From positions 708 through 64,707 of the forward strand of contig CAZXAN010000004.1 of assembly GCA_964638585.1 (NCBI GenBank): 64,000 nt of DNA, in the 5' to 3' direction. Under the pieces are notes generated by a model. It saw nothing but the letters and a program-made list of their open reading frames with translations, did not search any database and was not told where the DNA came from. A program made the translations under genes and the position numbers. The DNA is from an uncultured Candidatus Saccharibacteria bacterium. GTDB lineage: Bacteria > Patescibacteriota > Minisyncoccia > Phycocordibacterales > Phycocordibacteraceae. This document shows positions 1 through 64,000 of the stretch, piece after piece (position 1 is the first letter of the stretch; each line of letters opens with the position of its first letter).

Positions 1-123
1 CCTTGAGAAAAAATGGGAGGGGGAGTGGCAGGTGGACGGCCTCCTCGTCTGGCTCCGCCGCCGTGACGGCATGGCCCGAGTTAGTTATTTGCAGCAAATC
101 AATGTTAAATAATTATATAATTT

Positions 124-200
124 GTCGGGGCGCCGGGAATCGGACCCGGTCTATCTCCCCTCCGGGGCCACAAATGTGCACAGCACATTTCGTCAGAAAC
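124..200 (-). pseudogene. tRNA-Pro-like 3' half (T-arm + acceptor 3' strand) without a matching 5' acceptor strand; degenerate tRNA fragment
   Basis: Minus-strand reading ends ...ACCGGG-TCCGATT-CCCGG-CGCCCCGAC, about 65 % identical to the 3' half of the adjacent tRNA-Pro. Upstream part forms an 8 bp hairpin (AAATGTGC-TGT-GCACATTT) instead of D and anticodon arms, so no complete cloverleaf can be drawn. Confidence 0.3.
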
Positions 201-204
201 AAAG

Positions 205-275
205 TCGGGGTGCGGAGAATCGAACTCCGTCATCTTGCTCCCAAAGCAAGCGTACTACCGGTATACGACACCCCG
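205..275 (-). tRNA. tRNA-Pro (anticodon TGG)
   Basis: Revcomp folds as a cloverleaf: acceptor CGGGGTG/CACCCCG with C1:G72 as in bacterial tRNA-Pro; anticodon stem CTTGC/GCAAG; loop TTTGGGA gives anticodon TGG; T-arm CGGAG-TTCGATT-CTCCG. Confidence 0.8.
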
Positions 276-429
276 ACTTTGTTTCTGACCCCACGCAGGC
301 GTACTACTGCCAAGCGAGCCGAGTGACAAATGAATGATAATTCATTTGTCCGAGGCAAGCGAGGGCAGAAAGCTTTGCTTACGGTATACTACGCCCCGGT
401 TGTCTCGGCATCTTACCAGATTTTTTATT

Positions 430-1587
430 TTATTGCAGGTGCGAGGTCAGGATTGCCTCAAGTGCCGGCATCTTGGGCGCGAAGTCGGCGATAGAAGTCG
501 CCGTCGGTTTGTCTAGAAGTAGGTCAAGCGCACTGCCTGTTTCGCTCGCATATGCAGAGCGAATATAAGAGGCGGTAATCGCGTTAAGCTTGCGCTTGCT
601 GGTCTCGCCCTCAACTGTACTCGTAGTTATTGTGCCGACGAGCTTGCCAGATGCATCAGAGACTCCACCACCAGAAGACCCCTCTTGTGCTGCGGCAGAG
701 CCACCGAGCGCGATAACATCAATAGTCTTTACTGCAAAGGTGAACACGTCTTTTACAGAACCGAAGACAATTGTGGGGAAGAGGTCGTTGCGTATTTGAT
801 TGGATTCAAGAAACTGCGCGCCGTATGAAGCGATAACAACCGGAGTATTAATTTGTGATGGCTTGGTCGCAAGTTGTATATAGGGGAATGTTGACGGGAG
901 AGGCCACGAGGTCGCGCTCTTGGTGACAGCGATAAGCGCAAAGTCATATTCGCCTGTACCGCTCGGGTTTGATTGTGTAACGACACTCGCATTGGCGCGT
1001 AGCCACTCGGGCGATATATAGATAAGCTCTGCATCATATTTGTCAGATGCTGGACTCCCAGAGCGTATCGTGCAGTCGGCACCGCGATCTATGAGCAAGA
1101 AGTATTGTGCAATATGCGCGTTTGTGAGGATTATCCCCTTAGCATCAATAAAAACTCCTGTGCCTAATATTGAGCGTAATCTGCTACCAGACGGCATATA
1201 ACAAACTATGTTCACGAGCGCGGCACGCAAAAGCGAGGCGGAGGCATCCATCTCTGCGTTTATTGTAGCCACTTGTACAATCGGCTCTGGGGATGGAGGT
1301 GGCGCAGTCGTGACAGGAACGGTTGGTGAAGAAATTGTAGGCGGTGATTTGGCCTTCTTAACCGGTGGCGCCTGTTGCGCCGACGAGGTCGCTGGGGCAT
1401 TGTCCGATACCAAATCTGGAACCGTGAGTTGTGGCATGTCAAAGTTTGACTCAACGGCTACTGTTGACGAGGCATTCTCAGTCACAACTGGCATAATCGG
1501 GCTGTACACAACACTAGAAAACGAGTAGATGAATACTCCAAGAAGCAATGCGGCGGTTATGTATAGATACGGCGCGAAACGGGACAT
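430..1587 (-). CDS. membrane-anchored trypsin-like (S1 family) serine protease with Pro/Ser/Thr-rich linker
   Basis: N-terminal hydrophobic helix; low-complexity PST-rich segment; catalytic-triad-like motifs TNAHI ... DFALIAV ... GSSGGGV in trypsin order. Confidence 0.65.
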   Translation of the reverse strand: MSRFAPYLYITAALLLGVFIYSFSSVVYSPIMPVVTENASSTVAVESNFDMPQLTVPDLVSDNAPATSSAQQAPPVKKAKSPPTISSPTVPVTTAPPPSPEPIVQVATINAEMDASASLLRAALVNIVCYMPSGSRLRSILGTGVFIDAKGIILTNAHIAQYFLLIDRGADCTIRSGSPASDKYDAELIYISPEWLRANASVVTQSNPSGTGEYDFALIAVTKSATSWPLPSTFPYIQLATKPSQINTPVVIASYGAQFLESNQIRNDLFPTIVFGSVKDVFTFAVKTIDVIALGGSAAAQEGSSGGGVSDASGKLVGTITTSTVEGETSKRKLNAITASYIRSAYASETGSALDLLLDKPTATSIADFAPKMPALEAILTSHLQ

Positions 1588-1661
1588 GTTTATAAGCTAG
1601 CGCAGAAATGATATTATCGCACTACGTGAAAGCGGGCTTGCCCGCCGTAGCGTAAGCGAAG

Positions 1662-1732
1662 GCGGGATTAGTTTAACGGTAGAACTACAGGTTTCCAACC
1701 TGTTAGCAGGAGTTCGACTCTCCTATCCCGCA
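1662..1732 (+). tRNA. tRNA-Gly (anticodon TCC)
   Basis: GCGGGAT acceptor paired to ATCCCGC; anticodon stem ACAGG/CCTGT; loop TTTCCAA gives TCC; T-arm AGGAG-TTCGACT-CTCCT. Confidence 0.85.
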
Positions 1733-1762
1733 CAAATAGTGAGAGAGGAGTACCATATACGG

Positions 1763-2932
1763 ATGGAACCATTGGCTGCACGAATACGACCAACCAGGCT
1801 CGATGACGTTGTCGGGCAGGAGCACCTTGTCGGAGAGGGGAAGCCCTTAAGTGTGGCGATAGAGAAGCGACACAAGTTCTCATTTGTACTCTGGGGCCCG
1901 CCGGGGACAGGGAAGACGACTATCGCTAGAATTTATGCGCGCGCCCTCGATGCCGAACTCTTTGAACTCTCGGCTGTCTCGGCAGGGAAGGATGATATAC
2001 GAAAAATAATTGACCCTACTTCGCCAAAGGCTACGAAGGGCGCCGAGCAAAAACTGAAGCTCGGCGAAAGACCAAAAGTATTGTTTTTGGATGAGATACA
2101 TAGATTTAATAAAACTCAGCAAGATTTTTTATTGCCATATGTAGAAAGTGGGGAATTAACGCTCATAGGTGCGACAACCGAGAATCCGTCGTTTGAAATT
2201 ATCTCTGCACTTCTCTCGCGCTGTCGCGTGTTCGTGCTTGAACCTCTCTCTGAAGAAGCTCTGCGAGCGATTATTAAAAAGACAAAGATAAAAGTAAATA
2301 AAGATGCGTTTGATTGGCTCCTCGGCTATGCCAACGGCGACGCGCGCAAGGCGCTCGGCATGATGGAGGGTGCGATGAGCTTATACGGAAATGTTTCTGT
2401 CGATACCTTAAATAAAGCGCTTGAGTCTCCGCACCTGCGCTACGACAAGAAGGGAGAAGAGCACTACGACACTATTTCTGCATTCATAAAAAGCATGCGC
2501 GCCTCGCAGGCAGATGCGGCGATTTATTATCTCGCGCGGATGGTAGAGGCAGGCGAAGATCCACTATTTATCGCTCGTCGCATGGTTGTATTCGCATCTG
2601 AAGACGTGGGGCTCGCTCAGCCGACTGCGCTCGTGGTCGCGAACGCAGTCTTCCGCGCCTGCGAGACTATCGGTTACCCAGAATGCGCTATCAATCTCGC
2701 GCATGGCGTTGCGTATTTATCGCAAGCAAAGAAAAATCGCTCTGTTTATGATGCGCTACGTTCTGCACAAGCCGACGTGCACGCCTTCGGCAACTTGCCG
2801 GTACCCAAGAAGCTTCGCAACGCTCCTACCAAATTAATGAAGGAGCTGGATTATGGAAAAGGGTATGAGATGCACACTGACACCGAGTCATATCTCCCCG
2901 ACAAACTCAAGAAAAAGAAATATTTTAAATGA
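1763..2932 (+). CDS. rarA: replication-associated recombination protein A (RarA/MgsA AAA+ ATPase)
   Basis: PLAARIRP...VVGQEHL...WGPPGTGKTT Walker A and typical RarA N-terminus. Start placed at internal MEPLAARIRP; the ORF extends upstream to 1739. Confidence 0.85.
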   Translation: MEPLAARIRPTRLDDVVGQEHLVGEGKPLSVAIEKRHKFSFVLWGPPGTGKTTIARIYARALDAELFELSAVSAGKDDIRKIIDPTSPKATKGAEQKLKLGERPKVLFLDEIHRFNKTQQDFLLPYVESGELTLIGATTENPSFEIISALLSRCRVFVLEPLSEEALRAIIKKTKIKVNKDAFDWLLGYANGDARKALGMMEGAMSLYGNVSVDTLNKALESPHLRYDKKGEEHYDTISAFIKSMRASQADAAIYYLARMVEAGEDPLFIARRMVVFASEDVGLAQPTALVVANAVFRACETIGYPECAINLAHGVAYLSQAKKNRSVYDALRSAQADVHAFGNLPVPKKLRNAPTKLMKELDYGKGYEMHTDTESYLPDKLKKKKYFK

Positions 2933-2933
2933 C

Positions 2934-3263
2934 CTAGTGAGATTCTATTTGTTTAATTTTGAATGTAGCGTTGTCTTTGTGGCAACAATCGCAGCCATCG
3001 GTTTCAACATAGACATCCTGAGGCATGTCTGACCCGAGCTCGGCTCCTGCCGTTGTAACAAATCGATTAAAGAGTTCTGCATCAATCTCCTCTGAGAGGC
3101 CGCAGTCAGTACAAAAACGTCTAGCGACAGACTTTGGTCCTTCAAGACTAGCGTGTAGCCACTCTGGGTTTGGCGCGTACTGCTTCGTGCTCTTTTCTAC
3201 AGATATTCGGTCAAACATTTTTTCTTTTGGTTCCATATTAGTGTTTGGTATGGAGATCAACAA
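2934..3263 (-). CDS. hypothetical Cys-rich (zinc-ribbon-like) protein
   Basis: ORF with CTDCG ... CDCCH cysteine cluster; no recognisable family by eye. Confidence 0.4.
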   Translation of the reverse strand: MLISIPNTNMEPKEKMFDRISVEKSTKQYAPNPEWLHASLEGPKSVARRFCTDCGLSEEIDAELFNRFVTTAGAELGSDMPQDVYVETDGCDCCHKDNATFKIKQIESH

Positions 3264-3789
3264 TCTCCGGCGCTGCTCCCTTCAATCTTGCGACAATAGC
3301 TTGAGCGACTTTTCTTACTTGAGAGGTGAACTTCTTATCCGTCTCGTCTATGCCATCCGCGGGAGCCCAGATCTCAATGTCTGTCTTGAGCGAATCTCCT
3401 GACTTGTCACGAAGAGTTACTCCAAGAGAAACTCGCCCTTTTGGGAGGTTATTGTCAGCGTCAAATTCAAAAAAAGCGTCCACGCCGTGAAAGTAATCTA
3501 AGTGTGAGCCAACGGCAGTATAGAAATGAACCTTGTTGAATTGTTCTGGTCTCTCGAGACCAAGCAGATCGAGGAGTTCTATGCGAAGTTCGTTCGCAAA
3601 CGGCGCACGCGGATTGGTCGACTCACCGGGCTGGTGATTCTTCACCCAAGAAACAGCCTCGTTGTATTTCATATACCGCTTCTCTGCGTCACTGAGCTCG
3701 TTCGGGATCTTAACTTCTCCAAGTAAATCGTGCTCGAGGAGCCGACCGTGCTGCATACCAATGCCATGATATCCTTCGGAGCCTCGCAT
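3238..3789 (-). CDS. hypothetical protein
   Basis: 183-aa ORF (start chosen at MRGSEGYHG; alternative start at 3816); overlaps downstream ORF by a few codons. Confidence 0.4.
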   Translation of the reverse strand: MRGSEGYHGIGMQHGRLLEHDLLGEVKIPNELSDAEKRYMKYNEAVSWVKNHQPGESTNPRAPFANELRIELLDLLGLERPEQFNKVHFYTAVGSHLDYFHGVDAFFEFDADNNLPKGRVSLGVTLRDKSGDSLKTDIEIWAPADGIDETDKKFTSQVRKVAQAIVARLKGAAPEIVDLHTKH

Positions 3790-3866
3790 ATGCTTTAGTA
3801 TATAACAAAACAACACGGCGCCAATGGCGCCGTGTTGTTTTAAGCACGATCCGTCAGCTGGCGGAC

Positions 3867-4139
3867 TTATCTAACCGCGTCTTTGAGAGCCTTTGCAGGA
3901 CGGAACTTAGCTGTGCGGGAGGCGGCGATGTGAATCGTCTCACCTGTTCTAGGATTCCTGCCCTGGCGCGCTGGGCGAGCCTTCGTCGCGAAGATGCCGA
4001 GACCTGCTACTGAAACCTCTTCTCCAGATTTGAGACTAGAAACAATAGAATCAATCATTGTCTCTACAGCACGTTCGGCCTCGGCCTTTGTACCGCCAAG
4101 AACTCCATGCACCTTGTCTACGATGTCTGCTTTGTTCAT
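3867..4139 (-). CDS. hupB: DNA-binding protein HU
   Basis: 90 aa; MNKADIVDKV...GFGIFATKARPARQGRNPRTGE... classic HU/IHF signature. Confidence 0.9.
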   Translation of the reverse strand: MNKADIVDKVHGVLGGTKAEAERAVETMIDSIVSSLKSGEEVSVAGLGIFATKARPARQGRNPRTGETIHIAASRTAKFRPAKALKDAVR

Positions 4140-4322
4140 GTATGAGATAGTGAGTTAATAATGGGCCCTGCCTCCGCTCGAACTTTGGCGGGCTTTGCCC
4201 CGCCGAAGCCGAGCTCTGGCGAGGCGAAGGCGGGCATGGGAGAAGTATAGAAAATACGCCATTTTGTGCAATACCCTTGCCAGAGTGGGGTGGATAACGT
4301 GAAATCAGCGCAAGAATCCGAT

Positions 4323-5060
4323 TTATTTCTTCAGCGCGTGCCAATGGGCTTCAAAAATGCCTTTAATTAAGTCGTGGATTTTCTTGCTTTCGATAGTTAG
4401 TGCCATCATTTCTTCAAAAGACGTAATAACTACATGATCGGATCCATATAAAAGCATCTCCGACGCCGGGCAATAGCTAGTACTCGGCTCAATTCTCACT
4501 TCCTTAAGCGTTTGCGCATCATCAGAAGCGTATTTCTCCATTATTTCTGTGTTGGGTACGATCATCCTGCTCAAAATACCTTTCTTTATCCGTTTTGGCT
4601 GGAATTCTTTATATAATTCCTCTCCACCGACTTCGCGAAACACCGCATCAGAAATCCAGCCGACAATTTCTTTGCCCTCTTGTTCCAGAGTTTCAAAATA
4701 AGCGCTACGAACTTGTTTCGCCCCTTCAAAATAACGTGCGCGCACCTGTGCACCGCGCGTGCCAGCGAGCGCGGTAAGCTCGGGCAAAACGCTTTTTGCG
4801 ATATTCAATCTTTCTTCCGCAATCGCAAACACTTCTTCCGGAGGTCGCGCGGCGTAGTGCTGTTTCTTAGCGCGCGGTATTTTATGAACAAAGCCTTTCT
4901 TGATTAACTCATCTAAAACCACATATGTGGTCGGCTTCTTAAGCCCGCTCTTTGTCGCGATCCCATACGCAGATGCCTTTCCGAGCTGTAGGAGCGCCAC
5001 ATACACCGCGGACTGCTTATCGTTCAGCCCAAGAATTACTAATGCCTCTTTGGTGTCCAT
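4323..5060 (-). CDS. TrmB-like winged-helix transcriptional regulator
   Basis: N-terminal wHTH (LNDKQSAVYVALLQLGKASAYGIATKSGLKKPTTYVVLDELIKKGFV) followed by a C-terminal domain, as in TrmB-family regulators. Confidence 0.6.
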   Translation of the reverse strand: MDTKEALVILGLNDKQSAVYVALLQLGKASAYGIATKSGLKKPTTYVVLDELIKKGFVHKIPRAKKQHYAARPPEEVFAIAEERLNIAKSVLPELTALAGTRGAQVRARYFEGAKQVRSAYFETLEQEGKEIVGWISDAVFREVGGEELYKEFQPKRIKKGILSRMIVPNTEIMEKYASDDAQTLKEVRIEPSTSYCPASEMLLYGSDHVVITSFEEMMALTIESKKIHDLIKGIFEAHWHALKK

Positions 5061-5257
5061 TACTCCTATACTAACTTAGTTGGTTTAAATAGTCAATAAT
5101 TTTGATGATTTTATTCAAATTACCTGAAATAATCTTATCAAATAAGCCTGAAACAGCTCTTTATATATTCCCTATATTTGACTATTCATCCAATCTCTGC
5201 TACTTTGTTCGCGGGTGATAAACATATGTCTATCAGGATCTTTATAGGAGAAACCAA

Positions 5258-5554
5258 ATGACATCGAACCTCAAAGACGGCAGTCGTTTCGATCCAGAAA
5301 CTCTGGAGCCTGGTGAATATCACGCGATGTGCGTGCAAACCACTCCGTTCGGAGTTTTTGGACTCTGCACTGGTAAGCGGTTTGGGTGGGATAATAATAA
5401 GAACTGCGTCGAAGGGCTTGGCTATATCATCATAGTGAGGCAGATCGGCGATAAAAAAGAATTCTTCTTTAAGGATTCACTCTATGGAATCGGTGAATTG
5501 CCCGCTACAGCACTTGATCTTTTCCGGTATAGCGAGCCGACATTCATGCCATGA
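5258..5554 (+). CDS. hypothetical protein
   Basis: 98-aa ORF preceded by AGGAGA RBS 6 nt upstream; followed by a hairpin and T-run. Confidence 0.5.
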   Translation: MTSNLKDGSRFDPETLEPGEYHAMCVQTTPFGVFGLCTGKRFGWDNNKNCVEGLGYIIIVRQIGDKKEFFFKDSLYGIGELPATALDLFRYSEPTFMP

Positions 5555-5563
5555 TTTCACTTC

Positions 5564-5593
5564 GAGAGCGACCTTGGTTGCTCTTTTCTTTTT
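5564..5593 (+). terminator. rho-independent terminator
   Basis: GAGAGCGACC-TTGG-TTGCTCTT hairpin followed by TTCTTTTT. Confidence 0.5.
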
Positions 5594-5665
5594 ACAGCTT
5601 CAGAAAGTCTTTGAGGGATATGCCGGCTTGTTTTAGGATTCTCCAATATGCTATACTCTTCCATT

Positions 5666-5878
5666 ATGTATACAGCCATTTATAAAAAAGTGCGGTCTGG
5701 GTATGTCGCCTGGGTTGAAGAAATCCCCGGAGTGAACACGCAGGGTGTTTCAAAGAAAGAAGCAAGGGAAAATCTTGCTGACGCGCTTTCAGAATTTCTG
5801 ATCGCACGGCGCGAACTTACGAATCGCGAGCGCTCTCGCGGTGGTTCTCTCGTGCGCGAACAATTCGCTCTAGCCTAG
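5666..5878 (+). CDS. hicB: type II antitoxin HicB (UPF0150-like)
   Basis: MYTAIYKKVRSGYVAWVEEIPGVNTQG..EARENL matches the HicB/UPF0150 N-terminal pattern; immediately followed by hicA. Confidence 0.7.
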   Translation: MYTAIYKKVRSGYVAWVEEIPGVNTQGVSKKEARENLADALSEFLIARRELTNRERSRGGSLVREQFALA

Positions 5879-5882
5879 CAAC

Positions 5883-6077
5883 ATGAAGCGTACGGATTTA
5901 CTCCGTCATCTGCGCCTCTGTGGATGTGTCTTTGTACGGGAGGGAGCAAGGCACAGTGTTTATTTAAATCCGATGAACGAATTTATCAGCACGGTCCCGC
6001 GTCATGCGGAGATTAATTCATTTCTTGCGCGCAAGATTTGCAAAGACCTCGGTATAGTAGCAGCGCGTGGTCGATAG
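5883..6077 (+). CDS. hicA: type II toxin HicA (YcfA-like mRNA interferase)
   Basis: 64 aa; GARHSVYLNP ... VPRHAEINSFLARKICKDLGI, the HicA signature. Confidence 0.75.
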   Translation: MKRTDLLRHLRLCGCVFVREGARHSVYLNPMNEFISTVPRHAEINSFLARKICKDLGIVAARGR

Positions 6078-6085
6078 GATTTTAA

Positions 6086-7615
6086 TTACCTGGCGAATTC
6101 AACAACTCGGTTTTCTCTAATTATATTTACCTTAATCTCGCCCGGATATTTTAATTCTTCCTGTATGCGCTTCGCGATGTCCCGGGCGAGCTTGTGCATC
6201 GCGAGGTCGGTGACCTTGCCTGGGTTCACGAAGACGCGTATCTCGCGCCCCGCCGCTATCGCATACACCTTTTCTACTCCCTCAAACGTGTTGGCGAGGC
6301 GCTCTAGGTCGCCGAGGCGCTCTAGGTAGCGATCAACGGTGTCTCGGCGAGCGCCGGGGCGACCGGCAGATATCGCGTCAGCCACCTGCACTATTACCGA
6401 CTCTGGTGTCTCGTATGGATATTCTTCGTGATGCGACTGCATGGCTAGAATGACGCGATTATCAACGCCGAATTTTTCCAAAATTCTCCTGCCTATCTCT
6501 ACATGCGTACCCTGTACCTCGTGGTCAACCGCCTTGCCGATGTCATGTAGCAGAGCGCCAGCACGCGCGACATTCGCATCTGCTCCAAGTTCTTTTGCCA
6601 GCATCCCAGATATATGAGCCATCTCTAGCGAGTGCTGTAAAACATTCTGCCCGAAGCTGGTGCGGAAGTGGAGTCGGCCGAGTAGGGCAGTGAGCTTAGA
6701 ATCTAGCCCGATAACGCCAGCCTCATATGCAGCGGCCTCGCCCTTCTGTTTAATTATTTCTCCAATTTCTATCTTCGTCTTCTCTACAGTCTCTTCAATC
6801 TTGGCTGGCTGAATGCGCCCATCAGCGATTAATTTATCAAGCGCAATTTTCGCAATATGCCTGCGCAGAGGATCAAAAGAGGAGAGCGTTATCCTGTCTG
6901 GCACGTCATCTATAAGCACGTCAACGCCAGTCGCTTTTTCAAACGCTTTAATATTACGACCTTCTTTACCGATAATCTTTCCCTTCACTTCGTCAGAAGG
7001 GAGAGCAACAGAGAGTGACATCACTTCTGCATTCACCGCGTTACCAAGGCGATGTATAACACTCATTAGTATTCCTCGCGCCTTGTCCTCTAGACGTTCT
7101 CTGCCGTTGGCTGCCAACTTTTGCAATCTTAGTAAAATCGCTTCTTCGTGCGCATTTTCAATTTCAGAAAATAATTCCTCACGCGCCTTCTCTTCAGAGA
7201 GGTTCGCAACTTTTGCCAATTCTTTAGAGCGCTGTGCTGTTAGCTTCTCTGCTGTCTCTTTAGCTAGGATCGCCGATTGTTCGCGGGCGCGAACCTCATC
7301 TTCTTTATTATCTAAATCGCGCTGACGCGAATCAAGAAACTCTTCACGTGAGGCGAGACGCTCTTCTCTAGAAGCAACTTTACCTTCGCGCTCTTCAACA
7401 AGAGCGAGACGCTCTGTCTCTAGCACAGCGCTCCTAAACTCTGCATCGGCCAAAATCTTAGATGCCTGCTCTTTGGCAGAGAGCAGTTTTTGTTTGGTAT
7501 CAAGCTCTACAGACCCCTTTTGCGCAAGGCCGATAAGGACGCGCAAAACGTATCCGAGGACGATACCGCCCACGCCCGAGAGCGCTAGCATTATCAATAT
7601 AATGTTGAGTGACAT
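6086..7615 (-). CDS. rny: ribonuclease Y
   Basis: N-terminal TM helix, coiled coil, KH domain (GKIIGKEGRNIKAFEKATG) and HD domain (LLHDIGK). Start placed at MSLNIILIML; the ORF extends to 7672. Confidence 0.85.
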   Translation of the reverse strand: MSLNIILIMLALSGVGGIVLGYVLRVLIGLAQKGSVELDTKQKLLSAKEQASKILADAEFRSAVLETERLALVEEREGKVASREERLASREEFLDSRQRDLDNKEDEVRAREQSAILAKETAEKLTAQRSKELAKVANLSEEKAREELFSEIENAHEEAILLRLQKLAANGRERLEDKARGILMSVIHRLGNAVNAEVMSLSVALPSDEVKGKIIGKEGRNIKAFEKATGVDVLIDDVPDRITLSSFDPLRRHIAKIALDKLIADGRIQPAKIEETVEKTKIEIGEIIKQKGEAAAYEAGVIGLDSKLTALLGRLHFRTSFGQNVLQHSLEMAHISGMLAKELGADANVARAGALLHDIGKAVDHEVQGTHVEIGRRILEKFGVDNRVILAMQSHHEEYPYETPESVIVQVADAISAGRPGARRDTVDRYLERLGDLERLANTFEGVEKVYAIAAGREIRVFVNPGKVTDLAMHKLARDIAKRIQEELKYPGEIKVNIIRENRVVEFAR

Positions 7616-7781
7616 AAACGCACTTTTGTTTAAAAGGTAAGGGCGAGGCGGTCGTTCTCCCGTATCAGCCAACCAGCGTATCTGCGTAGGTAAACCCTAC
7701 CACAAAACCATGCGCACCACACTTTTCTAGATATCCCTAAGGCTGTAACTATGGAAATCGCTGTCACGTTATATTGGTCAT

Positions 7782-8183
7782 ATGGAAGTACGTCGAGCAT
7801 CTCTGATTATTCTTTACACCAAAGACGGCAAGATTCTGTTACAACATAGGGACGAAAATGCAGAACGCAGTCCAAATCAGTGGGGGTACTTTGGCGGCGG
7901 GATTGAAGATGGCGAGACGCCGGAACAGGCAGTGCGTAGAGAATCTCTTGAAGAAATCGAGTACGAAATAAAAAATCCAAAACTTATTGACGAAGAGGCT
8001 GAAAACGATAGTCCACACACGACCCAGTACACCTATGCCGAAGCATACGACTCGACACAACCAATAGTGCTACACGAGGGGCAGGGGTACGGATGGTTCA
8101 CTGTGCAAGAAGCTCTACTTCTCCCGATGAGCGAGCATCGTCGCACTTGTTTAGAGAAACTCGCACCTCTTATTTTCAATTGA
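7782..8183 (+). CDS. NUDIX hydrolase
   Basis: Nudix box [22 protein letters not shown]. Confidence 0.8.
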
Positions 8184-8748
8184 ACACCTTATCCACCAGA
8201 CCGTACTTCTTGGCTTCGTCGGCGGTCATGAAGAAATCTCGTTCCACGTCCTTTTCTATTTTTGCGAGCGCCTGGCCAGTGTTCTTAGCGAGAATCTTAT
8301 TCAACACCGCGCGCAGTTTCAAAATCTGCTTTGCGGTGATTTCAATATCAGTCGCCTGACCCTCGGCACCACCGTGTGGTTGATGGATCATCACTTCTGC
8401 ATTCGGCAATGCAAATCTTTTTCCCTTCTCTCCTGCTGAGAGTAGTATCGCCGCGCCAGATGCAGCCATACCAACGCAAACTGTAGAGACAGCGGGTTTC
8501 ACGTGGTTCATTGTGTCTACCATCGCAAGAGTTGCTGTGACAGAACCACCAGGAGAATTGATATAGAGCGAAATATCTTTTTTAGGATCTTCTGCTTCTA
8601 GAAATAGAAGTTGCGCGATGACGAGATTCGCCACATCATCGTCAATAGGTCCGCCTAAAAAGACGATCCTCTCTTTAAGAAGTCGCGAGTAGATGTCATA
8701 TGCTCTCTCTCCAAACTGACTCTTCTCTATAACCATCGGTATTAGCAT
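8176..8748 (-). CDS. clpP: ATP-dependent Clp protease proteolytic subunit
   Basis: [10 protein letters not shown]...[10 protein letters not shown]...MIHQPHGG; Ser-His-Asp triad context typical of ClpP. Start placed at MLIPMVIEK. Confidence 0.9.
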
Positions 8749-8809
8749 TGATGCGCGAGGCTGTATTTGTTTCATAGACAAAAAGTAATTGGCATTAATA
8801 AGATTTAAA

Positions 8810-9004
8810 TTATTGTACTGTTGACGATGCTTCTAATGCACGCTCTTCAGCTATTCTCTTGCCCCAAGAATAGAATGCGCCGATAACAATCATGAGCACT
8901 ATTATTACAATGGATATAACAACGCCCCAAGACTGTTGTTTTTGCGACGGCACACCTATCTGTTGTGCCGGCTCACCTGGTGGCAAAAGTTTTTCGTCTG
9001 TCAT
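8810..9004 (-). CDS. small membrane protein (hypothetical)
   Basis: 64-aa ORF with one strong TM helix ([18 protein letters not shown]); start MTDEK lies one base past the ppa stop. Confidence 0.35.
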
Positions 9005-9005
9005 A

Positions 9006-9524
9006 TTACTTTCCATCAATATACATCTTGCGTCCCTTCTCAAATGCAGATTCTGCAGAATCCTTATCCTCAAACCCATTTACAATTACTTCTTTGTTCT
9101 GCAATTTTTTATAGGTTGAATAGAAGTGCTCTATCTCTTTTAGCGTGTGTTTGTTTACGTCAGGCAGGTTCTTGGTATCTTTCCATCTAGGATCGTCAAC
9201 TGGCACCGCTATGACCTTATCGTCGCTATCACCGCTATCAATCATTTTCATAAGCGCGACCGGGCGAACACGGACTAGGATCCCCGGTACAAGCGGATAC
9301 GTCGTTAAGATAATTACGTCTAGTGCATCGCCATCCTCCCACAAAGTTTGTGGCACAAAGCCATAATCAAAAGGGAAGTCTTGTCCGGTGTGCGCTACTC
9401 GGTCAAGAGCTATGAGACCTGTTTTTTTATCAATCTCATATTTATTGTGAGACCCTTTATTGATCTCAACAATCACGTTCATCTCTTCTTTTGTCCCAGG
9501 ATCAATATCGTGAAGCAGGTTCAT
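9006..9524 (-). CDS. ppa: inorganic pyrophosphatase (family I)
   Basis: EINKGSHNKYEIDKKTG...DGDALDVIIL family I PPase motifs. Confidence 0.9.
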   Translation of the reverse strand: MNLLHDIDPGTKEEMNVIVEINKGSHNKYEIDKKTGLIALDRVAHTGQDFPFDYGFVPQTLWEDGDALDVIILTTYPLVPGILVRVRPVALMKMIDSGDSDDKVIAVPVDDPRWKDTKNLPDVNKHTLKEIEHFYSTYKKLQNKEVIVNGFEDKDSAESAFEKGRKMYIDGK

Positions 9525-9536
9525 ATATTGATTATA

Positions 9537-18095: not shown

Positions 18096-18637
18096 AAGGA
18101 TTCACTCTAATAGAGACCGTAATTGTTATTGCGTTTAGTGCTGTAATGATGCTTGCAATCGCCGTATTAGCATTCAACTTCAATAAAATCTCTTTGTACA
18201 ATCAAGCTTCTATCAAATCGTCTGGCTCAGCGAGTGCTCTCATACGTGAGATAGAAGATTTAGTGTTTTCTGCAAGCGAGGTGCTCGCATCGCACACATT
18301 TTCTGGCTCTGTCTACTCATCTTCACAAGGTGTGCTTGTACTAGAGATACCGTCAGTAGACGTTTCAGGCAATGTGATATCAAATACATACGACTACGCC
18401 GTATTTTATGTTACTGGTACAAATGCTTATCGTATTCTTGAGACAAATGCATTGAGTTCGCGCTCTTCTGGAACGAAGATTCTTAGTACAACAATAAGTG
18501 CTCTCACATTCTCATACAACGGAGCCGACATGCCTTCTACAAACATAGTCACTGTTGATATTCAGGCTCAAGCATATGCAAAACAAGAAATATTGTCAGA
18601 CCATTTGCGCGAGCAGATCCGTCTACGTAATCATTAA
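18092..18637 (+). CDS. prepilin-type pseudopilin (minor pilin)
   Basis: MKGFTLIETVIVIAFSAVMML class III signal. Confidence 0.7.
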   Translation: MKGFTLIETVIVIAFSAVMMLAIAVLAFNFNKISLYNQASIKSSGSASALIREIEDLVFSASEVLASHTFSGSVYSSSQGVLVLEIPSVDVSGNVISNTYDYAVFYVTGTNAYRILETNALSSRSSGTKILSTTISALTFSYNGADMPSTNIVTVDIQAQAYAKQEILSDHLREQIRLRNH

Positions 18638-18646
18638 TTAATCTAT

Positions 18647-19978
18647 ATGAATACTTTTTATGAAAAAAGAATCAATGGGGGGTATGTTTTGCTTCTTTCT
18701 CTTGTATTCTTGGGCGTCTTCTCTGTCGCAGCAACAGCATATTTGAGTTTGGTTACCACATCTGCACGGAGTGCACGGTATGACGTCGCGAGCGCAGGAG
18801 CTCTAGCACTTGCCGAAGCGGGAATGGACAAGGCCATATATCAGTTAAACCAAAACTCTTCATACTCTGGCGAATCCAACACTTCTCTTGGTGACGGAGT
18901 GTTTACTGTTGCTGTCTCAAACGTAGACTCACAAACGAAGATGATCACCTCAACAGGTTATGTGCCGAATAGCCAGACTCCAACCGCAACAAAAATAATA
19001 AAAGCCAAGGTCGGCATCGACAGCTCTACGGTCTCATTTAACTACGGGATTCAGTCTGGCAATGGTGGATTCTCTATGGAGAACAGTTCAAAGGTAGTTG
19101 GTAACGTGTTCTCTAGTGGTTCTGTTACCGGCACTGGTGCGAACTATATTTATGGAGACGTGGTTTCTTCTGGCGCAAGCGGGCTTGTGTATGGCATACA
19201 CGCCACAAGCTCTGTCTATGCTCACACAATAGGGAAGACTGGCGTAACAACGATTGTAGATAAAAATGCTTACTACGTTACGAAAGTGAACACGACCGTA
19301 ACTGGCACATCGTATCCGAATAGTCCGGACCAAGAATCTGTTGATCTGCCAATTTCTGACGAACAAATTGGCGAGTGGGAGGCTCTGGCGGCTGCGGGAG
19401 GGACATCTACTGCATGCTCCGGCGGTTTATACAGCATCTCTTCTGGCAGTGTAACTCTCGGCCCGATAAAAATTCCTTGCGATCTAACCATCAGCAACAG
19501 CGCTGTTGTGACAATAGCCGGTCATATATGGGTTACCGGCAATATTATCGTTCAAAATTCTGCGATAGTAAAAATGGCTCCGAGCTTGGGTGCACAAAAT
19601 GTCGCTATCATCGCGGACAATCCTTCTAACAGACTCACGAGCAGTACTATAAAGATTAAGAATACTGCGACATTCCAGAATTCAGGCACTCCGGGCTCAT
19701 TTGTGTTCTTAATTTCTCAAAATAACAGCGCCGAAACCGGCGGTGACGAAGAAGCGTTTGAATTAAGCAACAGCGCCTCTGCTCTTGTTGCATATGCGGC
19801 TCATGGATTAATACCAATCTCAAACTCCGTATCTCTAAAAGAGGTAACTGCATACAAAATAAAGCTAAAAAACTCGGCAAGTGTCATATATGACTCTGGT
19901 CTGCCGAACGCAGTTTTCCAGTCAGGCCCTGGAGCTAGCTGGGTATTTGTTCCTGGCACTTATTCAATAGCAAGATAG
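18647..19978 (+). CDS. PilX-like minor pilin / pilus assembly protein
   Basis: N-terminal TM helix plus PilX_N-like segment (ATAYLSLVTTSARSARYDVASAGALALAEAGMDKAIYQL); long Ser/Thr-rich extracellular region. Confidence 0.55.
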   Translation: MNTFYEKRINGGYVLLLSLVFLGVFSVAATAYLSLVTTSARSARYDVASAGALALAEAGMDKAIYQLNQNSSYSGESNTSLGDGVFTVAVSNVDSQTKMITSTGYVPNSQTPTATKIIKAKVGIDSSTVSFNYGIQSGNGGFSMENSSKVVGNVFSSGSVTGTGANYIYGDVVSSGASGLVYGIHATSSVYAHTIGKTGVTTIVDKNAYYVTKVNTTVTGTSYPNSPDQESVDLPISDEQIGEWEALAAAGGTSTACSGGLYSISSGSVTLGPIKIPCDLTISNSAVVTIAGHIWVTGNIIVQNSAIVKMAPSLGAQNVAIIADNPSNRLTSSTIKIKNTATFQNSGTPGSFVFLISQNNSAETGGDEEAFELSNSASALVAYAAHGLIPISNSVSLKEVTAYKIKLKNSASVIYDSGLPNAVFQSGPGASWVFVPGTYSIAR

Positions 19979-20058
19979 ACTTCAGGCGCTAGGCTCTAGC
20001 TAATTCTTACTAGTGCCTAAAGCCTGTCCGAGTGCCTAGCGCCTGCTAGAATATGTGC

Positions 20059-20802
20059 ATGCTCATTGTTGCCAACTGGAAGGCCTACATAGAAGATTTG
20101 GAGAAGGCAAAAAAGATCTTCGCAATTAGTAAGAAACTCGCACGAGAGACGCGTATTGATATAGTCTTGGCTCCTCCGTCTCCTCTACTTAGTACTCTCT
20201 CTGTGAAAAATAGGTCGAGTGTTGTGTTCTCTGCGCAAGACGTATCTCTTACAACAGGTGGTGCGAAAACAGGCGAAGCAACGGCAGAGGCATTTGTGGC
20301 AGCAGGAGCCAGTTACGCAATTGTCGGACACTCTGAAAGACGTTCTGCCGGTGATACATATCCTGTTGTTGCAGAGAAGTTGTCTCATGCTATAGCGCAT
20401 AAACTTACTCCTATTCTCTGTGTCGGCGAAGATTCGCGAGACAGCGAAGGTAGATATCTGGCGACAGTACGAGAAGAGCTCACGACTGCTCTAGAGCCTC
20501 TTGATCCAAAGGACCGTGCGAAGGTTATAGTCGCGTACGAACCTCTCTGGGCCATAGGCAAGACAACAGACGATGCTATTAATCCAAACGATCTGGCAGA
20601 GATGGTGTTGTACATACGAAAGGTGCTTGCAGAGCTCTTGCCGGGCAAAGCATCTCACATCTCTCGCGTGCTATATGGCGGATCAGTAGAGTCAGGTAAT
20701 GTGCGGGATCTGGCGCGCACGGCGAGTGTTGATGGGTTCTTGGTAGGACATGCGTCGGTTGATCCTAAGACATTCGCGCAGATCGTTCGTGCGCTGGTAT
20801 AA
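20059..20802 (+). CDS. tpiA: triosephosphate isomerase
   Basis: IVANWKA...AYEPLWAIGTG-like...GGSV motifs. Confidence 0.85.
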   Translation: MLIVANWKAYIEDLEKAKKIFAISKKLARETRIDIVLAPPSPLLSTLSVKNRSSVVFSAQDVSLTTGGAKTGEATAEAFVAAGASYAIVGHSERRSAGDTYPVVAEKLSHAIAHKLTPILCVGEDSRDSEGRYLATVREELTTALEPLDPKDRAKVIVAYEPLWAIGKTTDDAINPNDLAEMVLYIRKVLAELLPGKASHISRVLYGGSVESGNVRDLARTASVDGFLVGHASVDPKTFAQIVRALV

Positions 20803-20804
20803 AC

Positions 20805-21881
20805 ATGCGTGATATCAGAGATATAAAGATACTTGAAGATATACCTATACTGGTGCGAACGGCGCTTAACATGCCTGTCGTTGGCGGCAAGGTCGCAAAT
20901 GATTATCGGTTGAGACGCGCCTTGCCAACTATTCAATATCTGCGCGAGCGTGGGGCAAGGGTTATTTTAATCAGTCATATCGGCGAGAGTGGGGTAGATA
21001 CGCTTGAACCGGTGGCAAAGGCTCTCGGCAAACTTATCCCTAACGTTTCGTTTTGTTCAGAAACACTTGGTCCGCGAACGCGCTCTGCTATTCGCGAGCT
21101 CTCTCCTGGAGATGTTCTCGTTTTAGAAAATCTACGGCGCAATAAAGGTGAGAAGGCAAATGACATGGCGTTTGCGCGAGAGCTCGCCACGCTCGCTGAT
21201 GTGTTTGTTCAAGACTGTTTTGATAGTTGTCATCGCCAGCACGCATCCATTGTCAGCTTACCGAGCCTTTTGCCCTCATATGCTGGAATTCTGATCCAAG
21301 AAGAAATCACCGAGCTCTCGCGAGCCCTTAAACCAAAAAGCCCGTCACTCGCAGTAGTCGGAGGGGCAAAATTTAGTACAAAAGAAGCGGTTCTAATCAA
21401 ATTATTGGGAACATACGACCATGTGTTTGTCGGCGGTGCGCTCGCAAGTGACTTTCTTAAAGCGTCTGGCAAGAACGTTGGCAAGTCGCTCGTGTCTGGT
21501 GCAGACCCTACGTATCTTAAAAAAATTCTCGCGAATCCTAAGGTCGTATTGCCAGTTGATTCTATTGTTGTTAACGAAATGATTTTAGATCATGGCACAA
21601 AAACCACTGCGATGCTCGCAGAGCTAGTAAATGTGGCAAAAACTATTTTGTGGAACGGCCCGTTGGGCAAATATGAAGACGGGTTTTTGGACGCGACCAG
21701 AGATTTCGCGCAGGCAGTCGCCAAGTCAAAAGCATATTCTGTAGTCGGTGGTGGCGATACGATCACCGCGATAGAGGGTCTAGGCTTATTGTCTAAATTT
21801 TCATTTGTCTCAACCGGCGGTGGCGCGATGCTCCAGTTCCTCGCCGAAGGAAATCTGCCCGGCATCCGGGCGCTTGATTAA
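20805..21881 (+). CDS. pgk: phosphoglycerate kinase (short form)
   Basis: PGK N- and C-domain motifs (RxDxNVP-like N-terminus; GGGA/GGGD region GGGDT); 358 aa. Confidence 0.8.
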   Translation: MRDIRDIKILEDIPILVRTALNMPVVGGKVANDYRLRRALPTIQYLRERGARVILISHIGESGVDTLEPVAKALGKLIPNVSFCSETLGPRTRSAIRELSPGDVLVLENLRRNKGEKANDMAFARELATLADVFVQDCFDSCHRQHASIVSLPSLLPSYAGILIQEEITELSRALKPKSPSLAVVGGAKFSTKEAVLIKLLGTYDHVFVGGALASDFLKASGKNVGKSLVSGADPTYLKKILANPKVVLPVDSIVVNEMILDHGTKTTAMLAELVNVAKTILWNGPLGKYEDGFLDATRDFAQAVAKSKAYSVVGGGDTITAIEGLGLLSKFSFVSTGGGAMLQFLAEGNLPGIRALD

Positions 21882-22219
21882 AGGTCCTTATCCTCAAACT
21901 TGCGCGGGATGAGGTGCATATGTACGTGAGGAACGTCCTTTCCAATTACTGAAATCTGTATGTAGTCGGCGCCAGTTTTATCCTTCAACTCCTTTGCAAT
22001 TTTACGTGCAACTTTAAATAGATCATTAGCAATATCGTCTGGCAACTCCCAGAACCACTGGTAATGGTCTCTAGGTACGACGAGCGTGTGCCCGGGCCGC
22101 ACGGGCTTATAGTCAGGGAACGAAACTATTCTGCCGTCTTCATGATGTGCCTTCTCGCTCGGAATTTCACCCGCAATAATTTTGCAAAAAATGCAGTTTT
22201 CCATCCATTCAGTATACAA
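21878..22219 (-). CDS. HIT-family (histidine triad) hydrolase
   Basis: HTLVVPRDH ... HVHMHLIP histidine triad. Confidence 0.8.
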   Translation of the reverse strand: MYTEWMENCIFCKIIAGEIPSEKAHHEDGRIVSFPDYKPVRPGHTLVVPRDHYQWFWELPDDIANDLFKVARKIAKELKDKTGADYIQISVIGKDVPHVHMHLIPRKFEDKDL

Positions 22220-22229
22220 TGTTCAGCAC

Positions 22230-23981
22230 ATGTTTCCGCTCCACGACCCGCTCACTGATTCTCTGCGTAAAGAACTGTCTGCGTATGACGACCTCACTTC
22301 TGCATTACTGGCGCGAAGAGGTGTCGTAACCAGAGCAGATGCTGAGAAATTTCTTAATCCCTCATATGACAATCATCTCTACGACCCGTTCTTAATGACT
22401 GATATGGAGAAAGCTTCGCATAGATTTGCAGACGCAATTTTATCGGGAGAAAAAATTGCAGTGTGGAGCGACTATGACTGCGACGGAATCCCAGGCGCTG
22501 TTCTTATGCACGACTTCTTAAAAAAAGTCGGGGCGAACTTTGAAAATTATATTCCGCACAGGCACAACGAAGGTTACGGCATGAATATTGGTGGGGTAGA
22601 GAGGTTGGCAAATACAGGTGTGAAACTGATAGTGACTGTAGATTCTGGAATCACCGATATCGAATCTGTATCACGAGCAAATGAATTAGGAATTGAAGTT
22701 ATTGTGACAGACCATCATTTGCCTGGAGATAACCTGCCGGAGGCATTCGCAATTCTCAATCCTAATGCCCGACCAGACGAGACATACCCGTTCAAAAGTC
22801 TCTGCGGGAGCGGGGTAGCATGGAAGCTCGTTTGCGCCACGATAACTCTGCTGAGAGAATCGAGCCCTACTTCGCCAAGGCTACGCAGGGCAACTGAGCT
22901 ACCGCTCAGTTGGGAGAAGTGGCTGTTGGACATGGTCGGTCTCGCGACTATCGCCGACATGGTGCCCCTCATAGACGAGAATCGCTTGCTCGCGAAATAC
23001 GGACTCCTCGTGATGCGTAAGTCGCCCCGGATAGGGCTCCAGAAATTGTGCCGGGGCATGCGGGTAGAACAGCGAACAATAACAGAAGATGATGTCGGCT
23101 TTATGATCGCACCGAGAGTGAATGCCGCGAGCCGGATGGGCGAAGCGCGTGATGCATTTACTCTTTTTACAACATCCGATGAAAACGAGGCTGACATGCT
23201 CGCTAAGAAGTTAGAGAAATTAAACAGATCCAGAAAAGCAGAAGCAGGTGCGATAACTCGCGCAGTGCACACACGAATCAAAGAACGCGGAGAATTGAGG
23301 AGCATAATCGCTATCGGCGACCCTGATTGGAAGCCCGCACTTCTGGGTCTTGTTGCCGGAAACATTGCGGACGAATTTGAACGGCCAGTATTCCTCTGGG
23401 GCAGAGAAGGAAATAATAGTCTGAAGGGTTCGTTTAGAAGCGGCGGCTCCACACAAGTAATGGAGCTCATCCGCACTACTGAAAATATGTTCGCGCAATT
23501 CGGCGGCCACGCGGCCGCCGGCGGTTTCACTCTCATAGATACTGAGGTATTTTTTTTAGAAGACCGTCTTGTTGAATCGCATGCAAAGTTAGTTAAAGAA
23601 GATGTAAGTGACGACCTGGCGATGCGTGCTGATGCGGTTGTCGCACCAGAAGAAATCAGCGTCGCATATTTGCGGGATGTGGAGAAGCTCGCCCCTTTTG
23701 GTATGCAGAATCCTAAACCTGTGTTTCTTCTGCGCTCTGCTCTTGTTCAAAACATTTCACGATTCGGCAAAGCAGAAGAGCATTTAAAATTAAAAATCGG
23801 CTCTGAAAATAGCGGTAAAGAAATAGATGCCGTCACTTTTTTTGTAAAAGGCCCCATCGCGCGTGCCGTTACTCAATTAGAAAAAGGTTCTCGCGCCAAC
23901 ATCCTCGCCCACATAGAGCGCGACACCTTCTATCGCACCAACCCCGTCCGCCTGCGACTTTTAGATATTCGGGCAGTATAG
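22230..23981 (+). CDS. recJ: single-stranded-DNA-specific exonuclease RecJ
   Basis: DHH motifs (DYDCDG, VTDHH) and DHHA1 (GGHAAAGG). Alternative start at 22182. Confidence 0.8.
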   Translation: MFPLHDPLTDSLRKELSAYDDLTSALLARRGVVTRADAEKFLNPSYDNHLYDPFLMTDMEKASHRFADAILSGEKIAVWSDYDCDGIPGAVLMHDFLKKVGANFENYIPHRHNEGYGMNIGGVERLANTGVKLIVTVDSGITDIESVSRANELGIEVIVTDHHLPGDNLPEAFAILNPNARPDETYPFKSLCGSGVAWKLVCATITLLRESSPTSPRLRRATELPLSWEKWLLDMVGLATIADMVPLIDENRLLAKYGLLVMRKSPRIGLQKLCRGMRVEQRTITEDDVGFMIAPRVNAASRMGEARDAFTLFTTSDENEADMLAKKLEKLNRSRKAEAGAITRAVHTRIKERGELRSIIAIGDPDWKPALLGLVAGNIADEFERPVFLWGREGNNSLKGSFRSGGSTQVMELIRTTENMFAQFGGHAAAGGFTLIDTEVFFLEDRLVESHAKLVKEDVSDDLAMRADAVVAPEEISVAYLRDVEKLAPFGMQNPKPVFLLRSALVQNISRFGKAEEHLKLKIGSENSGKEIDAVTFFVKGPIARAVTQLEKGSRANILAHIERDTFYRTNPVRLRLLDIRAV

Positions 23982-24016
23982 AAAAAGGCACAGCCCGCCG
24001 GAGCAAACTGTGCCTT
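23981..24016. terminator. bidirectional hairpin terminator
   Basis: AAGGCACAG-N14-CTGTGCCTT with A-run before and T-run after on the minus strand. Confidence 0.4.
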
Positions 24017-24029
24017 ACTGACTGTGTGC

Positions 24030-24437
24030 CTAGTTCGCCCTCCCACCGCACATCTCGAGTAAAATGCCGATCAGTTCCGGCGGAGCATCTTCGAATTCCA
24101 ACTCTAGCCTGGCGTTGCCGTTATGTTTCTCAATGCAATCAGATATGAGTTGGACAAAGAAGGCAAACTTGATACGCATTCTATCATCAAGGTTACCGAA
24201 GTAGTTGATGCCCGTTATTCCTTCGTGGGTGAAGACATCTTCATTCCCCGCCCGTATCTCGAAACGCTGCTTCCACCGCCACCCTTTCCGAATCGCAGTA
24301 TATCGAACATCAAGACTTCGACTAAGAATGAGCTCGCCTTGTTCTCTAGCTTCTAAGATCAGAGGCCCGCTGACGACTGTTTCTGTTCTTCTTACTCCAT
24401 TCGCTCCCTTAAGCTTCATATCAGCAAAAAATTCCAT
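24030..24437 (-). CDS. hypothetical protein
   Basis: 135-aa ORF from MEFFADMKLKG; no recognisable family by eye. Confidence 0.4.
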   Translation of the reverse strand: MEFFADMKLKGANGVRRTETVVSGPLILEAREQGELILSRSLDVRYTAIRKGWRWKQRFEIRAGNEDVFTHEGITGINYFGNLDDRMRIKFAFFVQLISDCIEKHNGNARLELEFEDAPPELIGILLEMCGGRAN

Positions 24438-24534
24438 CGTGGCTTTCCTTCCAATAAATACGGGAACACTCCCGTTCTGCCGCCAGAGTACCCCCGCAAA
24501 GCTCGAAGTCAACTCTAGGTGTATAGTAAGCGAG

Positions 24535-24951
24535 ATGAAATTCACTATTCATGCTGATGGGGGGTCGAGAGGGAACCCGGGGCCCGCTGGCTCGGGTGCT
24601 GTCTTGCGCGACGAGCTCGGGAACATCGTCGCTACGGTCTCCGAGTATCTCGGTCGACGCACGAATAATTATGCTGAATACGAGGCTGTTATCCTGGCAC
24701 TTGAAAAGGTACACGAGCTCGCTAAGGGCGAGCTCGGAGATACTGCAGTGATGGTAAAGCTGGACAGCGAACTCGTTGTGAAGCAGATGAACGGTATCTA
24801 CAAAATCAAACACCCTGATATGCGTGCACAAGCCGCACGACTTAAAGAGCTCGCGGCGCCATTCGGTCTCATCAAATTCGCACACGTCCCTCGCGAACAG
24901 AACAGCGACGCCGACGCCCTCGCCAACGAAGCGATGGACCGTGGTGCTTAA
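24535..24951 (+). CDS. rnhA: ribonuclease HI
   Basis: MKFTIHADGGSRGNPGPAG...NNYAEYEA...VKGH-like...REQNSDADALAN: RNase H catalytic DEDD context. Confidence 0.8.
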   Translation: MKFTIHADGGSRGNPGPAGSGAVLRDELGNIVATVSEYLGRRTNNYAEYEAVILALEKVHELAKGELGDTAVMVKLDSELVVKQMNGIYKIKHPDMRAQAARLKELAAPFGLIKFAHVPREQNSDADALANEAMDRGA

Positions 24952-24954
24952 AAT

Positions 24955-25695
24955 ATGTCTGACTATGCCGCTAAAAACGCATTGTCATATGACTCCCATG
25001 CAGAGGAATGGGAGTCAACGATACCAGTAAACCTAGCGCACAAATACATGGAGAAACCGGCAATGGTTACACTCTTGCCGAAAGACCTTCACAGAAAATC
25101 AGCCCTTTGTGTTGGTGTTGGATCGGGAGAAGAATTAGATTCGCTATTTGATAGGGGAGCAGAAAACGTAACTGCAATTGATATATCTAACGAGTTGTTG
25201 AAACGCGCTGCAATAAAATTTCCTACTGTTAAATACCACAAAATGGACATGATGAATCTGTCATTCGCTGACGAATCGTTTGACCTAATATATTCAAGTT
25301 TAGCCTTTCATTATTCCGACGATTGGGACCAACTTCTGAGTGGCCTATATAGAGTGCTTAAGAAGGACGGCATTTTGCTTTTCTCTACTCACAGACCAGA
25401 GTTTTGGGAGAAAAAGAAGAAAACAGGGGATATCGCTACCAACAAAAGAGGTGTTACTCTCGTAGGACATAGAGACATCTTGCCCGGGAATGTTGAGATT
25501 TTCTTTTATAACCATACTGACACAAATGCCGTACTTGAGAGCATTACCAACGCAGGATTTACTATTCAGTCGATAAGTTCGCCCTCCATGATTAAACCCG
25601 ACTCGGCAGACATTTTTGATCACGAGCATTATGACGCATTAAATCAAAAGAATCTTGAGAACCCATTATTCCTTGTTATTCTCGCTTCCAAGTAA
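24955..25695 (+). CDS. class I SAM-dependent methyltransferase
   Basis: Motif I LCVGVGSGEE, motif II/III DESFDLIYSS, methyltransferase type 11 pattern. Confidence 0.7.
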   Translation: MSDYAAKNALSYDSHAEEWESTIPVNLAHKYMEKPAMVTLLPKDLHRKSALCVGVGSGEELDSLFDRGAENVTAIDISNELLKRAAIKFPTVKYHKMDMMNLSFADESFDLIYSSLAFHYSDDWDQLLSGLYRVLKKDGILLFSTHRPEFWEKKKKTGDIATNKRGVTLVGHRDILPGNVEIFFYNHTDTNAVLESITNAGFTIQSISSPSMIKPDSADIFDHEHYDALNQKNLENPLFLVILASK

Positions 25696-25788
25696 TTGGC
25701 CGTGTAAACATTCTTACCTACGTTGTTTCTGGATTTGCGAGCGGGGTGTTTGCGTAACCATTTTTCTACTCCACAGCAACTATCCCCA

Positions 25789-25810
25789 ACTTGTCGCTAT
25801 AACGACAAGT
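25789..25810. promoter_or_regulatory. 22 bp palindromic putative operator, copy 1 (ACTTGTCGCTATAACGACAAGT)
   Basis: Near-perfect palindrome about 30 nt upstream of the PaaX-like gene start; repeated perfectly at 26461-26482 with the same 3' extension CTTTGATA. Confidence 0.45.
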
Positions 25811-25840
25811 CTTTGATACCTCTAAAGTTAAAATAGTGGT

Positions 25841-26425
25841 ATGGGATTAATGGAAAAGAAGGCACGGAGTGAGCGCAGATGGGGAACGTTTCAAAAAGCA
25901 ATGCTCACGGCCGTTGTGCTCGGTGGTGTCGTGGTTGTCGCTGCGACAATACCTAATGTTGCTCAACTTCTAAAGTATTTCCCCGGCCACAAGAAAGGTG
26001 CAAAGTTTAACTACCAAGCGAAGTCCGCGCTCGGACGACTTGCAACGAAAGGTCTGGTTACTTTTGTTGAGAAAAACGGCAAGCGTTTTGCACGTATAAC
26101 AGAAAAAGGGGAACGTGTACTCCAGATGGAGACAGAGCGAACGGCAATGACGAAAAAGAGACGGTGGGACAGACGCTGGCGTGTTGTAGCATTTGACGTG
26201 CCTGAGAAACGAAAGAATGTACGCACAAGCCTCCGTCGATTTATGAGTGAGTATGGGTTCGCAAGGTTACAAGATAGCGTATGGATTTATCCATATGATT
26301 GCGAAGATCTAATCGCCCTAGCGAAGGCTAACTTCCGTATCGGCTCTGACGTTCTCTATATGATTGTGGAGCGTCTTGAAAATGACAAACATTTACGCTC
26401 CCATTTCTCTCTTCCCGTCGAATAG
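25841..26425 (+). CDS. PaaX-like transcriptional regulator (wHTH + PaaX middle domain), putative
   Basis: wHTH (GRLATKGLVTFVEKNGKRFARITEKGERVL) followed by RRWRVVAFDVPEKRKNVRTSLRRFMSEYGFARLQDSVWIYPYD, resembling the PaaX domain after its wHTH. Confidence 0.45.
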   Translation: MGLMEKKARSERRWGTFQKAMLTAVVLGGVVVVAATIPNVAQLLKYFPGHKKGAKFNYQAKSALGRLATKGLVTFVEKNGKRFARITEKGERVLQMETERTAMTKKRRWDRRWRVVAFDVPEKRKNVRTSLRRFMSEYGFARLQDSVWIYPYDCEDLIALAKANFRIGSDVLYMIVERLENDKHLRSHFSLPVE

Positions 26426-26460
26426 GTAGCGCCACTGGACTAAGAGTGCGGGTATCCACA

Positions 26461-26482
26461 ACTTGTCGCTATAGCGACAAGT
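26461..26482. promoter_or_regulatory. 22 bp perfect palindromic putative operator, copy 2 (ACTTGTCGCTATAGCGACAAGT)
   Basis: Perfect palindrome 50 nt upstream of the comEC start codon; same flanks as copy 1. Confidence 0.45.
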
Positions 26483-26531
26483 CTTTGATAGTCCGTAATT
26501 TACGGCTGGTGCGGCTTGCTACGATAGGAGC

Positions 26532-28028
26532 ATGGGAATGCTTATTGCCGTCACTTCCGGATTCGCAGGCGGGGTGTTTGCGAGGTCACTACTGTTTGAA
26601 AACTGGTGGCCGGTTTTATTTTTTATTCTGCTCGCGGCGCTGATTGGCGCTTTTGCTTTTTTGAAACCGCGCCTTGCGTACTCGCTTGGCGCGGTTTTCT
26701 GCGTGTGCGTGGCGCTCGGCATGGTGAGGTCGGCTGTTGCTGATACTCCGCTGCCACAAACATTTGTCGCTGACTTGAAACATCGCGTGCAATATGAAGG
26801 AGTTGTTGTGAGTGATCCTGATGTACGCGAAAAGAATCAACGTATTGGGATCGTCGTTGAAAAAGAAGGGGAGAAGGTTGGCGCACTCGCGGTGATGCCT
26901 CTCTCTGCAAATGTGCGCGTCGGCGACCGCGTGCGCGTGTACGGGACACTCTCGCTCCCACAAGCATTCGAGACAGATAACGGTCGCACTTTTCGTTATG
27001 ATAAATATCTGGAGGCACGCGGTATTCGTTTCTTAATTCAATATGGTTCTATTTATAGGACAGAATCTGCTCCATGGTATTCACTCCCTGCCACGCTTGC
27101 GCGTATTAAACACTCATTCTTAGATGGTCTTGCCCGTGCACTGCCGAATCCTGATTCAGCGCTCGCCGGTGGCATCGTCATAGGAGGGAAGGAGGGGTTA
27201 GGCACGGCACTTAAAGAGGCATTCACACGTTCGGGGCTTGTGCAGATCATAGTACTCTCTGGATACAACGTGATGATCGTCGCTGAGTGGGTGATGGCCT
27301 TCTTTGCGCTTCTCGCCCTCCCGCGTCGCCTTCAGTTCTTCGCCGGCGGGGCAGCGCTTCTCCTCTTTGTCGGTATTGCAGGCATATCTGCCACAGCGGT
27401 GCGCGCCGCGATAATGGCAGTGATCGCGCTCTACGCACGCGCGACCGGGCGCTCTTACGCCGCAAGCCGCGCCCTCTTATTTGCTGTTCTGTTGATGCTT
27501 GTGTGGAATCCTCTCTATCTCGTTTTTGATCCGGGCTTCGGCCTCTCGGTAGCCGCGACCGCCGGCATCATCTGGCTGGCTCCAATTATTGAATCTCGTC
27601 TTATGCGACTGTGGCCTTTCTTGAGAAATGTGGTTGCGACTACTCTCGCCGCACAAATTTCAGTTTTACCGTTACTCCTCTACAACATCGGACTTTTCTC
27701 GCTCGTCGCCCTGCCGGCGAATCTCCTCGTCAATCCTGTTGTGCCACTTGCGATGGCGTGGGCAGCCGTAGCGGGCATCGTAGGAATGACCCTTGGGGCT
27801 TTCGTTCCTGTCCTCGCCACCATCGTTGGATATCCTCTCTTTATCATCACGCGCTATTTCATATTTATTGCAGAGAAAAGTTCGGCACTCCCTTTTGCCG
27901 CATTCAATCTCCCGCTATTTTCATTTTGGCTCGTTCTTGTCGCGTATGCAGGATTAATTTATTTAGCGAGGTCAAAACGTTTCTCCACTACAGACCAATT
28001 CAAATTCGCGAAGAAAGCGTCAATGTAG
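26532..28028 (+). CDS. comEC: DNA internalization-related competence protein ComEC/Rec2 (no C-terminal metallo-beta-lactamase domain)
   Basis: Polytopic membrane protein with competence domain (GGIVIGGKEGLG...GLVQIIVLSGYNVMIV); TAGGAG RBS. Confidence 0.8.
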   Translation: MGMLIAVTSGFAGGVFARSLLFENWWPVLFFILLAALIGAFAFLKPRLAYSLGAVFCVCVALGMVRSAVADTPLPQTFVADLKHRVQYEGVVVSDPDVREKNQRIGIVVEKEGEKVGALAVMPLSANVRVGDRVRVYGTLSLPQAFETDNGRTFRYDKYLEARGIRFLIQYGSIYRTESAPWYSLPATLARIKHSFLDGLARALPNPDSALAGGIVIGGKEGLGTALKEAFTRSGLVQIIVLSGYNVMIVAEWVMAFFALLALPRRLQFFAGGAALLLFVGIAGISATAVRAAIMAVIALYARATGRSYAASRALLFAVLLMLVWNPLYLVFDPGFGLSVAATAGIIWLAPIIESRLMRLWPFLRNVVATTLAAQISVLPLLLYNIGLFSLVALPANLLVNPVVPLAMAWAAVAGIVGMTLGAFVPVLATIVGYPLFIITRYFIFIAEKSSALPFAAFNLPLFSFWLVLVAYAGLIYLARSKRFSTTDQFKFAKKASM

Positions 28029-28558
28029 TTTTTCTTTTCTGCAGGCACATAATCAACCATATAGGCGTGCTCCCAGAGGTCTAGAGCGAGCAGTATCGGT
28101 AGCCCCGCGAGCTGGCCGACTTCGTGATCACCAACAAACGTTGTGTGAATAGTGTTCGCAACAGGATCTTTGTAAACCACCACCCAGCCGATGCCTCGTG
28201 TATTCGCAACGCTGCGAATGTGATCTTCTAGACTCATTTCTCCGTATTTTTCTTTTGCCGCATTTGCTAGGGCGCTGTCTGCCGTGAGGGAGGTCTGACC
28301 TCCCTCAAACTGCGAGAAGTATAGTTCGTGCATGCGCATGCCGTTAAACTCAAATGCATAACGGCGGCGCATCTCAGTAGTCGCGTACTTATCACCCTCT
28401 GTTGCTTTGTCGCCATAGGCCGCATAGCCCTTGAGCGTTTCCGCGATAAGGTTCACGTGCTTCACATAGCCCTCATAAAGCGCGAGATGTACTTTTATCT
28501 GTTTCTCTGACAATCCCTGCAGGGCAGGTAGGTTAAACGTTTTGGCTGTGTATGTCAT
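27959..28558 (-). CDS. sodA: Fe/Mn superoxide dismutase
   Basis: LPALQGLSEKQIKVHL...HH...DLWEHAYM...NWSVVEKRF C-terminus typical of Fe/Mn SOD. Confidence 0.85.
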   Translation of the reverse strand: MTYTAKTFNLPALQGLSEKQIKVHLALYEGYVKHVNLIAETLKGYAAYGDKATEGDKYATTEMRRRYAFEFNGMRMHELYFSQFEGGQTSLTADSALANAAKEKYGEMSLEDHIRSVANTRGIGWVVVYKDPVANTIHTTFVGDHEVGQLAGLPILLALDLWEHAYMVDYVPAEKKNYIDAFFANLNWSVVEKRFDLAK

Positions 28559-28621
28559 AGACCTAAAATGTACCACACCCGCTTGCGTGGATGTGTTTGG
28601 GGACACGCGATGTTCCCGGCT

Positions 28622-28864
28622 TTAAATAGCTCCCGCTTTTTTGAGCGCTGCGAATGCACCGTTCTTCTTAATAGTCTTGAGGCCCTTGACGGAGACGTCA
28701 ACAATGACAGTCTTGCCGAGTTCGGCGACGTAGATGCGACGTTTCTGGAGATTGGCCTTACGACGGACCTTGCCGGTCGGGTTAAATTGCGTCGCACGAG
28801 TGCGGTTAGAATACCGCCCGCCTATCTGCGTGCTTTTACCTGTGATTTCGCATGCGCGTGCCAT
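28622..28864 (-). CDS. rpmB: 50S ribosomal protein L28
   Basis: MARACEITGK...RYSNRTRATQFNP bL28 signature. Confidence 0.85.
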   Translation of the reverse strand: MARACEITGKSTQIGGRYSNRTRATQFNPTGKVRRKANLQKRRIYVAELGKTVIVDVSVKGLKTIKKNGAFAALKKAGAI

Positions 28865-28929
28865 AAGTTGACCTATGGTAGCATTAGCTTATCTAATCAG
28901 CAATGGTTTGATAAAACTCACCCTAAAAT

Positions 28930-29565
28930 ATGGCTATTCTTATCTCTCTTGTAATACTTATCTTATCTGTCATCGCCCATGAAGTAGCGCACGGCTACGC
29001 CGCCAATTCCTTAGGTGATCCTACGGCCCGACTCGCAGGCCGTCTCACTATGAACCCTATCCCACACATAGACCTATTTGGCTCTATCATTCTCCCTGCA
29101 TTATTGGTACTAAGCACGTCGCCGATAATGTTCGGTTGGGCCAAGCCTGTTCCGTATAACCCATACAATCTGCGCAATCGTAGGTGGGGAGAGGTGCTCG
29201 TCGCGCTTGCAGGAGTGGCTACAAACATTCTACTCGCAATCATCTTTGGTCTTATAGTTCGTTACAGTACTGTGCTTGGTCTTGATGCTACAGCGATATC
29301 GGTTGCTGCAACTGTCGCCTTTATAAATCTTTTCTTGGGTCTTTTTAATCTCTTGCCATTCCCTCCATTAGACGGGTTCACAGCTCTTCGTGCTGGGTTA
29401 CCATGGAGTCTCTCTGTTGGATTAAGTCGTTTTGAACACCAAGTTCGCAATATGGGCATATTTTCACTCATCTTATTTCTTATTGTATTTTCTTACGTCT
29501 TCGCCGGTCCTTTTTATAAACTAGTTGTGTGGATGTTCACACTTATAGCCGGAAGCATGGCATAA
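28930..29565 (+). CDS. M50-family (site-2 protease-like) membrane metalloprotease
   Basis: HEVAHG zinc motif in first TM helix; multiple TM segments; 211 aa. Confidence 0.65.
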   Translation: MAILISLVILILSVIAHEVAHGYAANSLGDPTARLAGRLTMNPIPHIDLFGSIILPALLVLSTSPIMFGWAKPVPYNPYNLRNRRWGEVLVALAGVATNILLAIIFGLIVRYSTVLGLDATAISVAATVAFINLFLGLFNLLPFPPLDGFTALRAGLPWSLSVGLSRFEHQVRNMGIFSLILFLIVFSYVFAGPFYKLVVWMFTLIAGSMA

Positions 29566-29868
29566 ATGAAAAGAAGGTGGTTAGCCTCCTTCTCCTTGCG
29601 TTACGGATCACTCTCCTTTCTGATGCGTTAATCCGTTACTTTCATAAGCGACGTGCTAGTGCATTCTAACATGCTGTGCATTCGCCTGGCACGAACATCG
29701 TACTTCGGTAGTCCACAAATACTGCATAGATCTTGACCTTTCCGCTGGAAAAACTTCCCGCGGAAATAATTAACCAGCTTTTTAATCATAACGCCTCCTG
29801 AAATGAGCCTGCTTATACTCTATACCAACAGCGCGGGTCAAGATTAGTTATGCACTCCTGCTATACTG

Positions 29869-30309
29869 TTGGTAATGGAGTATCAGGTACCGCAGTTCAT
29901 TGAGGTAGAGAGCAAGGTTGTTGGGACACTGACCCTGCGACAGTTTATCTACGTTGCCGGCGGGGCAGGGCTTTGTGTTGTCTTCTTTATTTATTTGCCA
30001 ATCGTATTTGCTTTTCTTCTTTCTGCTCCTGTCGCTGGCCTCGCAGTGGCCCTATCTTTTTACAAAGTAAACGGCAAACCATTTATTGAGATGCTTGAAG
30101 CCGCGTTTAATTACTACATAAGAGGCAAACTCTTTCTGTGGAAGCATAAAGACCTTAGTGCGAAAGAGAGAAATACAGCCGCCGCCGCAGCGGCGGCGGC
30201 TGAGGCAACTTCACTAGAATCTCGCGAGACGCCCAAGCTCACGAGAGGAAAACTCTCGGAGTTGGCATGGTCCCTAGATGTCTCTACCGGAGACATACAA
30301 AGAAAGTAA
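29869..30309 (+). CDS. PrgI/VirB3-like small membrane protein of a type IV secretion-like system
   Basis: 146 aa, two adjacent TM helices (QFIYVAGGAGLCVVFFIYLPIVFAFLLSAPVAGLAVALSF) then charged tail with poly-Ala; directly precedes the VirB4-like ATPase, as prgI/virB3 does. Confidence 0.5.
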   Translation: MVMEYQVPQFIEVESKVVGTLTLRQFIYVAGGAGLCVVFFIYLPIVFAFLLSAPVAGLAVALSFYKVNGKPFIEMLEAAFNYYIRGKLFLWKHKDLSAKERNTAAAAAAAAEATSLESRETPKLTRGKLSELAWSLDVSTGDIQRK

Positions 30310-30310
30310 T

Positions 30311-30964
30311 ATGGCTACAAAACCAGCAAGAGCAACTCAACAATTCGTTCCGGTCAAAGAGATCAGGAACGGCACTATCGTACTTAAAGATGGTGGGTAT
30401 CGCGGTATTTTACTTTGTTCGTCTATCAACTTTGGCCTCAAGTCTGCCGACGAACAACACGCTATTACGCTCGGCTTCCAGAACTTTCTCAATACGCTAG
30501 ATTTTTCTATTCAGATTGTGATTAATTCACGCAAGATGGACCTGCGCCCGTACCTCACTCTGCTACAAGATAAAACAACAGAGCAAAAAACTGAACTCAT
30601 GAAGATACAGTTGCGTGAGTATGTTGAGTTCGTACGTTCTTTTGCTGACCAGGCGAACATTATGACAAAATCCTTTTATATAGTTGTTCCATATTCTTCA
30701 CACATGTCTGCGGTGAGTACGCTTAACTTTTTACAGCACTTGCCTGGTAGCAAGTCTGCTAACACATCAGACAAAAATGCACTGGCCAAAACTTCGTTTG
30801 AAGAGGATCGGGCACAGCTTGAACAAAGACTCTCTCTCGTCATCGCCGGCCTCTCTGGCACTGGAGTCCGCGCAGTTGCACTCGGTACCGAAGAGGTAAT
30901 AGAGCTTTTGTACAGGTCATTTAACCCTGGCGAACTAGAGAATCCTATTCGCCTAGATCAATAA
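30311..30964 (+). CDS. VirB4/TraC-like ATPase, N-terminal part (separate ORF)
   Basis: 217-aa ORF ending TAA three nt before the ATG of the ATPase-domain ORF; with the next ORF gives about 825 aa, typical VirB4 length. Confidence 0.5.
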   Translation: MATKPARATQQFVPVKEIRNGTIVLKDGGYRGILLCSSINFGLKSADEQHAITLGFQNFLNTLDFSIQIVINSRKMDLRPYLTLLQDKTTEQKTELMKIQLREYVEFVRSFADQANIMTKSFYIVVPYSSHMSAVSTLNFLQHLPGSKSANTSDKNALAKTSFEEDRAQLEQRLSLVIAGLSGTGVRAVALGTEEVIELLYRSFNPGELENPIRLDQ

Positions 30965-30966
30965 AT

Positions 30967-32793
30967 ATGTCTTTACTTGATTTTATTTCACGAAAAAAAG
31001 ATAAGGAGGAGCCGACTATAGTGCCGGTCTTACCAAGAGATATTTACAAACAAGGCTCTCTAGATCTTGTAGATACTATCGCTCCTACAGCTCTTAAGAT
31101 AGGCTCGCGCGAGATAGAGCTCGGCGAGAAGTTTGCCCGTGCCTTTTACACTATCTCTTATCCTAGATTCTTAACCGACAGTTGGTTCTCGCCTGTCATT
31201 AATCTAGACAAGGTTCTAGACGTCTCTCTATTCATCCACCCTATAGATACTGCACAGGCTCTGCGTGGATTCCAAAAGAAGGTAGCCGAAGTGCAGAGCC
31301 AGATCAACGAACGTGAGGCCAAAGGACTTGTTCGCGACCCACTTCTAGACACTGCTTACCAAGACCTTGAGAGCTTGCGCGACAATCTGCAACAAGCACA
31401 AGAAAAGCTCTTTGACGTTGGTCTATATATCGCATTATATGGCGATTCTAAAGAAGAGATTGATAAGACAGAAGGTGATATCCGTGGGATTCTTGACGCC
31501 AAGCTCGTCTACACCAAGCCAGCCCTCTTCCAACAAGAACAAGGGTTTCGGTCTTGTCTCCCTCTCGGCACTGACGAGCTTCTTGTAAATTCAAAATTAA
31601 ACTCCTCACCCCTATCTTCTATATTCCCGTTTGTTTCTTTTGACTTAACAAGTGACAGAGGAATTCTCTATGGGATAAACAGACACAACTCTTCACTCAT
31701 ACTTTTTGATCGATTTTCACTAGAGAACTACAACTCTGTGGTCTTCGCCAAGTCTGGCTCTGGCAAGAGCTACGCAACAAAGTTAGAGATACTGCGTTCT
31801 CTAATGTTCGGTACAAATGTTATCGTCATTGATCCAGAGCGCGAATACGAACAGCTCGCCGAGTCTACGGGAGGTCGTTCGTTCCACATATCTCTCTCGT
31901 CAGAGCATCACATCAACCCATTTGATCTCCCGCCGGTTAAAGAAGATGAAGACCCTAAGGATATTCTGCGTTCAAACATTATTTCTCTTGTAGGACTATT
32001 CCGCATTATGCTATCTGGCCTTAGCCCAGAAGAAGACGCGATAATTGATCGAGCTATCAGCGAGACTTATGCGCTAAAAGATATCACGGGCGATACAGAC
32101 TTTACCGGCGCAGAGCCTCCTCTCATTTCTGACTTTGAACAAGTGCTTTCTGGTATGGAAGGAAGCGAGTCATTGGTTGAACGACTCTCTAAGTACACGC
32201 GAGGGAGCTGGGCTGGATTCCTCAATCAGCCAACAAATATAGACTTAACTCAGCAATTTGAAGTATTCTCTGTGCGTGATATGGAGGACGAGCTGAAGCC
32301 GGTCGCGATGTATATAATCACTCACTATATCTGGAATGCTGTGCGCCATGAGATGAAAAAACGTTTACTGATTATAGACGAGGCGTGGTGGATGATGAAG
32401 AGCGATGACACTGCGTCCTTCTTATATTCTGTTGCAAAAAGAGGCAGAAAGTATTACTTGGGAGTCTGCACAATTACACAAGACGTTGAAGACTTCTTAA
32501 AGAGCCCATACGGCCGTCCTATCCTTACAAACTCTTCTCTGCAATTATTGTTGAAGCAGTCGCCAACTACAATAGATGTTTTACAAAAAACTTTTAACTT
32601 AACGGATGAGGAAAAATACTTATTGCTGGAGGCCGGAGTAGGAGAGGGGCTCTTCTTTGCGGGACTGAAACACGTAGCGATTAAGGTTATCGCAAGCTAC
32701 ACAGAAGACCAGATAATTACATCTGATCCATCCCAACTCCTCGCGATAAAAGAAGGCAAAGAACGACATGCTGCAGAAGACCAAAAGAAGTGA
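30967..32793 (+). CDS. VirB4/TrbE/PrgJ-like type IV secretion ATPase (ATPase domain)
   Basis: Walker A VVFAKSGSGKSYAT, Walker B LLIIDEAWWMM, downstream conserved VirB4-type motifs. Confidence 0.75.
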   Translation: MSLLDFISRKKDKEEPTIVPVLPRDIYKQGSLDLVDTIAPTALKIGSREIELGEKFARAFYTISYPRFLTDSWFSPVINLDKVLDVSLFIHPIDTAQALRGFQKKVAEVQSQINEREAKGLVRDPLLDTAYQDLESLRDNLQQAQEKLFDVGLYIALYGDSKEEIDKTEGDIRGILDAKLVYTKPALFQQEQGFRSCLPLGTDELLVNSKLNSSPLSSIFPFVSFDLTSDRGILYGINRHNSSLILFDRFSLENYNSVVFAKSGSGKSYATKLEILRSLMFGTNVIVIDPEREYEQLAESTGGRSFHISLSSEHHINPFDLPPVKEDEDPKDILRSNIISLVGLFRIMLSGLSPEEDAIIDRAISETYALKDITGDTDFTGAEPPLISDFEQVLSGMEGSESLVERLSKYTRGSWAGFLNQPTNIDLTQQFEVFSVRDMEDELKPVAMYIITHYIWNAVRHEMKKRLLIIDEAWWMMKSDDTASFLYSVAKRGRKYYLGVCTITQDVEDFLKSPYGRPILTNSSLQLLLKQSPTTIDVLQKTFNLTDEEKYLLLEAGVGEGLFFAGLKHVAIKVIASYTEDQIITSDPSQLLAIKEGKERHAAEDQKK

Positions 32794-32805
32794 CCCGCCA
32801 GAGGT

Positions 32806-33484
32806 GATGACGTGGCCTAAGGCCACGCCAGTCCTCGCGATTGCAGTCGTCTTTGACGCTCTGCGTTTTATGTTTACCTGGTTCGTATTCTTTGGCCCTG
32901 CGTTGGCTGCGCTCTACTGCACGTTAAAAGTCAGCGACTCAATAGGTACGACAGCGGCCGGATTTGTTTGCACGGCTGGTGCTGGCATCGTTGGGATCTT
33001 TGGCGCAGAGATAACAACACCACTTGGCGCAGTAATGGCGATGGTAACTGCGCTCGCTGGCTGGATGGCGATTGGAGTTTATTTGATTAGGAAGAATCCA
33101 CGCATATTCAGAGAAAACGCACTGTGGTTCGGTGGTAGCCTACTACTAAGCGAGGTGCCTTTCGTCAACTCTATACCGGCGTTTACGATCACAATGTTAA
33201 AGATGTACAGCACGCAAATCAGAGTAGAAAAAATCGCATATAAGAAATGGAGCGAGAAAAACTCTGCTATAGATCGACAAGAACGCGATCGCCAAGCCTT
33301 GCAACAATCACAGTCTCTACAGCTTCAGCAAGCCGATCAACAGCAAGCATTAGATAACGAGTGGCAAGGCCATCTGGCTCAACAAGACGAACGAGAAACA
33401 GCTGGTGATGATTTTGGCGGTATGCAATTCAATCAACAAGGTGCAGAAAATGAAAAAGATAACAACAACGATGCAAGGGCCTAA
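32806..33484 (+). CDS. polytopic membrane protein, VirB6/TrbL-like candidate, with Gln-rich C-terminal tail
   Basis: 4-5 predicted TM helices; RBS AGAGGTGA before MTWPKATPV; position after VirB4 as for VirB6-like channel proteins. Confidence 0.4.
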
Positions 33485-34496
33485 TAGGCTGTATAATGGC
33501 AGTATGCGTTCTGGACTTTTTACTGCCATCACTATCGCTCTTCTTCTGCCTGTGGTAGCTGGAGCACAGTCGCTTGAGTCTATGAATAGTTCTCAGCCCT
33601 TTACTGTATCGGTGAGTCCTCAATTCCCAACACCCTTAAGCCAGGCGACTCTATCGTTTCTCTCTAGCTCGCTTGAGCTAAACAATTCAATAGTTACAGT
33701 GTCTGTTGATGGCAAAGAAATATACACTGGTAGCGCGCGCCCTGTCTCTCTCACTCTCGGCAAAACTGGCAGTGTCACAAATGTAACTGTAAAGGTTGTA
33801 ACTAATGGTCAAACATATACCCAGAAAGTCTCTCTACAGCCACAAGACATCTCTCTTGTTGTTGAGCCCGTATCTTCATCGCCCCCTCTCTATCAAGGCA
33901 AGTCGTTTGTACCGCTTGAAGGAGATGTTCGTGTCGTCGCGATGGCGAACATGAAGAGCTCGAACGGCAGGGCGGTTGACCCTTCTCAACTCGCCTATAC
34001 CTGGAAGGTAGACGCTGCCACCCTCGCGAGTGCCTCGGGGATAGGGAAGAAAGCGCTTCTCGTCGCATCTCCTCTGCAATATCGTTCGCGTTCTGTGTCT
34101 GTCTCTGTGATGAGTCAAGACGGCGCTCTTGTTGGTGGAGCAGAGGTTGCTCTAACGGCGCTTGAGCCGTCTATTAGAATCTATGAGAACGACCCGCTTC
34201 TAGGATTGCGTTATGAGAGAGCGATTTCAGGTTCGTTTAATATCCTAGACGCAGAATCTTCTCTATATGCTGCGCCATTCTCCTTGCCGACCACTGGCGG
34301 TGCGCCATTTATCCAGTGGTTCTTAGATGGCAACTCTGTGCAGACCGGAAATTCTATAACTCTGCGCCCTACGGGCTCTGGAGAAGGGACAGCCTCTCTC
34401 TCGCTCACGGCGTCTACAGGAGAGTCGGGCTCGACTAGCGCAATACTCTCACTTATCTTTGGTACCAAACCAAGCTTTAACCTATTTGGCTTATGA
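33450..34496 (+). CDS. secreted beta-rich protein (signal peptide), T4SS-locus associated
   Basis: MKKITTT...LLLPVVAGAQS signal peptide; repetitive Ser/Val-rich Ig-like composition. Confidence 0.45.
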   Translation: MKKITTTMQGPNRLYNGSMRSGLFTAITIALLLPVVAGAQSLESMNSSQPFTVSVSPQFPTPLSQATLSFLSSSLELNNSIVTVSVDGKEIYTGSARPVSLTLGKTGSVTNVTVKVVTNGQTYTQKVSLQPQDISLVVEPVSSSPPLYQGKSFVPLEGDVRVVAMANMKSSNGRAVDPSQLAYTWKVDAATLASASGIGKKALLVASPLQYRSRSVSVSVMSQDGALVGGAEVALTALEPSIRIYENDPLLGLRYERAISGSFNILDAESSLYAAPFSLPTTGGAPFIQWFLDGNSVQTGNSITLRPTGSGEGTASLSLTASTGESGSTSAILSLIFGTKPSFNLFGL

Positions 34497-35155
34497 AAAA
34501 ACTTATATTCTTCTCTGTCTCTGTCCTCTTTCTTGGCTTAGCTACTCATGCATATGCACAAGGGTTCGTAGGGCTCGCACCAGTGCCTGGACTTACAGAC
34601 ATACAGCCAACAGAGGGAGGTCTCGCCGCGTTTTTTAACAATCTATACAAGTTTGCCATCGGGGCCGCCGCTGTTCTGGCTGTCATTATGATTATTTGGG
34701 GCGGATTAGAGATATCAACACAAGACTCTGTTGGCAATCAAAGTGCTGGTAGAGATAAGATACGCAACGCGATTCTCGGTCTCGTCCTCGTCCTCTCTCC
34801 CGTACTCGTTTTCTCTCTTATCAATCCATCTATCTTAAATCTCTCTTTGAATCTACCTCCTATTGATCTAAAAACAGTTCCTGTCGCCACTCCAACTTCT
34901 TGCCCGTCAGGAACGATTGGTACTTATCCTGACTGTAAACCTCCATGTACAGGGAGCCGCAGAACAAATTGTAATCAGCCTCCCGTTTTTAATGATGGTC
35001 CATACCCTTCTGCACAAGCTGGTCGTTGGTGTCATGGAATTGTTCCTGGTGGTGGGAATAACTTCATGTGTTACAAAGAAAAGTCCGTCTGTGAAAACCA
35101 GTATGCAGCAGAAGTAAAAAATAAGACTGCAACTAGTCCGTGCACAACATTTTAA
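34493..35155 (+). CDS. TrbC/VirB2-like pilin candidate with Cys-rich C-terminal extension
   Basis: Signal peptide then two hydrophobic helices (LYKFAIGAAAVLAVIMIIWGG ... IRNAILGLVLVLSPVLVFSLI), the VirB2/TrbC topology; C-terminal 90 aa has 8 Cys. Confidence 0.45.
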   Translation: MKKLIFFSVSVLFLGLATHAYAQGFVGLAPVPGLTDIQPTEGGLAAFFNNLYKFAIGAAAVLAVIMIIWGGLEISTQDSVGNQSAGRDKIRNAILGLVLVLSPVLVFSLINPSILNLSLNLPPIDLKTVPVATPTSCPSGTIGTYPDCKPPCTGSRRTNCNQPPVFNDGPYPSAQAGRWCHGIVPGGGNNFMCYKEKSVCENQYAAEVKNKTATSPCTTF

Positions 35156-35157
35156 AC

Positions 35158-36348
35158 ATGCAACGAAACATTCTTATCGGAGCGGGGGTGGTGGTACTGC
35201 TAGGGATAGCGGTTGTTGGATATTTGGTTTTCTCTAGTCGTCAACCCAGTATTGACGTAGCGCCAGAGGGCACTTCCAGTCTACCAGTGGCAGAACAGGG
35301 AGTTGCTCCTACAACAGGGCAAGCATCTCCTCCAACAGGAGTGCCTATCGCAGTGACGACACGACTTGTGCAGATAACAGTGGGTCCTGTCGTACCTGGC
35401 GAAGTTGTTATAAATATTAAAGCGTCTTCAACGACTCCTGCTGATACTATTGTTAAATACATCAATCGCGAGAGTGGAAATGTCTACACTTATGCCACAA
35501 AGGCTAAAGCGCTGACGCGGACAAGTAACAGAACTCTCCCAGGCATACAGTCAGCAGAGTGGTTACCAGATGCGTCTCTCGCATTTGTGCAGTATCTCTC
35601 TGGCGAGAATTTCTCAACTATTAACACGTATGCTCTACCAGCGATTGGCTTTGGCGGATTCTTTTTATCGCAGAATCTTTCTGATATTGCAGTATCTTCA
35701 ACATCTCTGCTCACGCTCGCTTCTGCTGTAAACGGATCTTCTGCCTCTCTCTTGCGTACAGACGGTACACGCCCCTCGTCTATTTTTACCACACCGCTCT
35801 CTGCCATTCGCATCTCGTTTGCCGGCAAGAATCAATATCTCGTTTTTACTAAGCCCTCAATGACTCTCGCTGGGTACGCGTATCTTGTTGACGGCGCTGG
35901 GGTGTTCACAAAGATTGCAGGGCCACGCAAAGGTCTTTCAGCTCTTGCGAGTCCTCTAGGCAAATGGGTTCTCATTAGCTATGCAGATGGCGGGACAATG
36001 CATCTAGAACTTATTAGTATTGCCACAGGAGAGTCTCTGCCTCTACCTGTCGCAACGATAGCTGACAAGTGCGTGTGGGCTGCAAACGACTCTGCTGTAT
36101 ATTGTGGTATACCGGTTAATCCGTCTGCATCGTTTAACTACCCAGACGATTGGTATCAGGGGGCAGTATCCTTCTCTGACAGGATTTGGAGAATAGACAC
36201 GTCTGGTCGTTATGCTCAGCTTGTGCTGGATTTTTCTAAAGAGACAGAAAAGCCTCTTGATGCATATGCGCTCGCGGTTGACCCATCTAACACTGCTCTC
36301 GTATTTGTAAACAAAAACGACTCTTCTCTTTGGATTTATCAGCTCTAG
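35158..36348 (+). CDS. N-terminally membrane-anchored extracellular protein, T4SS-locus associated
   Basis: One TM helix (ILIGAGVVVLLGIAVVGYLVF) followed by about 370 aa extracytoplasmic region. Confidence 0.45.
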   Translation: MQRNILIGAGVVVLLGIAVVGYLVFSSRQPSIDVAPEGTSSLPVAEQGVAPTTGQASPPTGVPIAVTTRLVQITVGPVVPGEVVINIKASSTTPADTIVKYINRESGNVYTYATKAKALTRTSNRTLPGIQSAEWLPDASLAFVQYLSGENFSTINTYALPAIGFGGFFLSQNLSDIAVSSTSLLTLASAVNGSSASLLRTDGTRPSSIFTTPLSAIRISFAGKNQYLVFTKPSMTLAGYAYLVDGAGVFTKIAGPRKGLSALASPLGKWVLISYADGGTMHLELISIATGESLPLPVATIADKCVWAANDSAVYCGIPVNPSASFNYPDDWYQGAVSFSDRIWRIDTSGRYAQLVLDFSKETEKPLDAYALAVDPSNTALVFVNKNDSSLWIYQL

Positions 36349-36398
36349 TGATGATAAAAAGTAAAACCACCGACCCGTTGTCGAGTCGGCGGTTATCA

Positions 36399-36917
36399 CT
36401 ATCTCCAGAACATCTTAATCGGGAGCTTCTCGCTCGCAAGGATTTGGGCGAGATCAAGAAAGTCGGCATCCAGCATTCGTACACATCCACTGCTCACACG
36501 TTTGCCGATAGAACTGGGAACTGTTGTCCCGTGGATACGCAGAGGTTTGTTCGTCCAACCTTGGGGGAAGGCTAGAAGCATTTTGCCGGCGCCCATCATG
36601 TTACGAGGATCTCCATAGGGAATAATTGCTGGCAATAAAGACCCTTTGTGTTGCTCGGCATATGCATCACGCGATTTTTGCGTCGGATACCACGGAGCTT
36701 GTACTTGTATTTGCGTCACACTGCCTTCTATAGGAAGTTGGAGCTTTATATTTGGGCGAGCAACGGCAACCATATATTTCACTTTAATCTCACCATTCTG
36801 TACGACATAAAGGTGAGGAGGGTTCTCGCCGAACTTAACCTCTATAAAGGTCTCTGCTCTGGCACCCCATGGCGAACAAAAAAGAAAAAGAGCTACAACT
36901 ACCGTAAAAATTTTCAC
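36399..36917 (-). CDS. L,D-transpeptidase (YkuD family)
   Basis: Signal peptide; catalytic HGT...SSGCVRM motif. Confidence 0.75.
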   Translation of the reverse strand: MKIFTVVVALFLFCSPWGARAETFIEVKFGENPPHLYVVQNGEIKVKYMVAVARPNIKLQLPIEGSVTQIQVQAPWYPTQKSRDAYAEQHKGSLLPAIIPYGDPRNMMGAGKMLLAFPQGWTNKPLRIHGTTVPSSIGKRVSSGCVRMLDADFLDLAQILASEKLPIKMFWR

Positions 36918-36977
36918 TTGAATCTCCCTATGATTATCCAGCGGTTGAATTCCCGAAATACTCTATGACAGAACAGG

Positions 36978-37721
36978 TCAATTGTCCACAGCTTCTTTTT
37001 GTAGGGTGCGCCGCACATGAATTTCTTGCAGGGAGCCGGCAATGTTTGTTGTGATGAAGTATAGAGCGATTGCTCCAGAGGTGGTAAAGGAGATAACAGC
37101 AATAATGAAGGGGAATACGTATTTTAACTGCATGCCCATCATTTTTTGAAAGCTGGCTTGCATCCCGCCACCGTCTGACGGCTTCATTGTCCCTTGGAGC
37201 ATCATGTGGGCTTGAACGTACTGTGTGACGCCCGCGAGCACCGCTAGGACAATACTCTTGCCGGCAACAGAGATTATGCCAAGGAATTCTAACGAGACCC
37301 CTGTTGGCATTGGGGTAAATGTATATAGACGAGCAGTGTTGATCGCACTAACAGTTGAGAATGGTTCGTAATAAAAGACCCAGTACAGAGCAAGTAGAAC
37401 AGGCAATTGAATAAACACTGTTAAAATGCTCGCAAATGGGTTGACCTGCGCCTCTTTGTAGAGAGCGAGTGTCTCAAGAGCCTCTTTTTCTTTGTCTCCT
37501 TTGTGTTTTTCTTTTAACTCTTTTATCTTTGGCTCCAAGGTCTTCATTGCGCGTTGTGTCCGTGCGGCAGAGAGAGAGAAGGGGAGTAGTATGAGTCGTA
37601 TAACGATTGTTATGATGATAACCGCTATACCAACGTCAGAACCAGGAACAATCGCTACAAGCGCCACAAGGGCGTTATAGATCGGATCATAGAAGACTGC
37701 GTGGAAAAAAGAAGATATCAC
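36978..37721 (-). CDS. yidC: membrane protein insertase YidC (short form)
   Basis: YidC/Oxa1 5-TM core; located after rnpA as in the conserved rpmH-rnpA-yidC unit. Confidence 0.8.
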   Translation of the reverse strand: MISSFFHAVFYDPIYNALVALVAIVPGSDVGIAVIIITIVIRLILLPFSLSAARTQRAMKTLEPKIKELKEKHKGDKEKEALETLALYKEAQVNPFASILTVFIQLPVLLALYWVFYYEPFSTVSAINTARLYTFTPMPTGVSLEFLGIISVAGKSIVLAVLAGVTQYVQAHMMLQGTMKPSDGGGMQASFQKMMGMQLKYVFPFIIAVISFTTSGAIALYFITTNIAGSLQEIHVRRTLQKEAVDN

Positions 37722-37741
37722 AAAAGTATTCTACGCTAATT

Positions 37742-38050
37742 CTAGATTTTAGAAAGCAGTCCTGCTATTTCTGTCTTGATATCTTGGTATTTCATATTTG
37801 CGACTGATGCTTGTGGGAAGATTATTAGTGACTTTGGTAATTTGTCACAAGAACGAAGAGCCGAGAGCACTTGTCGTTTGATACGGTGTCGTGTGACAGA
37901 GAGCTTTGCCACCTTTTTAGACACAACTACTGCGTATCCACTGGATATTTTAGACGAAACAGCTTTGAAGTGTTGCGACGAGAAATGCCTCCCAAGCCCT
38001 AGTGCTGTAGAGAAATCGCCTTTTTTGAGACGTTTTTTGCTAGGGAACAC
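37742..38050 (-). CDS. rnpA: ribonuclease P protein component
   Basis: RLKKGDF...RNRIKRQ-type basic RNase P protein motif (HRIKRQVLSALR). Confidence 0.8.
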   Translation of the reverse strand: MFPSKKRLKKGDFSTALGLGRHFSSQHFKAVSSKISSGYAVVVSKKVAKLSVTRHRIKRQVLSALRSCDKLPKSLIIFPQASVANMKYQDIKTEIAGLLSKI

Positions 38051-38055
38051 GGCTT

Positions 38056-38193
38056 TTACGCTGTTAGGCGTTTGCGACCTATACGACGACGTTTTTGTAC
38101 AATTTTACGGCCAGAACTCGTTTTAGAGCGCGACAAGAAGCCGTGTGTCTTAGCACGCTTACGCTTCTTGGGTTGATATGTCATTTTTGCCAT
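38056..38193 (-). CDS. rpmH: 50S ribosomal protein L34
   Basis: Hand translation [45 protein letters not shown]; too short for the ORF track. Confidence 0.9.
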
Positions 38194-38291
38194 ACTATTA
38201 TCAGAAATTAGGTTATACACATGATACTAACAGTTTCTCCACGAAACGCCAGGGTTACGTGACAGAATAATTCGCGTATACTCCTAACACT

Positions 38292-39650
38292 ATGGACAAA
38301 GGAAATACGAAGGAGCTTTGGGAGTACGTTCTGACGCAGGTAGAGTTATCAGTGTCCCCCGCAAATTTCAACACATGGTTTAGAAACAGTTTTATTGTAA
38401 AGATAGGAGAGGACGGGGTTGTATATCTTGGTGTGCCAAGCCAGTTCTTTAAAGACTGGTTCCTTAAAAAATTCCACACGCTCTTGCTTAAGATCGTTCG
38501 CGATGTTTCATATGAGTTTAGAAATATTGAGTATCTTATCGTGAAAGATGAGCATCGTAAGGTACAGAAAGATAATAGAAGTTCTCGTAATGTTGGCGCA
38601 ATGGAGCTCCCTCTAGATGAGTTCTATATAAACAAAAGCGACAATTTAAATCCAAGATACACTTTTGATTCTTTTGTAATAGGTTCTTTTAATGAGCTTG
38701 CTTATGCTGCGGCGCAGGCCGCTCTAGAACGTCCAGGGATAACATATAACCCTCTGTTTATATATGGAGACACGGGGAGAGGCAAGACTCATCTTATTCA
38801 AGCGATAGGTAACCAGTTTAAAAAACAGTACCCTGGGCGAAAGGTTTTTTATCTTACATCTGAAAAATTTGTTGTTGATTATACGGACTCGGTGCAAGCT
38901 GGCACTGCAAATAGATTTAAAGACAAATATCGCAACTATGATCTTCTTATTATGGACGATGTCCAGTTTTTATCAAAAAAAGAGCGTAGCGAGGAGGAAT
39001 TGTTCCATTTGTTTAATGCTTTACACGATACAAACAAACAAATTATATTCTCTTCTGATCGGTCGCCTGTGGCTATCCCAGACATAGCAGAACGCCTTAA
39101 AGGGCGTCTTGCCAGTGGAATGACGGTAGACATAGGAGAGCCGGACAGCGAATCCCGTATGGCGATTGTTAGGAGAAAAACATCTATGCACGGGGTTTTG
39201 TTGTCTGATGATGTTATTGAATACGTTGCAACATCTATGAACGGGTCAATAAGGGAGCTTGAGGGGATGATAAACAGCATAATATGTCACGCGCAGATGA
39301 AAGGGTCTGCTCCAGACATAATAGACGTTAAACAATCATTAAGATCGTTTGCTAGACCTCAAAAAAACATATCTGTTAAAAATGTAGTTGATAAGGTTGC
39401 AGAATATTATGGAATTGATGAAGAAAGTGTTTATGAAAAGACTCGTAGAAGAGAGGTTGTACGCCCTCGTCAGGTAATTATGTATATCTTAAGAGAAGAC
39501 TTCAGTATTTCTTATCCTACAATAGGTACAAAACTTGGTGGTAGGGACCACACGACAGTTATCCACTCCTGTGAGAAGATAAAGAGGGAAATTGTTGTGA
39601 ATAGCGAGTTAGCAAAAGAGATTCAAAATATTCGCACACTTCTTGTATGA
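38292..39650 (+). CDS. dnaA: chromosomal replication initiator DnaA
   Basis: AAA+ domain (GDTGRGKTHL), sensor motifs, C-terminal DnaA-box binding HTH. Confidence 0.9.
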   Translation: MDKGNTKELWEYVLTQVELSVSPANFNTWFRNSFIVKIGEDGVVYLGVPSQFFKDWFLKKFHTLLLKIVRDVSYEFRNIEYLIVKDEHRKVQKDNRSSRNVGAMELPLDEFYINKSDNLNPRYTFDSFVIGSFNELAYAAAQAALERPGITYNPLFIYGDTGRGKTHLIQAIGNQFKKQYPGRKVFYLTSEKFVVDYTDSVQAGTANRFKDKYRNYDLLIMDDVQFLSKKERSEEELFHLFNALHDTNKQIIFSSDRSPVAIPDIAERLKGRLASGMTVDIGEPDSESRMAIVRRKTSMHGVLLSDDVIEYVATSMNGSIRELEGMINSIICHAQMKGSAPDIIDVKQSLRSFARPQKNISVKNVVDKVAEYYGIDEESVYEKTRRREVVRPRQVIMYILREDFSISYPTIGTKLGGRDHTTVIHSCEKIKREIVVNSELAKEIQNIRTLLV

Positions 39651-39761
39651 ATATAATTCATTGTTTATCAACATCTTATATAAAAAATACTTACTGTAAT
39701 TGCTTGTATATAAGCTGTATTTCATACTTATGAACTTATCAACATCCCTAATAAGAATTGT
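39651..39761. promoter_or_regulatory. candidate oriC segment: AT-rich dnaA-dnaN intergenic region with two TTATCAACA DnaA-box-like 9-mers
   Basis: TTATCAACA at 39665-39673 and 39736-39744 (one mismatch to TTATCCACA) in a 111 bp AT-rich spacer; TTATACACA at 38213-38221 upstream of dnaA. Confidence 0.4.
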
Positions 39762-40862
39762 ATGATTGTTTCAATTGAAAAAAAGAAATTCGCAGAAGCT
39801 GTGTATATTGTATCTCGCTTTGCTGAAAAGAAGAGCTCAACACTTCCTGCTCTCTCATCAATTCTAATAATTGCAGGCGATGAGGGTATAAAAATGAGAG
39901 CTACGAATCTTGAGACAGGAATAGATCTAAAACTAGAAGGGGAGTGTACTACAAAAGGTGTTGTTGCTGTACCAGCGACAATCCTAGGTCAAGTCGCCGG
40001 ATCATTTACTCAAGATGGCAAAATAACAATAGAACACACAGGAGATACCGTCTCAATAACAAGCGGTAATAGTAAAAGTTCTATAAAAACTGTTCCTTAT
40101 GATGATTTCCCATCAATACCATTTCCTGAAAATCCAAAGAATAGAGTAATACTCCCAGGCATTCTTCTAAGATCTCTTTTTAGTGCAGTTGCCTCTTGTG
40201 CATCACCATCTACAGTTCGCCCAGAGCTATCAAGTATCTATATATCAATAGAAGGAGGAGTTCTAACTGCCGTTGCTACAGACTCATTTAGACTCGCTGA
40301 AAAAAAAGTTCCACTAACAAACAAAGGAACTCAAGGAAGGTTTTTAATACCAGCCAAAAACGCTATTGATATAGCACAAGCTCTACCAGATGACGATATA
40401 ATTATGTCATTTGATGAACACCAATGCGCGTTTGTTGCAGGGACAGGAATGTTGGTTTCTAGACTCACAAATGCAGTTTACCCAGACTACCGCCAAATAA
40501 TACCCAAAGAGTCTATAGTCGAGGCTAATGTACTACGAAAAGATTTTGAAAGCACTCTAAAAAGAACAACAATATTTTCTGACTCTTTCCAAAAAGTTAG
40601 AATAAATTTTGATAAAAAAAAGAATCAGCTCTCTTTCTTTGCAAAAAATGCTGATATAGGAGAATCATCAGAAGCAATAAATGCAAAAATATCAGGAAGC
40701 CCTCTAGAAATATCGTTCAACCACAGATATTTATCATCGGTGTTGTCTCTGACCAGCGCAGAGAGCCTGTCTATTACCGCCGCGGGAATAGGGCGACCTC
40801 TGATAATAAAAGGAGTTGGTGACACATCTCTTCTATACCTCGTGTCCCCAATGAATCAATAA
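39762..40862 (+). CDS. dnaN: DNA polymerase III beta sliding clamp
   Basis: Three-domain beta-clamp length (366 aa) and motifs, directly downstream of dnaA. Confidence 0.9.
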   Translation: MIVSIEKKKFAEAVYIVSRFAEKKSSTLPALSSILIIAGDEGIKMRATNLETGIDLKLEGECTTKGVVAVPATILGQVAGSFTQDGKITIEHTGDTVSITSGNSKSSIKTVPYDDFPSIPFPENPKNRVILPGILLRSLFSAVASCASPSTVRPELSSIYISIEGGVLTAVATDSFRLAEKKVPLTNKGTQGRFLIPAKNAIDIAQALPDDDIIMSFDEHQCAFVAGTGMLVSRLTNAVYPDYRQIIPKESIVEANVLRKDFESTLKRTTIFSDSFQKVRINFDKKKNQLSFFAKNADIGESSEAINAKISGSPLEISFNHRYLSSVLSLTSAESLSITAAGIGRPLIIKGVGDTSLLYLVSPMNQ

Positions 40863-40866
40863 TTTT

Positions 40867-43023
40867 TTATTGCTCTGGTGATAGAGGAGGCTCTTGAGTA
40901 TAAGAAATAGGAACGAATATGGGTGGATTTGTGAACATCTCAGGATGAGACGAATACCACGAAGCTACACCATACTCCCAACGAGAAAACTGAGAGTCTC
41001 TAGATGGGTCTGTAGGAGGAGGCCCCAGAGGGTTTGTTTTATCCGTCCAATATAAAAGATCGTGGGGTACAATGTTTCCGTTCATGTCTGGCGTTTGCCA
41101 GTCACCACGCAACATTGGAGGCACAGAAGACAATATTGGACTAGGCTCTCCGAAATACTCGCGCGGATACTTTGTTAACGCGTATGCCATAGCAGCGTGC
41201 CACATAGGAGCAGCAATCAGACCGGCAACAGACTTAACCACAGGAGCGTTGTCATTATTGCCGATCCACACACCCATTGCGATAGATGGGGTGTATCCAA
41301 TAACCCAAGCGTCTCTAGTGTCGTTTGTAGTACCTGTCTTGGCGGCCACATCATAGTTTGGGAAAGAAAGAGGAGAAGAGAGGGACGCAGACCTGGCTCT
41401 TGAGTCTGACAGCATTGCTGACATGTCGCGAGCAGTCTGTTCTGGCAACACCTGAGACGGCTGGGGTGTAAATTGTGACAAGATATTTCCGTTTGTATCA
41501 TCTATTTCAAGTATTCCAGTAGGAGGGTTTTTAATTCCATCATTTGCAAAGACAGAATATGCGCTAGTTAGATCAAGAAGGCGGACTTCTCCACCTCCAA
41601 GAACAAGAGTAAGGCCGTACTGGTCTGGGTCTCCAAGAGTTGTAAGACCGAATGCCTTGGCCAAGTTTATGGCGTTTTGTATACCAACAAGATATAAGAC
41701 CTTGATTGCAGGAATGTTAATTGATTTGGCAAGAGCAGCCTCAAACGTGACAGGACCTCTAAACGTATTGTCAAAATTGTCTGGAGCATAGCAAGGCGGT
41801 TTGCTGTTGTATATATCAGACGGACTGCATTTGGTTGAAAATTGCGTAGGGGTGTCAAAGACAACGGTATTTCGTGTGTACCCCCTCATTAGTGCAAGAG
41901 AGTAGATAAAAGGCTTCATAGTAGAGCCTGGTTGGCGAGAGGCTAGCGTTGCGTTAAATTGCCCGTCTATTTCTTTATCAAAGAAATTTCTAGAGCCCAC
42001 CATTGCAAGTATCTGTCCTGTAGACGGATCAATCGCAACAAGAGAGGCGTTTGAGGCGTTAAATTTTTTCTCATTCTCAAGCGCATATTGGTTCACTATA
42101 GACTCTGCTTTTGTGTTAAGATCTGCGTCCAGAGTTGTTATCACCTTCATTCCAGAGGTAAGAGAGTTCGCTCCATACATCTCTTCAATCTTGCTCAAAA
42201 TATAAAATACAAAGTGAGGGGCTATTACTGAATTCTTACCGGCCGTGGAGAAGACAACCTCTTCTTTTTTTGCGGACTCGTAGACCTCTTTGTTTATAAA
42301 ACCCAGAGTACTCATTCTCTCTAGAACCATGTTCTTTCTTGAAGACAACTCAGCACGATGTGACCCATATGGAGAATAGTATGTAGGGGCAGGAATCATT
42401 GCAGAGAGATACGCGGCTTGGGCGACAGACAAATCTTTTGCCGGAAGACCAAAATACGCCTCAGAAGCTGCCTCCACTCCATAAAGAGTCCCTCCATAAG
42501 GAACGTTGTTTAGATAAGCCTCTAAAATGTAGTCTTTTGAATAAACCCCCTCAAGTTTCATTGCGAGAACCCATTCGTGTATTTTGCGTATAATACTCTT
42601 TTTGTTTGTAAGCAGAGTGTTCTTAACAACTTGTTGGGTGATAGTAGAGCCGCCCTGAGAAAGAGACCCTCCAAAGATGTCAGCGAGCATTGCACGGATG
42701 ATTGAAGTGATACGAATACCGCCGTGAGAATAAAAACTAGAGTCCTCTGTAGCCAGAATGGCGTTTATGACATTTGGTGACATGTTTGCCAAAGGTATTA
42801 CATCTCTCTTTGCGTCTCTGTTGTAATCATAAAGAAGAATCTGTCCGGTGCGGTCGTATATCTTGGTGGACTGGTCAACCTGTCTAGACGCAAACGAGCT
42901 AATGTCAGGGGTTGGGGTAATAGCAACAGCAACAAAAACGCTCCCTGCAACAAGGAATCCGAGCCCGAACAGAGCTAAAACAGAAGCAACAAGCGTGTGT
43001 CGCCACTTCTCAAGAGTCTTCAT
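40867..43023 (-). CDS. class A penicillin-binding protein (PBP1A; glycosyltransferase + transpeptidase)
   Basis: N-terminal TM anchor; GT51 motifs (EDSSFYSHGGI, RQPGSTMKP-like); transpeptidase SxxK / SxN / KTG (STMKP...KTGTTN). Confidence 0.85.
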   Translation of the reverse strand: MKTLEKWRHTLVASVLALFGLGFLVAGSVFVAVAITPTPDISSFASRQVDQSTKIYDRTGQILLYDYNRDAKRDVIPLANMSPNVINAILATEDSSFYSHGGIRITSIIRAMLADIFGGSLSQGGSTITQQVVKNTLLTNKKSIIRKIHEWVLAMKLEGVYSKDYILEAYLNNVPYGGTLYGVEAASEAYFGLPAKDLSVAQAAYLSAMIPAPTYYSPYGSHRAELSSRKNMVLERMSTLGFINKEVYESAKKEEVVFSTAGKNSVIAPHFVFYILSKIEEMYGANSLTSGMKVITTLDADLNTKAESIVNQYALENEKKFNASNASLVAIDPSTGQILAMVGSRNFFDKEIDGQFNATLASRQPGSTMKPFIYSLALMRGYTRNTVVFDTPTQFSTKCSPSDIYNSKPPCYAPDNFDNTFRGPVTFEAALAKSINIPAIKVLYLVGIQNAINLAKAFGLTTLGDPDQYGLTLVLGGGEVRLLDLTSAYSVFANDGIKNPPTGILEIDDTNGNILSQFTPQPSQVLPEQTARDMSAMLSDSRARSASLSSPLSFPNYDVAAKTGTTNDTRDAWVIGYTPSIAMGVWIGNNDNAPVVKSVAGLIAAPMWHAAMAYALTKYPREYFGEPSPILSSVPPMLRGDWQTPDMNGNIVPHDLLYWTDKTNPLGPPPTDPSRDSQFSRWEYGVASWYSSHPEMFTNPPIFVPISYTQEPPLSPEQ

Positions 43024-43170
43024 AACTCTATGCTAACACTCTATTTAATATTTCTCTTCTTCTTCGACGGCGAACTCGTCTAAGACGGCTTCCTCGTCGA
43101 GAACTTTTTCTTCATCGTCAAACATATGACTTATATGTACCAAAAATCTATTTTTGTGCAAGGGTCTTTA

Positions 43171-43650
43171 TCACTGTGTGTTGATATTAGAAAAAGCGAG
43201 CGCTGTAATGCCGATGCCGATAGCATCAAGCTCATCGTCCAACCGCTTCTTTTTAGACAGTGCTAGGAGCCGAGGAATCATTTTCGCTACCTCTGCTTTA
43301 CTTGCGCCCCCGTGACCAGTCACCGCGACTTTTACCTGTTGAGGTGAACACTCTATAACCGGGATGTGTAAAATACCGGCGGCGGCTAAAATAGCCCCGC
43401 GCGCTTCGGCTACGCCAATCGCTGTTTTAATATTTGCATTAAAAAAAAGTGTTTCAATAGCGAGCGCGTCCGGGCTGTATTTTTTTATCGCGCCAGTAAT
43501 CGCGCGAGACACGCGCGCGAGACGCTCCTCGCGCGCGCCCTTCTGGGGTTGAATACAGTCGCTCCAGACCAGCGTCGGCCGCGAAGGGTCGCCCTCAATC
43601 ACGGCAATTCCCATCCGGTCGTACCCAGGGTCAATCGCCAGTATTTTCAT
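43171..43650 (-). CDS. ruvC: Holliday junction resolvase RuvC
   Basis: MKILAIDPGYDRMGIAV...E...D catalytic residues of RuvC. Start placed at MKILAID (ORF extends to 43830). Confidence 0.85.
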   Translation of the reverse strand: MKILAIDPGYDRMGIAVIEGDPSRPTLVWSDCIQPQKGAREERLARVSRAITGAIKKYSPDALAIETLFFNANIKTAIGVAEARGAILAAAGILHIPVIECSPQQVKVAVTGHGGASKAEVAKMIPRLLALSKKKRLDDELDAIGIGITALAFSNINTQ

Positions 43651-44185
43651 AGCCACTCGCGTTGGTGAATACCTGTTGGACGTCTTCGTGGTCGTCGAGC
43701 GCAGTGAGAATAGAAGAAAGCTTTTCTCCATCGGAATCTGACAGTTCCATAAGCGGCTCGTTCGGCGTGTATGCTCCTCCTGTCTTAGTAAAAGCCCAGG
43801 TGGCAGCTCCGGGGCTTGATAGCTCGACATTCTCTAGGACCAAGAGATGCTTAATCTCTTGCGTCGTGCGATTTTTGTTGTCGGTAAGGGCGTCGACGAG
43901 AATGGCGACACCGCCAGGGCCATAAGCTTCGTAGAGAACCTGCTCCAGCTCGCCAGAATCTTTTGATGAGCCTTTGGCTATTGCGCGTTCTATATTTTCT
44001 TTTGGCATATTCACGGCCTTGGCGCGCGAGATAGCCATCGCTAATCCTGGAGCAGTGAGGACTCCATTGGCCCTTTTGGCCTCCATCGCTATAAGCCGCG
44101 CATAGCGCGAGAATACACGGCTCCTCGCCGCGTCGGTAACCGACTTCTGCCTCTTAATCTGCGACCACTTAGAGTGTCCGGACAT
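43631..44185 (-). CDS. yebC: YebC/PmpR-family transcriptional regulator
   Basis: MSGHSKWSQIKRQK N-terminal YebC signature. Confidence 0.8.
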   Translation of the reverse strand: MSGHSKWSQIKRQKSVTDAARSRVFSRYARLIAMEAKRANGVLTAPGLAMAISRAKAVNMPKENIERAIAKGSSKDSGELEQVLYEAYGPGGVAILVDALTDNKNRTTQEIKHLLVLENVELSSPGAATWAFTKTGGAYTPNEPLMELSDSDGEKLSSILTALDDHEDVQQVFTNASGYENTGD

Positions 44186-44186
44186 A

Positions 44187-45182
44187 TTAAAATAATTCTA
44201 CTTCGCCCTTGAGATACGCGCGGCCCTTGGGAGTGAGGATGCGACCGCGCGAGGAGCGCTCCAAGAGGCCGAGGCGCAGGAGATACGGCTCATAGACGTT
44301 CTCAACAGTGTCAGGGTCTTCGTGGAGTGCTGAGGCGATGGCGCGGACACCGGCGGGGCCACCGCGGAAGCTTGTGAGTAGAGCTTCTAGATATCTGCGA
44401 TCGTCTTTTGTTAATCCTAGCTCATCAATTCCAAATAATTTGCAGGCTTCGTCAAAGAGCTTGATAGAAATTTCGCGCTCATGAACCTCAGAGAAGTCGC
44501 GAACACGCTTGAGAAGCGCGTTCGCGACTCTGGGCGTTGCGCGACTCCGCGCCGCGATCTTTTCAATAACATCTTCAGGCGCTTTTAGTTCAAGAAGGGA
44601 AGCGGAGCGACGGATAATATCCCGCAGGTCGTCGTCACTATAAAAATCCAATTGGTACGTCCCGCCACCGAATCGCGAGCGCAACGGGCCGGAGAGTTCG
44701 GCCACTCTCGTCGTCGCACCGACTAGCGTAAAGGCCGGCAACGCGAGCTCTACTGTGCGTGCAGACGGCCCCTTACCGAGAATGATATCCAAATGCCCAG
44801 ATTCTAGCGCGGGATATAAAAGTTCTTCTATTTTTCTTGAGAGCCTGTGAATCTCATCTATAAACAAGACCGTGTTTGGCTCGAGGTTCGTGAGAATCGC
44901 GGCGAGGTCGCCCGCGCGCTCTATCGCGACACCAGAAGTACTTTTCAGCGGCGATCCGAGCGTCGCGGCGACGAGGTGCGCGAGGGTAGTCTTACCAACT
45001 CCCGGCGGGCCATAGAAGAGAATGTGTTCTGGCATGCTACCGCGCTTTTTCGCCGCATCAATAGACACGCGCACGTTCGCTTTCACTTGTTTTTGTCCGA
45101 CATATTCGTCCCAATGGCTCGGCCGGAGAGCCGAGTCTAGAGAAGATGGAGGTGCTACATCATTTTTTGTAGGGCTTGACAT
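44187..45182 (-). CDS. ruvB: Holliday junction branch migration ATPase RuvB
   Basis: RPSHWDEYVGQ...GPPGVGKTTLA Walker A, sensor motifs, winged-helix C-terminus. Confidence 0.9.
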   Translation of the reverse strand: MSSPTKNDVAPPSSLDSALRPSHWDEYVGQKQVKANVRVSIDAAKKRGSMPEHILFYGPPGVGKTTLAHLVAATLGSPLKSTSGVAIERAGDLAAILTNLEPNTVLFIDEIHRLSRKIEELLYPALESGHLDIILGKGPSARTVELALPAFTLVGATTRVAELSGPLRSRFGGGTYQLDFYSDDDLRDIIRRSASLLELKAPEDVIEKIAARSRATPRVANALLKRVRDFSEVHEREISIKLFDEACKLFGIDELGLTKDDRRYLEALLTSFRGGPAGVRAIASALHEDPDTVENVYEPYLLRLGLLERSSRGRILTPKGRAYLKGEVELF

Positions 45183-45418
45183 AAAAATTATGTGATGCTA
45201 GTATTCTATCATAGTTTTCTGATCTTGTTCATACTCTTCAAGGCAAGGCTTGACGGCTTCGGGCGTTTCCCCAAGGACTTTCTGGTCCGATACTTCGGTA
45301 TTGGTCGCTGGGAATCTCCTCAGGTGTCTCGTCCACCCTGCGTTAATTTGCAGGATTTTGCCTTGAGGACTATGAACGGGATAACCAGTTCTTTTTGTGG
45401 CTAACCAAGGAGGTTTCT

Positions 45419-45631
45419 ATGCTTCAAATGAGAGCAGGCACGCTGACCGAAATGAAAGGGTATTCAAAATTGGTAGTTGGGATTGCAACATGCCCCGACT
45501 GCGGTCAGAATGTCGGAGTCGTGAACGATAGTGGTCCGCAAGGGAACGCGCGCTTCAATTATCTGGAGAATCACCAAGTGCCAGGAAGCGTTCTCTGCCG
45601 ATCGAGTGAGAAAATGCTTGTCGATTTTTGA
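45419..45631 (+). CDS. small zinc-ribbon protein (hypothetical)
   Basis: 70-aa ORF with perfect RBS AAGGAGG 7 nt upstream; CPDCG...C motif; followed by a terminator. Confidence 0.45.
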   Translation: MLQMRAGTLTEMKGYSKLVVGIATCPDCGQNVGVVNDSGPQGNARFNYLENHQVPGSVLCRSSEKMLVDF

Positions 45632-45645
45632 GTGAAACTCGCGGC

Positions 45646-45691
45646 CGCCCGGCAGAAATCACCCGATGATTCTGTCGGGCGATTTCTTTTT
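45646..45691. terminator. bidirectional rho-independent terminator
   Basis: CGCCCGGCAGA-N14-TCTGTCGGGCG hairpin followed by ATTTCTTTTT; lies between convergent genes. Confidence 0.55.
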
Positions 45692-47360
45692 ATCGCGGGA
45701 GGTCGACAGTGTCGGCGACTTCGGAGAGGGAGGTGACGCCGTTTAATGCTTTGATGATGCCGTCCTGCGCCATGGTGAGGTAGCCTTGTTTGGCCGCCAG
45801 TTTTGCAATTTCATTTTCAGGCGGATTGTCTCGTAAGAAGTTGGCGAGCTCGTTGTCCATAAATATTGCTTCGTAGAGACCGATACGGCCGTGATAACCG
45901 GTCTCTTTATCGTTTTCTGGGGCTGGCTCCCAGACAGTTTCAATTTTTTCAGGAATGAGCGATTTATCGGCGAGATTTTCAAATACTTTTTCTATCATTT
46001 TTTTCTCATCTGCAGTGAGAGGGCGCTCTTTTCTCTTATTTGGGTCCAGTCTGCGCAAGAGGCGCTGGGCCATTGAGACTGTAATCGCAGAGCCAAATGA
46101 TTTCGGGTCCGCGCCTAGGTCTGCCAGCCGGGGGAAGGTGCCAGCCGCGTCGTTAGTGTGGAGTGTTGATAGAACGAAGTGACCAGTGAGCGCGGCTTGT
46201 ATGGCAATATTGGCTGTCTCGCCATCGCGGATCTCGCCGACCATGATTATGTCCGGGTCTTGTCGGACGATTGAGCGGAGACCTTCTGCAAATGTATACT
46301 TGTTCCCTTCAACCTGCGTTTGCACGATACCGTCTAGGTGGTATTCAACAGGGTCTTCTATGGTAATCACTTTTATCTCTGGTTTGTGTAGCTCGCGGAG
46401 GAAGGAGTAGAGAGTTGTTGTCTTACCACTACCTGTCGGCCCTGTCGTAAGTAACATGCCGTTCGCCCGACGAATCTCTGTCTCTAGACGCGCAAGAAGC
46501 TTTGGATGAATACCAAGCTCTGTATACGAGACCATTGTTGAACCAGGGTCTAGAATACGCATAACTATTGATTCGCCATAGGCACCGGGGATAAAGGACG
46601 CACGAATCTCTATCTGTATGTCGTTCTTCACAATACTAAAACGACCGTCCTGTGCGCGATTCGTGATATTCAACTTCACACCAGAGAGAAGTTTGATGCG
46701 TGAGTTGAGTTGGTGATACGTTGCTGGATCAAAAAAATAAGAGTCAGCCAAGACGCCGTCAATGCGAAGACGTAGTAAGGACTCATTTTCTCTTGGTTCA
46801 AAATGAACGTCAGAAGCGCGTAGCGCAAACGCCCCTGCAAAAACGATCTCAAGGATATGTGAAATATGATCAAGCCCCTTTTCTGCAGTGGCAGTGTTTA
46901 GCATTTGCTCAAGAGCATCGTGTGTAGCAGTTTCTTTTGTCAGTTTTGCGAGTATTTCAGGTGCAACGGTAAAAATACCAACTCGCGACTTCGTCGCGAG
47001 CGACAGGTCAGCATATCGTGACAACGCCTTGTCCAAGCTTTTCTTAGAGACCAGAAACTCTTTAATCGTGTACCCTAGACCTGTCAATTTTTCATTAAGT
47101 TTAATGTATGCAGGATTATTCGGATTGTGCATTGCAACCGATATGACATGCGCCACTTTTGCATAAGCAACCGCCTCTGCCTCACGCGCCTCTGCCTCTG
47201 GGATAACACGCAGAGCATCGGTGTCTATATCTGTTGAAGACAGATCAACATAGCCTACTCCATATTTATCAGAAAGAATCTGTGCCAAGTCCTCCTCCTC
47301 TCTCTCTCGCACCTCGGCGATCTTACTCGTCTCTTTTGTTGTATCAAATGGCAAATCCAT
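45690..47360 (-). CDS. second PilB/GspE-family secretion ATPase
   Basis: GspE N-domain, Walker A TGPTGSGKTTTLY, Walker B IIMVGEIRD, tetracysteine-less CPR-type PilB. Confidence 0.8.
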   Translation of the reverse strand: MDLPFDTTKETSKIAEVREREEEDLAQILSDKYGVGYVDLSSTDIDTDALRVIPEAEAREAEAVAYAKVAHVISVAMHNPNNPAYIKLNEKLTGLGYTIKEFLVSKKSLDKALSRYADLSLATKSRVGIFTVAPEILAKLTKETATHDALEQMLNTATAEKGLDHISHILEIVFAGAFALRASDVHFEPRENESLLRLRIDGVLADSYFFDPATYHQLNSRIKLLSGVKLNITNRAQDGRFSIVKNDIQIEIRASFIPGAYGESIVMRILDPGSTMVSYTELGIHPKLLARLETEIRRANGMLLTTGPTGSGKTTTLYSFLRELHKPEIKVITIEDPVEYHLDGIVQTQVEGNKYTFAEGLRSIVRQDPDIIMVGEIRDGETANIAIQAALTGHFVLSTLHTNDAAGTFPRLADLGADPKSFGSAITVSMAQRLLRRLDPNKRKERPLTADEKKMIEKVFENLADKSLIPEKIETVWEPAPENDKETGYHGRIGLYEAIFMDNELANFLRDNPPENEIAKLAAKQGYLTMAQDGIIKALNGVTSLSEVADTVDLPR

Positions 47361-47458
47361 TTACACATAATAACATCAGAATATAAGCCCCAAGACATGG
47401 ACTTGACGAAACAGTAGTTTGGGTGTATACTATATTAAGTTAAACCACAGGAGGTTTT

Positions 47459-47641
47459 ATGAAAAGAAGTCTGTTTTTTGCCCTTTTGGTTGCCGCAGCA
47501 CTGGGCGGATGCGTGGTTATACCGATGCCATGTCCAGCCGGGAGTACCTGCGTCACCAGCTACTATGCAGTGCCCCAGCCGATTATTTATGCACCATATG
47601 GGCCAGCACCAAGATATTGTACTTGGAGGCGGTGCTGGTAG
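47459..47641 (+). CDS. small lipoprotein-like secreted peptide (hypothetical)
   Basis: RBS AGGAGG; MKRSLFFALLVAAALGGC lipobox-like signal; 60 aa. Confidence 0.35.
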   Translation: MKRSLFFALLVAAALGGCVVIPMPCPAGSTCVTSYYAVPQPIIYAPYGPAPRYCTWRRCW

Positions 47642-47711
47642 TGAATGCGCTCGGATTTGTCCAGAGGGACAGATTCGGGCGCATTTTGATTTTAGGGGTA
47701 CAATTGTGCAG

Positions 47712-48152
47712 ATGGAGAAGATAATAAAAACGCTGGCAGAACTGGAAGCAGAGGCCGGCCGCTTTGTGCGAGAGCTAGTGCCACAAGAGAATAAAGCGAC
47801 TCTTGTTACCCTCTCGGGCGAGCTCGGGGCGGGGAAGACGGCGTTTACTCAGGCCGTCGCGCGAGCCCTCGGTGTTGGAGAAACAGTAACGAGTCCCACC
47901 TTTGTATTAGAAAAGATTTATCAACTTGGAAGTCGGACTTCCAAGTTCAAGCGTTTAATACATATTGACGCATATCGTTTGGAGAAAGGCGCTGACCTCG
48001 CTCCACTCGGCTTTGATGAGATCATACAAGATTCTGGCAATCTAATATTATTTGAATGGCCGGAGAAAGTCGATGGTGCGCTCCCACCCCCTGCCGTAAA
48101 AATTTCAATAATCGCGAACCCCGACGGCTCTCGCACTATTTCATATGAATAA
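47712..48152 (+). CDS. tsaE: tRNA threonylcarbamoyladenosine biosynthesis ATPase TsaE (YjeE)
   Basis: LSGELGAGKTAFTQ Walker A and TSPTF...IHID YjeE motifs. Start at MEKIIKT. Confidence 0.7.
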   Translation: MEKIIKTLAELEAEAGRFVRELVPQENKATLVTLSGELGAGKTAFTQAVARALGVGETVTSPTFVLEKIYQLGSRTSKFKRLIHIDAYRLEKGADLAPLGFDEIIQDSGNLILFEWPEKVDGALPPPAVKISIIANPDGSRTISYE

Positions 48153-48528
48153 GGATTTTGATTCATGGAATCAGATTAAGAAAAAAGTTCAGGACAAAAA
48201 GGATATTTACTGCAATGCGCGTGAGATATGGTGGTGTGCGCTCGGTCTTAATGTCGGCTCGGAAGAAGACGGTAAGAACGAATTATTTGAGCGACCAGTA
48301 CTCGTATTGAAAGTTTTCAATCACCAGATGATTCGAGTAGCTCCACTAACAAGTAAACAAAAAGATGATGCGCACCACTTTGCAGTGACCTACGACGGAC
48401 GAAATGGTTCCGTCATTCTTTCACAGACTAAGACGATTAGTACGAAACGTCTCTCGCGGAAACTCTGTCGCCTCGATAAAGCACAATTCGCTTCTGTTAT
48501 TCGCGCGCTACAAGACACCCTTATATAA
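48145..48528 (+). CDS. MazF/PemK-family endoribonuclease toxin (putative, no adjacent antitoxin seen)
   Basis: REIWWCALGLNVGSEEDGKNELFERPVLVL...RVAPLTS...SVILSQTKTISTKRL matches the PemK/MazF pattern (GD-I-W-DF-P-GSE-RP-VV). Confidence 0.55.
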   Translation: MNKDFDSWNQIKKKVQDKKDIYCNAREIWWCALGLNVGSEEDGKNELFERPVLVLKVFNHQMIRVAPLTSKQKDDAHHFAVTYDGRNGSVILSQTKTISTKRLSRKLCRLDKAQFASVIRALQDTLI

Positions 48529-48644
48529 ATTCGAAGCCGCCCGTGAGGGCGGCTTCTCGGAGCCCGAAGGCCTAGTAGTGAAAGTGTATCAAATCGGCTT
48601 TTCCTGTCAATAGAGGTAGAATGAACAGAACAATCTGAAACCAT

Positions 48645-49172
48645 ATGATTACCATAGAAAAATCACTCATAGAAAAACTGCTTGCATTGGAAAAGCCGGC
48701 AATCATTGCTATTTCCGGCTTCGGCGGGGCTGGCAAGTCGACTTTTGCCGATTTGCTCGGGAGCGCAATCAATGCCTCTGTGGTTTGTATCGATCAATTT
48801 GGAATTGATAGAACAATTGAGAATTACACACACTGGAGAGGAATGGATTTTGAAAGGCTAGAAAAAGAAATAATCATCCCTTTTTTAAAAGATAAGAATC
48901 CTAGCGCTGGACTCCTCATTGTCGAAGGCGTTGGACTTTTTCGTCCAGAGTTACTGAAATACTTTGATTACAAAATTTGGATTGATTTGCCACAGGACAT
49001 TGCGACCCTGCGAGGGAAGAGTCGCGATCGTGAGAGGCGCGGCGATACGGAAGATCCTAACTGGGATGCGAAATGGGATGGGCCATGGAAAAGAAACGAC
49101 GAAGAGTACTTTAATACATACAGGCCAGACAGAGTCGCAGATTTAGTTATTTCAAACCATGAAAACAAGTAA
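48645..49172 (+). CDS. P-loop NTPase, uridine-kinase-like nucleoside/nucleotide kinase family
   Basis: Walker A ISGFGGAGKST, Walker B-like LLIVEG; 175 aa. Confidence 0.5.
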   Translation: MITIEKSLIEKLLALEKPAIIAISGFGGAGKSTFADLLGSAINASVVCIDQFGIDRTIENYTHWRGMDFERLEKEIIIPFLKDKNPSAGLLIVEGVGLFRPELLKYFDYKIWIDLPQDIATLRGKSRDRERRGDTEDPNWDAKWDGPWKRNDEEYFNTYRPDRVADLVISNHENK

Positions 49173-51540
49173 ATCCAAAAAAAGGATAGTGCTCTTGGAT
49201 ACCCATGCGATTATTCATCGTGCGTATCATGCGCTACCGGACTTCACGGGGCCCACTGGTGCGCCGACGGGCGCGCTCTATGGTCTTGTCGCGATGTTGT
49301 TGAAGATCATTACTGACTTAAAGCCGGACTACATAGCTGCTTGTTATGATCTGCCGAAGCCGACTATCCGGCATGAAGCATACTCTGACTATAAGGGCAC
49401 GAGAATGAAGACTGACGATGCTCTCGTCACACAAATAAAAGAGTCACACAAAGTGTTTGAGGCATTTTCTATACCAATGTATGACCGAGAGGGATTTGAG
49501 GCAGACGATCTTCTCGGCACTATCGCGAGCGAGATAAAAGGTATTGCTGATGTGATTATTGCTTCGGGCGACATGGACACACTCCAGCTCGTGGACGATG
49601 AGCGCGTACGCGTCTACACACTGAAAAAAGGTATAAACGACACTATTCTGTATGATGAGAAAGCGGTAAAAGAGAGGTTCGGATTTGGGCCAGAACTTAT
49701 TCCGGACTGGAAAGGCCTGCGCGGCGACCCATCGGATAACATTAAGGGCGTGCCAGGCATTGGCGAGAAGACAGCTACCGATTTGATAATAAATTTTGGC
49801 AGTATAGAAAAAATATATACAGCGCTAAAAAAGAAAAATGGCGAAGAAGCTTTTATAAAAAAAGGCATTAAAGCGAGAATGATTGGATTGCTGCGAGAAC
49901 ACGAAGAGGATGCGCGGTTCTCAAAGTCGCTCGCGACGATACGTTTGGACGCGCCAATCGCTTTTTCTTTGCCAGAAAAAAATTGGAGCGAGAACGTGGT
50001 CGCACAAAAAGTGTTTGATATGTGCGACGAATTTGGATTCAGAACGTTGAAAGAGCGAGTAAGGGGAGTGCTGATTAAGACGTCGGGCCTAGGCCTACCA
50101 GTTTCTGAAGAATCAGAACCAGTACCGGAAGAAGTGGACCCAACGCGCTTCGCAGAAGCACAGGTGATGCTTTGGCTCATTTCATCAGAATTCACAAATC
50201 CGTCTCTTGATGACATCCTCGCATTTACTAAGAAGCGGCTATTTACTGAAGCATACTCAGAGCTAGAGAGGCAGATGTCAGAACTTGGCAGAGTGAAAGA
50301 TGTATATGAGAAGATAGAGAAACCACTTATCGCAGTCGCGCAAAAAATGACAGAACATGGGATTCTGGTGGATCCAAAGGTTTTAAAAAACCTCGCGACA
50401 GAATATAAAGGAGAGCTGGAGAAAATAGAGAAGAATATTTATAAAAAAGTGGGGCACGAGTTTAATATAAACTCGCCAAAACAACTTGGCGATGTCCTGT
50501 TTGATGAATTAAAAATTGTTCCAGACAGAATGAAGAAGACTGCCGGAGGCCAGCGCTCTACGCGCGAGAGCGAGTTAGAAAAACTTCGTGACATGCATCC
50601 GATTATTGCCGATATTCTTGAATACCGTGAGCTGAAAAAATTACTCTCTACCTATATTGAGACGCTTCCATCACAGTTGGCTGCAGATAATCGTCTGCAT
50701 GCAGAATTTATTCAAACAGGGACAACTACCGGGCGAATGGCGAGTTTGAATCCAAACTTGCAAAATATCCCTATGCGGAGCGAGCGGGGCAGGGCAATAC
50801 GAAAGGCGTTTGTCGCGCAGAAAAGCTATGAACTCCTGTCACTGGATTATTCGCAGATAGAGCTACGTATTGCGGCTATTTTGTCCGGAGACAAAAAATT
50901 GTGCGAGATATTCAAGAGTGGCAGAGATGTGCACACAGAAGTTGCAGTACAAGTTTTTCATGTTGTTGCTGAAAACGTTGACGCAGAGATGCGGCGGCGA
51001 GCCAAGATTATAAATTTTGGCATTCTCTATGGAATGGGGGTGAACGCGCTTCGTGCACAACTCGGCTCCACAACGGCAGAGGCGCATCAGTATCTTGAAG
51101 ACTACTTCAGTACATTTAAGACCCTTGCAGAATATCTGGAGAGCACAAAAGGATTCGCGAGGAAGAACGGCTACACAGAGACGCTCTTCGGCCGTCGCCG
51201 ACAGTTTCCGGAAATGAAGTCAGCTCTGCCGTATGTTCGCGCACAGGCCGAGCGTATGGCGATAAACGCGCCGATACAAGGAACGTCGGCGGATATCATA
51301 AAACTAGCAATGTCGCGTATTGATGAAATATTAGAGAAAGAGTACCAAACAGATGCATATCTATTACTGCAAGTACATGATGAATTGGTGTATGAAATAG
51401 AAAAAGATAGTGTTGGTGAAATAAGCAAAAAGATTAAAGAAATTATGGAATCTGTTTTGTCGTCCACAGAATCACACGGTGTGCCGATCACTGTTACGAT
51501 GAAATCGGGCACTGACTGGGGCAGCATGAAGTCATTATGA
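49159..51540 (+). CDS. polA: DNA polymerase I (5'-3' exonuclease + polymerase domains)
   Basis: 5'-nuclease motifs (LLLDTHAIIHRAYHA...DDLIGT-like); family A polymerase motifs A (DYSQIELR), B (RRRAKIINFGILYG) and C (VHDE). Confidence 0.9.
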   Translation: MKTSKSKKRIVLLDTHAIIHRAYHALPDFTGPTGAPTGALYGLVAMLLKIITDLKPDYIAACYDLPKPTIRHEAYSDYKGTRMKTDDALVTQIKESHKVFEAFSIPMYDREGFEADDLLGTIASEIKGIADVIIASGDMDTLQLVDDERVRVYTLKKGINDTILYDEKAVKERFGFGPELIPDWKGLRGDPSDNIKGVPGIGEKTATDLIINFGSIEKIYTALKKKNGEEAFIKKGIKARMIGLLREHEEDARFSKSLATIRLDAPIAFSLPEKNWSENVVAQKVFDMCDEFGFRTLKERVRGVLIKTSGLGLPVSEESEPVPEEVDPTRFAEAQVMLWLISSEFTNPSLDDILAFTKKRLFTEAYSELERQMSELGRVKDVYEKIEKPLIAVAQKMTEHGILVDPKVLKNLATEYKGELEKIEKNIYKKVGHEFNINSPKQLGDVLFDELKIVPDRMKKTAGGQRSTRESELEKLRDMHPIIADILEYRELKKLLSTYIETLPSQLAADNRLHAEFIQTGTTTGRMASLNPNLQNIPMRSERGRAIRKAFVAQKSYELLSLDYSQIELRIAAILSGDKKLCEIFKSGRDVHTEVAVQVFHVVAENVDAEMRRRAKIINFGILYGMGVNALRAQLGSTTAEAHQYLEDYFSTFKTLAEYLESTKGFARKNGYTETLFGRRRQFPEMKSALPYVRAQAERMAINAPIQGTSADIIKLAMSRIDEILEKEYQTDAYLLLQVHDELVYEIEKDSVGEISKKIKEIMESVLSSTESHGVPITVTMKSGTDWGSMKSL

Positions 51541-52190
51541 TTTACCTCTTTTACGGAAGTGATGTTGAAAAAACGCGAACAAAAGCGTTTGAATGGATTG
51601 CGAAGGCGAGAACCAAAGAGCCAAACCTCGCCTATGTGCGTCTCTCGCGCGAAGAAGTGACTGGCGCAGCCCTAGAGGATGCGGCGCAGTCGGGCGGGCT
51701 CTTTGTAAAAAGACTGTTGATACTTCTTGATGATCCGTTTCCGAATGTGAAGGACTTCGTAAGTCCATCATCTGACGATGGACTTACGAAGTCCGTGCTT
51801 GAAGAACACATAGACAGTCTTGCTCTGTCTGACAACGCGATTGTCATCCTCGCGCCAAAATTGGTAGTGGCGAAGGCCAAAAAGATTTCAGTAAAAGCGA
51901 AACTTGAATACAAATATGACAAATCATCCGCGCCTGAGGACAAACGCGGCTTTAACAGCAGTCTCGTCAACGCGCTCGGCTCGCGCTCACGCGAGAAGCT
52001 CTGGTTGGAGATTAACCGTGCATTATATGCTGGTGACGCGCCCGAGATGCTCCACGGCCTTCTCCACTGGAAGGCGCGCGACCTCCGCGACCGCCAGCTA
52101 TCACTGGACTTAATCGCTCTACTCCAAACCTCCCGCCGCGGCGGTTTAGATTTGCCTCTCGCACTAGAGAAGTTCGCACTCTCGGTTTAG
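51537..52190 (+). CDS. holA: DNA polymerase III delta subunit-like (short HolA), putative
   Basis: N-terminus MIYLFYGSD...LEDAAQSGGLFVKRLLILLDD matches HolA domain I; 217 aa is short; contains an 18 bp perfect inverted repeat. Confidence 0.45.
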   Translation: MIYLFYGSDVEKTRTKAFEWIAKARTKEPNLAYVRLSREEVTGAALEDAAQSGGLFVKRLLILLDDPFPNVKDFVSPSSDDGLTKSVLEEHIDSLALSDNAIVILAPKLVVAKAKKISVKAKLEYKYDKSSAPEDKRGFNSSLVNALGSRSREKLWLEINRALYAGDAPEMLHGLLHWKARDLRDRQLSLDLIALLQTSRRGGLDLPLALEKFALSV

Positions 52191-52200
52191 AATCAGGTAT

Positions 52201-52968
52201 ATGAGGATCATCTCTCTCAATACATGGGGCGGTAGAGCTGGGAAAGAAAAACTCCTCGAGTTTTTTAAAACACAGGCAGGCACGACAGACATTTTTTGTC
52301 TACAGGAGATATGGTCTGCGGCATACCAACATTTGGATGGACACAATGCTGGAGGTGTAGTGATAAAGCATGAACAGGTTCTGACGCATGGTTTGCAGGA
52401 AATATCAGCAATACTACAAAATCACACATCATTTTTCCGTCCACACTTTATGGATAATTACGGACTTCTAATGTTTGTGAGCAAAAATCTCACGATTGTA
52501 GAGGAAGGGGAAGTTTTTGTGTATAAAGAAAAAGGACATATACCAAAAGGAGACGTAGGTACACACGCGCGCAACATTCAATACGTGACGGTTGAGACCG
52601 CGGGTTGTCCGATAACCGTTATAAATTTCCATGGCCTCTGGAATGGCAAGGGAAAGGGCGACAGTCCAGACCGTCTGGAACAGTCAGATAGGATTCTAGA
52701 GTTTACGAACAAGCTTAAAAATCCGTTCGTCTTGTGCGGCGATTTCAATCTGCTTCCAAATACAGAGAGTCTACGGAAGTTTGAAGATGCGGGATTGCGG
52801 AATTTAATTAAAGAATTCGGAGTGACGTCAACACGAACGAGCTTCTACATAAAGCCTGAAAAATTTGCGGACTATGTATTTATCAGCGACGGAACAGATA
52901 TCAAAGATTTTAAAGTTTTGCCTGACGAAGTCTCAGATCACGCACCACTCTTGGCTGAAGTGGGTTAA
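52201..52968 (+). CDS. endonuclease/exonuclease/phosphatase (EEP) family protein
   Basis: MRIISLNTWGG...CLQE...GDFN...SDHAPL EEP catalytic motifs. Confidence 0.7.
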   Translation: MRIISLNTWGGRAGKEKLLEFFKTQAGTTDIFCLQEIWSAAYQHLDGHNAGGVVIKHEQVLTHGLQEISAILQNHTSFFRPHFMDNYGLLMFVSKNLTIVEEGEVFVYKEKGHIPKGDVGTHARNIQYVTVETAGCPITVINFHGLWNGKGKGDSPDRLEQSDRILEFTNKLKNPFVLCGDFNLLPNTESLRKFEDAGLRNLIKEFGVTSTRTSFYIKPEKFADYVFISDGTDIKDFKVLPDEVSDHAPLLAEVG

Positions 52969-52982
52969 CTTAGTGCGCCTGG

Positions 52983-53010
52983 TTGGGAACGAACCAGCAT
53001 GTGGTATTAT
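52983..53010 (+). promoter_or_regulatory. candidate promoter for tRNA-Lys (-35 TTGGGA / -10 TGnTATTAT)
   Basis: Extended -10 TGGTATTAT with 16-17 nt spacer, about 55 nt upstream of the tRNA. Confidence 0.3.
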
Positions 53011-53068
53011 AGTAAGGGAGTCGCTGATATGAGATGAAGATGATAATGTGCGGTTAGAAAATATACAT

Positions 53069-53142
53069 GCGCCCGTAGCTCAGTCTGGTAGAGCAACGGC
53101 CTTTTAAGCCGCTGGTCGATGGTTCAAATCCATCCGGGCGCA
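53069..53142 (+). tRNA. tRNA-Lys (anticodon TTT)
   Basis: GCGCCCG/CGGGCGC acceptor, D-arm TAGCTCAGTCTGGTAGAGC, anticodon loop CTTTTAA, T-arm GATGG-TTCAAAT-CCATC; no encoded CCA. Confidence 0.85.
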
Positions 53143-53143
53143 C

Positions 53144-53977
53144 ATGAAAGATTTCAAAGACCACTGTATATCCTTGCGAAAGACAGGGCACAGCATTATT
53201 GAAATTATGAGAGCAACAGGTAGAGCAAAAAGTTCTATATATACGCACATAAAAGACATTCCATTAAGCAAGGAACGCTTAAAAGAAGTAAAGAAAGCTT
53301 CTGGAGAGCGGATTAGGAAATTCGCAATAGCACGAAAAGGGAAGAGTAAACGAGATTTCAGTTCATTTCAAAAATGGACACCAGAGACAGTCTCTTTAGT
53401 TGCGCACCTCATTTTTGACGGTGGCATTTATCCTAAAAGCGGATGCACATACAACAATCGCAGTAAAACTCTGATAAATCATGTAGAAGAATGCATGCGT
53501 CTTATTTATGTGTTTGAGCCGACGCAGTACACCAATCCAGGGACTGGTGTACTGCGAATTAGCTATCACAATGTAGCTCTTGCTATATATATGAAGAAGA
53601 AGGCTAGAGAGTTATTGCATAAAATACTGCACACACCTTTAAATCTCAAAAGGGAATTTGTCAGGGCTTTTTTTGACGACGAGGGATGTATAGACTACCG
53701 CCCGGAAAAAAATAGACGGAGTATTCGTGGTTATCAGAAGGATGCGAAGATACTTCATATAACTCAGAGACTCTTGCAAGATTTTAGTATTGAATCGCGG
53801 ATTGTTCTTCCGAATGAGGTCGTCATCGTAGGGAAAGAGAATCTGATGAAGTTTAGAAAAGAAATAGATTTTTCTCCTGGCGTGTATGTGAATGGAAAAC
53901 GTTCAAACAGCAGATGGAAGAAACACATAGAAAAAAGGGAATTGCTCAGACGAGCGATAGAATCCTTTAAAAATTAG
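53144..53977 (+). mobile_element. double-motif LAGLIDADG homing endonuclease gene, free-standing, 2 nt after tRNA-Lys
   Basis: Two LAGLIDADG-type motifs (LVAHLIFDGGIY and FVRAFFDDEGCI) about 100 aa apart, N-terminal HTH-like segment; ATG at 53144 immediately follows the tRNA 3' end. Confidence 0.7.
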
Positions 53978-54948
53978 TAGCTAAACGCATCTACGGTCTT
54001 GCCGTTGATGTCTAAGAGTTTAACAACCTCATATTTTGTGCGCCACATAGGAGTAGTGCGATTGAGGTAAACGCGCCAAGTATTGCCCATAAAGTCAGCA
54101 TCGTCTCTGTGCGTTTCAACACAGCCGTTATAGTTCAGGTGTTTTACGATGAAGCTCTGACACACCCCTGAGAGATTTGGCGGCGGAGTAAGCGTTACTT
54201 GGCAACGCGACAGTGTCTTAACGTAGTCTATGCAAGCAGTGTCGCGTATGTAGTTGGGCCCATAATATTTGATCAAGTCATCTGACGGTAAAGGGCAATT
54301 CTGTGGCAAAGAAGGATAGAATCGCTGAAACGTACTGAAATATCCGATGCATTTATTCTCACGAAATGAGGCTCCGATAGGAGAGCGTCCAGATATAATT
54401 GTCGCACGCGTTCCCGGTGGTAGCACTATATCTTCTGACGCATTTATGTTGCCAGATATAGGAACCTCTGTGCCCTTAGGAATAGCGGCGATAATCCCAG
54501 TAGCATCGCTCATAAATCTCCATCCAGTTAGATCAAGAGGTATACCGCCGTTTGGGACAGACAATTCTATGTATTCATTTTTAGGGTCTATTGATCCGGC
54601 ACCAGAGACATAATGGCTCATTGATACAATCCCTCTATACGGTGATACGGGACCAAAGATACTGCCACCAAGAGAAGACGAGTCAGGAGTTGGAGGAGTA
54701 TTTTGAGAGCCAGAGTTGTTCTGGCTACTCCCGCCACCGCTGTTGTTGTATGCCCTTGGCACAGAAGAATCTAGAGAGCCGGTCGTGTATGGAGATCGTG
54801 GGAATTGTAGATAAGTACCACCACCGAGAGCGTCTGGTGCTGCCAAGGTTGGGCCAGTAAAGGCAATTGGGTGTAGAGGGCCACCTGTTGCTACCCAAAC
54901 AAGAAAGATGAAAATGAATATTCCTATAAAAAACCACGCATCATGCAT
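53974..54948 (-). CDS. secreted/membrane-anchored lamin-tail-domain (LTD) protein
   Basis: N-terminal TM helix; Gly/Ser-rich linker; LTD motif NEYIELSVPNGGIPLDLTGWRF. Confidence 0.55.
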   Translation of the reverse strand: MHDAWFFIGIFIFIFLVWVATGGPLHPIAFTGPTLAAPDALGGGTYLQFPRSPYTTGSLDSSVPRAYNNSGGGSSQNNSGSQNTPPTPDSSSLGGSIFGPVSPYRGIVSMSHYVSGAGSIDPKNEYIELSVPNGGIPLDLTGWRFMSDATGIIAAIPKGTEVPISGNINASEDIVLPPGTRATIISGRSPIGASFRENKCIGYFSTFQRFYPSLPQNCPLPSDDLIKYYGPNYIRDTACIDYVKTLSRCQVTLTPPPNLSGVCQSFIVKHLNYNGCVETHRDDADFMGNTWRVYLNRTTPMWRTKYEVVKLLDINGKTVDAFSY

Positions 54949-54981
54949 GCCAACATTCTAACAAACTTTTATGAGACAAGC

Positions 54982-55524
54982 CTAGCTTGATGAAAGCGCC
55001 GACTTAAGTCGTGCATCTTTGCCTACGACAGTGTCTGGGATAGCCTGCAATGCCTTGCGTGCCTCGCGCTCTGTGTAGCCGAGCGCGACTAGAGTGTCAA
55101 AAACCTCTCCGTCTTCGCGTGAATGCGAATGCGGGCCGATTTTGTCCGCGAGTTCAACCAGCATCTTCTCCGCGCTCTTCTTCCCTAGTCCGACCACTTT
55201 TGTCAGATAGTTTAAGTCGCGCTTACTAATCGCGCCTTCAAGCGCCTCGCGAGATGCTCGGCGCAACACCGACAGCGCAGTTTTTGGGCCTACCCCAGAC
55301 ACCGTGAGAATAAGTTCAAAGAAGTCACGGTCTGCTGCGTCAAGAAAGCCGCAGAGCTCCAGGCCGTCTTGTTTTACTGCCAAATGCGTCGCGAGTGTTG
55401 CTGTGTCACCGACTTTAAGAGACTGCGGGGCACTCATCCGGACCTCAATGCCGAACCCTGCGACCTCAATAACGGCGCCGACAGGGCTCACTGACAAAAC
55501 CTTCCCGCTAATCTGTCTTATCAT
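54982..55524 (-). CDS. ruvA: Holliday junction DNA helicase RuvA
   Basis: MIRQISGKVLSV...OB fold, two HhH motifs (GVGPKTAL, GLGKKSAEKM), domain III. Confidence 0.85.
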   Translation of the reverse strand: MIRQISGKVLSVSPVGAVIEVAGFGIEVRMSAPQSLKVGDTATLATHLAVKQDGLELCGFLDAADRDFFELILTVSGVGPKTALSVLRRASREALEGAISKRDLNYLTKVVGLGKKSAEKMLVELADKIGPHSHSREDGEVFDTLVALGYTEREARKALQAIPDTVVGKDARLKSALSSS

Positions 55525-55591
55525 GTTTCTATCATACAGTATTTGCATTTATTTCCTGCCTACTGCATACTGCCTACTACAATCTACTTAT

Positions 55592-55861
55592 ATGGCTATC
55601 ACCAGCTCAGCAAAGAAAGCTATTCGCTCATCGGCGAAGAAGCACGTATTCAACCTCCGTCGCAAGGAGGCGATGGGTGATGCCTCAAAGGGCCTGCTTA
55701 AAGCTCTCGCGAAGAAAGATGTGGCAGGAGCAGAGAAGATGCTCCCAGCGGCCTATAAGGCAATAGATAAGGCGATGAAGCGTGGCGTTATTAAGAAGAA
55801 CACAGCGGCTAACAAGAAGTCTCGTCTCGCTCTCGCTATCAAACGCGCGAAGGCTAAATAA
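55592..55861 (+). CDS. rpsT: 30S ribosomal protein S20
   Basis: MAITSSAKKAIRSSAKKH...KNTAANKKSRLALAIK bS20 signature. Confidence 0.85.
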   Translation: MAITSSAKKAIRSSAKKHVFNLRRKEAMGDASKGLLKALAKKDVAGAEKMLPAAYKAIDKAMKRGVIKKNTAANKKSRLALAIKRAKAK

Positions 55862-55867
55862 AATCAG

Positions 55868-55939
55868 TGCTCTCGGCTGGAGTCGAACCAGTATTGGATC
55901 CTTCGGAGGGATCTATCCTATCCGTTGAATGACGAGAGC
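55868..55939 (-). tRNA. tRNA-Arg (anticodon CCG)
   Basis: Revcomp: GCTCTCG acceptor, anticodon stem GATCC/GGATC, loop CTCCGAA, T-arm ACTGG-TTCGACT-CCAGC. Confidence 0.75.
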
Positions 55940-55973
55940 GAACATCTCAATACTAACTCTGAATCAAATTTTG

Positions 55974-56045
55974 TGCCCCCGGGAGGAATCGAACCTCCAT
56001 CACGAACTCCGCAAGCTCGCGTCCTATCCATTGAACGACGGGGGC
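55974..56045 (-). tRNA. tRNA-Arg (anticodon GCG by loop position; ACG-type family)
   Basis: Revcomp: GCCCCCG acceptor, D-arm TCGTTCAATGGATAGGACG, anticodon loop TTGCGGA, T-arm GGAGG-TTCGATT-CCTCC. Confidence 0.65.
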
Positions 56046-56064
56046 AAAACGTTTTTTGACTCTA

Positions 56065-56538
56065 TCAGAACCCGAGCCAGCCCGCCACTACGTCAGAGAA
56101 TGTGTGATGGTGCTCTTTCTCATCTACATGCTTGAGAAAGTAAGAATAGACCTTGTCAGCGTCAACTCCCTCAAGCGGGATTATAAGATGAGGAGAAAGC
56201 CAGCTAGTAGTTTTTATAGAGATCATTGGCGCGATTTTGCCTGACACATCTTCTAGGACAGAAAAAGATATCATGTTCTCAAACTGATGGATCTCGTCCC
56301 CAATAACGATACCCTGTTCTACAAGACGAAAGCGGTGCAGTGGGGGATGTTTAGCTCCATGAAGGGCGATAGCCCCTACCGCAACCACAATAAGAAATGC
56401 AAACAAATAGTTGCCAAATAATAATGAGGCGATAGTGCCAGCGACACCTATAATGCCAAGCGACCAATACCAGTCAGAACTCTTTGGGTTGTGGTCGTAC
56501 TCCGTCCCCTCCCACTCTAAGATAACGTCTTGTGCCAT
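56065..56538 (-). CDS. small membrane protein (hypothetical), last gene of the riboswitch-controlled operon
   Basis: 157 aa with two TM helices (WSLGIIGVAGTIASLLFGNYLFAFLIVVAVGAIAL). Confidence 0.4.
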   Translation of the reverse strand: MAQDVILEWEGTEYDHNPKSSDWYWSLGIIGVAGTIASLLFGNYLFAFLIVVAVGAIALHGAKHPPLHRFRLVEQGIVIGDEIHQFENMISFSVLEDVSGKIAPMISIKTTSWLSPHLIIPLEGVDADKVYSYFLKHVDEKEHHHTFSDVVAGWLGF

Positions 56539-57065
56539 GGATAAATAATAGCAGGGATTTCAAGCTTTTCGGACTGTAGTACCCACTTGTAGATTGCAGG
56601 GCTTAAACAAACAGAGAAGACGATAGTGCCGGCGAGGTGGAGAAGAGTAAATGGAATTTGTCCGGCGAGAGCAACAATAAATGGCTGGTTATTAAACAAG
56701 GGTCCAATTGTTAATCCTGTAACAGCATCATATGCAATAGTTCCAACGATGCCGAACTTCAAAAAGTTTTTGGTTGAGGCAGTGCGATTTTTAAAAAAGA
56801 AGTATGCGCCAAGACCAAGAGCTCCATAAGCTAGGGATGTTACGAGTGTCCACATGCCCCAACCACTTGTAAATGCGTCATATATAACAATGCCCAAGAA
56901 CCCAAACAAGAAGCTCCCAAGTGGACCGTAGCGTTTAGAGAACGGCATAACAGTAGCGAGCATCGGTTCAAAATTTGGTATCCGGAATGGGATGAGACGG
57001 AAGAGGAACACAACAGCCCACCCGATAAAAAATTTAAACCAGCCAGTTTGGAAAGAGATTTTCAT
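56517..57065 (-). CDS. 5-6 TM membrane protein, ECF-transporter S-component-like (BtuM/CbrT-like candidate)
   Basis: 182 aa, hydrophobic throughout with the size and topology of solitary ECF S-components; downstream of the B12-riboswitch-controlled binding-protein genes. Confidence 0.4.
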   Translation of the reverse strand: MKISFQTGWFKFFIGWAVVFLFRLIPFRIPNFEPMLATVMPFSKRYGPLGSFLFGFLGIVIYDAFTSGWGMWTLVTSLAYGALGLGAYFFFKNRTASTKNFLKFGIVGTIAYDAVTGLTIGPLFNNQPFIVALAGQIPFTLLHLAGTIVFSVCLSPAIYKWVLQSEKLEIPAIIYPWHKTLS

Positions 57066-57084
57066 AATAGTTAGGTTCAGTTTA

Positions 57085-58617
57085 CTACATTAAGTTAATA
57101 AAGAACGAGACAATGAGATTCAGCGCACGACTGAATATCCCTGCAGGTGCGGCGCTCGCCACCGCGGCGATTTGCAGTGGAGGAGGGGGAGTAACTACTG
57201 GTTTCTTCGCTTTTGTATATATGTTGCGCGCAGGGACCGGAAGAGTTGTTGTTGCACTCGTCGTGGCTTGTGTGATTTGAAGAATGCGAGTGGTAGAAGT
57301 AGCCACTGATTTAGGAAACGACTGGAGGATCATTGGCCATGATTTGCCGAGTGCGGCTGGGATTGCATATGCGGTTGCCCACACGCGAGTCTGCTTGCCG
57401 GATGATTCTGGTTCTACTCCGCCGTCAGATTGTTGCAATTTTGCGAGATGGTCTTCTTTAGTAAATGAGTTTGGCGTCCATCCACTCGGTGTCCAGCTGA
57501 GTGCGCTTATCGCTTGCCTTACCCAACTCGTAGAAAAGCTGTTGATAGAGCCATCACCATCTGGCTTCTCTCCGCGCAGATAGCCCTCGGCTCTTATGAG
57601 AGACAAGGATACATCTGGCAACATGCGCACTTGCACGAGTGCTTGGATAGCGGAAGCTGTCATATCAACACTATTGTCCCACGAGCCATTTGACTGTTGT
57701 GCAGAGAGAATGAATGTGATGATTTTTTGAATGATGTTGTCATATGCGCTGTACCCAGCGCGTAGAAGAGGGAAGAGTGCGAAGATGTCGTCATTATCAA
57801 GATGAATATCACCGACCTGCTTTCCATCAAATGCCTCCACGATTGGTGTGATGTAGTCTACAGAAGTGTCTGAATACGGATTGATGCCGAGTGCAAGAAG
57901 AGCCATCGCATGCCGTTCGTAGTCGGTTACACTTGAAAGTGTCGGGGTTGCTGTACGCATGTATTCAACGAGTTTCACTTTTGCATCTCCTGGGTCAGCC
58001 GTAGCAAACGCTATTGCTACCCAATCTGAGAGGAACGGCGAGTCAAATGAGCCGTCATCGTTTTGTTTACTCACGAGATATGCAAGCGCGTCCGTAACGT
58101 TCAATTGCGAATTCGGTATCCCACCTCCATCACCTCCTTCACCTCTACTGCTTGTAGTGGTGGGAGACGATATAAGAGAGTGTACTTTCAGCACAACAAC
58201 AGTGCTCTCAACATTTGTGGTCCAATCGGTGAGGATTAGTGACAGAGTGTCATTAAGAGACAGAGGGATGCACCCGATACCGCACTCTGCCATCGCACCA
58301 TTTTTCCATATTGCCCAATACTCGGTCGCACTAGGAGGAGTACCGTTTACGCTCTGGATATAGAGACCTAAGCTTGGATCGTTTGTGAGAGAGAAGTCAA
58401 CGAGACCAGCCTCTTTGGCCGACTGAAGCATACAGATACCGAGATAATTGCTGGGCGAACTGTCTTGAGGGAATTCGTGTGCTACGCCGTCGGTATCAGT
58501 AACTATGCAATTGTTCGGCACACTGACATTTAGTGGTTCGCCGGCATGTGCAGGCAAAGGGACAATGCCATAGAATAGGACAAGAGCTCCAAATAAATAA
58601 TTAATAACCTTTTTCAT
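57085..58617 (-). CDS. secreted prenyltransferase/squalene-oxidase-repeat (alpha/alpha-barrel) protein, transcobalamin alpha-domain-like
   Basis: Signal peptide; repeated QxxDGSW/F motifs (QNDDGSFDSPF, QQSNGSWDNSV, QQSDGGVEPES) of terpenoid-cyclase / prenyltransferase-like barrels. Confidence 0.55.
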   Translation of the reverse strand: MKKVINYLFGALVLFYGIVPLPAHAGEPLNVSVPNNCIVTDTDGVAHEFPQDSSPSNYLGICMLQSAKEAGLVDFSLTNDPSLGLYIQSVNGTPPSATEYWAIWKNGAMAECGIGCIPLSLNDTLSLILTDWTTNVESTVVVLKVHSLISSPTTTSSRGEGGDGGGIPNSQLNVTDALAYLVSKQNDDGSFDSPFLSDWVAIAFATADPGDAKVKLVEYMRTATPTLSSVTDYERHAMALLALGINPYSDTSVDYITPIVEAFDGKQVGDIHLDNDDIFALFPLLRAGYSAYDNIIQKIITFILSAQQSNGSWDNSVDMTASAIQALVQVRMLPDVSLSLIRAEGYLRGEKPDGDGSINSFSTSWVRQAISALSWTPSGWTPNSFTKEDHLAKLQQSDGGVEPESSGKQTRVWATAYAIPAALGKSWPMILQSFPKSVATSTTRILQITQATTSATTTLPVPARNIYTKAKKPVVTPPPPLQIAAVASAAPAGIFSRALNLIVSFFINLM

Positions 58618-59029
58618 ATTTCCATTCGGCTACATCGCCCGTCTTTAATGTCGTTGCCGAAACACCATTAGAAGCCAGCACTCCATTTATATAAAGAATC
58701 CAATACATGCCTCCTTCGTTTTTTGTTCCATTTATAGAGTCAACAAAGAACCCAAGACCGGCATAGTCACGGCCGTTAAATATAAAATCACTTGTTGAAG
58801 CAAGAGTACGCATCGCATCTAACACAGTCTCGCCAGATGTTATTAAAACAGAGTATGTTTTGTCACCGACCTTTAATGTTGCTCTCAATGCTTCTGGTGT
58901 AGAAGATGTTGTAGAAGGAGACTGTACAGAAGTTGTTTGAGGCGAGACCTGCTCTCGTTGTGTGTATAGAAAAACTGTTGCGATAATCGCAACTAGCACA
59001 GCACCAATTAAAATAAATTTATTTTTCAT
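58601..59029 (-). CDS. DUF4430-like secreted protein (transcobalamin beta-domain-like)
   Basis: Signal/TM anchor; C-terminal 100 aa (KVGDKTYSVLITSGETVLDAMRTL...YWILYINGVLASNG...GDVAEWKYE) matches the DUF4430 pattern; first gene after the riboswitch. Confidence 0.5.
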   Translation of the reverse strand: MKNKFILIGAVLVAIIATVFLYTQREQVSPQTTSVQSPSTTSSTPEALRATLKVGDKTYSVLITSGETVLDAMRTLASTSDFIFNGRDYAGLGFFVDSINGTKNEGGMYWILYINGVLASNGVSATTLKTGDVAEWKYEKGY

Positions 59030-59034
59030 TTCCT

Positions 59035-59160
59035 GCTCGGGAATATTGGAGTGTTGAAGATCGGACTTATCCCTCGTTTGGGACATTACCGTTGCGGCAC
59101 AGTGCAGGATTCTCACCTGACTTCCAACAACAAACCGTCCAGTCATTGTATGCTCTCGTA
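59035..59160 (-). promoter_or_regulatory. cobalamin (AdoCbl) riboswitch candidate
   Basis: Minus-strand leader contains GGAAGUCAGG-UGAGAAU-CCUGCACUGUGCCGCAACGGUAAUGUCCC (GGUGAGAAUCC hairpin plus CCGC-ACnGUAA core) and a B12-box-like AUAAGUCCGAUCUUC just upstream of the start codon. Confidence 0.5.
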
Positions 59161-59162
59161 CT

Positions 59163-59208
59163 TAAAAAGCAACAAAAAAGCCGGCGTCTCCTAGGAGACC
59201 CGGCTTTA
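59163..59208 (-). terminator. rho-independent terminator (minus orientation)
   Basis: Near-perfect 14 bp hairpin AAAGCCGGCGTCTCC-TAG-GAGACCCGGCTTT followed on the minus strand by TTTTTTGTTGCTTTTT. Confidence 0.55.
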
Positions 59209-59223
59209 CGATGGCAGAAGCGC

Positions 59224-59415
59224 CTATTCAGAGGCGTCCCTTGCCATCGACGTGTTCTTTGGCGCAGACCGGTCGTCAAAAAAGCCCCAGTACTCGTTAT
59301 TTCCTTGCGACATGGCCTGTTCTTTTTGTGCTTTGTTCCTTCGTTCCGGCACGTGCTGATGCCGGTCCTCATGCTTTTCGTTCACAGCATTCTCCCAATA
59401 GTTAATGGCGCCCAT
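59224..59415 (-). CDS. small hypothetical protein (63 aa)
   Basis: ORF MGAINYWENAVNEKHEDRHQ... with AGGTGG RBS 6 nt upstream and the above terminator just after its stop. Confidence 0.35.
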   Translation of the reverse strand: MGAINYWENAVNEKHEDRHQHVPERRNKAQKEQAMSQGNNEYWGFFDDRSAPKNTSMARDASE

Positions 59416-59755
59416 GTGAGCGCCACCTGACAAACCTACACTATGTGTTTTAAAAAAGCAAATCTCTGCGGAAAAAAAGTTTCGCAATCGTCACTAATAA
59501 CTATCTCTTTTTGACTCGTTCTTAACTTGGCGGATTGGCCTCAATGCCGTTCGTACCCTGTACTGCAATCGAGACCCAGAATTTCTCAAGACGCTCCGTG
59601 AAGTACGGGAGATAACGAAAGAATTCGATCACCCTGATGGGCAAAACCTGGCGGCTTGACATAAGACATGGTCAGCGTAGTTTGGTGGCAGAAGATTCCT
59701 CCGTATCTGCGGCTACCTGAGGATGGCTCGGGTGGCGTCAACGTGCGGGGGAAAC

Positions 59756-60271
59756 ATGTCAAAGCTCTTAGTAGCACCAATTTACGAAGATCGCGAAAAG
59801 CTACAAAAAGTAAAGGACGACAAAGAATCTGCTCGAACCTTGGTAATGGCCGAGATAACGGATATCGAGCAGCGACTAACAAGTCCGAGCATAAGCAACG
59901 AGCGCCGAACTGCCCTCACGACCGCGAAAATGCGAGCCGAAGGCAGGTTGACTACCCTCAACGCCCATATAAAAGGCATCAATCGAAAAATAGACCGGCT
60001 TGCAAAAAAAGAAAGCAAAACTCGCAAGAAGGCGCGACTGGAACGTCATATGCGGCGGATGCAACTGCTTCAAGGCGAATATCAAGTATGTCCCAGCGAC
60101 CCGTCCTCATTACTCCATGCGCTCTGGAGGATAACGAAGGCGATATGCAAGCGGAATATGGTCTTCCCTGACGATAAAGAGATTCTTCTCGTCGACCAGA
60201 TAGAAGAATTCCTGGTAGAGCACTGTCGAATTACCGAGAACGGCCAGGTGCTTCCGCCCAAGACGCCTTAG
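59756..60271 (+). CDS. hypothetical coiled-coil protein
   Basis: 171 aa from MSKLLVAPIYED; Lys/Arg/Glu-rich heptad-like segments. Confidence 0.4.
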   Translation: MSKLLVAPIYEDREKLQKVKDDKESARTLVMAEITDIEQRLTSPSISNERRTALTTAKMRAEGRLTTLNAHIKGINRKIDRLAKKESKTRKKARLERHMRRMQLLQGEYQVCPSDPSSLLHALWRITKAICKRNMVFPDDKEILLVDQIEEFLVEHCRITENGQVLPPKTP

Positions 60272-60390
60272 GCTGTTCCTCGGCCCGGGACCCCACCGTG
60301 ACATACGAAGAATCAGTTCAAACGCCGCCTCGTGCGGCGTTACTTTTTATGGATAGAAAAGGTGCCACCTTGGCAACAAATCTAGTCGAG

Positions 60391-60474
60391 CGGAAGGGGT
60401 GGGACTCGAACCCACAAGGGCTTTTGACCCGCTAGTTTTCAAGACTAGTTCCTTACCATTCGGAGCACCCTTCC
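60391..60474 (-). tRNA. tRNA-Ser (anticodon TGA), long variable arm
   Basis: Revcomp: GGAAGGG acceptor, anticodon stem CTAGT/ACTAG, loop CTTGAAA, 17 nt variable arm, T-arm GTGGG-TTCGAGT-CCCAC. Confidence 0.8.
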
Positions 60475-60478
60475 GTAT

Positions 60479-60955
60479 TTAATCTGACGTCGTTTTATTC
60501 ATCCAACTATCTTTTAAGTAATGCTCTTCGGCGTGGCAGTTGGGGCAGAGCAGTTCAAGATTACTAAGATCGTTATTACTATGATTTCTATCCTTGTGAT
60601 GAACATTTAGTATTTCCTTCTTATCATATCCGCACCGTTCACAGACCTTATCTCTTGAGTCCATTAGACGCAACTTGATCGCTCTCTCGTCTTTTACTTT
60701 ATCTTTTCTCGCTCCTGTTCGGTACTGTATACCAGTTCTATTTTTATTGGCACACGCTCGGCTACAAGTACTTGCATTTTTACTAGCAAGAATTGGGATT
60801 CCACACACAATGCATGGAGTTTCCTTTCTGCAAGCAATCCCGTAGCACTCCTGACCACAGAATACTCTTCCGCGCGCTCTCTCGGCAGGCCGTCTATAAA
60901 TCGGCTTGCTGCAGATCACGCATACAGTGTTTGGTTTTCTTGTGTACTCAGCCAC
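60479..60955 (-). mobile_element. HNH endonuclease gene with N-terminal zinc fingers, ending 5 nt before tRNA-Ser
   Basis: HNH motif NVHHKDRNHSNNDLSNLELLCPNCH plus three CxxC pairs N-terminally. Confidence 0.7.
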
Positions 60956-61006
60956 TCATCCAGTATACCACCATTCTTTAGCTACTCATCGTCTTTTATC
61001 CACTGT

Positions 61007-61324
61007 TTATACCTGCGGTGATGATGAAGGAACCGCAGGTGTTTGTGAACCCTTGTTGAGCTTATTAGAGCCCTTTGGACTGTACCAGATGAGATAGATG
61101 ACCTCAAGAATGCCAACCGTATTTATAACAAGAAGGGCGATAAACCACCACTTTTGCTCTGAACGTGCAGATGTCCATAGCGCGTAGCCCTTAATCGCGA
61201 TAGTCCATACAGCTAACAAAAGCATAAATGGCAAAAAGATGCTCATAAACCCGGGAGTAAACGGGGAATTGAATGCCGGAAAGTTTTGCATATATGTATA
61301 CATGCGTCGAATTGTACCATACAA
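61007..61324 (-). CDS. small two-TM membrane protein (hypothetical)
   Basis: 105 aa with two TM helices. Confidence 0.35.
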   Translation of the reverse strand: MYGTIRRMYTYMQNFPAFNSPFTPGFMSIFLPFMLLLAVWTIAIKGYALWTSARSEQKWWFIALLVINTVGILEVIYLIWYSPKGSNKLNKGSQTPAVPSSSPQV

Positions 61325-61331
61325 TTCATGT

Positions 61332-61745
61332 ATGAGATATCTCGGGGTTGATTATGGTAGCAAAAAGATCGGCCTTGCCCTCTCAGACGAGAGTGGCCGG
61401 ATGGGATTCCCACATTCAATTATCCCGAACACACAAAAGCTTTTAGACGAAATCTGCGTGTTGATCGCAAAAGAAAATGTTGGGGCAGTGGTTATAGGGG
61501 AGTCGCGCACTCTATCGGGCGAAGATAATATAATAGCGAAAGATGCCAAAGCACTTGGGAACTTGGTCACCGAGCGTGCTGGCATTCCGGTTTTTTACGA
61601 ATCAGAAGTGTTTACGAGTGCTGAGGCGCGCCGATTGCCGACCAAACAGACTAAATCGCGCAAAGTTAAACAACACACAAAAATAGATGATGCGGCGGCG
61701 GCAATTATTCTTACAAGCTATCTCTCACGCACAGATCATGGATAA
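61332..61745 (+). CDS. ruvX: RuvX/YqgF Holliday-junction-resolvase-like pre-16S rRNA nuclease
   Basis: MRYLGVDYGSKKIGLALSD...VVIGES RNase H-like YqgF signature. Confidence 0.8.
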   Translation: MRYLGVDYGSKKIGLALSDESGRMGFPHSIIPNTQKLLDEICVLIAKENVGAVVIGESRTLSGEDNIIAKDAKALGNLVTERAGIPVFYESEVFTSAEARRLPTKQTKSRKVKQHTKIDDAAAAIILTSYLSRTDHG

Positions 61746-62079
61746 ACCACGGATATCAATTGACGAGTTTTCTAAAATAGAAGTAAAAATCGGCACAGTT
61801 AAAAGTGCAGAATCTGTTCCAGACACGGATAAACTACTTAGACTGACAGTAGACTTTGGAGAAGAGGCTGGACCACGACAAATCGTGTCAGGCATTAAGG
61901 CATATGTATCTGAACCGTCGTCGTTGTTAAATCGCCAGCTCGCCTTCGTAACAAATCTTGAACCACGTACGATACGTGGACTAGAGAGTAACGGGATGTT
62001 GTTTGCGGTTGGGAGTGGTGAGATATTCGCTTTTCTCACACCAGACAAAGAAGTCCCACCAGGCACGAGCGCACATTGA
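61738..62079 (+). CDS. tRNA-binding (Myf/EMAP/CsaA-like OB-fold) domain protein
   Basis: FSKIEVKIGTV...AESVPDTDKLLRLTVDFGEE...RQIVSGI matches the tRNA_bind domain. Confidence 0.65.
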   Translation: MDKPRISIDEFSKIEVKIGTVKSAESVPDTDKLLRLTVDFGEEAGPRQIVSGIKAYVSEPSSLLNRQLAFVTNLEPRTIRGLESNGMLFAVGSGEIFAFLTPDKEVPPGTSAH

Positions 62080-62094
62080 AGAACACAAACGTTC

Positions 62095-63216
62095 TTGATC
62101 TCGGGTTATACTACAAACATGTCATTTGATCTTCGTGAACATTTGCGAACCGCATTTGCTCCACCGAGGTACATTGCGTCTCCGCTCTCTGGCATTGATT
62201 TATCAACAAGCGGTGTTAAAGCAGTGCGGCTTAATGATGGTGCAAATGGTCTTACTCTTGCGGGCTATGCAGAGGCACGTTTGCAGCCAGGATCTTTTAC
62301 TGAGGGAGAGATTATAGATCGTTCCGCGGTTGTGACAGCTCTTGCTACCGCAGCTAAAACTGCCGGAATTTTATCAGCCAACGCGGCTTTACCAGAATCA
62401 AAGGCCTATCTGTTTGAGACCACCGTTACCGGTTCAGAAAAAGAAGATTGGCGAGTGGCAGTAGAACAACATATAGATGAGTTTATTCCCCTACCTCCAG
62501 AAGAGACGAATTTTGATATTGTAAATTTAGGCTTCTCTGGCGATAAAGATACTGCAGTTCTTGGCGTTGGCTTCGCTAAGCGTATTGTTGAAGGCACCTT
62601 GTCTGTATTTGACGAGGCTGGGGTAGAGACCTTGTCCCTAGAGGGAGAAGTATTTGCCATGGCGCGAGCCTTACTCCCGTTCGGTGATGCATCTACAACC
62701 CTCATAATAGATGTTGGCAAAACAACTACTAAACTAGCGATTGTCACTAACAGAATACCGAGATTTGCAACAACTATCGGGATAGGCGGACACGCATTTA
62801 CTCTTGCCGTACAGAAACATTTTGGGGTTACAGAAGAAGAGGCACGTAAGGTGAAATACGAGAGAGGAATAGTCCCAGTTTCTGGAAATGAAGACTATCT
62901 CGCTGCGATGCTCTCTACAGTATCCGCGATTCGTGATGAAATCTCTCAAAGACTTGAGTACTGGCAAAGTAAGACGGCAGTTTCTGGCTCTCACGAGCCT
63001 GTCACACAAGCGATTCTCTCTGGTGGCAACGCATCAATGCGAGGATTGCCGGAATATTTAGAAGGTACTCTCAAAATACCGGTTACAACTGGGGATGTAT
63101 TTACTAATCTTGCATCACGTGACACATGGATACCGACGCTTGATTACACGGAATCACTAGCATACGCAACGGCAATCGGTCTTGCTCTACGCGATCATGC
63201 ACTCTCACATGAATAA
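62095..63216 (+). CDS. pilM: type IV pilus assembly protein PilM (actin-like ATPase)
   Basis: LSGIDLSTSGVKAVRL ... LIIDVGKTTTKLAIV actin-fold phosphate motifs. Alternative start at 62119. Confidence 0.75.
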   Translation: MISGYTTNMSFDLREHLRTAFAPPRYIASPLSGIDLSTSGVKAVRLNDGANGLTLAGYAEARLQPGSFTEGEIIDRSAVVTALATAAKTAGILSANAALPESKAYLFETTVTGSEKEDWRVAVEQHIDEFIPLPPEETNFDIVNLGFSGDKDTAVLGVGFAKRIVEGTLSVFDEAGVETLSLEGEVFAMARALLPFGDASTTLIIDVGKTTTKLAIVTNRIPRFATTIGIGGHAFTLAVQKHFGVTEEEARKVKYERGIVPVSGNEDYLAAMLSTVSAIRDEISQRLEYWQSKTAVSGSHEPVTQAILSGGNASMRGLPEYLEGTLKIPVTTGDVFTNLASRDTWIPTLDYTESLAYATAIGLALRDHALSHE

Positions 63217-63763
63217 CGAACTTACCAATCTTTTGCCACCAGAACGCCTAAACAGGCTTTCTCACGACTACTTGATTCGGTTAGCTACAGTTGTTGTTCT
63301 TATGGTGATGATGCTTGTGTTAGTTGCCACAATACTGCTTCTCCCTTCATACGTATTTCTCTCAAAAAACGAAAATGCAAAAAAGAGCCAATTAATGAGT
63401 ATTGGATCAGAAACGTCATCTGACGATGAGAAGAAACTATCAACCAGACTCTCTCTCCTCTCTGATAACACGAAAAGATTGGTCGCCATGAATAAAACCC
63501 AATCTATAAGTACGATTGTCAATAAGGTGCTTGCGATCAATCATTCAGGAATTAGTCTCTCAGGATTCTCATACACTTCAGCTGTTGGCGACAAAAGTGG
63601 CGTACTAGTTGTGTCAGGCACTGCTTCAACACGAGGAGCTTTGCGTAACTACCAGCTTGTTCTAGAGAGTAGTTCGTTTGCGCTCTCTGCCAACTTGCCA
63701 GTCTCTGCATATGCGAAAGACTCACAGATTGAATTTTCAATTACCATAACACTTGCACCATGA
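63209..63763 (+). CDS. pilN: PilN-like pilus assembly protein
   Basis: Short cytoplasmic N-terminus, one TM helix (LATVVVLMVMMLVLVATILLLP), periplasmic region; follows pilM with overlap. Confidence 0.55.
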   Translation: MNNELTNLLPPERLNRLSHDYLIRLATVVVLMVMMLVLVATILLLPSYVFLSKNENAKKSQLMSIGSETSSDDEKKLSTRLSLLSDNTKRLVAMNKTQSISTIVNKVLAINHSGISLSGFSYTSAVGDKSGVLVVSGTASTRGALRNYQLVLESSSFALSANLPVSAYAKDSQIEFSITITLAP

Positions 63764-64000
63764 GACCTGTAATTAATCGCGCAGTCATAGCTTTAGCTCT
63801 GTGTACAGTCTCAATAATTATCTACGGACTGTGGTATATGGTCGTTGAGACTAAAAGTGCCAGAGTTGCCGAGCTACAAAGTCAAATTGATATAAAAAAA
63901 GAAACTGCCGGCCGTATTGCGTTGGCGCGCAATGCGCTTGTGGATATTGCAAGTGATGAGGATACTGTTCAAGGCTATTTTGTTCAAGAAACTGGCATAG
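63760..64000 (+). CDS. pilO: PilO-like protein (partial, continues beyond window)
   Basis: ATGA overlap with pilN stop; TM helix then coiled-coil start (ARVAELQSQIDIKKE). Confidence 0.45.
   Translation, partial: MRPVINRAVIALALCTVSIIIYGLWYMVVETKSARVAELQSQIDIKKETAGRIALARNALVDIASDEDTVQGYFVQETGI

Follow-up and report, generated by a model that had tools for sequence, protein, structure and literature searches.

The closest described counterpart of the locus considered here is PaaX of Escherichia coli, which has a 39-bp site, TGATTC-N27-GAATCA, and represses its own promoter (PMC9493321). Within the Patescibacteria, natural transformation dependent on ComEC has been shown in one cultivated member, with no regulator of comEC named (PMC10187176). 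The DNA analyzed here is a single stretch of 64 kb, referred to throughout as the window, in which comEC is preceded by a gene for a small DNA-binding protein (hereafter REG) and by two palindromes, an arrangement that is probably that of a regulator with its binding sites. A search of the literature found no paper on the REG family and, to our knowledge, the regulation of genes in Patescibacteria is almost entirely unexplored. From its sequence and context, REG is probably a first candidate for a factor controlling DNA uptake and DNA repair in these ultra-small bacteria. The locus offers a concrete and testable pair of protein and site, the site standing before comEC with or without a neighbouring REG gene.

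Palindromes and putative promoters upstream of comEC

The features of the locus are collected in Table 1, and the coordinates that an earlier, sequence-only reading had given were all confirmed on re-checking of the sequence.

Table 1. Features of the REG and comEC locus, in positions of the 64-kb window.
Feature	Position	Strand	Description
frag1	25690-25757	+	Decayed copy of comEC promoter-proximal and 5' coding sequence; core repeat 25710-25754
Palindrome 1, 38 nt	25781-25818	none	22-nt core 25789-25810; proposed autoregulatory operator
-10-like hexamer TAAAAT	25829-25834	+	6 nt before REG ATG; putative leaderless promoter, read from sequence
REG, 194 aa	25841-26425	+	Regulator gene; winged helix-turn-helix, linker helix and Cas2-like domain
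Palindrome 2, 38 nt	26453-26490	none	Perfect 22-nt core 26461-26482; proposed second operator
-10-like hexamer TACGAT	26520-26525	+	6 nt before comEC ATG; putative leaderless promoter, read from sequence
comEC, 498 aa	26532-28028	+	Pfam Competence 3.8e-43, DUF4131 1.1e-13

The core of palindrome 1, ACTTGTCGCTATAACGACAAGT, is one mismatch away from a perfect palindrome and that of palindrome 2, ACTTGTCGCTATAGCGACAAGT, is a perfect one. They had been described as lying about 30 nt before REG and 50 nt before comEC, and they do indeed end 30 and 49 nt before the respective ATG codons. The repeat is longer than had been noted: it spans 38 nt, identical at 36 of 38 positions between the two copies, and both copies are imperfect 19+19 palindromes (TATCCACAACTTGTCGCTA followed by TAGCGACAAGTCTTTGATA) with the architecture TATCCA-N26-TGGATA around the inner core. 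Palindrome 1 is centred 41.5 nt upstream of the REG ATG, while palindrome 2 begins 28 nt past the REG stop codon and is centred 60.5 nt upstream of the comEC ATG. When up to three mismatches are allowed, the core palindrome has only two matches in the 64 kb, compared with none in 100 shuffles, and an exact 20-mer of the palindrome is present in only 19 stretches of a metagenome collection, which argues against a generic repeat. The longest direct repeats of the whole window are this 38-nt pair and the paired copies of the comEC 5' end.

Transcription starts were placed only from -10-like hexamers, and both promoters are therefore putative. The layout seen at REG, a -10 hexamer followed by 6 nt and the ATG, is also found in five relatives (L081, L094, L099, L101 and L103), and relatives at comEC have TAGGAT, 6 nt and ATG in the same place. 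Across the window, TANNNT occurs 5-8 nt before a candidate start in 32 of the 69 genes. Recognizable -35 boxes are absent from the REG and comEC promoters; the right outer arm of the palindrome, TTGATA, was considered as a -35 box and rejected, with spacers of 10 and 29 nt to the -10 boxes. Scans with sigma-70 and terminator consensus sequences returned nothing at the palindromes, and a search of Rfam gave only a chance-level match to mir-30 (E=0.05).

A small PaaX-like protein with a Cas2-like domain

The REG protein consists of a winged helix-turn-helix (approximately residues 15-87), a linker helix, and a Cas2-like domain of ferredoxin fold (approximately residues 113-176). The Pfam model PaaX_M (PF20803), which is itself Cas2-like, matches residues 107-179 with 69.9 bits (cutoff 24; E=2e-19), and the Pfam model of the PaaX N-terminal domain has no match in REG. 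Searches of the PDB with phmmer, using either the whole of REG or the Cas2-like domain alone, found nothing useful and a family profile was needed. This profile matches the PaaX structure 8A39 at E=0.0095, aligning residues 60-147 with residues 57-141 of PaaX, a span that takes in the recognition helix, the wing, the linker, and the start of the Cas2-like domain. An AF2 model built from a diverse alignment has a pLDDT of 82 (a first run, from a shallow alignment of 72-100% identity, reached 52 and was discarded). The top match to REG in Foldseek is E. coli PaaX 8A39, with E=5e-5 and 184 of 194 columns aligned, followed by Rv0674, 3L09, Cas2, and PadR proteins. The PaaX_M match and this structural match confirm the earlier assignment of a winged helix followed by a segment like the PaaX middle domain. 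An N-terminal transmembrane helix had also been suggested; the hydrophobic stretch in question aligns with helix 1 of the PaaX winged helix, and is more likely to be that helix than a membrane anchor.

The protein ends 15-20 residues past the Cas2-like domain and has no match to the Pfam model PaaX_C, and the PaaX equivalog model TIGR02277 scores 40.2 bits, far under its cutoff of 264.55. REG is therefore not an orthologue of PaaX. It is a ‘mini-PaaX’, with a winged helix and a Cas2-like domain but without the PaaX effector domain. Models of Cas2 match only the first 37-50 residues of the domain, with TIGR01573 (cas2) scoring 27.4 against a cutoff of 24.5, and Pfam CRISPR_Cas2 falling below its cutoff (21.9 against 23.8). 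Searches with PADLOC gave weak Cas2 matches only (5e-7) and no defence system. Two features of the domain are invariant: D119, at the end of strand 1, and the motif YPYDCE. The family contains at least 2,703 proteins at E <= 1e-5, the source names of which are apparently those of Patescibacteria only, and many genomes carry several REG paralogues.

The comEC locus and palindromes in relatives

A diverged copy of the comEC 5' end had been reported upstream of palindrome 1, and this was borne out by alignment. The core repeat of this copy (frag1) is 73% identical over 45 nt to positions 26538-26582, with 21 of the final 24 nt matching, and its local alignment score exceeds those of shuffled sequences by 9.7 sd. 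The intact partner of frag1 corresponds to codons 3-17 of comEC, the start of which is backed by alignment with relatives; in frag1 the start codon is lost (ATT) and there is a TAA stop at 25755-25757. The order frag1, palindrome, REG, palindrome, comEC is found in four relatives (L081, L101, L105, and L106) as well as in the window, and the upstream neighbours are different in all five genomes. These four relatives have the identical element approximately 60 nt upstream of comEC, as in the window. Their upstream copy of comEC has retained a -10 box, an ATG, and an open reading frame of 23-33 codons in L081, L101, and L106; L105 has kept the ATG and the copied codons and has no -10.

It had also been proposed to look for related comEC promoters that lack the insertion, and these were found in four more distant relatives (L092, L096, L102, and L104). 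In these genomes comEC occurs without REG, and a 38-nt palindrome identical to that of the window is located 67 nt upstream of a hicB-like gene and comEC. Two further loci, L093 and L098, have the same flank on contigs that end before comEC. Because the identical palindrome has been retained ahead of the hicB-like gene and comEC in the REG-less loci, a regulatory link to comEC is plausible. It is the comEC start of this REG-less lineage that frag1 resembles. The suggestion that REG with its operator was inserted or duplicated into the comEC promoter region stands in part. There is a REG cassette in the comEC promoter region beside a pseudo-copy of the comEC 5' end, a layout shared with four relatives, but palindrome 2 was not made by the insertion, as palindromes on both sides of the gene occur family-wide and in unrelated gene contexts.

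Bracketing palindromes are a property of the family, which is large and uncharacterized, and are not peculiar to the comEC locus. In a set of 87 related loci, nearly every homologue has a palindrome with CTATAG or CGGTCG at its centre approximately 41 nt ahead of the start codon and another beyond the stop codon, the sequence being private to each locus. Most homologues of more than 60% identity have the upstream centre 40-43 nt before the start; in many of the more distant ones it is found at -17 or -35. For the 139 distinct CTATAG, CGGTCG, or CGACCG centres located no more than 130 nt from a homologue, 11.9 of 16 flanking pairs are complementary, compared with 4.2 of 16 for 615 occurrences of the same motifs elsewhere. 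The two palindromes of one locus are alike, and those of different loci and paralogues are different. Comparison of the upstream with the downstream copy of the same locus gives 26 compensated double changes, as against 23 single changes and 7 doubles without compensation; this maintenance of arm symmetry by compensated changes is not predicted by a simple model of a dimer on its operator. At three loci (L004, L058, and L069) the genes on either side of the downstream palindrome converge, leaving no promoter there to regulate. Mutual information between protein columns and centre type (CTATAG or CGGTCG) did not single out any residue of the recognition helix as a clear determinant of specificity; the highest-scoring columns are scattered and confounded by phylogeny.

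A role dedicated to competence, as had been envisaged for REG, does not agree with the range of its sites. Relatives that are 80-84% identical are located between dnaE and the gene for RNase HII, and the exact 20-mer occurs at further loci, including one upstream of a PD-(D/E)XK nuclease gene. There are approximately nine clear solo sites in the 87 protein-anchored loci, and about one-third of the solo exact-match sites are not obviously before a gene (L086, L087, L088, L090, L097, and L100). In five loci where REG is followed by the gene for a PD-(D/E)XK nuclease (L008, L013, L017, L021, and L022), the palindrome ends 3 nt before the -10 of the nuclease gene, TATACT or TATAAT, and L089 has three different palindromes in tandem upstream of such a gene.

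A proposed regulon, its alternatives, and comparison with known systems

The reading that we favour, and hold with moderate confidence, is that REG is an autoregulated DNA binder of PaaX type that also acts on comEC, as one gene of a small regulon, after an old duplicative insertion. A REG dimer, formed through the Cas2-like domain, would most likely bind the 38-bp palindromes. Palindrome 1 would overlap the -35 region of REG's own apparently leaderless promoter, providing autoregulation, and palindrome 2 would put comEC under the same control from its position past the REG stop codon, at about -60 relative to the start of comEC. The regulon would include a few other loci with the site, among them that of the PD-(D/E)XK nuclease. 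We infer that the cassette entered the leader and 5' end of comEC through duplicative insertion in the lineage of the window, which would have left behind, on its upstream side, a duplicate of the original promoter and start of comEC; this copy would still be partly homogenized with comEC in relatives and decaying in the window. Paralogues carry palindrome sequences of their own, and palindrome-gene-palindrome is the standard layout of this Patescibacteria family. The sign of regulation would be that of a repressor by analogy with PaaX only: a site centred at approximately -60 from comEC is not in a classical repressor position and does not decide the sign.

A wider proposal, which we put forward tentatively, is that the proteins of 190-200 aa annotated as ‘Cas2’ in Paceibacteria could be orthogonal mini-PaaX regulators, each with private and perfect palindromes of 38-50 bp, that control genes for DNA uptake and processing. 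The targets in such a network would be comEC, the PD-(D/E)XK nuclease, and RNase HII, and possibly the neighbouring RecJ, RmuC, and ExoX. The Cas2-like domain might then do more than dimerize, and be a sensor of hairpins or cruciforms extruded from DNA, or act on them. If true, this would be the first regulatory network to be put forward for competence and DNA repair in bacteria of the candidate phyla radiation. The unusually long palindromes with compensated symmetry are a separate puzzle, and could report on the biology of hairpins or cruciforms in genomes with minimal repair systems.

Other explanations of the palindromes have to be weighed against regulation by REG. They may serve as nucleic-acid structures, in the form of DNA cruciforms, single-strand hairpins, or RNA hairpins at transcript ends (terminators or insulators), which the Cas2-like domain of REG might recognize or cut. 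This is rather unlikely in our view, even though 38-50 nt are perfectly self-complementary, also at positions where the loci differ from one another, and compensated doubles are as frequent as single changes between the copies of one locus. The location of some downstream palindromes between convergent genes also points in this direction, as do the predicted stability of the RNA hairpins (-12 and -19.9 kcal/mol, z approximately -5) the retention of a Cas2-like signature, with TIGR01573 above its cutoff, and the invariance of D119 and of YPYDCE. However, no U-tract follows the hairpins in the sequence and no terminator is listed at the palindromes, and mismatches in the arms, with 24 G-T and 21 A-C, have no strand bias of the kind expected from an RNA stem. 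The upstream palindrome would be outside the REG transcript if the leaderless promoter is right. Furthermore, the outer arms in the window and its relatives are conserved as asymmetric, oriented sequences (CCACA...CTTTG) that break the hairpin, and the length of the site and its distal half-sites fit the PaaX type of operator. Structures of this type do not conflict with DNA binding, and the two models may complement each other.

Alternatively, palindrome, REG, and palindrome together might be a small mobile or recombining cassette, resembling those of REP-associated transposases, with the palindromes as recombination ends, solo palindromes as footprints or targets, and the comEC fragment as a target duplication. 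Relatives of 80-90% identity at different loci (comEC, dnaE/RNase HII, and others) would fit this explanation, as would the several paralogues in many genomes, the direct repeat of 45-82 nt of the target that flanks the cassette in the window, and the exact palindrome standing alone elsewhere, including the orthologous comEC site without REG. We nevertheless consider it improbable. Among loci with usable flanks, duplication outside the palindromes was scored only in the window and L081, and the repeat in L101, L105, and L106 is the same repeat of the comEC lineage, the only lineage in which duplications were found. REG has no transposase or recombinase domain, the palindrome is present in very few copies (2 in 64 kb), and the positions of the palindromes are fixed relative to start codons. 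The family is also essentially absent from viral contigs, where one distant match was found, indicating that it is not phage-borne, and the different contexts are better explained by paralogous groups that each have their own type of palindrome. Site-specific recombination with hybrid attL and attR ends was rejected: L005 and L006 each carry a pair of sites that differ from one another and are individually symmetric (A/A' and B/B'), and the two sites of the window are identical and asymmetric.

Like REP sequences and their associated RAYT genes, REG is bracketed by two copies of a palindrome that has solo copies elsewhere. It differs in having signals for PaaX_M, Cas2, and a winged helix only, with no HUH/Y1 transposase. 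Its palindromes, of which only a few copies were seen where REP sequences number in the hundreds, keep a constant position with respect to start codons. A functional analogy is proposed with LexA in the SOS response and with the competence regulators ComK and TfoX/Sxy, in that REG would be an autoregulated factor with a palindromic box before its own gene and before genes for DNA uptake or repair; the folds of these proteins are unrelated to that of REG, the regulon of which is proposed from a few conserved sites only.

With Cas2, the middle domain of REG shares a ferredoxin-like fold and, by TIGR01573 and PADLOC models though not by Pfam CRISPR_Cas2, a sequence signature, and Foldseek matches it to Cas2 structures; in REG, unlike Cas2, this domain is fused to a winged helix. 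The 64-kb window contains no CRISPR array, and no cas genes are among the annotated neighbours in the window and five related loci. Most members of the family are labelled ‘CRISPR-associated endonuclease Cas2’ in public records, a name that is most likely a misannotation and would make CRISPR components seem more numerous in these genomes than they are.

The likeness to PaaX extends to both protein and site. PaaX (8A39; also 3L09 and Rv0674/3KFW) has a winged helix followed by a Cas2-like dimerization domain, as in REG, and an extended operator with inverted hexamers at its two ends, separated by about three helical turns, to which the candidate site TATCCA-N26-TGGATA of REG corresponds; both have a site, in REG a candidate one, at their own promoter. 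REG differs in its length of 194 aa, compared with 316 aa, in lacking the aryl-CoA-binding domain PaaX_C, and in having no paa genes nearby. Its sites are palindromic over the whole 38 bp, whereas in PaaX this is true of the distal hexamers only, and they are found on both sides of the gene.

The REG locus and its product

REG, the putative regulator gene directly 5' of comEC, lies between two copies of a palindrome, as the sequence-only reading had proposed. Within the 64-kb window, the core palindrome occurs twice at up to 3 mismatches, compared with 0 occurrences in 100 shuffles. The 22 bp originally assigned to it were too short, since the repeat extends over 38 nt (36/38 identical between copies), and both copies are imperfect 19+19 palindromes consisting of TATCCACAACTTGTCGCTA followed by TAGCGACAAGTCTTTGATA. 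The proposed duplication of the 5' end of comEC was also recovered: the upstream fragment duplicates comEC codons 3-17 (26538-26582) at 73% identity, with 21/24 matches over the final 24 nt and an alignment score 9.7 sd over shuffled controls. These two pairs are the longest direct repeats of the window.

Coordinates of features in the window
Feature	Position	Strand	Detail
recJ	22182-23981	+	
ORF, 171 aa	24030-24545	-	no Pfam match
RNase H gene	ends 24951	+	
Class I methyltransferase	24955-25695	+	
comEC fragment, core	25710-25754		
Palindrome 1	25781-25818		
Palindrome 1 core	25789-25810		ACTTGTCGCTATAACGACAAGT, read directly from the sequence
REG	25841-26425	+	194 aa
Palindrome 2	26453-26490		
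Palindrome 2 core	26461-26482		ACTTGTCGCTATAGCGACAAGT, read directly from the sequence
Short palindrome	26493-26505		CCGTAATTTACGG, 13 nt
comEC	26532-28028	+	498 aa
sod ORF (superoxide dismutase)	27959-28606	opposite to comEC	
Ribosomal protein L28 gene	after sod	opposite to comEC	
M50 protease gene	beyond sod and L28 genes		
Type IV secretion-like cluster	29869-32793		after M50 gene; PrgI-like, TraC-like, VirB4 of CD1110 family
Inverted repeat	53523-53556		CGCAGTACACCAATCCAGGGACTGGTGTACTGCG, 34 nt, hairpin-forming

The inverted repeat is the sole other long palindrome-like element of the window and has no sequence relation to the REG sites. The short palindrome is 3' of palindrome 2, ahead of the comEC -10 box, and at the equivalent position four close relatives share their own differing conserved sequence, TTTCTCTGAAAACTCTTTGTTAGGAT. 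The product of comEC has DUF4131 and Competence domains only, without a metallo-beta-lactamase domain, and the 3' end of the gene overlaps the convergent sod ORF by 70 nt. Synteny of the secretion-like cluster, ~2 kb 3' of comEC, is kept in four related loci (L081, L092, L096, L102).

The sole Pfam match in REG, at residues 107-179 (E=2e-19), is to PaaX_M, the domain that forms the Cas2-like middle of PaaX. Among NCBIfam models, PaaX is sub-threshold (40 bits, cutoff 265) and Cas2 barely over threshold (27.4, cutoff 24.5), and it is because of the latter match that most members are named ‘CRISPR-associated endonuclease Cas2’ in public records. A family profile of 22 diverse members matches E. 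coli PaaX (8A39) in the PDB, aligning REG 60-147 with PaaX 57-141, a stretch that runs from the recognition helix and wing through the linker helix into the Cas2-like domain. The AlphaFold2 model (pLDDT 82, 50-sequence alignment) begins with a helix (3-28) and a strand (30-32). Two helices (40-46, 54-69) precede the wing, a beta-hairpin (73-86), and a linker helix (88-104) leads to a beta-alpha-beta-beta-alpha-beta domain (113-176). In a Foldseek search of the PDB its top match was again 8A39 (E=5e-5, 184 aligned columns), followed by Rv0674 (3KFW), the Jannaschia PaaX-like 3L09, several Cas2 structures, and PadR-type winged helices. Together, these lines of evidence identify REG as a ‘mini-PaaX’, a winged helix with a Cas2-like dimerization domain but no C-terminal effector domain, and confirm the PaaX-like winged helix and middle domain suggested from sequence. 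The N-terminal transmembrane helix suggested alongside them was not upheld: this unusually hydrophobic segment, modelled at lower confidence (pLDDT 68-75), aligns with the first helix of the PaaX winged helix and is likelier to be its counterpart than a membrane helix.

Two stricter assignments fail. A PaaX orthologue is contradicted by the low NCBIfam score (40 bits, cutoff 265) and the missing effector domain, and Cas2 fails by context: the window holds no CRISPR array, and none of the annotated neighbours is a cas gene. Among homologues of 38-100% identity, invariant residues include F118-D119, which closes strand 1, where Cas2 has its catalytic Asp, and the motif W148-x-Y-P-Y-D-C-E155. The surrounding S-V-W-I-Y-P-Y-D-C-E (residues 146-155; 26276-26305) is invariant or close to it family-wide to 38% identity and includes one invariant cysteine with acidic residues on either side, a conservation that exceeds the need of a plain dimerization surface.

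Palindromes across the REG family

Related loci were collected from a scan of species-representative genomes (80 loci, homologues at 38-83% identity) and from close-relative look-ups (7 loci), and in nearly all 87 a palindrome lies on either side of the REG homologue. These palindromes have the centre CTATAG or CGGTCG/CGACCG, are often 38-50 nt long, and are frequently perfect. Their sequence varies by locus, and by paralogue within a genome, while both copies at one locus are alike. Most relatives with more than 60% identity have the upstream centre 40-43 nt 5' of the start codon, and many distant homologues have it at -17 or -35; the downstream centre is 20-70 nt 3' of the stop codon. For an unbiased count, loci were fetched through the protein and the 6-nt centre motif alone served as anchor. 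The 139 distinct motifs within 130 nt of a homologue had 11.9/16 complementary flanking pairs, and the 615 elsewhere in the same loci had 4.2/16 (chance level 4). Palindrome 2 of the window thus belongs to the standard layout of the gene and is not, as first supposed, the by-product of a local insertion or duplication. The window locus is one case of a Patescibacteria-wide mini-PaaX family with cognate long palindromes, of which we found no description in the literature searched. Going by the source organisms of homologues, the window belongs to Patescibacteria, among Kaiserbacteria-like Paceibacteria.

The neighbours of REG paralogues include PD-(D/E)XK nuclease (8 loci), RmuC (6), RNase HII (5), DnaE (4), ExoX-like exonuclease (4), RecJ (3: L055, L060, L071), RNase HI (2), and ComEC (2, or 5 with L101, L105, and L106), counts that are not independent because many loci are orthologous. 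DNA metabolism is the subject of five distinct contexts, a suggestive functional theme. In the three recJ loci, the paralogue and its own palindromes occupy the slot held in the window by the 171-aa ORF.

The exact 20-mer core of the window palindrome was found in 19 stretches of the metagenome collection, with REG adjoining in five. An exact palindrome lies between divergent REG and putative nucleotidyltransferase genes in L094, 5' of a 62-codon ORF in L095, and 5' of a PD-(D/E)XK (Cas4-like) nuclease gene in L089, and six more are solo, without an obvious downstream gene. In L089 it is followed by two tandem 38-mers of the CGGTCG type, as though one promoter were the target of several paralogous regulators; the three differing 38-nt palindromes stand head to tail (L089:6210-6330), all with TATCCA...TGGATA ends. 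A further palindrome type, GTACCTT-N-ACGCTATAGCGT-N-AAGGTAC, occurs at L093:1370-1460, L095:390-480, and L015:100-140, and in two loci lies ~50 nt from a window-type palindrome with no REG gene between.

REG and the comEC unit

In four relatives (L081, L101, L105, L106) with REG 86-90% identical to that of the window, the order of comEC fragment, palindrome, REG, palindrome, and comEC is common. The gene upstream, a methyltransferase in the window, differs in each: an AAA_33 kinase, a DnaA_C/sigma-70 region 4 protein, DUF2726, or NUDIX plus SET. The interval from the RNase H gene to the comEC fragment (24952-25700 in the window; also in these four and L093) is a local gene-turnover hotspot.

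Four others of the 19 stretches with the exact 20-mer (L092, L096, L102, L104) lack REG: 3' of the RNase H gene (and a variable gene) come the palindrome, a hicB-like gene, and comEC. Their comEC is 60% identical to that of the window, and their identical 38-mer is centred 67 nt 5' of the hicB-like start; L093 and L098 have the same flank on contigs that stop short of comEC. The palindrome is thus kept at the comEC unit with or without an adjoining REG, which makes it a cis element tied to that unit, an arrangement to be expected if the regulator acts in trans. REG relatives of 80-84% identity, with this palindrome too, have dnaE on one side and the RNase HII gene on the other, some in the same samples (at sample level only) as REG-less comEC loci. 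The sequence-only reading had held that a regulator located elsewhere, with comEC unchanged, would speak against its model. Such relatives do exist, but the palindrome kept at REG-less comEC is read as support, and a regulatory link between REG and comEC through this conserved candidate site is supported. The idea of a dedicated competence regulator has to be abandoned: with relatives at dnaE/RNase HII and sites elsewhere, REG is not comEC-specific.

The history of the fragment was examined by aligning the five upstream copies, the five real comEC starts, and REG-less comEC. The common sequence of the fragments, ATGAG-TCCT-ATCGCCATCGT, is closer to the REG-less start (ATGAGTATCCTCATCGCC) than to present starts (ATGGGnATTCTTATTGCC in the window, L101, L105, and L106). 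In L081, L105, and L106, fragment and gene are nearly identical in stretches with genome-specific variants (GCGGAGTGTTCC in both copies of L105), which indicates that the two repeats have undergone gene conversion. The fragment retains a -10 box, ATG, and a 23-33-codon ORF in L081, L101, and L106; that of L105 has the ATG and copied codons with an unrecognizable -10 box, and that of the window has lost both -10 and ATG, the methyltransferase stop codon overlapping the former -10. The duplication is thus older than the split of the five genomes, with the upstream copy as the original comEC start. In the window lineage the cassette is an old insertion into the comEC leader, so that the proposed insertion leaving a pseudo-copy holds, with an order common to five genomes. 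The pattern would fit a duplicative insertion, for example if DNA with the cassette and a comEC 5' end integrated by a Campbell-type or homology-facilitated route. More speculatively, transcription from the promoter retained in relatives might read across palindrome 1 and reach REG.

Promoter geometry, alternative roles, and likeness to PaaX

In the window and relatives, REG and comEC each have a -10-like hexamer, 6 nt, and ATG: TAAAAT-AGTGGT-ATG (25841) for REG and TACGAT-AGGAGC-ATG (26532) for comEC in the window, TAGAAT for REG in L081 and L101, and TAGGAT for comEC in four relatives. TANNNT lies 5-8 nt 5' of a candidate start in 32/69 window genes, compared with 4.6% of internal candidate codons, so leaderless transcription of both genes is plausible, and leaderless mRNAs may be common in the source organism. 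Further examples are at 20053 and 29869, and a Shine-Dalgarno-like motif is present in just 18/69 window genes. Assuming leaderless starts, the 38-bp element would span about -60 to -23 at REG, over the -35 region, and -79 to -42 at comEC. In five loci where a paralogue precedes a PD-(D/E)XK nuclease gene (L008, L013, L017, L021, L022), the palindrome stops 3 nt short of the nuclease's -10 box (TATACT or TATAAT), a classical occlusion position.

Not all features of the palindromes follow from an operator. Comparing arm positions between upstream and downstream copies at each locus gave 26 compensated doubles, 23 singles, and 7 uncompensated doubles. A dimer gains nothing from a compensating half-site change, which suggests that self-complementarity is selected, as in a hairpin or cruciform, or that the arms are mechanically homogenized. 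The hairpins are stable by prediction, with no U-tract 3' of them, and arm mismatches are balanced between G-T (24) and A-C (21), which is evidence against a one-strand RNA stem. In three loci the genes on either side of the downstream palindrome are convergent, so that it cannot be a promoter operator there; it may have a structural role or act on the regulator's own gene through looping or a roadblock. The outer arms in the window lineage are conserved, asymmetric, and oriented, which favours recognition of a specific sequence rather than of structure alone. The palindromes and the Cas2-like domain may nonetheless have a structural or nuclease role, possibly alongside regulation.

Several observations speak against a REP/RAYT-type mobile cassette: REG lacks a transposase or recombinase domain, copy number is very low, and the palindromes keep a fixed distance from start codons. 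Flanking duplications were not found in other lineages, and the REG family is absent from viral contigs apart from one distant match.

The proposed regulation through the palindromes has a parallel in E. coli, where PaaX represses its own promoter through steric hindrance at a 39-bp site, TGATTC-N27-GAATCA (review PMC9493321). The outer blocks of the REG element, TATCCA-N26-TGGATA (38 bp), share this architecture. The two proteins have the winged helix and Cas2-like domain in common, whereas the C-terminal effector domain is found in PaaX only.

Follow-up and report, generated by a model that had tools for sequence, protein, structure and literature searches.

The seven-gene locus analysed here is a chromosomal type IV secretion system (T4SS) gene set of the kind already described in Patescibacteria/CPR, present in a Kaiserbacteria-like genome and with a Paceibacteria-type architecture. 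We consider it quite probable that the locus represents the Patescibacteria T4SS lineage in this Kaiserbacteria-like arrangement and that it serves host contact and macromolecule transfer. The original prediction, a non-conjugative minimal T4SS of ultra-small episymbionts, agrees with published Patescibacteria systems (PMC12102498, PMC10633639), in which VirB4, TrsD, PrgI and VirB2-like proteins occur without a relaxase and, in Paceibacteria, near dnaA (PMC12102498).

Layout and conservation of the locus

All seven genes, predicted to be co-directional and tightly packed, were found as plus-strand ORFs in the window (the whole 64-kb stretch of DNA analysed), and the distances between them were measured.

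g1, 29869/29875-30309, + strand: ORF confirmed; PrgI/VirB3-like, two TM helices
g2, 30311-30964, + strand: ORF confirmed; TrsD-like, the VirB4 N-terminal domain as a separate gene, 217 aa
g3, 30967-32793, + strand: ORF confirmed; VirB4 ATPase, middle and C-terminal P-loop part, 608 aa
g4, 32768-33484, + strand: ORF confirmed; polytopic membrane protein, 238 aa
g5, 33405/33504-34496, + strand: ORF confirmed; secreted, Ig-like beta-sandwich domains
g6, 34493-35155, + strand: ORF confirmed; VirB2-like T4SS pilin, 220 aa
g7, 35158-36348, + strand: ORF confirmed; membrane-anchored extracellular beta-propeller, 396 aa
hairpin, 36365-36394, no strand assigned: 13-bp stem, 8/13 pairs G-C; terminator-like scan, pattern match alone

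The spacer is 1 nt between g1 and g2 and 2 nt between g2 and g3 and between g6 and g7, while the last 26 nt of g3 also belong to g4, and g5 and g6 share an ATGA. Pfam confirmed both predicted neighbours, an M50 protease before the locus (28930-29565) and an L,D-transpeptidase after it (YkuD, 36399-36917, minus strand); the hairpin in the interval where g7 and YkuD converge is likely, judging by its sequence pattern, to be the terminator that ends the operon. The locus, a tight operon beside oriC, adjoins yidC-rnpA-rpmH-dnaA-dnaN, with the dnaA start 1.9 kb past the last gene, and its GC content (0.45-0.48) equals that of the flanks. The window also contains the type IV pilus genes PilB, PilC and PilM and a RecJ gene (22182-23981).

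A comparison of gene neighbourhoods across related genomes, proposed with the original prediction, revealed that the order PrgI-TrsD-VirB4-(g4)-g5-pilin-g7-yidC-rnpA-dnaA-dnaN is kept in 80 related loci, as far as the contigs reach, indicating that the arrangement is not due to chance. In 77 of these loci g1 immediately precedes the TrsD-like gene, g5 is present between virB4/g4 and the pilin gene in 72, and g7 was found in 62. By contrast, the YkuD neighbour occurs in none of the 80. The predicted comEC gene 2 kb upstream was confirmed by Pfam (26532-28028), but its linkage to the locus is lineage-specific rather than general, being seen only in the closest loci (21 of the 80; about a third or fewer) and thus not conserved. 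Across three tiers of divergence, median identity was 91, 83 and 75% for VirB4, 85, 76 and 54% for DnaA, and 78, 57 and 38% for DnaN; VirB4 is therefore under stronger constraint than DnaA.

A PrgI-like protein, a split VirB4 and a pilin with a hypervariable tail

Profile searches, named in the original prediction as a possible route to its refutation, assigned the ATPase to VirB4, g1 to PrgI and g6 to T4SS_pilin. The g1 protein matches Pfam PF12666 PrgI above the gathering score (E 3.6e-10; 40.7 bits versus 27) and has two TM-like segments (19-37 and 43-61), consistent with the two-TM PrgI/VirB3-like protein predicted; it contains a poly-Ala run and likely starts at ATG 29875, giving 144 aa. 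The g2 product matches the VirB4 N-terminal region in the NCBIfam models Mbov_0397 VirB4 (positions 95-237, E 6e-11) and CD1110 VirB4 (positions 1-124, E 2.9e-5), as well as NCBIfam TrsD (E 1.5e-4); its homologues carry PF26593 TraC-like, and in a fused Clostridium VirB4 of 783 aa it aligns with residues 21-87. The g3 product exceeds the cut-off of the CD1110-family VirB4 model NF045971 (374 bits versus 325) and matches PF19044 (E 2.8e-25) and the solved VirB4 structure PDB 4AG5 (E 3.5e-44), with intact Walker A (GSGKS) and Walker B (IIDEAW) motifs whose residues are invariant in the homologue alignment. A VirB4/TraC-type ATPase encoded by two ORFs is thus what the searches found, and since the g2/g3 split is common to 79 related loci (with a spacer of 1-6 nt in 65 of them), it does not reflect a frameshift.

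The placement of g3 among Patescibacteria is based on homologue identity, not on a formal tree: homologues with 74-96% identity are all from Kaiserbacteria, Paceibacterota or Patescibacteria MAGs, and the best 120 are 89-96% identical, all named ones being Kaiserbacteria, Paceibacterota or Minisyncoccota. The best plasmid VirB4 is at most 35% identical to g3, and the Clostridium plasmid VirB4 is 33% identical over its residues 205-754 (554 residues).

The g6 gene, 1.7 kb downstream of virB4, encodes a signal peptide (residues 1-22), a two-TM-helix core (~38-125, nt 34604-34867) with TM-like segments at 54-72 and 92-110, and a 95-aa C-terminal tail (126-220, nt 34868-35152) that contains 8 Cys. 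Together with a match to PF18895 T4SS_pilin above the gathering score (E 1.3e-8; 35.2 bits versus 26.6), these features bear out the TrbC/VirB2 pilin topology and 8-Cys extension that had been proposed. The core matches 9806 representative clusters; the match to NF045849 Mbov_0395 pilin-like is weak (E 0.0017), and VirB2 chains are in the top 3 of a profile comparison with the PDB at non-significant values (E 1.5-2.1). Classical conjugative pilins are ~70-130 aa long without an extra domain, and the RP4 TrbC pilin is C-terminally processed.

The number of Cys residues in the tail is even in 145/150 relatives (binomial p 8.6e-37), and tail length ranges from 19 to 331 aa. Median identity of the pilin core is 76.5% over all pairs, compared with any tail similarity at all in only 538/10878 pairs. 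When strains with 99-100% nucleotide identity were compared on metagenome contigs, one haplotype of which (H3, L097) is possibly an assembly chimera, only g4 and the pilin tail differed, having been replaced. The tail is disulfide-rich and hypervariable and may set host specificity. A lone pilin with a hypervariable C-terminal domain, and the replacement of its tail and g4 between strains, go beyond the literature we found on Patescibacteria T4SSs.

Three probable lineage-specific envelope proteins

The predicted g4 start at 32806 is one base out of frame; the in-frame ATGs are at 32768 and 32807, and we place the start at 32768 because it fits the N-terminus conserved in the homologue alignment (MPxxxxxxPPxVMTW). 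The protein has ~4 TM helices, a variable loop with a conserved Cys on either side and, at the C-terminus, a long helix rich in Gln and Glu, and it evolves fast. Its description as polytopic with a Gln-rich tail therefore stood, in contrast with its VirB6/TrbL-like label: VirB6/TrbL/PrgH homology was sought by both sequence and fold and was not detectable, and position and topology alone speak for the label.

The g5 ORF opens at 33405 and its start is probably ATG 33504, giving an N-terminal hydrophobic segment at residues 3-21 and a signal peptide, MRSGLFTAITIALLLPVVAGA, ending before QS. A profile of 64 homologues matches Hoc Ig-like domains in the PDB (E 6.1e-5), and among the homologues themselves BiPBP_C is matched in 18/64 and a Cadherin-like beta-sandwich family in 6/64 (best E 4.8e-7), in agreement with the secreted beta-rich protein predicted. 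The g7 product consists of a TM helix (2-26), a disordered linker (28-67) and a propeller (70-396) with an invariant Cys305/Cys316 pair. Its AF2 model (pLDDT 76, pTM 0.72) resembles tricorn, TolB and WD40 propellers in a Foldseek search of the PDB (E ~1e-7), and its profile matches TolB in the PDB (E 0.01), so the membrane-anchored 396-aa extracellular protein of the original prediction acquires a beta-propeller fold in the model. Pfam domains are absent from all 867 of its homologues, and those with a name are all called "hypothetical". An NTF2-like VirB8 domain was sought in both proteins and not recognised in either; g7 is a TM helix plus beta-propeller by its model and g5 is Ig-like by its profile.

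Proposed role and comparison with known systems

The Patescibacteria T4SS lineage derives from monoderm MPF-FATA conjugation machinery. In the mechanism we propose, a TrsD/VirB4 motor would be tethered to the membrane by PrgI, and the Sec-exported two-helix pilin would be pulled from the membrane by VirB4, which would make it polymerise as a pilus or tube of the conjugative type. With the pilin C-terminus outside the cell, the hypervariable, disulfide-bonded tail, if it is kept and not cleaved off, would cover the filament's exterior, where it could form a host-recognition or antigenic surface; g4, g5 and g7 would be lineage-specific envelope parts replacing VirB6, VirB8 and adhesins. Since no VirB6, VirB8 or VirB1 homologue was recognisable in the locus, the channel architecture is conjecture. 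By analogy with Southlakia, the one species whose epibiotic growth is known to need its T4SS (PMC10633639), we infer that the system would act in host-cell contact and macromolecule transfer, either taking up host material or delivering effectors, rather than in plasmid conjugation. Tubular structures at the parasite-host interface of another cultivated member may be T4SS pili (bioRxiv 10.64898/2026.06.21.733656).

We scanned 36 window ORFs for DNA-processing genes, namely the 7 of the locus and 29 flanking ones (every ORF beyond the locus that reaches 300 aa and 13 shorter ones, with ~15 ORFs of 157-217 aa left out). As predicted for relaxase and VirD4, no integrase, relaxase or T4CP was found among these ORFs in the 64 kb, nor did the locus and scanned ORFs contain a conjugation module of relaxase, coupling protein and VirB1-type hydrolase. 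A conjugative element (ICE), remnant or active, that exports DNA to recipients with a relaxase and coupling protein beyond the window is very improbable. Its case is that VirB4 falls in the CD1110 conjugative family, that PrgI and VirB4 are also adjacent on a Clostridium plasmid with MobC, relaxase and VirD4, and that VirD4-like genes occur elsewhere in many Patescibacteria genomes (PMC12102498). However, the place beside yidC/dnaA is fixed across genomes with DnaN identity down to 38%, and this conserved housekeeping context disfavours a mobile element, as do a VirB4 that diverges in step with housekeeping genes but less than they do, the flank-like GC content, the outcome of the ORF scan and the count of only 109 relaxases among 3035 Patescibacteria genomes (PMC12102498). 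DNA transport as such is still conceivable, because the window covers only 64 kb of the genome and most Patescibacteria genomes have VirD4-like genes at a great distance from virB4 (PMC12102498). It is unlikely, though less so than for the other alternatives, that the locus works in competence as a DNA-uptake system of the type of the H. pylori ComB T4SS or archaeal Ced, its pilus and VirB4 bringing in DNA from the host or the environment that ComEC passes to the cytoplasm as a nucleotide source. The nearby comEC and RecJ genes and the missing relaxase and T4CP would fit it, import has been raised as a possibility (PMC12102498, PMC11665869), and comF, recG and radA are neighbours of the T4SS loci in the ABY1 class (PMC12102498). 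Against it, comEC is linked in the closest 21 loci only, and matches to the DNA-import ATPases CedB and CedD cover only the P-loop (32.5 bits versus a cut-off of 700 and 24.5 versus 600). Moreover, Southlakia comEC is dispensable where its T4SS is essential (PMC10633639, PMC12857230), and the PilB, PilC and PilM genes in the window belong to the type IV pilus, the usual competence pilus, which confers competence in Saccharibacteria (PMC12857230).

The filament might instead serve adhesion only, a VirB4 machine building a variable-surfaced pilus for host attachment with no translocation, which we regard as slightly less likely still than DNA uptake. The conserved parts of the locus, VirB3, VirB4 and VirB2, are associated in other T4SSs with building the pilus, and a hypervariable exposed tail that is swapped between strains resembles an adhesin or antigen subject to diversifying selection; a T4CP is absent from the locus. 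Type IV pili for adhesion are already encoded in the genome, however, and VirB4 conservation so extreme that it surpasses DnaA's, together with T4SS essentiality in Southlakia, exceeds what would be expected of one adhesin among several. The methods used here do not tell this reading apart from host contact with macromolecule transfer, the one we favour.

The closest likeness is to the Patescibacteria-clade T4SS (Quinonero-Coronel et al. 2025, PMC12102498; Southlakia, Wang et al. 2023, PMC10633639), which likewise has a VirB4 of ~605 aa preceded by separate TrsD-like and PrgI/VirB3-like proteins, VirB2-like PF18895 pilin(s) in the cluster and no nearby relaxase or T4CP; the Paceibacteria systems reported are likewise chromosomal and near dnaA. 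Southlakia epibionticum (SEML1_0006-0019) differs in having six short tandem pilins (103-185 aa) rather than one with a hypervariable Cys-rich tail, two ~1000-aa proteins, one of them TrbL/VirB6-like, rather than a 238-aa polytopic protein without VirB6 signal, and an NTF2-like (VirB8-like) protein and a 300-aa PrgI, whereas the locus here has an Ig-like secreted protein and a membrane-anchored beta-propeller.

Monoderm MPF-FATA T4SSs (CD1110/CTn2- and pGO1/pSK41-type; C. perfringens plasmid NZ_CP143494.1) also have a PrgI gene directly upstream of virB4, and in the pGO1 subclass, as here, a TrsD-type N-domain protein is encoded separately (PMC12102498). On plasmid NZ_CP143494.1 VirB4 is a single fused protein (783 aa), encoded along with MobC, relaxase, VirD4 and an SLT/VirB1 hydrolase, and no pilin is annotated (three ORFs are hypothetical); in contrast, the locus here has a pilin, lacks DNA-processing and hydrolase genes and is not on a mobile element. 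Finally, g6 shares its signal peptide and two-helix hydrophobic hairpin with the VirB2/TraA/TrbC pilins of diderm T4SSs and the Mycoplasma ICE Mbov_0395 family, and differs from classical pilins in its added 95-aa extension with 8 Cys, hypervariable beside a conserved core.

Layout and surroundings of the seven-gene locus

Seven tightly packed, co-directional ORFs had been claimed for this locus, and all seven were found on the plus strand:

29869/29875-30309, plus strand: g1, PrgI/VirB3-like protein
30311-30964, plus strand: g2, TrsD-like VirB4 N-terminal domain
30967-32793, plus strand: g3, VirB4 ATPase
32768-33484, plus strand: g4, polytopic membrane protein
33405/33504-34496, plus strand: g5, secreted Ig-like protein
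34493-35155, plus strand: g6, pilin
35158-36348, plus strand: g7, anchored beta-propeller protein

The start originally given for g4 (32806) was one base off and out of frame; we place it instead at the ATG at 32768, because the N-terminus common to its homologues (MPxxxxxxPPxVMTW) fits there, and the ORF from this ATG overlaps the 3' end of virB4 by 26 nt. The GC content of the locus, 0.45-0.48, equals that of its flanks. A sigma-70 promoter scan around the operon returned fewer sites than in shuffled sequence, and an Rfam search returned tRNAs only. Within prgI lies a GC-rich perfect palindrome with a 12-bp stem, CAGCCGCCGCCGCTGCGGCGGCGGCTG (30176-30202), which encodes a poly-Ala run, AAAAAAAA, and is terminator-like on the minus strand by scan.

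The flanking M50 protease, YkuD L,D-transpeptidase and ComEC genes all proved to be what the original prediction had called them. The yidC, rnpA, rpmH, dnaA and dnaN genes are directly downstream, so the locus adjoins the replication origin region. Between the M50 gene and prgI, the window has a 303-nt gap (29566-29868) containing only a 53-aa antisense ORF (29628-29789) without a Pfam match; in close relatives this interval contains an ORF of 86-87 aa with a weak DUF3467 match (8578-8838 in the related contig L081), of which tblastn detected no homologue at 29566-29868. Just upstream of comEC are genes for an RNase H/RVT_3 domain protein (24205-24951), which in relatives directly precedes comEC, and for a protein with a PaaX central Cas2-like domain (25841-26425; PF20803, E 2e-19).

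The reported absence of a relaxase and of VirD4 held, neither being found among the 29 flanking window ORFs scanned (all those outside the locus with 300 aa or more, together with 13 shorter ORFs). These ORFs comprise housekeeping genes (NusA, RNase Y, RecJ, PolA, RuvB/C, PBP1) and the following type IV pilus genes:

14707-17704: PilB (T2SSE, E 4e-123) and PilC (T2SSF)
45690-47360, minus strand: second PilB-like ATPase
62095-63216: PilM

With type IV pilus genes dispersed over this window, the genome encodes a type IV pilus as well as the T4SS pilin system. Two large ORFs, 18647-19978 (443 aa, just downstream of the PilB/PilC genes) and 57085-58617 (510 aa, minus strand), lack a Pfam domain, and a LAGLIDADG-type homing-endonuclease-like ORF (53144-53977; PF14528, E 3.8e-9) begins one base after a tRNA-Lys gene (53069-53143).

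The VirB4 motor and its conservation

Profile searches bore out the PrgI/VirB3-like assignment of g1 (PF12666, above the gathering score) and the encoding of VirB4 in two ORFs. The g2 product is a TrsD-like VirB4 N-terminal domain, matching positions 95-237 of Mbov_0397 VirB4 (6e-11), positions 1-124 of CD1110 and TrsD (1.5e-4), with PF26593 (TraC-like) found in its homologues, while its search of the PDB gave no significant match. The g3 product is a CD1110-family VirB4 (374 bits against a cut-off of 325, model positions 183-733) that matches the solved VirB4 domain 4AG5 at 3.5e-44, as well as TrwK, and its Walker A and Walker B residues are invariant in the alignment. In a fused, 783-aa VirB4 from a Clostridium perfringens plasmid, residues 21-87 align with g2 and residues 205-754 with g3 at 33% identity; thus, g2 and g3 together make up one VirB4. 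The plasmid VirB4s closest to g3 are at most 35% identical to it. The two ORFs meet at CAA TAA at ATG, separated by 2 nt and read in different frames, and they are likewise separate in all 79 related loci having both genes, with a spacer of 1-6 nt in 65 of the 79 and a frame that varies. The TrsD/VirB4 split is a genuine two-gene arrangement and no frameshift introduced by sequencing.

Among VirB4 homologues, the 120 best are ~605 aa long and show 89-96% identity; those with names belong to Candidatus Kaiserbacteria, Paceibacterota or Minisyncoccota. Scanning species-representative genomes gave 80 loci with 74-93% VirB4 identity, in which the order PrgI-TrsD-VirB4-(g4)-g5-pilin-g7-yidC(-)-rnpA(-)-dnaA-dnaN recurs wherever the contig is long enough. 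Because VirB4 identity exceeds that of DnaA, DnaN and YidC in all three divergence tiers of these relatives, VirB4 is the most constrained protein of the neighbourhood.

Median protein identity in the closest, middle and most distant tiers of related loci
VirB4: 91%, 83%, 75%
DnaA: 85%, 76%, 54%
DnaN: 78%, 57%, 38%
YidC: 77%, 47%, 40%

The YkuD gene between g7 and yidC (36399-36917, minus strand) is missing from the corresponding site of every one of the 80 related loci and looks like a lineage-specific insertion outside the T4SS. Linkage to comEC, SOD, L28 and M50 genes is confined to the closest tier, and we rejected the M50 protease as a conserved pilin-processing partner on this ground.

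A hypervariable pilin tail and replaceable islands

The g6 product scored above the gathering threshold of PF18895, upholding its designation as a VirB2-like T4SS pilin. In a search of the PDB with the pilin core profile, VirB2 turned up at a non-significant E of 1.5-2.1. It has the architecture first described for it, namely a signal peptide followed by two hydrophobic helices and a C-terminal extension (the tail, 95 residues) with eight cysteines, and the predicted pilin topology places this C-terminal domain outside the cell. The core (residues 38-125) matches 9806 representative clusters, and we compared core and tail in the best 150 of these matches. All core pairs were similar, with a median identity of 76.5%, whereas the extensions ranged from 19 to 331 aa (median 111 aa) and similarity was detectable in just 538 of 10878 tail pairs. 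Tail identity lies at the noise floor (24-28%) in every divergence tier. Weak transitive links put 103 of 148 tails into one network, and thus many of them may share one origin. An even number of tail cysteines was counted in 145 of the 150 relatives (binomial p 8.6e-37), which is what full disulfide bonding of an extracellular domain would predict, and the hypervariable tail is probably disulfide-bonded. A tail of this sort was not described in the literature searched.

The metagenome contigs L081 and L084, from near-identical strains, share 99-100% DNA identity across ~12 kb and have flanking proteins that are 98-100% identical. Similarity between them breaks down in two islands and nowhere else: one is g4, whose proteins are ~32-37% identical, and the other is the pilin tail. 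Three haplotypes, named by g4 allele and tail allele, were found among such contigs: A/A (L081, L082, L083, L095 and L096), B/B (L084) and B/A (L097). Contig L097 ends inside the pilin tail (7344) and L098 at the virB4/g4 boundary (6674), as is typical of assembly breaks from co-existing alleles. No allele replacement was seen in a second strain population, made up of ten almost clonal contigs sharing the VirB4 protein P0029. We also considered g4 and the tail as a co-varying cognate pair, and rejected this since their divergence was uncorrelated within one tier (Spearman rho -0.06) and the third haplotype (H3, L097) joins g4 allele B to tail allele A.

The VirB6/TrbL label of g4 found no support: g4 had no match in Pfam or NCBIfam, none of its 52 positional homologues matched TrbL/VirB6, and a profile search of the PDB found nothing, so the label is positional only. 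A confident AF2 model (pLDDT 81.5) has roughly four TM helices, with a C-terminal helix of 75 residues; identity is 30-54% in the 27 closest loci, and two conserved cysteines flank an indel-rich loop. The g5 protein has a signal peptide, its profile matches Ig-like domains of phage Hoc at 6e-5, and members of its family match the BiPBP_C and Cadherin-like beta-sandwich families. The g7 model (pLDDT 76) has a TM helix at its N-terminus, then a disordered linker leading into a beta-propeller similar to tricorn, TolB and WD40 propellers; g7 carries an invariant Cys pair, and its 867 homologues lack a Pfam domain, all named ones being "hypothetical". In L085 (10600-11857), one of the ten near-clonal contigs, an indel splits g7 into ORFs of 331 and 90 aa, which may reflect a strain-level pseudogene or an assembly error. 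VirB8 (NTF2) likeness was seen in neither g5 nor g7. Both are conserved, and they are candidates for new structural components of a pilus-bearing monoderm T4SS.

A possible decorated pilus and comparison with known systems

In F-type pili the C-terminus of the pilin is surface-exposed and tolerant of fusions, and therefore the tail would coat the filament, forming the surface met by hosts or phages. With PrgI as its tether and the TrsD-like protein making it complete, VirB4 would pull the pilin from the membrane and polymerise it, with g4, g5 and g7 as putative lineage-specific envelope parts. We tentatively propose, as a reading that we consider possible but rather doubtful, that the Kaiserbacteria-like Paceibacteria T4SS builds a "decorated" conjugative-type pilus bearing a hypervariable, disulfide-knotted C-terminal domain on each VirB2-like subunit; that the tail and g4 are swapped by recombination between otherwise identical strains and together set host specificity or permit escape from pilus-targeting phages; and that one gene thereby stands in for the six-pilin arrays found in Saccharibacteria. 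Rival readings of the locus are DNA uptake, a pilus for adhesion only and a conjugative remnant, the last being the weakest. The VirB3/VirB4/VirB2 core lies amid housekeeping genes and is under strong purifying selection, and DNA-processing genes were not found nearby. Reviews have suggested import of host macromolecules or effector delivery as the role of Patescibacteria T4SSs. Should a pilus display the tail, as the decorated-pilus reading proposes, the tail alleles would be a ready host-range marker in uncultured Paceibacteria, and metagenomes could be used to correlate them with co-occurring hosts. It is the hypervariable tail and the two replaceable islands that merit further study.

Reading the locus as a minimal T4SS of ultra-small episymbionts was right, and the system has already been published (PMC12102498, PMC10633639). 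VirB4 occurs in 2417 of 3035 Patescibacteria genomes as a monophyletic clade nested in MPF-FATA, near TrsD, PrgI/VirB3 and VirB2-like pilins, with VirB6 only in some cases and relaxases in hardly any; the Paceibacteria locus lies close to dnaA, dnaN, rnpA and rpmH (Quinonero-Coronel et al. 2025, PMC12102498). The T4SS cluster is essential to epibiotic growth of Southlakia (Wang et al. 2023, PMC10633639), and the Patescibacteria T4SS has been described as essential in the one species tested (PMC11665869, PMC12857230). A 2026 preprint reports tubular structures that are possibly T4SS pili (bioRxiv 10.64898/2026.06.21.733656). The locus is thus an ordinary member of the already known Patescibacteria T4SS, and the finding as first written is not new; the architecture of the locus is Paceibacteria-specific. 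The Saccharibacterium Southlakia encodes six short pilins (103-185 aa), two ~1000-aa proteins, one of them TrbL/VirB6-like, and an NTF2-like protein (Wang Table S2), whereas the type described here has a single tailed pilin, accompanied by the small g4 protein and by the Ig-like and propeller proteins. Possibly useful is the comparative picture of a VirB4 conserved beyond DnaA alongside two short replaced islands, g4 and the pilin tail.

Follow-up and report, generated by a model that had tools for sequence, protein, structure and literature searches.

A free-standing LAGLIDADG endonuclease gene of a family found at tRNA-Lys(UUU) genes of Patescibacteria, and its probable co-transcription with the tRNA

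The tRNA-Lys locus and the protein encoded beside it

In the 64-kb stretch of DNA analysed here (the window), which comes from a bacterium of the ultra-small Patescibacteria, an open reading frame (ORF) for a LAGLIDADG protein starts almost directly behind an intact tRNA-Lys gene. This arrangement raises the question of whether the ORF is a mobile gene devoted to the tRNA or a former mobile gene kept by the host, and of how a gene that begins where a tRNA ends would be expressed. The locus has the following features:

52983–53010, + strand: candidate promoter TTGGGA-16 nt-TG-TATTAT (extended -10) of the tRNA-Lys/ORF transcript, a consensus match only
53069–53142, + strand: tRNA-Lys(UUU), intact, without encoded CCA (ARAGORN; Rfam tRNA, 73.3 bits; 7/7 acceptor pairs)
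53143, + strand: single C, position C74 in the context of the tRNA gene, left boundary of the insert, kept in the empty-site allele L115
53144–53977, + strand: LAGLIDADG ORF, 277 codons (ORF list)
53144–53974, + strand: insert of 831 bp, 277 sense codons without a stop of its own (comparison of filled and empty alleles)
53975–53977, + strand: TAG stop of the endonuclease ORF, host-derived, present in empty-site alleles
53974–54948, - strand: convergent gene with a sub-threshold match to LTD (lamin-tail domain; Pfam E=1.5e-4, 22.6 bits, cut-off 34.3)

The earlier note had placed a complete tRNA-Lys up to 53142 and a 277-aa ORF beginning 2 nt past its discriminator, and both readings were borne out. 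ARAGORN gives tRNA-Lys(ttt) a span of 53069–53143 and Rfam one of 53069–53142, and the acceptor stem GCGCCCG/CGGGCGC, with all its pairs, leads into the discriminator A at 53142, the C at 53143 and the ATG from 53144. A C but not CCA follows all 6/6 tRNA genes in the window. The ORF also lies outside any intron or intein, as had been claimed: the tRNA is intact, Rfam has no other match there, and no Hint domain is present. On either side lie conserved housekeeping genes whose order matches that of relatives with an empty site.

The LAGLIDADG fold proposed for the protein was likewise confirmed by Pfam, an AlphaFold model (AF2, pLDDT 88.6) and Foldseek. The model consists of two alpha-beta-beta-alpha-beta-beta-alpha domains in a single chain, preceded by a helical module:

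53144–53335, + strand: N-terminal helix-turn-helix (HTH) module, residues 1–64, with helices at 2–13, 18–25, 29–36 and 43–64
53381–53632, + strand: LAGLIDADG domain 1, residues 80–163, motif VAHLIFDGGIY (AF2 model)
53417–53419, + strand: codon of putative catalytic D92, at the end of the domain-1 LAGLIDADG helix
53639–53863, + strand: LAGLIDADG domain 2, residues 166–240, motif RAFFDDEGCI (Pfam and AF2 model)
53681–53683, + strand: codon of putative catalytic E180, at the end of the domain-2 LAGLIDADG helix

By DSSP of the model, domain 1 comprises helix 80–91, strands 93–96 and 100–105, helix 108–119, strands 127–130 and 137–141 and helix 144–163, and domain 2 comprises helix 166–180, strands 181–186 and 191–197, helix 201–213, strands 219–221 and 225–229 and helix 231–240. 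Both of the motifs that the earlier note had seen are thus present, the second being detected by Pfam LAGLIDADG_3 (residues 168–241, E=3.8e-9, 37.1 bits against a cut-off of 22.5; domain 2 only) and the first (HLIFDGGIY) by the model and not by Pfam. The HTH-like N-terminus is similarly backed by the four model helices and by a weak HTH_29 match (Pfam, residues 8–39, E=0.004) under its cut-off. NCBIfam gave sub-threshold intein-type matches only. In an alignment of 30 sequences, at least 90% keep D92, which is flanked by invariant F91 and G93; E180 and the whole stretch F176–C182 are invariant too, and each acid immediately precedes the Gly with which strand 1 begins. Behind the HTH, residues 64–68 form an invariant basic linker, RKGKS, in which R64, G66, K67 and S68 are invariant despite low pLDDT.

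By sequence, neither the protein nor the family profile had a meaningful match among PDB chains, and the protein was placed by fold comparison alone. Foldseek returned, with probability 1.0, the Tli VMA intein endonuclease (E=3e-7) and I-DmoI (E about 1e-6, TM on target 0.66–0.69), and further matches were PI-PfuI, I-Tsp061I, the LAGLIDADG domain of WhiA (3hyj/3hyi/8dy7) and bI3 maturase. I-DmoI, which comes from a 23S rRNA intron of Desulfurococcus mobilis, and the intein endonucleases (Tli VMA, PI-PfuI, PI-SceI; LAGLIDADG_3) share the two-domain single-chain fold, the acidic residue at the helix end being Asp in the first motif and Glu in the second; D21 and E117 of I-DmoI stand in the contexts GDGGLY and AEGD, near the FDGGIY and DEGC of the window protein. 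Unlike these enzymes, the window protein is free-standing, has an extra N-terminal HTH and basic linker, is tied to a tRNA gene, and is not recognisably similar in sequence to any solved chain. On the strength of the model, it is a single-chain, two-motif LAGLIDADG homing endonuclease with an N-terminal HTH, an enzyme that we infer to cleave DNA.

Family distribution and insertion scars

Homologue loci were recovered by an alignment-based scan of genome contigs, whereas a back-translated scan with a single sequence found nothing. The family comprises at least 400 protein clusters, and the length of the protein is uniform at 275–278 aa over at least 120 of them. Of the 63 bacterial homologue loci in other species that could be evaluated, 61 have an intact tRNA-Lys(UUU) directly upstream and the remaining 2 have an intron-split tRNA-Lys(UUU) in the same position; members away from tRNA-Lys were never found. 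Since the juxtaposition is shared across the evaluable bacterial loci, it is not due to chance. The spacer is a single C (junction A-C-ATG) in 45/61 loci and is at most 4 nt in 53/61; L165, at 39% identity, has the A-C-ATG junction as well. The earlier note had pictured an endonuclease that landed next to a tRNA; the adjacency stands, but a single landing does not, since the family as a whole is linked to tRNA-Lys. The hosts are Patescibacteria, mainly Paceibacteria-type genomes and a few others. Full-text literature searches did not return a description of a chromosomal free-standing LAGLIDADG family dedicated to a single tRNA gene. As judged from these contigs and searches, the endonuclease represents a family not described before and confined to tRNA-Lys(UUU) genes of Patescibacteria.

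In the most distant members (L062, L063 and L065; 35–38% identity), the adjoining tRNA-Lys(UUU) is split in the anticodon loop by a group I intron (Intron_gpI scores of 54.5, 92.5 and 54.9 bits, respectively). Free-standing endonuclease genes beside ORF-less group I introns are known from collaborative homing, as in phage T4 mobE/I-TevIII and cyanophage F-CphI/psbA (PMC2790892, PMC6083498; review PMC3984707), and this arrangement is present in the three distant loci. Those enzymes are HNH or EndoVII-type, belong to phages and have protein-gene targets, whereas the present one is of the LAGLIDADG type, is encoded on a chromosome and is linked to tRNA-Lys, and its own branch is intron-less: no ORF-less group I intron lies beside it, nor does Rfam find a group I intron anywhere in the window. 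In CPR bacteria, LAGLIDADG endonucleases are described in rRNA-gene insertions, with tRNA unmentioned (PMC11270868). They resemble the present family in host group, in superfamily and probably in a spread by homing to specific sites of strongly conserved RNA genes, but they sit within the insertion sequences of rRNA genes, whereas here the gene stands free behind the 3' end of a tRNA gene.

Presence and absence of the ORF were compared across relatives, as the earlier note had proposed, in a metagenome sample anchored on the 5' half of the tRNA. The ORF is missing from most relatives: it is present in 5/82 evaluable loci, and among close relatives 3/14 are filled and 11/14 empty, the empty ones being known from contigs alone, with a copy elsewhere in those genomes conceivable. 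Filled alleles (the window, L098 and L131) read GGGCGCA C (ATG..831 nt..AAT) TAGTAG, and the uninterrupted allele, L115, reads GGGCGCA C TAGTAG. This seamless empty site defines the insert of the window as 831 bp, the whole ORF except the stop codon, placed precisely between the C behind the discriminator and the stop of the convergent neighbour; the exact empty site, tRNA-Lys + C + TAGTAGTTAAACG, occurs in L115 and L172. The TAG stop of the ORF is host-derived because empty-site alleles already have it, and the convergent gene is stopped by a TAA (reverse complement of 53974–53976) made of the insert's last base and two host bases, while its stop in L115 is a TAG formed with C74 of the tRNA. 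In NJ trees of HolA and PolA, which are poorly resolved and too star-like for gains and losses to be counted, empty loci are scattered among filled ones.

Other lineages carry scars of insertion. In six of them (L019, L023, L027, L046, L058 and L061), a displaced tRNA-Lys 3'-end fragment lies 0–22 nt past the stop and differs from the functional tRNA upstream. In L023, the fragment runs through TTCGAGTCCTGGTGGGCGGAC into a terminator hairpin, and tRNA and ORF resemble a clade other than that given by PolA. These 3' remnants, together with the discordance of L023, point to repeated insertions into tRNA-Lys genes that lacked the ORF. No tRNA 3'-end repeat was found within 400 nt downstream of the window ORF (z=-1.2), and loci with 3' remnants had no 5' remnant ahead of their functional tRNA.

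Selfish element or host gene

We consider it probable that the ORF is a free-standing homing endonuclease gene, active now or until recently, that is specific for tRNA-Lys and expressed by way of the tRNA. As read from the alleles, the enzyme would cut tRNA-Lys alleles without the ORF, and double-strand-break repair templated by an ORF-bearing copy would insert it, seamlessly where both flanks are homologous and with a tRNA 3' remnant where the tRNA side alone is homologous. A target within the tRNA-Lys gene would mean that the resident intron-less tRNA has to escape cutting, which counts against homing. The earlier note had left mobile and domesticated as alternatives; the non-universal ORF, the seamless empty sites and the displaced tRNA fragments favour the mobile one, and domestication is retained as the main rival.

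Domestication would make the protein an ex-homing endonuclease with a host function; it might, for example, be a WhiA-like DNA-binding regulator or act on the locus or the transcript of tRNA-Lys. The gene would then descend vertically, with losses in some lineages. This rival keeps some weight because the endonuclease is under strong purifying selection, with dN/dS of about 0.06–0.10 and synonymous sites near saturation. Many predicted beta-sheet residues are invariant in the family alignment. The protein is at long range as conserved as PolA and more so than HolA or RuvA, and its pairwise identity tracks that of PolA (Pearson 0.71, 780 pairs), so that recent long-range transfer is not seen; no pair is much more alike in the endonuclease than in PolA except the near-identical L049/L050. 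The uniform length noted above, a single possible pseudogene (L052, one frameshift) among about 70 copies, and a population without empty alleles (all contigs carry the ORF in exact-protein look-ups with two neighbour genes) fit this rival as well. Such stability, with at most one pseudogene and an ORF fixed in the window's population, exceeds that of the textbook cycle of invasion and decay. The tRNA-Lys linked to the endonuclease does not evolve clearly faster than tRNA-Arg of the same genomes (mean identity 0.793 vs 0.807, p about 0.08), which gives no clear signal of an arms race or of co-conversion.

WhiA (DUF199) offers a model for a domesticated protein, sharing the two-domain LAGLIDADG scaffold and an HTH and being among the fold matches. 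WhiA is a bacterial transcription factor with a degenerate LAGLIDADG part that has lost its catalytic acids, has a C-terminal HTH, and is a universal core gene of Gram-positives. In contrast, the window protein keeps D92 and E180, carries its HTH at the N-terminus and occurs sporadically. With 11/14 close relatives lacking the ORF and a seamless empty site in evidence, with both catalytic acids kept, and with the 3' remnants and the discordance between tRNA/ORF and PolA in L023, we regard domestication as unlikely; moreover, we know of no precedent for a host function tied to the 3' end of one tRNA gene. A universal housekeeping gene, which the very high conservation had brought to mind, was rejected, as most relatives in the tRNA-anchored sample are without the ORF.

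LAGLIDADG maturases are a known class, and a protein that aids the folding and splicing of a group I intron, its endonuclease role being secondary or lost, would agree with the bI3 maturase match and with the bacterial LAGLIDADG maturase cited in PMC3984707. The window tRNA-Lys and 61 other loci are intron-less, however, the whole window is free of group I introns by Rfam, and the catalytic residues are conserved, which makes this reading very improbable. Least credible of all is cargo or a remnant of an integrase-type element with its attachment site in the tRNA-Lys 3' end, a classic att site in tRNA genes, for which the duplicated 3' fragments at six loci would speak, but an integrase island is rejected: the inserted DNA is the 831-bp ORF and nothing more, neither a repeat nor a recombinase gene lies nearby, and the housekeeping neighbours on both sides stand in the order of the empty relatives. 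The remark of the earlier note that tRNA 3' ends are common integration targets concerns this integrase-mediated route, and the window holds no integrase or att-type repeat. Links to phages or defence were equally absent, with no IMG/VR or GenBank phage relatives, no PADLOC match and one non-significant PHROG match.

Expression from the tRNA and significance of the family

A homing endonuclease gene that inserts as a bare ORF would have neither a promoter nor a ribosome-binding site of its own. When 52900–54100 was scanned, no promoter-like or terminator-like site was found between tRNA-Lys and the ORF, the lack of a promoter agreeing with the earlier note, and the one promoter-like site on the + strand is that at 52983–53010, upstream of the tRNA. 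By itself this candidate is weak evidence, since the region has three such sites against 2.7 expected. There is no room for a promoter at the junction, and hence co-transcription with tRNA-Lys is the sole evident route. No GGAG, GAGG or AGGA motif occurs within 20 nt ahead of the ATG, a stretch that belongs to the tRNA. Among 51 host ORFs, a Shine–Dalgarno-like (SD-like) motif precedes the start in 6, and a -10 box starts exactly 12 nt before the ATG in 11, where 0.7 were expected; by these counts the host looks largely leaderless, and leaderless translation of the ORF fits for this reason.

In the homing reading, the tRNA-Lys promoter would drive a tRNA-mRNA precursor, and endonucleolytic 3' maturation of the CCA-less tRNA, of the RNase Z type, would free an mRNA starting (C)AUG. 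Because the tRNA abuts the start codon, its excision would yield a leaderless mRNA with a 5'-terminal AUG, which could be translated in what is apparently the mode of many host genes. Initiation on leaderless mRNAs by 70S ribosomes has been reviewed (PMC9031893). The 1-nt spacer, the lack of promoter and SD, the CCA-less tRNAs and the host -10 at -12 are what such processing calls for in the sequence, and the ORF is probably transcribed with tRNA-Lys and translated as a leaderless mRNA generated by processing.

The tRNA punctuation model is established for mitochondrial transcripts; here a bacterial chromosome and a selfish gene would use the device, as the sequence suggests. We put forward tentatively, and with some doubt, the joint proposal that the tRNA-C-AUG junction is a working bacterial 'tRNA punctuation', where 3' maturation of tRNA-Lys would make the leaderless mRNA of a selfish endonuclease, and that this endonuclease would recognise the tRNA-Lys(UUU) gene across lineages sharing only about 35% protein identity.

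If the homing reading is true, these genes form a chromosomal free-standing LAGLIDADG family devoted to one tRNA gene, in which a selfish gene relies on the tRNA that it parasitises for its transcription as well as for the start of its translation, in a host largely without Shine–Dalgarno initiation. A bacterial counterpart of mitochondrial tRNA punctuation would thereby become directly testable. Hundreds of natural variants, strongly conserved DNA-contact surfaces, and empty and filled sites may help to map a new meganuclease specificity. In the deep branches, the group I intron in tRNA-Lys(UUU) beside a free-standing endonuclease would provide a natural series on how such partnerships form and dissolve.

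The endonuclease gene and its family at tRNA-Lys(UUU)

Both the tRNA-Lys gene and the ORF were located by ARAGORN, Rfam and the ORF list where the earlier note had placed them, with the following features at the locus:

52201-52968, + strand: Exo_endo_phos gene, between holA and tRNA-Lys
53069-53143: tRNA-Lys(UUU) by ARAGORN (53069-53142 by Rfam tRNA, 73.3 bits)
53144-53977, + strand: endonuclease ORF, 277 aa, TAG stop at 53975-53977
53974-54948, - strand: LTD gene, named for the Pfam lamin-tail domain (LTD), which it matches weakly and below threshold

The gene order in the window is polA, holA, the Exo_endo_phos gene, tRNA-Lys and the ORF, with the LTD gene and ruvA on the opposite strand and, beyond ruvA, rpsT (+) and two tRNA-Arg genes (-). 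The discriminator A of the tRNA (acceptor stem GCGCCCG/CGGGCGC) is nucleotide 53142, followed by a single C at 53143 and the ATG at 53144, and the TAG stop of the ORF overlaps the stop codon of the convergent LTD gene. The interval beside tRNA-Lys is a small variable spot, where the Exo_endo_phos gene comes and goes, being found in some close relatives (e.g. the loci L003, L004, L010, L012, L016, L036 and L096) and missing from others.

A word-indexed protein search returned at least 400 relatives of the endonuclease, the best 120 of which are 60-77% identical, nearly all 275-278 aa long, and come from Parcubacteria, Paceibacterota and Kaiserbacteria MAGs; an exhaustive profile search gave 488 clusters at 50% identity, with E<1e-30 in 78. 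From a profile-guided scan we took 68 loci, one genome per species, and two of them, cut at the 5' end, were left out of evaluation. tRNA-Lys(UUU) lies directly upstream on the same strand in 61 loci (ARAGORN). In 53 loci no more than 4 nt separate discriminator and start, and in 45 (window included) the spacer is just one C; longer spacers (6-68 nt) are confined to the most divergent members. That L062, L063 and L065 (35-38% identity) are tRNA-free loci was ruled out, as their tRNA-Lys(UUU) is interrupted in the anticodon loop by a group I intron:

L062 3702-3970: intron-bearing tRNA-Lys(UUU), Rfam Intron_gpI 54.5 bits
L065 about 1413-1700: intron-bearing tRNA-Lys(UUU), Rfam Intron_gpI 54.9 bits
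L063 2770-3108: intron-bearing tRNA-Lys(UUU), Rfam Intron_gpI 92.5 bits

Thus, with 61 intact and 3 intron-split neighbours, a tRNA-Lys(UUU) gene physically accompanies each bacterial member that could be evaluated. ARAGORN misses the unspliced genes, and the spliced exons are called as tRNA-Lys(ttt) and fold as tRNA-Lys. The introns are 197-266 nt long and have no ORF, and no report of a group I intron in tRNA-Lys was found in the one review searched. In L062 and L065, exon 1, an intron of ~200 nt and exon 2 are followed ~10 nt further by the ORF start. In L063 it is the ORF that comes first, with the intron-bearing tRNA-Lys downstream of it; ahead of the ORF is a duplicated tRNA 5' half ending in the anticodon loop, and ~150 nt past the tRNA gene there is a duplicated tRNA 3' end. 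This whole tRNA-Lys/ORF region is bracketed by a 44-nt repeat with many short palindromes (GGTCTATAGTCTATAG...CATAGACC; L063 1754-1797 and 3312-3355), which also stands ahead of the next tRNA gene.

Three scanned loci are archaeal (L066, L067 and L068, Methanosarcinales MAGs) and encode 350-aa proteins of 26-28% identity, beside which a tRNA was looked for and none was found. These proteins retain the IYAH-IFDG and AFFDDEGC motifs and have additional helix-turn-helix-like segments at both ends. In many tRNA-Lys genes of the group (L004-L007, L016, L018, L020, L024, L030, L032 and others), the T loop begins with A in place of T (GGATCG... vs GGTTCG...).

Filled sites, empty sites and insertion scars

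Among loci picked by presence of the endonuclease gene, the identity of the endonuclease to the window protein rises and falls with that of its neighbours, at 47-73% for the endonuclease, 51-78% for PolA, 36-87% for RuvA and 24-75% for HolA. Endonuclease and PolA identities are correlated (Pearson 0.71, 780 locus pairs), and in none of these pairs, save the near-identical L049/L050, is the endonuclease far more similar than PolA. Faster evolution of tRNA-Lys relative to tRNA-Arg of the same genomes was not detected.

Due to this selection of the sample, a metagenome scan was anchored on the tRNA 5' half (GCGCCCG-type acceptor through anticodon), which is blind to downstream content. Where ≥300 nt of downstream sequence was available, 5/82 loci had the ORF, and L116, with 270 nt, is also filled. 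Close relatives of the window organism (n=14; PolA ≥70%, HolA ≥60%, or similar) comprise 3 filled and 11 empty loci, and distance trees of HolA and PolA, both poorly resolved, mix filled with empty loci. Hence the universal presence that the earlier note had named as the mark of a domesticated gene is not the case, and a universal housekeeping gene, suggested by the high conservation, was rejected since most tRNA-anchored loci and most close relatives are without the ORF. In the window's own population, the ORF is on all contigs with identical neighbour proteins. In several close relatives (L096, L103, L128, L123, L186 and L109; PolA 72-76%) tRNA-Lys alone is flipped with flanking gene order kept, so that it lies on the strand of the LTD gene and ruvA, facing holA, without the ORF.

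Four empty loci share the window gene order, with the tRNA and the LTD gene as immediate convergent neighbours. L115, the exact empty-site allele, reads ...GGGCGCA C TAGTAGTTAAACGCATCTACGG..., and the window reads ...GGGCGCA C [ATG...831 nt...AAT] TAGTAGCTAAACGCATCTACGG...; therefore the insert corresponds to exactly the 277 sense codons. Judged from these junctions, the TAG stop of the ORF is a pre-existing one, borrowed from the host. The stop codon of the neighbour is rebuilt with the final T of the insert, giving TAA in the window versus TAG with the C of the tRNA in L115.

In L019, L023, L027, L046, L058 and L061, a tRNA 3'-end fragment consisting of T loop, acceptor strand, A and C lies 0-22 nt past the ORF stop and is not identical to the functional upstream tRNA. 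A strict tRNA-3'-end pattern had 3 matches in ~24,000 scanned positions (~0.05 by chance on our own estimate), all at most 11 nt from the stop codon. The L023 fragment is of the CCGCCCA-acceptor type and continues into a hairpin of the kind seen in tRNA terminators; both the functional tRNA of L023 and the loci closest to it by endonuclease have the GCGCCCG type, and the PolA of L023 is nearest to that of L022, a CCGCCTA-type locus. This pattern fits a tRNA-plus-ORF cassette that would recombine into an ORF-less resident tRNA-Lys and displace the resident 3' end, leaving it behind the ORF. No 5' tRNA remnants were found at these loci. The window's clade has no 3' remnant (z=-1.2), as expected where both flanks are homologous.

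Fold and expression of the endonuclease

The LAGLIDADG identification of the earlier note held, as Pfam LAGLIDADG_3 exceeds its cut-off on residues 168-241 (E=3.8e-9) and Foldseek against PDB matched, at probability 1.0, the Tli VMA intein endonuclease, I-DmoI (many structures, TM on target 0.66-0.69), PI-PfuI, PI-SceI, I-Tsp061I and the WhiA LAGLIDADG domain; PDB sequence searches gave no match. HTH_29 on residues 8-39 is under its cut-off. In an AlphaFold model made from 30 family members (mean pLDDT 88.6), residues 1-64 form three short N-terminal helices and one long helix, followed by a poorly modelled basic linker and two successive alpha-beta-beta-alpha-beta-beta-alpha units (80-163 and 166-240). 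The linker (53324-53380, residues 61-79) combines low model confidence with invariant R64, G66, K67, S68, F72, F75 and W78, and may bind in a DNA groove. Across the aligned family, FFDDEGC (176-182) does not vary, nor do F91 and G93, and D92 is conserved at ≥90%. Catalytic acids of LAGLIDADG enzymes directly precede the Gly with which the first strand opens; both D92 and E180 occupy this position, by which the catalytic apparatus looks intact, unlike that of WhiA.

As the earlier note had it, no promoter is evident between tRNA and ORF: the sole + strand promoter-like site in 52900-54100 lies upstream of the tRNA, and no terminator-like site was found in this interval. The 20 nt ahead of the ATG are tRNA sequence, without a -10-like or SD-like motif.

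52983-53010, + strand: promoter-like site, TTGGGA-16-TG-TATTAT
204-275, 1662-1733, 53069-53143, 55867-55939, 55973-56045, 60390-60474: tRNA genes of the window

All six tRNA genes lack an encoded CCA and have a single C after the discriminator, which is also seen in 78/88 ORF-less tRNA-Lys loci from metagenomes. In RNase Z pathways, CCA-less tRNA genes imply a CCA-adding enzyme and endonucleolytic 3' trimming, and both would therefore be expected here. Among 51 ORFs of the whole 64-kb window, with gene starts called crudely, a TANNNT box begins precisely at -12 relative to the ATG in 11 ORFs and at -13 in 4 (expected 0.7 per position), and a GGAG/GAGG/AGGA SD-like motif is upstream in 6 only; by these counts the host looks largely leaderless. 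Leaderless signals are seen, for example, at 9006-9524 (-), 13918-14691 (+), 52201-52968 (+) and 53974-54948 (-). A tRNA-mRNA precursor cut at the discriminator or one base after would yield an mRNA with the 5' end (C)AUG, which fits the apparent translation start mode of the host. In L062, with an SD-like context, the spacer before the ATG is TAAGGAATTG, which suggests that the tRNA-ORF junction adapts to the initiation mode of the host.

Target site, domestication and novelty

That the 5' remnant of L063 breaks off in the anticodon loop, where L062, L063 and L065 also have their introns, hints that the deep branches target the anticodon arm for cleavage, which would resemble collaborative homing (PMC3984707, PMC2790892, PMC6083498). 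In the core family, which has no intron, some mechanism of immunity would be required if the target were inside the tRNA. The seamless window insertion agrees just as well with a target that covers the tRNA 3' end together with the downstream flank.

A domesticated host function is kept alive as a rival by strong purifying selection (dN/dS 0.06-0.10), host-like divergence and the near-absence of pseudogenes, the sole family copy with a broken frame being L052 4001-4824, where a single frameshift near codon 114, with the rest intact, may stem from misassembly or mark a pseudogene of very recent origin. Links of the endonuclease to phages or defence systems were searched for and none was found. 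Overall, the reading of the earlier note, a free-standing homing endonuclease gene beside tRNA-Lys, is supported.

Full-text literature searches found no description of a LAGLIDADG gene tied to tRNA-Lys, and a CPR rRNA-insertion survey with LAGLIDADG enzymes nowhere mentions tRNA (PMC11270868). The LAGLIDADG enzyme class, free-standing homing endonuclease genes and collaborative homing are already known; the novelty lies in a chromosomal LAGLIDADG family that keeps to a single tRNA gene, with a conserved tRNA-C-AUG junction, a borrowed stop codon, and a series running from intron-associated to intron-free forms.

Follow-up and report, generated by a model that had tools for sequence, protein, structure and literature searches.

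A probable cobalamin riboswitch-controlled operon for corrinoid scavenging in Patescibacteria

Organization of the locus

Near one end of the window, by which we mean the whole 64,000-nucleotide stretch of DNA that was analyzed, four genes (here g1 to g4) follow a leader on the minus strand. In the order in which they would be transcribed, the features are as follows.

59173..59204, minus strand: terminator-like hairpin, GCCGG-GTCTCCTAGGAGAC-GCCGGC followed by a T-run (putative, read from the sequence)
59145..59172, minus strand: promoter-like site, TTGCTT at 59167-59172, a spacer of 16 nt and TACAAT at 59145-59150 (putative, from the sequence)
59052..59132, minus strand: riboswitch aptamer (Rfam RF01482, 47.7 bits)
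59030..59043, minus strand: expression-platform hairpin P13 (predicted fold and near-invariant sequence in 72 leaders)
58601..59029, minus strand: g1, 142 aa, DUF4430 protein (Pfam PF14478)
57085..58617, minus strand: g2, 510 aa, beta domain plus alpha/alpha barrel (profile and fold matches)
56517..57065, minus strand: g3, 182 aa, six-helix membrane protein of the ECF S-component type (fold search)
56065..56538, minus strand: g4, 157 aa, two predicted transmembrane segments and a C-terminal domain (ORF list, hydrophobic stretch)

The coordinates and common strand of the four genes in the ORF list of the window agree with the original prediction, and the RNA blocks that it quoted are present in the sequence. 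The true start of g1 is the ATG at 59029; a 181-aa open reading frame beginning at 59146 runs through the riboswitch. The terminator-like hairpin may end the upstream unit and insulate the operon. It was not reported by a simple promoter/terminator scanner, probably because of its nested stem, and neither was the promoter-like site, the -35 element of which matches at only 3/6 positions. Many orthologous leaders of the alignment have the (A)TACAAT(G) block of this site in the equivalent position.

The start of g4 overlaps the stop of g3 by 22 nt, and the two genes are therefore probably cotranscribed here. No Pfam or NCBIfam entry matches g4, which is 70-80% identical across Kaiserbacteria. 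Homologues of g4 led to five loci in three other genomes, where the gene is part of a RuvX-(DUF5652)-g4-S20-RuvA-Mur ligase neighborhood without g1-g3. On this synteny we reject g4 as a part of the importer, and its proposed membership in a B12 system is not supported; g4 would instead be a neighboring housekeeping gene in the same transcript.

The leader RNA and its expression platform

An E-value-mode Rfam search of 58900-59500 identified 59052-59132 on the minus strand as a match to the AdoCbl riboswitch family RF01482 (47.7 bits; E=1.1e-7; model positions 21-100 of 149), which is far beyond chance, also after scaling to the whole window. The leader had been predicted to be riboswitch-like, and the minus strand of 59000-59200 indeed holds a cobalamin-clan match, albeit a sub-threshold one (47.7 versus a gathering score of 50 bits). 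Scanning the whole window at gathering thresholds returned tRNAs only and no riboswitch; standard annotation thus overlooks the element because its score is 2.3 bits too low for the curated threshold. Orthologous leaders do reach the gathering score in 7 of 16 related loci (50.1-53.7 bits), and this, together with the covariation in P4 and P5 described below, establishes the leader as a cobalamin-clan riboswitch.

The aptamer is closed by P1 (59128-59132 paired with 59052-59056) and comprises P4 (GUCAGG/CCUGC), P5 (UGU-GCC-GCA), a short P6 hairpin without the peripheral extension, and the B12-box-like AAGUCCG. It shares the P4, P5, and P6 core and the AAGUCCG block with the cobalamin riboswitches of Rfam clan CL00101, has their GGAAG...GGUGA.AAUCC...GCCGCAACGG blocks, and is, like them, sited upstream of (here putative) uptake genes. 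In overall form it resembles compact cobalamin riboswitches that lack the P6 extension, e.g., the marine env8 class-II type. In the leader alignment, pairing reaches 100% in P5, where compensatory changes occur, and 99% in both P4 and outer P6; two of the P4 pairs show 25 and 31 double changes. Neither the length nor the sequence of the distal P6 stem is constant. Most leaders form a hairpin there, and five have only 2-3 nt. P1 shows 57% pairing, a figure limited by the alignment. Covariation in the leaders is 0.182 versus 0.070 in shuffles, and 89.6% of cells are paired versus 39-54% when the partners are slid.

When a covariance model built from four leaders was searched in 85 sources, the element was found upstream of g1-g2 homologues in 72, corresponding to 72 of about 77 Patescibacteria loci; it is absent in five loci that have enough upstream DNA. 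Directly after the riboswitch comes g1 in most loci. Among 189 riboswitch cores, the order riboswitch-g1-g2 was counted 58 times, riboswitch-g1-g2-DUF6580 26 times, riboswitch-g1-DUF6580 7 times, and riboswitch-g1-g2-g3, as in the window, 8 times, while g3 lies just upstream in 14 and is divergent in 1. Elsewhere, a zinc-ribbon family that is too divergent to characterize (17-22% identity, no Pfam match) is found behind the same riboswitch.

Between aptamer and g1, the minimum-free-energy fold predicts the P13 hairpin UUCC-CGAGCA-GGAA, the 3' arm of which is the Shine-Dalgarno GGA(A) and which abuts the AUG at 59029; CCCGAGCAGGA is almost invariant across the 72 leaders. Since the ribosome-binding site is buried in a hairpin adjoining the start codon, the leader is probably a translational OFF switch. 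A kissing-loop mechanism between L5 and L13, with the ribosome-binding site in a downstream hairpin as in the window leader, is known for cobalamin riboswitches (PMC9600662). The P13 loop might similarly pair with L5, although both L5 (GCC) and the loop of P13 (CGAGCA) are constant among the clade leaders, so that covariation lends this contact no support. The two invariant loops and the start codon abutting P13 distinguish the clade from known cobalamin riboswitches.

The predicted capture proteins and transporter

The g1 protein consists of an N-terminal membrane anchor, a Ser/Thr/Pro linker, and, as predicted, a DUF4430 domain similar to the beta domain of transcobalamin (Pfam PF14478; E=2.3e-12; 47.6 bits versus a cut-off of 23.8). 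Single-sequence PDB searches with g1 and g2 gave nothing useful. The best PDB matches of the g1 family profile are the beta domains of haptocorrin (4kki, 321-432) and transcobalamin (2bb6, 310-408), with weak E-values and full-domain alignments. DUF4430 has been placed at the C terminus of TCN proteins (PMC4350170). The beta domain of human transcobalamin binds cobalamin and cobinamide by itself, and assembly of the alpha half with the beta half requires cobalamin (PMC5599065). The predicted ligands of g1 and g2 are likewise corrinoids.

In g2, a signal peptide, probably cleaved after AHA, precedes a DUF4430-like beta domain (about 29-149) with two invariant Cys, a Gly-rich linker, an alpha/alpha barrel (about 174-430), a disordered Thr/Ser/Pro stalk, and a hydrophobic C-terminal helix (494-509). 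Pfam detects alpha/alpha-toroid signals and, at aa 80-126, a weak DUF4430 match that does not reach the cut-off (19.7 bits), and 43 of 47 homologues have an N-terminal DUF4430 match at E<0.01. Hence, g2 is the secreted alpha/alpha-barrel protein of the original prediction but not an alpha half only, and a clean split of beta and alpha over two genes is not what we observe. The term split is inexact because g2 carries its own DUF4430-like domain in addition to signal peptide, barrel, stalk, and C-terminal helix; the layout is beta followed by beta-alpha, with a domain order that is the reverse of transcobalamin.

The barrel itself is less informative. The window g2 has no Pfam match to Cobalamin_bind (PF01122). 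This profile matches 17 of the 47 homologues at E<0.01, with 5 of 8 examined above the 25-bit cut-off, but over profile positions 157-267 only and alongside equal or better SQHop_cyclase_C matches. Structurally, it is matched best by terpene cyclases rather than by transcobalamin, and on its own it does not discriminate between transcobalamin, terpene cyclases, and complement TED domains. The argument for kinship with transcobalamin is carried by the combination of domains and the riboswitch.

For g3, a fold search revealed the six-helix ECF S-component fold, and Pfam assigns ECF-ribofla_trS (29.1 bits versus a cut-off of 26.7). This agrees with the S-component-like nature that had been proposed but not with a specific relation to BtuM or CbrT: the g3-family profile matched no S-component among PDB sequences, CbrT and BtuM included, and the family has no invariant Cys, so that the cobalt-ligating Cys of BtuM, a solitary S-component-like B12 transporter and decyanase (10% identity), is unmatched. 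Structurally, FolT, RibU, BioY, and ThiT are nearer to g3 than BtuM. NCBIfam offered no informative names for the operon proteins.

We consider g3 the probable corrinoid transporter of the module, a role that rests on its genomic displacement with DUF6580 (PF20221). The DUF6580 profile matches CbrT of the Lactobacillus delbrueckii ECF-CbrT complex (PDB 6FNP; E=4.7e-4), and g3 belongs to the same fold class and takes the same slot behind the riboswitch, which DUF6580 fills in 33 related loci (Pfam E 1e-44 to 1e-49 for four tested). An HMM census was used to count transporter linkage, as tblastn with a g3 query misses DUF6580 proteins and understates it; no locus in this census has both families, which supports g3 as the importer. 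The window g3 does not match DUF6580 at E<0.1, 4 of 29 homologues do match it (best 6e-6), and hhalign indicates marginal relatedness (E=0.014). An EcfA/A'/T module was found neither in the scanned window ORFs (20 of the largest and g1-g4) nor in the gene neighborhoods that were annotated, and the same ORFs include no ECF ATPase, T-component, or B12-dependent enzyme.

Interpretation and related systems

In our assessment, the locus is probably a cobalamin-riboswitch-controlled corrinoid scavenging operon of an ultra-small groundwater member of Patescibacteria, Kaiserbacteria-like to judge by the names of homologues, and, g4 excepted, the riboswitch-gated capture and import module originally put forward appears to be the best reading. 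It is unlikely that g1 and g2 serve only as a surface device for B12 sequestration or competition, with g3 an unrelated vitamin S-component and the true importer encoded elsewhere. Such a division would explain why the best Pfam match of g3 is of the riboflavin type, why its orthologues are often outside riboswitch control (upstream of the switch in 14 loci; unlinked and without a riboswitch in a Peptidase_M29...PAP2-DAGK-Zip neighborhood in three genomes), and why, in the HMM census, neither g3 nor DUF6580 follows g2 in 59 of 87 cases. However, g3 adjoins the module in 23 loci, with three gene arrangements among them, never occurs together with the DUF6580 occupant of the same slot, and has the occasional DUF6580-matching homologues mentioned above, while its unlinked copies in the three genomes are preceded by no FMN or other riboswitch. 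A different cargo, heme or another tetrapyrrole, has a precedent in the Lactobacillus sakei Lsa1836-1840 system, in which ECF S, AA', and T components together with the secreted Lsa1839 (transcobalamin-beta-like) and Lsa1840 (alpha-like) were assigned to heme uptake (bioRxiv 10.1101/864751). For the present proteins this seems improbable, given the cobalamin-clan riboswitch before the module in 72 of about 77 loci, which makes no regulatory sense for heme, and the CbrT-matching DUF6580 as the membrane partner at sister loci.

The structural matches of the barrel raise the possibility that g2 is an extracytoplasmic alpha/alpha-toroid enzyme of the terpene-cyclase/prenyltransferase class, or else a glycan-binding wall protein, with an indirect link to the riboswitch. 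This we regard as very unlikely: of the DxDD-type motif of class II terpene cyclases and prenyltransferases the invariant part is just N-D-D, without conservation of the first Asp, and g2 carries a signal peptide as well as Cys pairs outside the cytoplasm, in contrast to the cytoplasmic or membrane-face location of cyclases. Finally, the sub-threshold score, the alignment of model positions 21-100 only, and the unremarkable whole-leader fold energy of the window copy (z = -1.1) might be taken as signs of a decayed or non-functional remnant in this genome. That the leader should be such a remnant is nevertheless hardly credible, as the conserved blocks, P4, P5, P6, B12 box, and P13/Shine-Dalgarno hairpin are all intact, the window copy scores among the highest against the clade model (133.9 bits), and close relatives of the same architecture pass the threshold.

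For the scavenging operon, we envisage the following mechanism. When cobalamin is sufficient, it would bind the compact aptamer with its short P6 and stabilize the adjacent P13, presumably via the L5-L13 loop-loop contact. P13 would then hide the Shine-Dalgarno GGA next to the AUG and switch off translation of g1 and, by coupling, that of the downstream genes. When B12 is scarce, the two membrane-tethered binders g1 and g2 would be displayed. With beta domain and barrel in one chain, g2 could sandwich a corrinoid in the manner of transcobalamin, whereas g1, which has just a beta domain and a short stalk, might act as a membrane-proximal shuttle. The corrinoid would then be handed from g1/g2 to g3 for import, energized by a shared ECF module encoded elsewhere or, as proposed for BtuM, by none.

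Mammalian transcobalamin, intrinsic factor, and haptocorrin (PF01122 plus DUF4430) are built from the same two modules, a small beta domain and a barrel of six alpha/alpha hairpins, and profile and fold matches to both types of domain exist. The solved carriers are only 13-16% identical to the operon proteins and soluble, whereas g1 and g2 are membrane tethered; in g2 the beta domain (29-149) precedes the barrel (174-430), and g1 adds a beta domain in a chain of its own. Among published gene arrangements, that of L. sakei comes closest, where an ECF S-component is combined with separate exported proteins described as beta-like and alpha-like. In contrast to L. sakei, the Patescibacteria operon has no ECF ATPase and T genes, its alpha protein g2 has its own beta domain, and the cobalamin riboswitch points to corrinoids. 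A term search counted no mention of riboswitches in the L. sakei preprint.

BtuG of Bacteroides works in a diderm with the TonB-dependent BtuB, and an outer membrane is believed to be absent from Patescibacteria. To our knowledge, BtuG is not of the transcobalamin type, and its fold is probably unrelated to those of g1 and g2. The logic is nonetheless the same, in that surface high-affinity binders encoded in B12 transport loci pass corrinoids to a membrane transporter (PMC6143338).

The module occurs in over a hundred loci of many lineages, its genes annotated only as "DUF4430," "prenyltransferase repeat," "HYR domain," or "hypothetical." It is widespread in Patescibacteria yet undescribed there: literature searches for riboswitches or B12 together with Patescibacteria/CPR, or together with transcobalamin-like proteins, returned nothing relevant. 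With their tiny genomes, Patescibacteria are believed to rely on neighbors for cofactors, by routes of which little has been described. Tentatively, and with considerable doubt, one may go further and propose a B12 route in which the permuted transcobalamin relative g2 and the beta shuttle g1 form cobalamin-dependent surface complexes that deliver to g3, a new S-component-type family replacing CbrT/DUF6580, maybe without an ECF module. Animal B12 carriers would then have a prokaryotic root, and the L. sakei "heme" system would be reassigned to corrinoids.

If the proteins do bind corrinoids, the module provides a concrete, testable uptake route for Patescibacteria. It would also be the first functional assignment for bacterial transcobalamin-like proteins in the literature searched, give grounds for a second look at the heme assignment in L. 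sakei, and imply that the domain pair of transcobalamin and intrinsic factor predates animals.

A cobalamin riboswitch ahead of four tightly packed genes

The original prediction of a vitamin B12 riboswitch controlling a split transcobalamin-like operon gave ORF coordinates and RNA blocks that proved correct when the sequence was read again. Four tightly packed minus-strand ORFs (g1 to g4) lie behind the leader, and two tRNA genes come after g4 in minus-strand order:

59204-59173, minus: terminator-like hairpin and T-run, read from the sequence
59172-59145, minus: promoter-like site with a weak -35 (TTGCTT), a 16-nt spacer and a good -10 (TACAAT), read from the sequence
between promoter and g1, minus: structured leader
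58601-59029, minus: g1
57085-58617, minus: g2, overlapping g1 by 17 nt
56517-57065, minus: g3, 19 nt from g2
56065-56538, minus: g4, overlapping g3 by 22 nt

An ORF of 181 amino acids crosses the leader, opening at 59146 with an in-frame ATG that lies within the riboswitch. Both the homologues and the placement of the ribosome-binding site show that g1 in fact begins with the ATG at 59029. In public annotation the long form is given, 181 versus 142 amino acids (58601-59146, minus, in the window; 303-848 at locus L214), which hides the leader as coding sequence. In many orthologous leaders (alignment A3; 59145-59150 in the window), an (A)TACAAT(G) block recurs some 10-15 nt 5' of stem P1. This block probably represents a conserved -10 element of the promoter, in which case transcription would begin just ahead of the aptamer.

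At curated thresholds, Rfam reported only tRNAs and no riboswitch in the window, but with E-value reporting, 59052-59132 matched the AdoCbl family RF01482 at 47.7 bits (threshold 50; E = 1.1e-7). The alignment takes in stems P1, P4, P5, a short P6, and the AAGUCCG box. Rfam's own threshold was reached at 7 of 16 related loci, at some of them across the full model. A covariance model built from the window leader and three relatives found the element in 72 of 85 sources; in every case it lay on the coding strand, upstream of the same genes. Five loci with sufficient upstream DNA lacked it. Across the 72 aligned sequences, pairing in P4 reaches 99%, and two of its pairs show 25 and 31 double substitutions; in P5, pairing is complete (100%) and compensatory changes occur. 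Over the whole structure, 89.6% of cells pair, versus 39 to 54% with partners slid; P1, whose 5' strand aligns poorly, was left without a pairing score. The match to RF01482, the orthologues above threshold and the covariation identify the leader, at the level of sequence, as a cobalamin riboswitch.

Lacking a peripheral extension of P6, the aptamer belongs to the compact type. The distal P6 stem varies in length and sequence almost leader by leader, forming a hairpin in most and being cut to 2-3 nt in five (L021, L028, L031, L032, and L072). Longer P6 stems repeatedly show a CC(U/C)GAG ... CGA(A/G)GG internal-loop motif (e.g., L005, L025, L065, L069, L009, and L062; A3), possibly a kink-turn-like module.

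The block CCCGAGCAGGA, nearly invariant among leaders, folds into a hairpin (UUCC-CGAGCA-GGAA, 59043-59030) in which the Shine-Dalgarno sequence forms the 3' arm. Within this clade the P13 hairpin adjoins the AUG, and no terminator was found downstream of the platform hairpin. The leader is most likely a translational OFF switch. In characterised cobalamin riboswitches, L5 and L13, the loops of P5 and P13, relay ligand binding by forming a kissing loop (PMC9600662). In the present leaders neither L5 (GCC) nor the P13 loop varies, which is consistent with such a contact but offers no covariation in its favor. Leaders of the L011, L025, L033, L040, and L043 type carry a 5' hairpin (e.g., UCCGC...GCGGA), with a 3' arm that doubles as a possible P1 partner of AUCCGU, which lies further 3' than the B12 box. 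Such a three-strand arrangement, absent from the window's leader, could be an alternative-pairing switch.

Candidate capture proteins

In the g1 product, a Ser/Thr/Pro linker joins a membrane anchor to a DUF4430 domain (Pfam, E = 2e-12), the C-terminal domain of TCN proteins (PMC4350170). The best PDB matches of the g1-family profile are the full beta domains of haptocorrin and transcobalamin, at weak E-values of 0.11 and 0.45 but with alignments that extend over the entire domain. For g2 there are more than 800 homologues, nearly all in Patescibacteria, with names including "DUF4430 domain-containing," "prenyltransferase/squalene oxidase repeat-containing," and "HYR domain-containing." As modelled by AlphaFold2 (pLDDT 79.5), g2 begins with a signal-peptide helix, followed by a beta domain that spans residues 29-149 and contains two invariant cysteines. 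A flexible linker then leads to an alpha/alpha barrel (174-430), and the chain ends in a disordered stalk and a C-terminal helix. Of 47 homologues, 43 match DUF4430 in the N-terminal domain, for which a profile search also gave matches to the haptocorrin, transcobalamin, and intrinsic factor beta domains; many homologues carry additional N-terminal Ig-like domains (HYR, Big, cadherin-like).

The barrel matches SQHop_cyclase_C (37/47), TED (25/47), and Cobalamin_bind (17/47, several exceeding Pfam's cut-off) and is therefore generic when taken alone; the catalytic DxDD is unconserved in the g2 family. What is specific is that, behind a B12 sensor, the barrel is both fused to and paired with DUF4430 domains. 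The layout is beta / beta-alpha rather than one domain per gene, g2 having its own beta domain. On its own, the beta domain of human transcobalamin binds both cobalamin and cobinamide, and it assembles with the alpha half only if cobalamin is present (PMC5599065), behavior that makes a multi-chain sandwich mechanistically plausible by analogy.

The candidate transporter and other genes behind the riboswitch

The original prediction tentatively took the two membrane proteins, g3 and g4, as the importer. The match of g3 to the riboflavin-type S-component family is barely over the Pfam threshold, and the g3-family profile found no match among solved structures by sequence. A metagenome scan for the invariant riboswitch core, with an HMM census of the collected loci, yielded 189 cores.

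Arrangements among the 189 riboswitch (RS) cores
RS-g1-g2: 58 loci
RS-g1-g2-DUF6580: 26 loci
RS-g1-DUF6580: 7 loci
RS-g1-g2-g3, the window's type: 8 loci
g3 just upstream of the riboswitch, same strand: 14 loci
g3 divergent: 1 locus

In this census g3 and DUF6580, the membrane-protein family in its slot at sister loci, never occurred at one locus. Four DUF6580 proteins were scanned (Pfam, E = 1e-44 to 1e-49), and their profile matches CbrT, the S-component of ECF-CbrT (6fnp), with E = 4.7e-4. The relation of g3 to DUF6580 is marginal (hhalign E = 0.014 over TM1-3, with a shared RLxP...NFxP motif; 4 of 29 g3 homologues match DUF6580). It is mainly this mutual displacement that points to g3 as a putative corrinoid transporter, but in many genomes g3 lies outside the switch. 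Three orthologues in long contigs sit in a Peptidase_M29 ... g3 ... PAP2, DAGK, Zip neighborhood, with no riboswitch of any kind at these loci. BtuM-like cobalt ligation by g3 is unlikely because its cysteines are unconserved, and no ECF ATPase or T-component was found among the window ORFs scanned or the neighborhoods annotated.

A minimal module of riboswitch, DUF4430 protein, and DUF6580, without the barrel protein, occurs at L101, L117, L121, L140, L147, L149, and L211, which suggests that the lone beta-domain protein is the transporter's partner. Elsewhere, the riboswitch core lies directly 5' of a very divergent, apparently cytoplasmic protein of 400-580 amino acids (L097, ~1073-2638, +; L129, L155, L109, L162, L164, and L165). 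This protein has no Pfam family and ends in a CxxC...CxxC zinc ribbon, usually after a small G-C-(A/G)-G motif; at L140 it is the third gene, after DUF4430-DUF6580. It may be a second member of the B12 regulon. L147 (minus) has two riboswitch copies 1.1 kb apart (cores 2002-2020 and 3091-3109), one before an uncharacterised ORF of 564 amino acids with a Lys-rich C terminus, the other before g1 and DUF6580. Relatives of the former follow the riboswitch at L124, and a separate, unrelated family of acidic ORFs (580-590 amino acids) does so at L105, L120, and L156.

The setting of g4 and comparison with known systems

The two-transmembrane protein g4, which probably shares a transcript with g1-g3 in the window, matches no family. 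Across Kaiserbacteria its identity is 70-80%, with a constant length of 157 amino acids. At five homologue loci (three distinct genomes) it lies between RuvX, in some with DUF5652 beside it, and S20-RuvA-Mur ligase-LTD-LAGLIDADG, and g1-g3 are absent. The window has the same flanks:

61239-61745: RuvX-like ORF, translation read against Pfam labels of syntenic genes
61007-61324: DUF5652-like ORF, read likewise
within 55304-55861: S20, precomputed Pfam label
54982-55548: RuvA, precomputed Pfam label
53144-53977, plus: LAGLIDADG, precomputed Pfam label

The riboswitch-g1-g2-g3 block thus sits as an addition ahead of g4, accompanied by an HNH-like ORF, a tRNA, and small ORFs, and we find no evidence for the proposed part of g4 in the B12 system. 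Between the DUF5652-like gene and the operon, 59224-60955 holds an HNH-motif ORF (60479-60955, minus), a long-arm tRNA (60391-60474, minus), and unannotated small ORFs; being extra relative to other Kaiserbacteria, this stretch suggests a variable or insertion-prone site. The LAGLIDADG-type ORF begins two bases past a tRNA gene (53069-53142, plus), and related genomes hold an ORF of that family at the same syntenic position. Elsewhere, dnaA (38292-39650, plus) and YidC (36978-37721, minus) lie near the cumulative GC skew minimum (32-36 kb), so that the replication origin is probably within the window.

B12 uptake under riboswitch control is common. Surface capture proteins are known from Bacteroides (BtuG; PMC6143338), and two S-component-type B12 transporters, ECF-CbrT and BtuM, have been characterised (PMC5997447, PMC6072759). 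Among described gene arrangements, lsa1836-1840 of L. sakei comes closest; this ECF system, whose exported transcobalamin-beta-like and alpha-like proteins are encoded separately, was assigned to heme uptake (bioRxiv 10.1101/864751). Our literature search found no paper tying DUF4430 proteins to a B12 riboswitch and no description of the RS-g1-g2(-g3) module in Patescibacteria. Judged from sequence, the original observation is real and its reading largely correct, with binding and transport as predicted roles, and the module is a lineage-wide version of an already known type of system.
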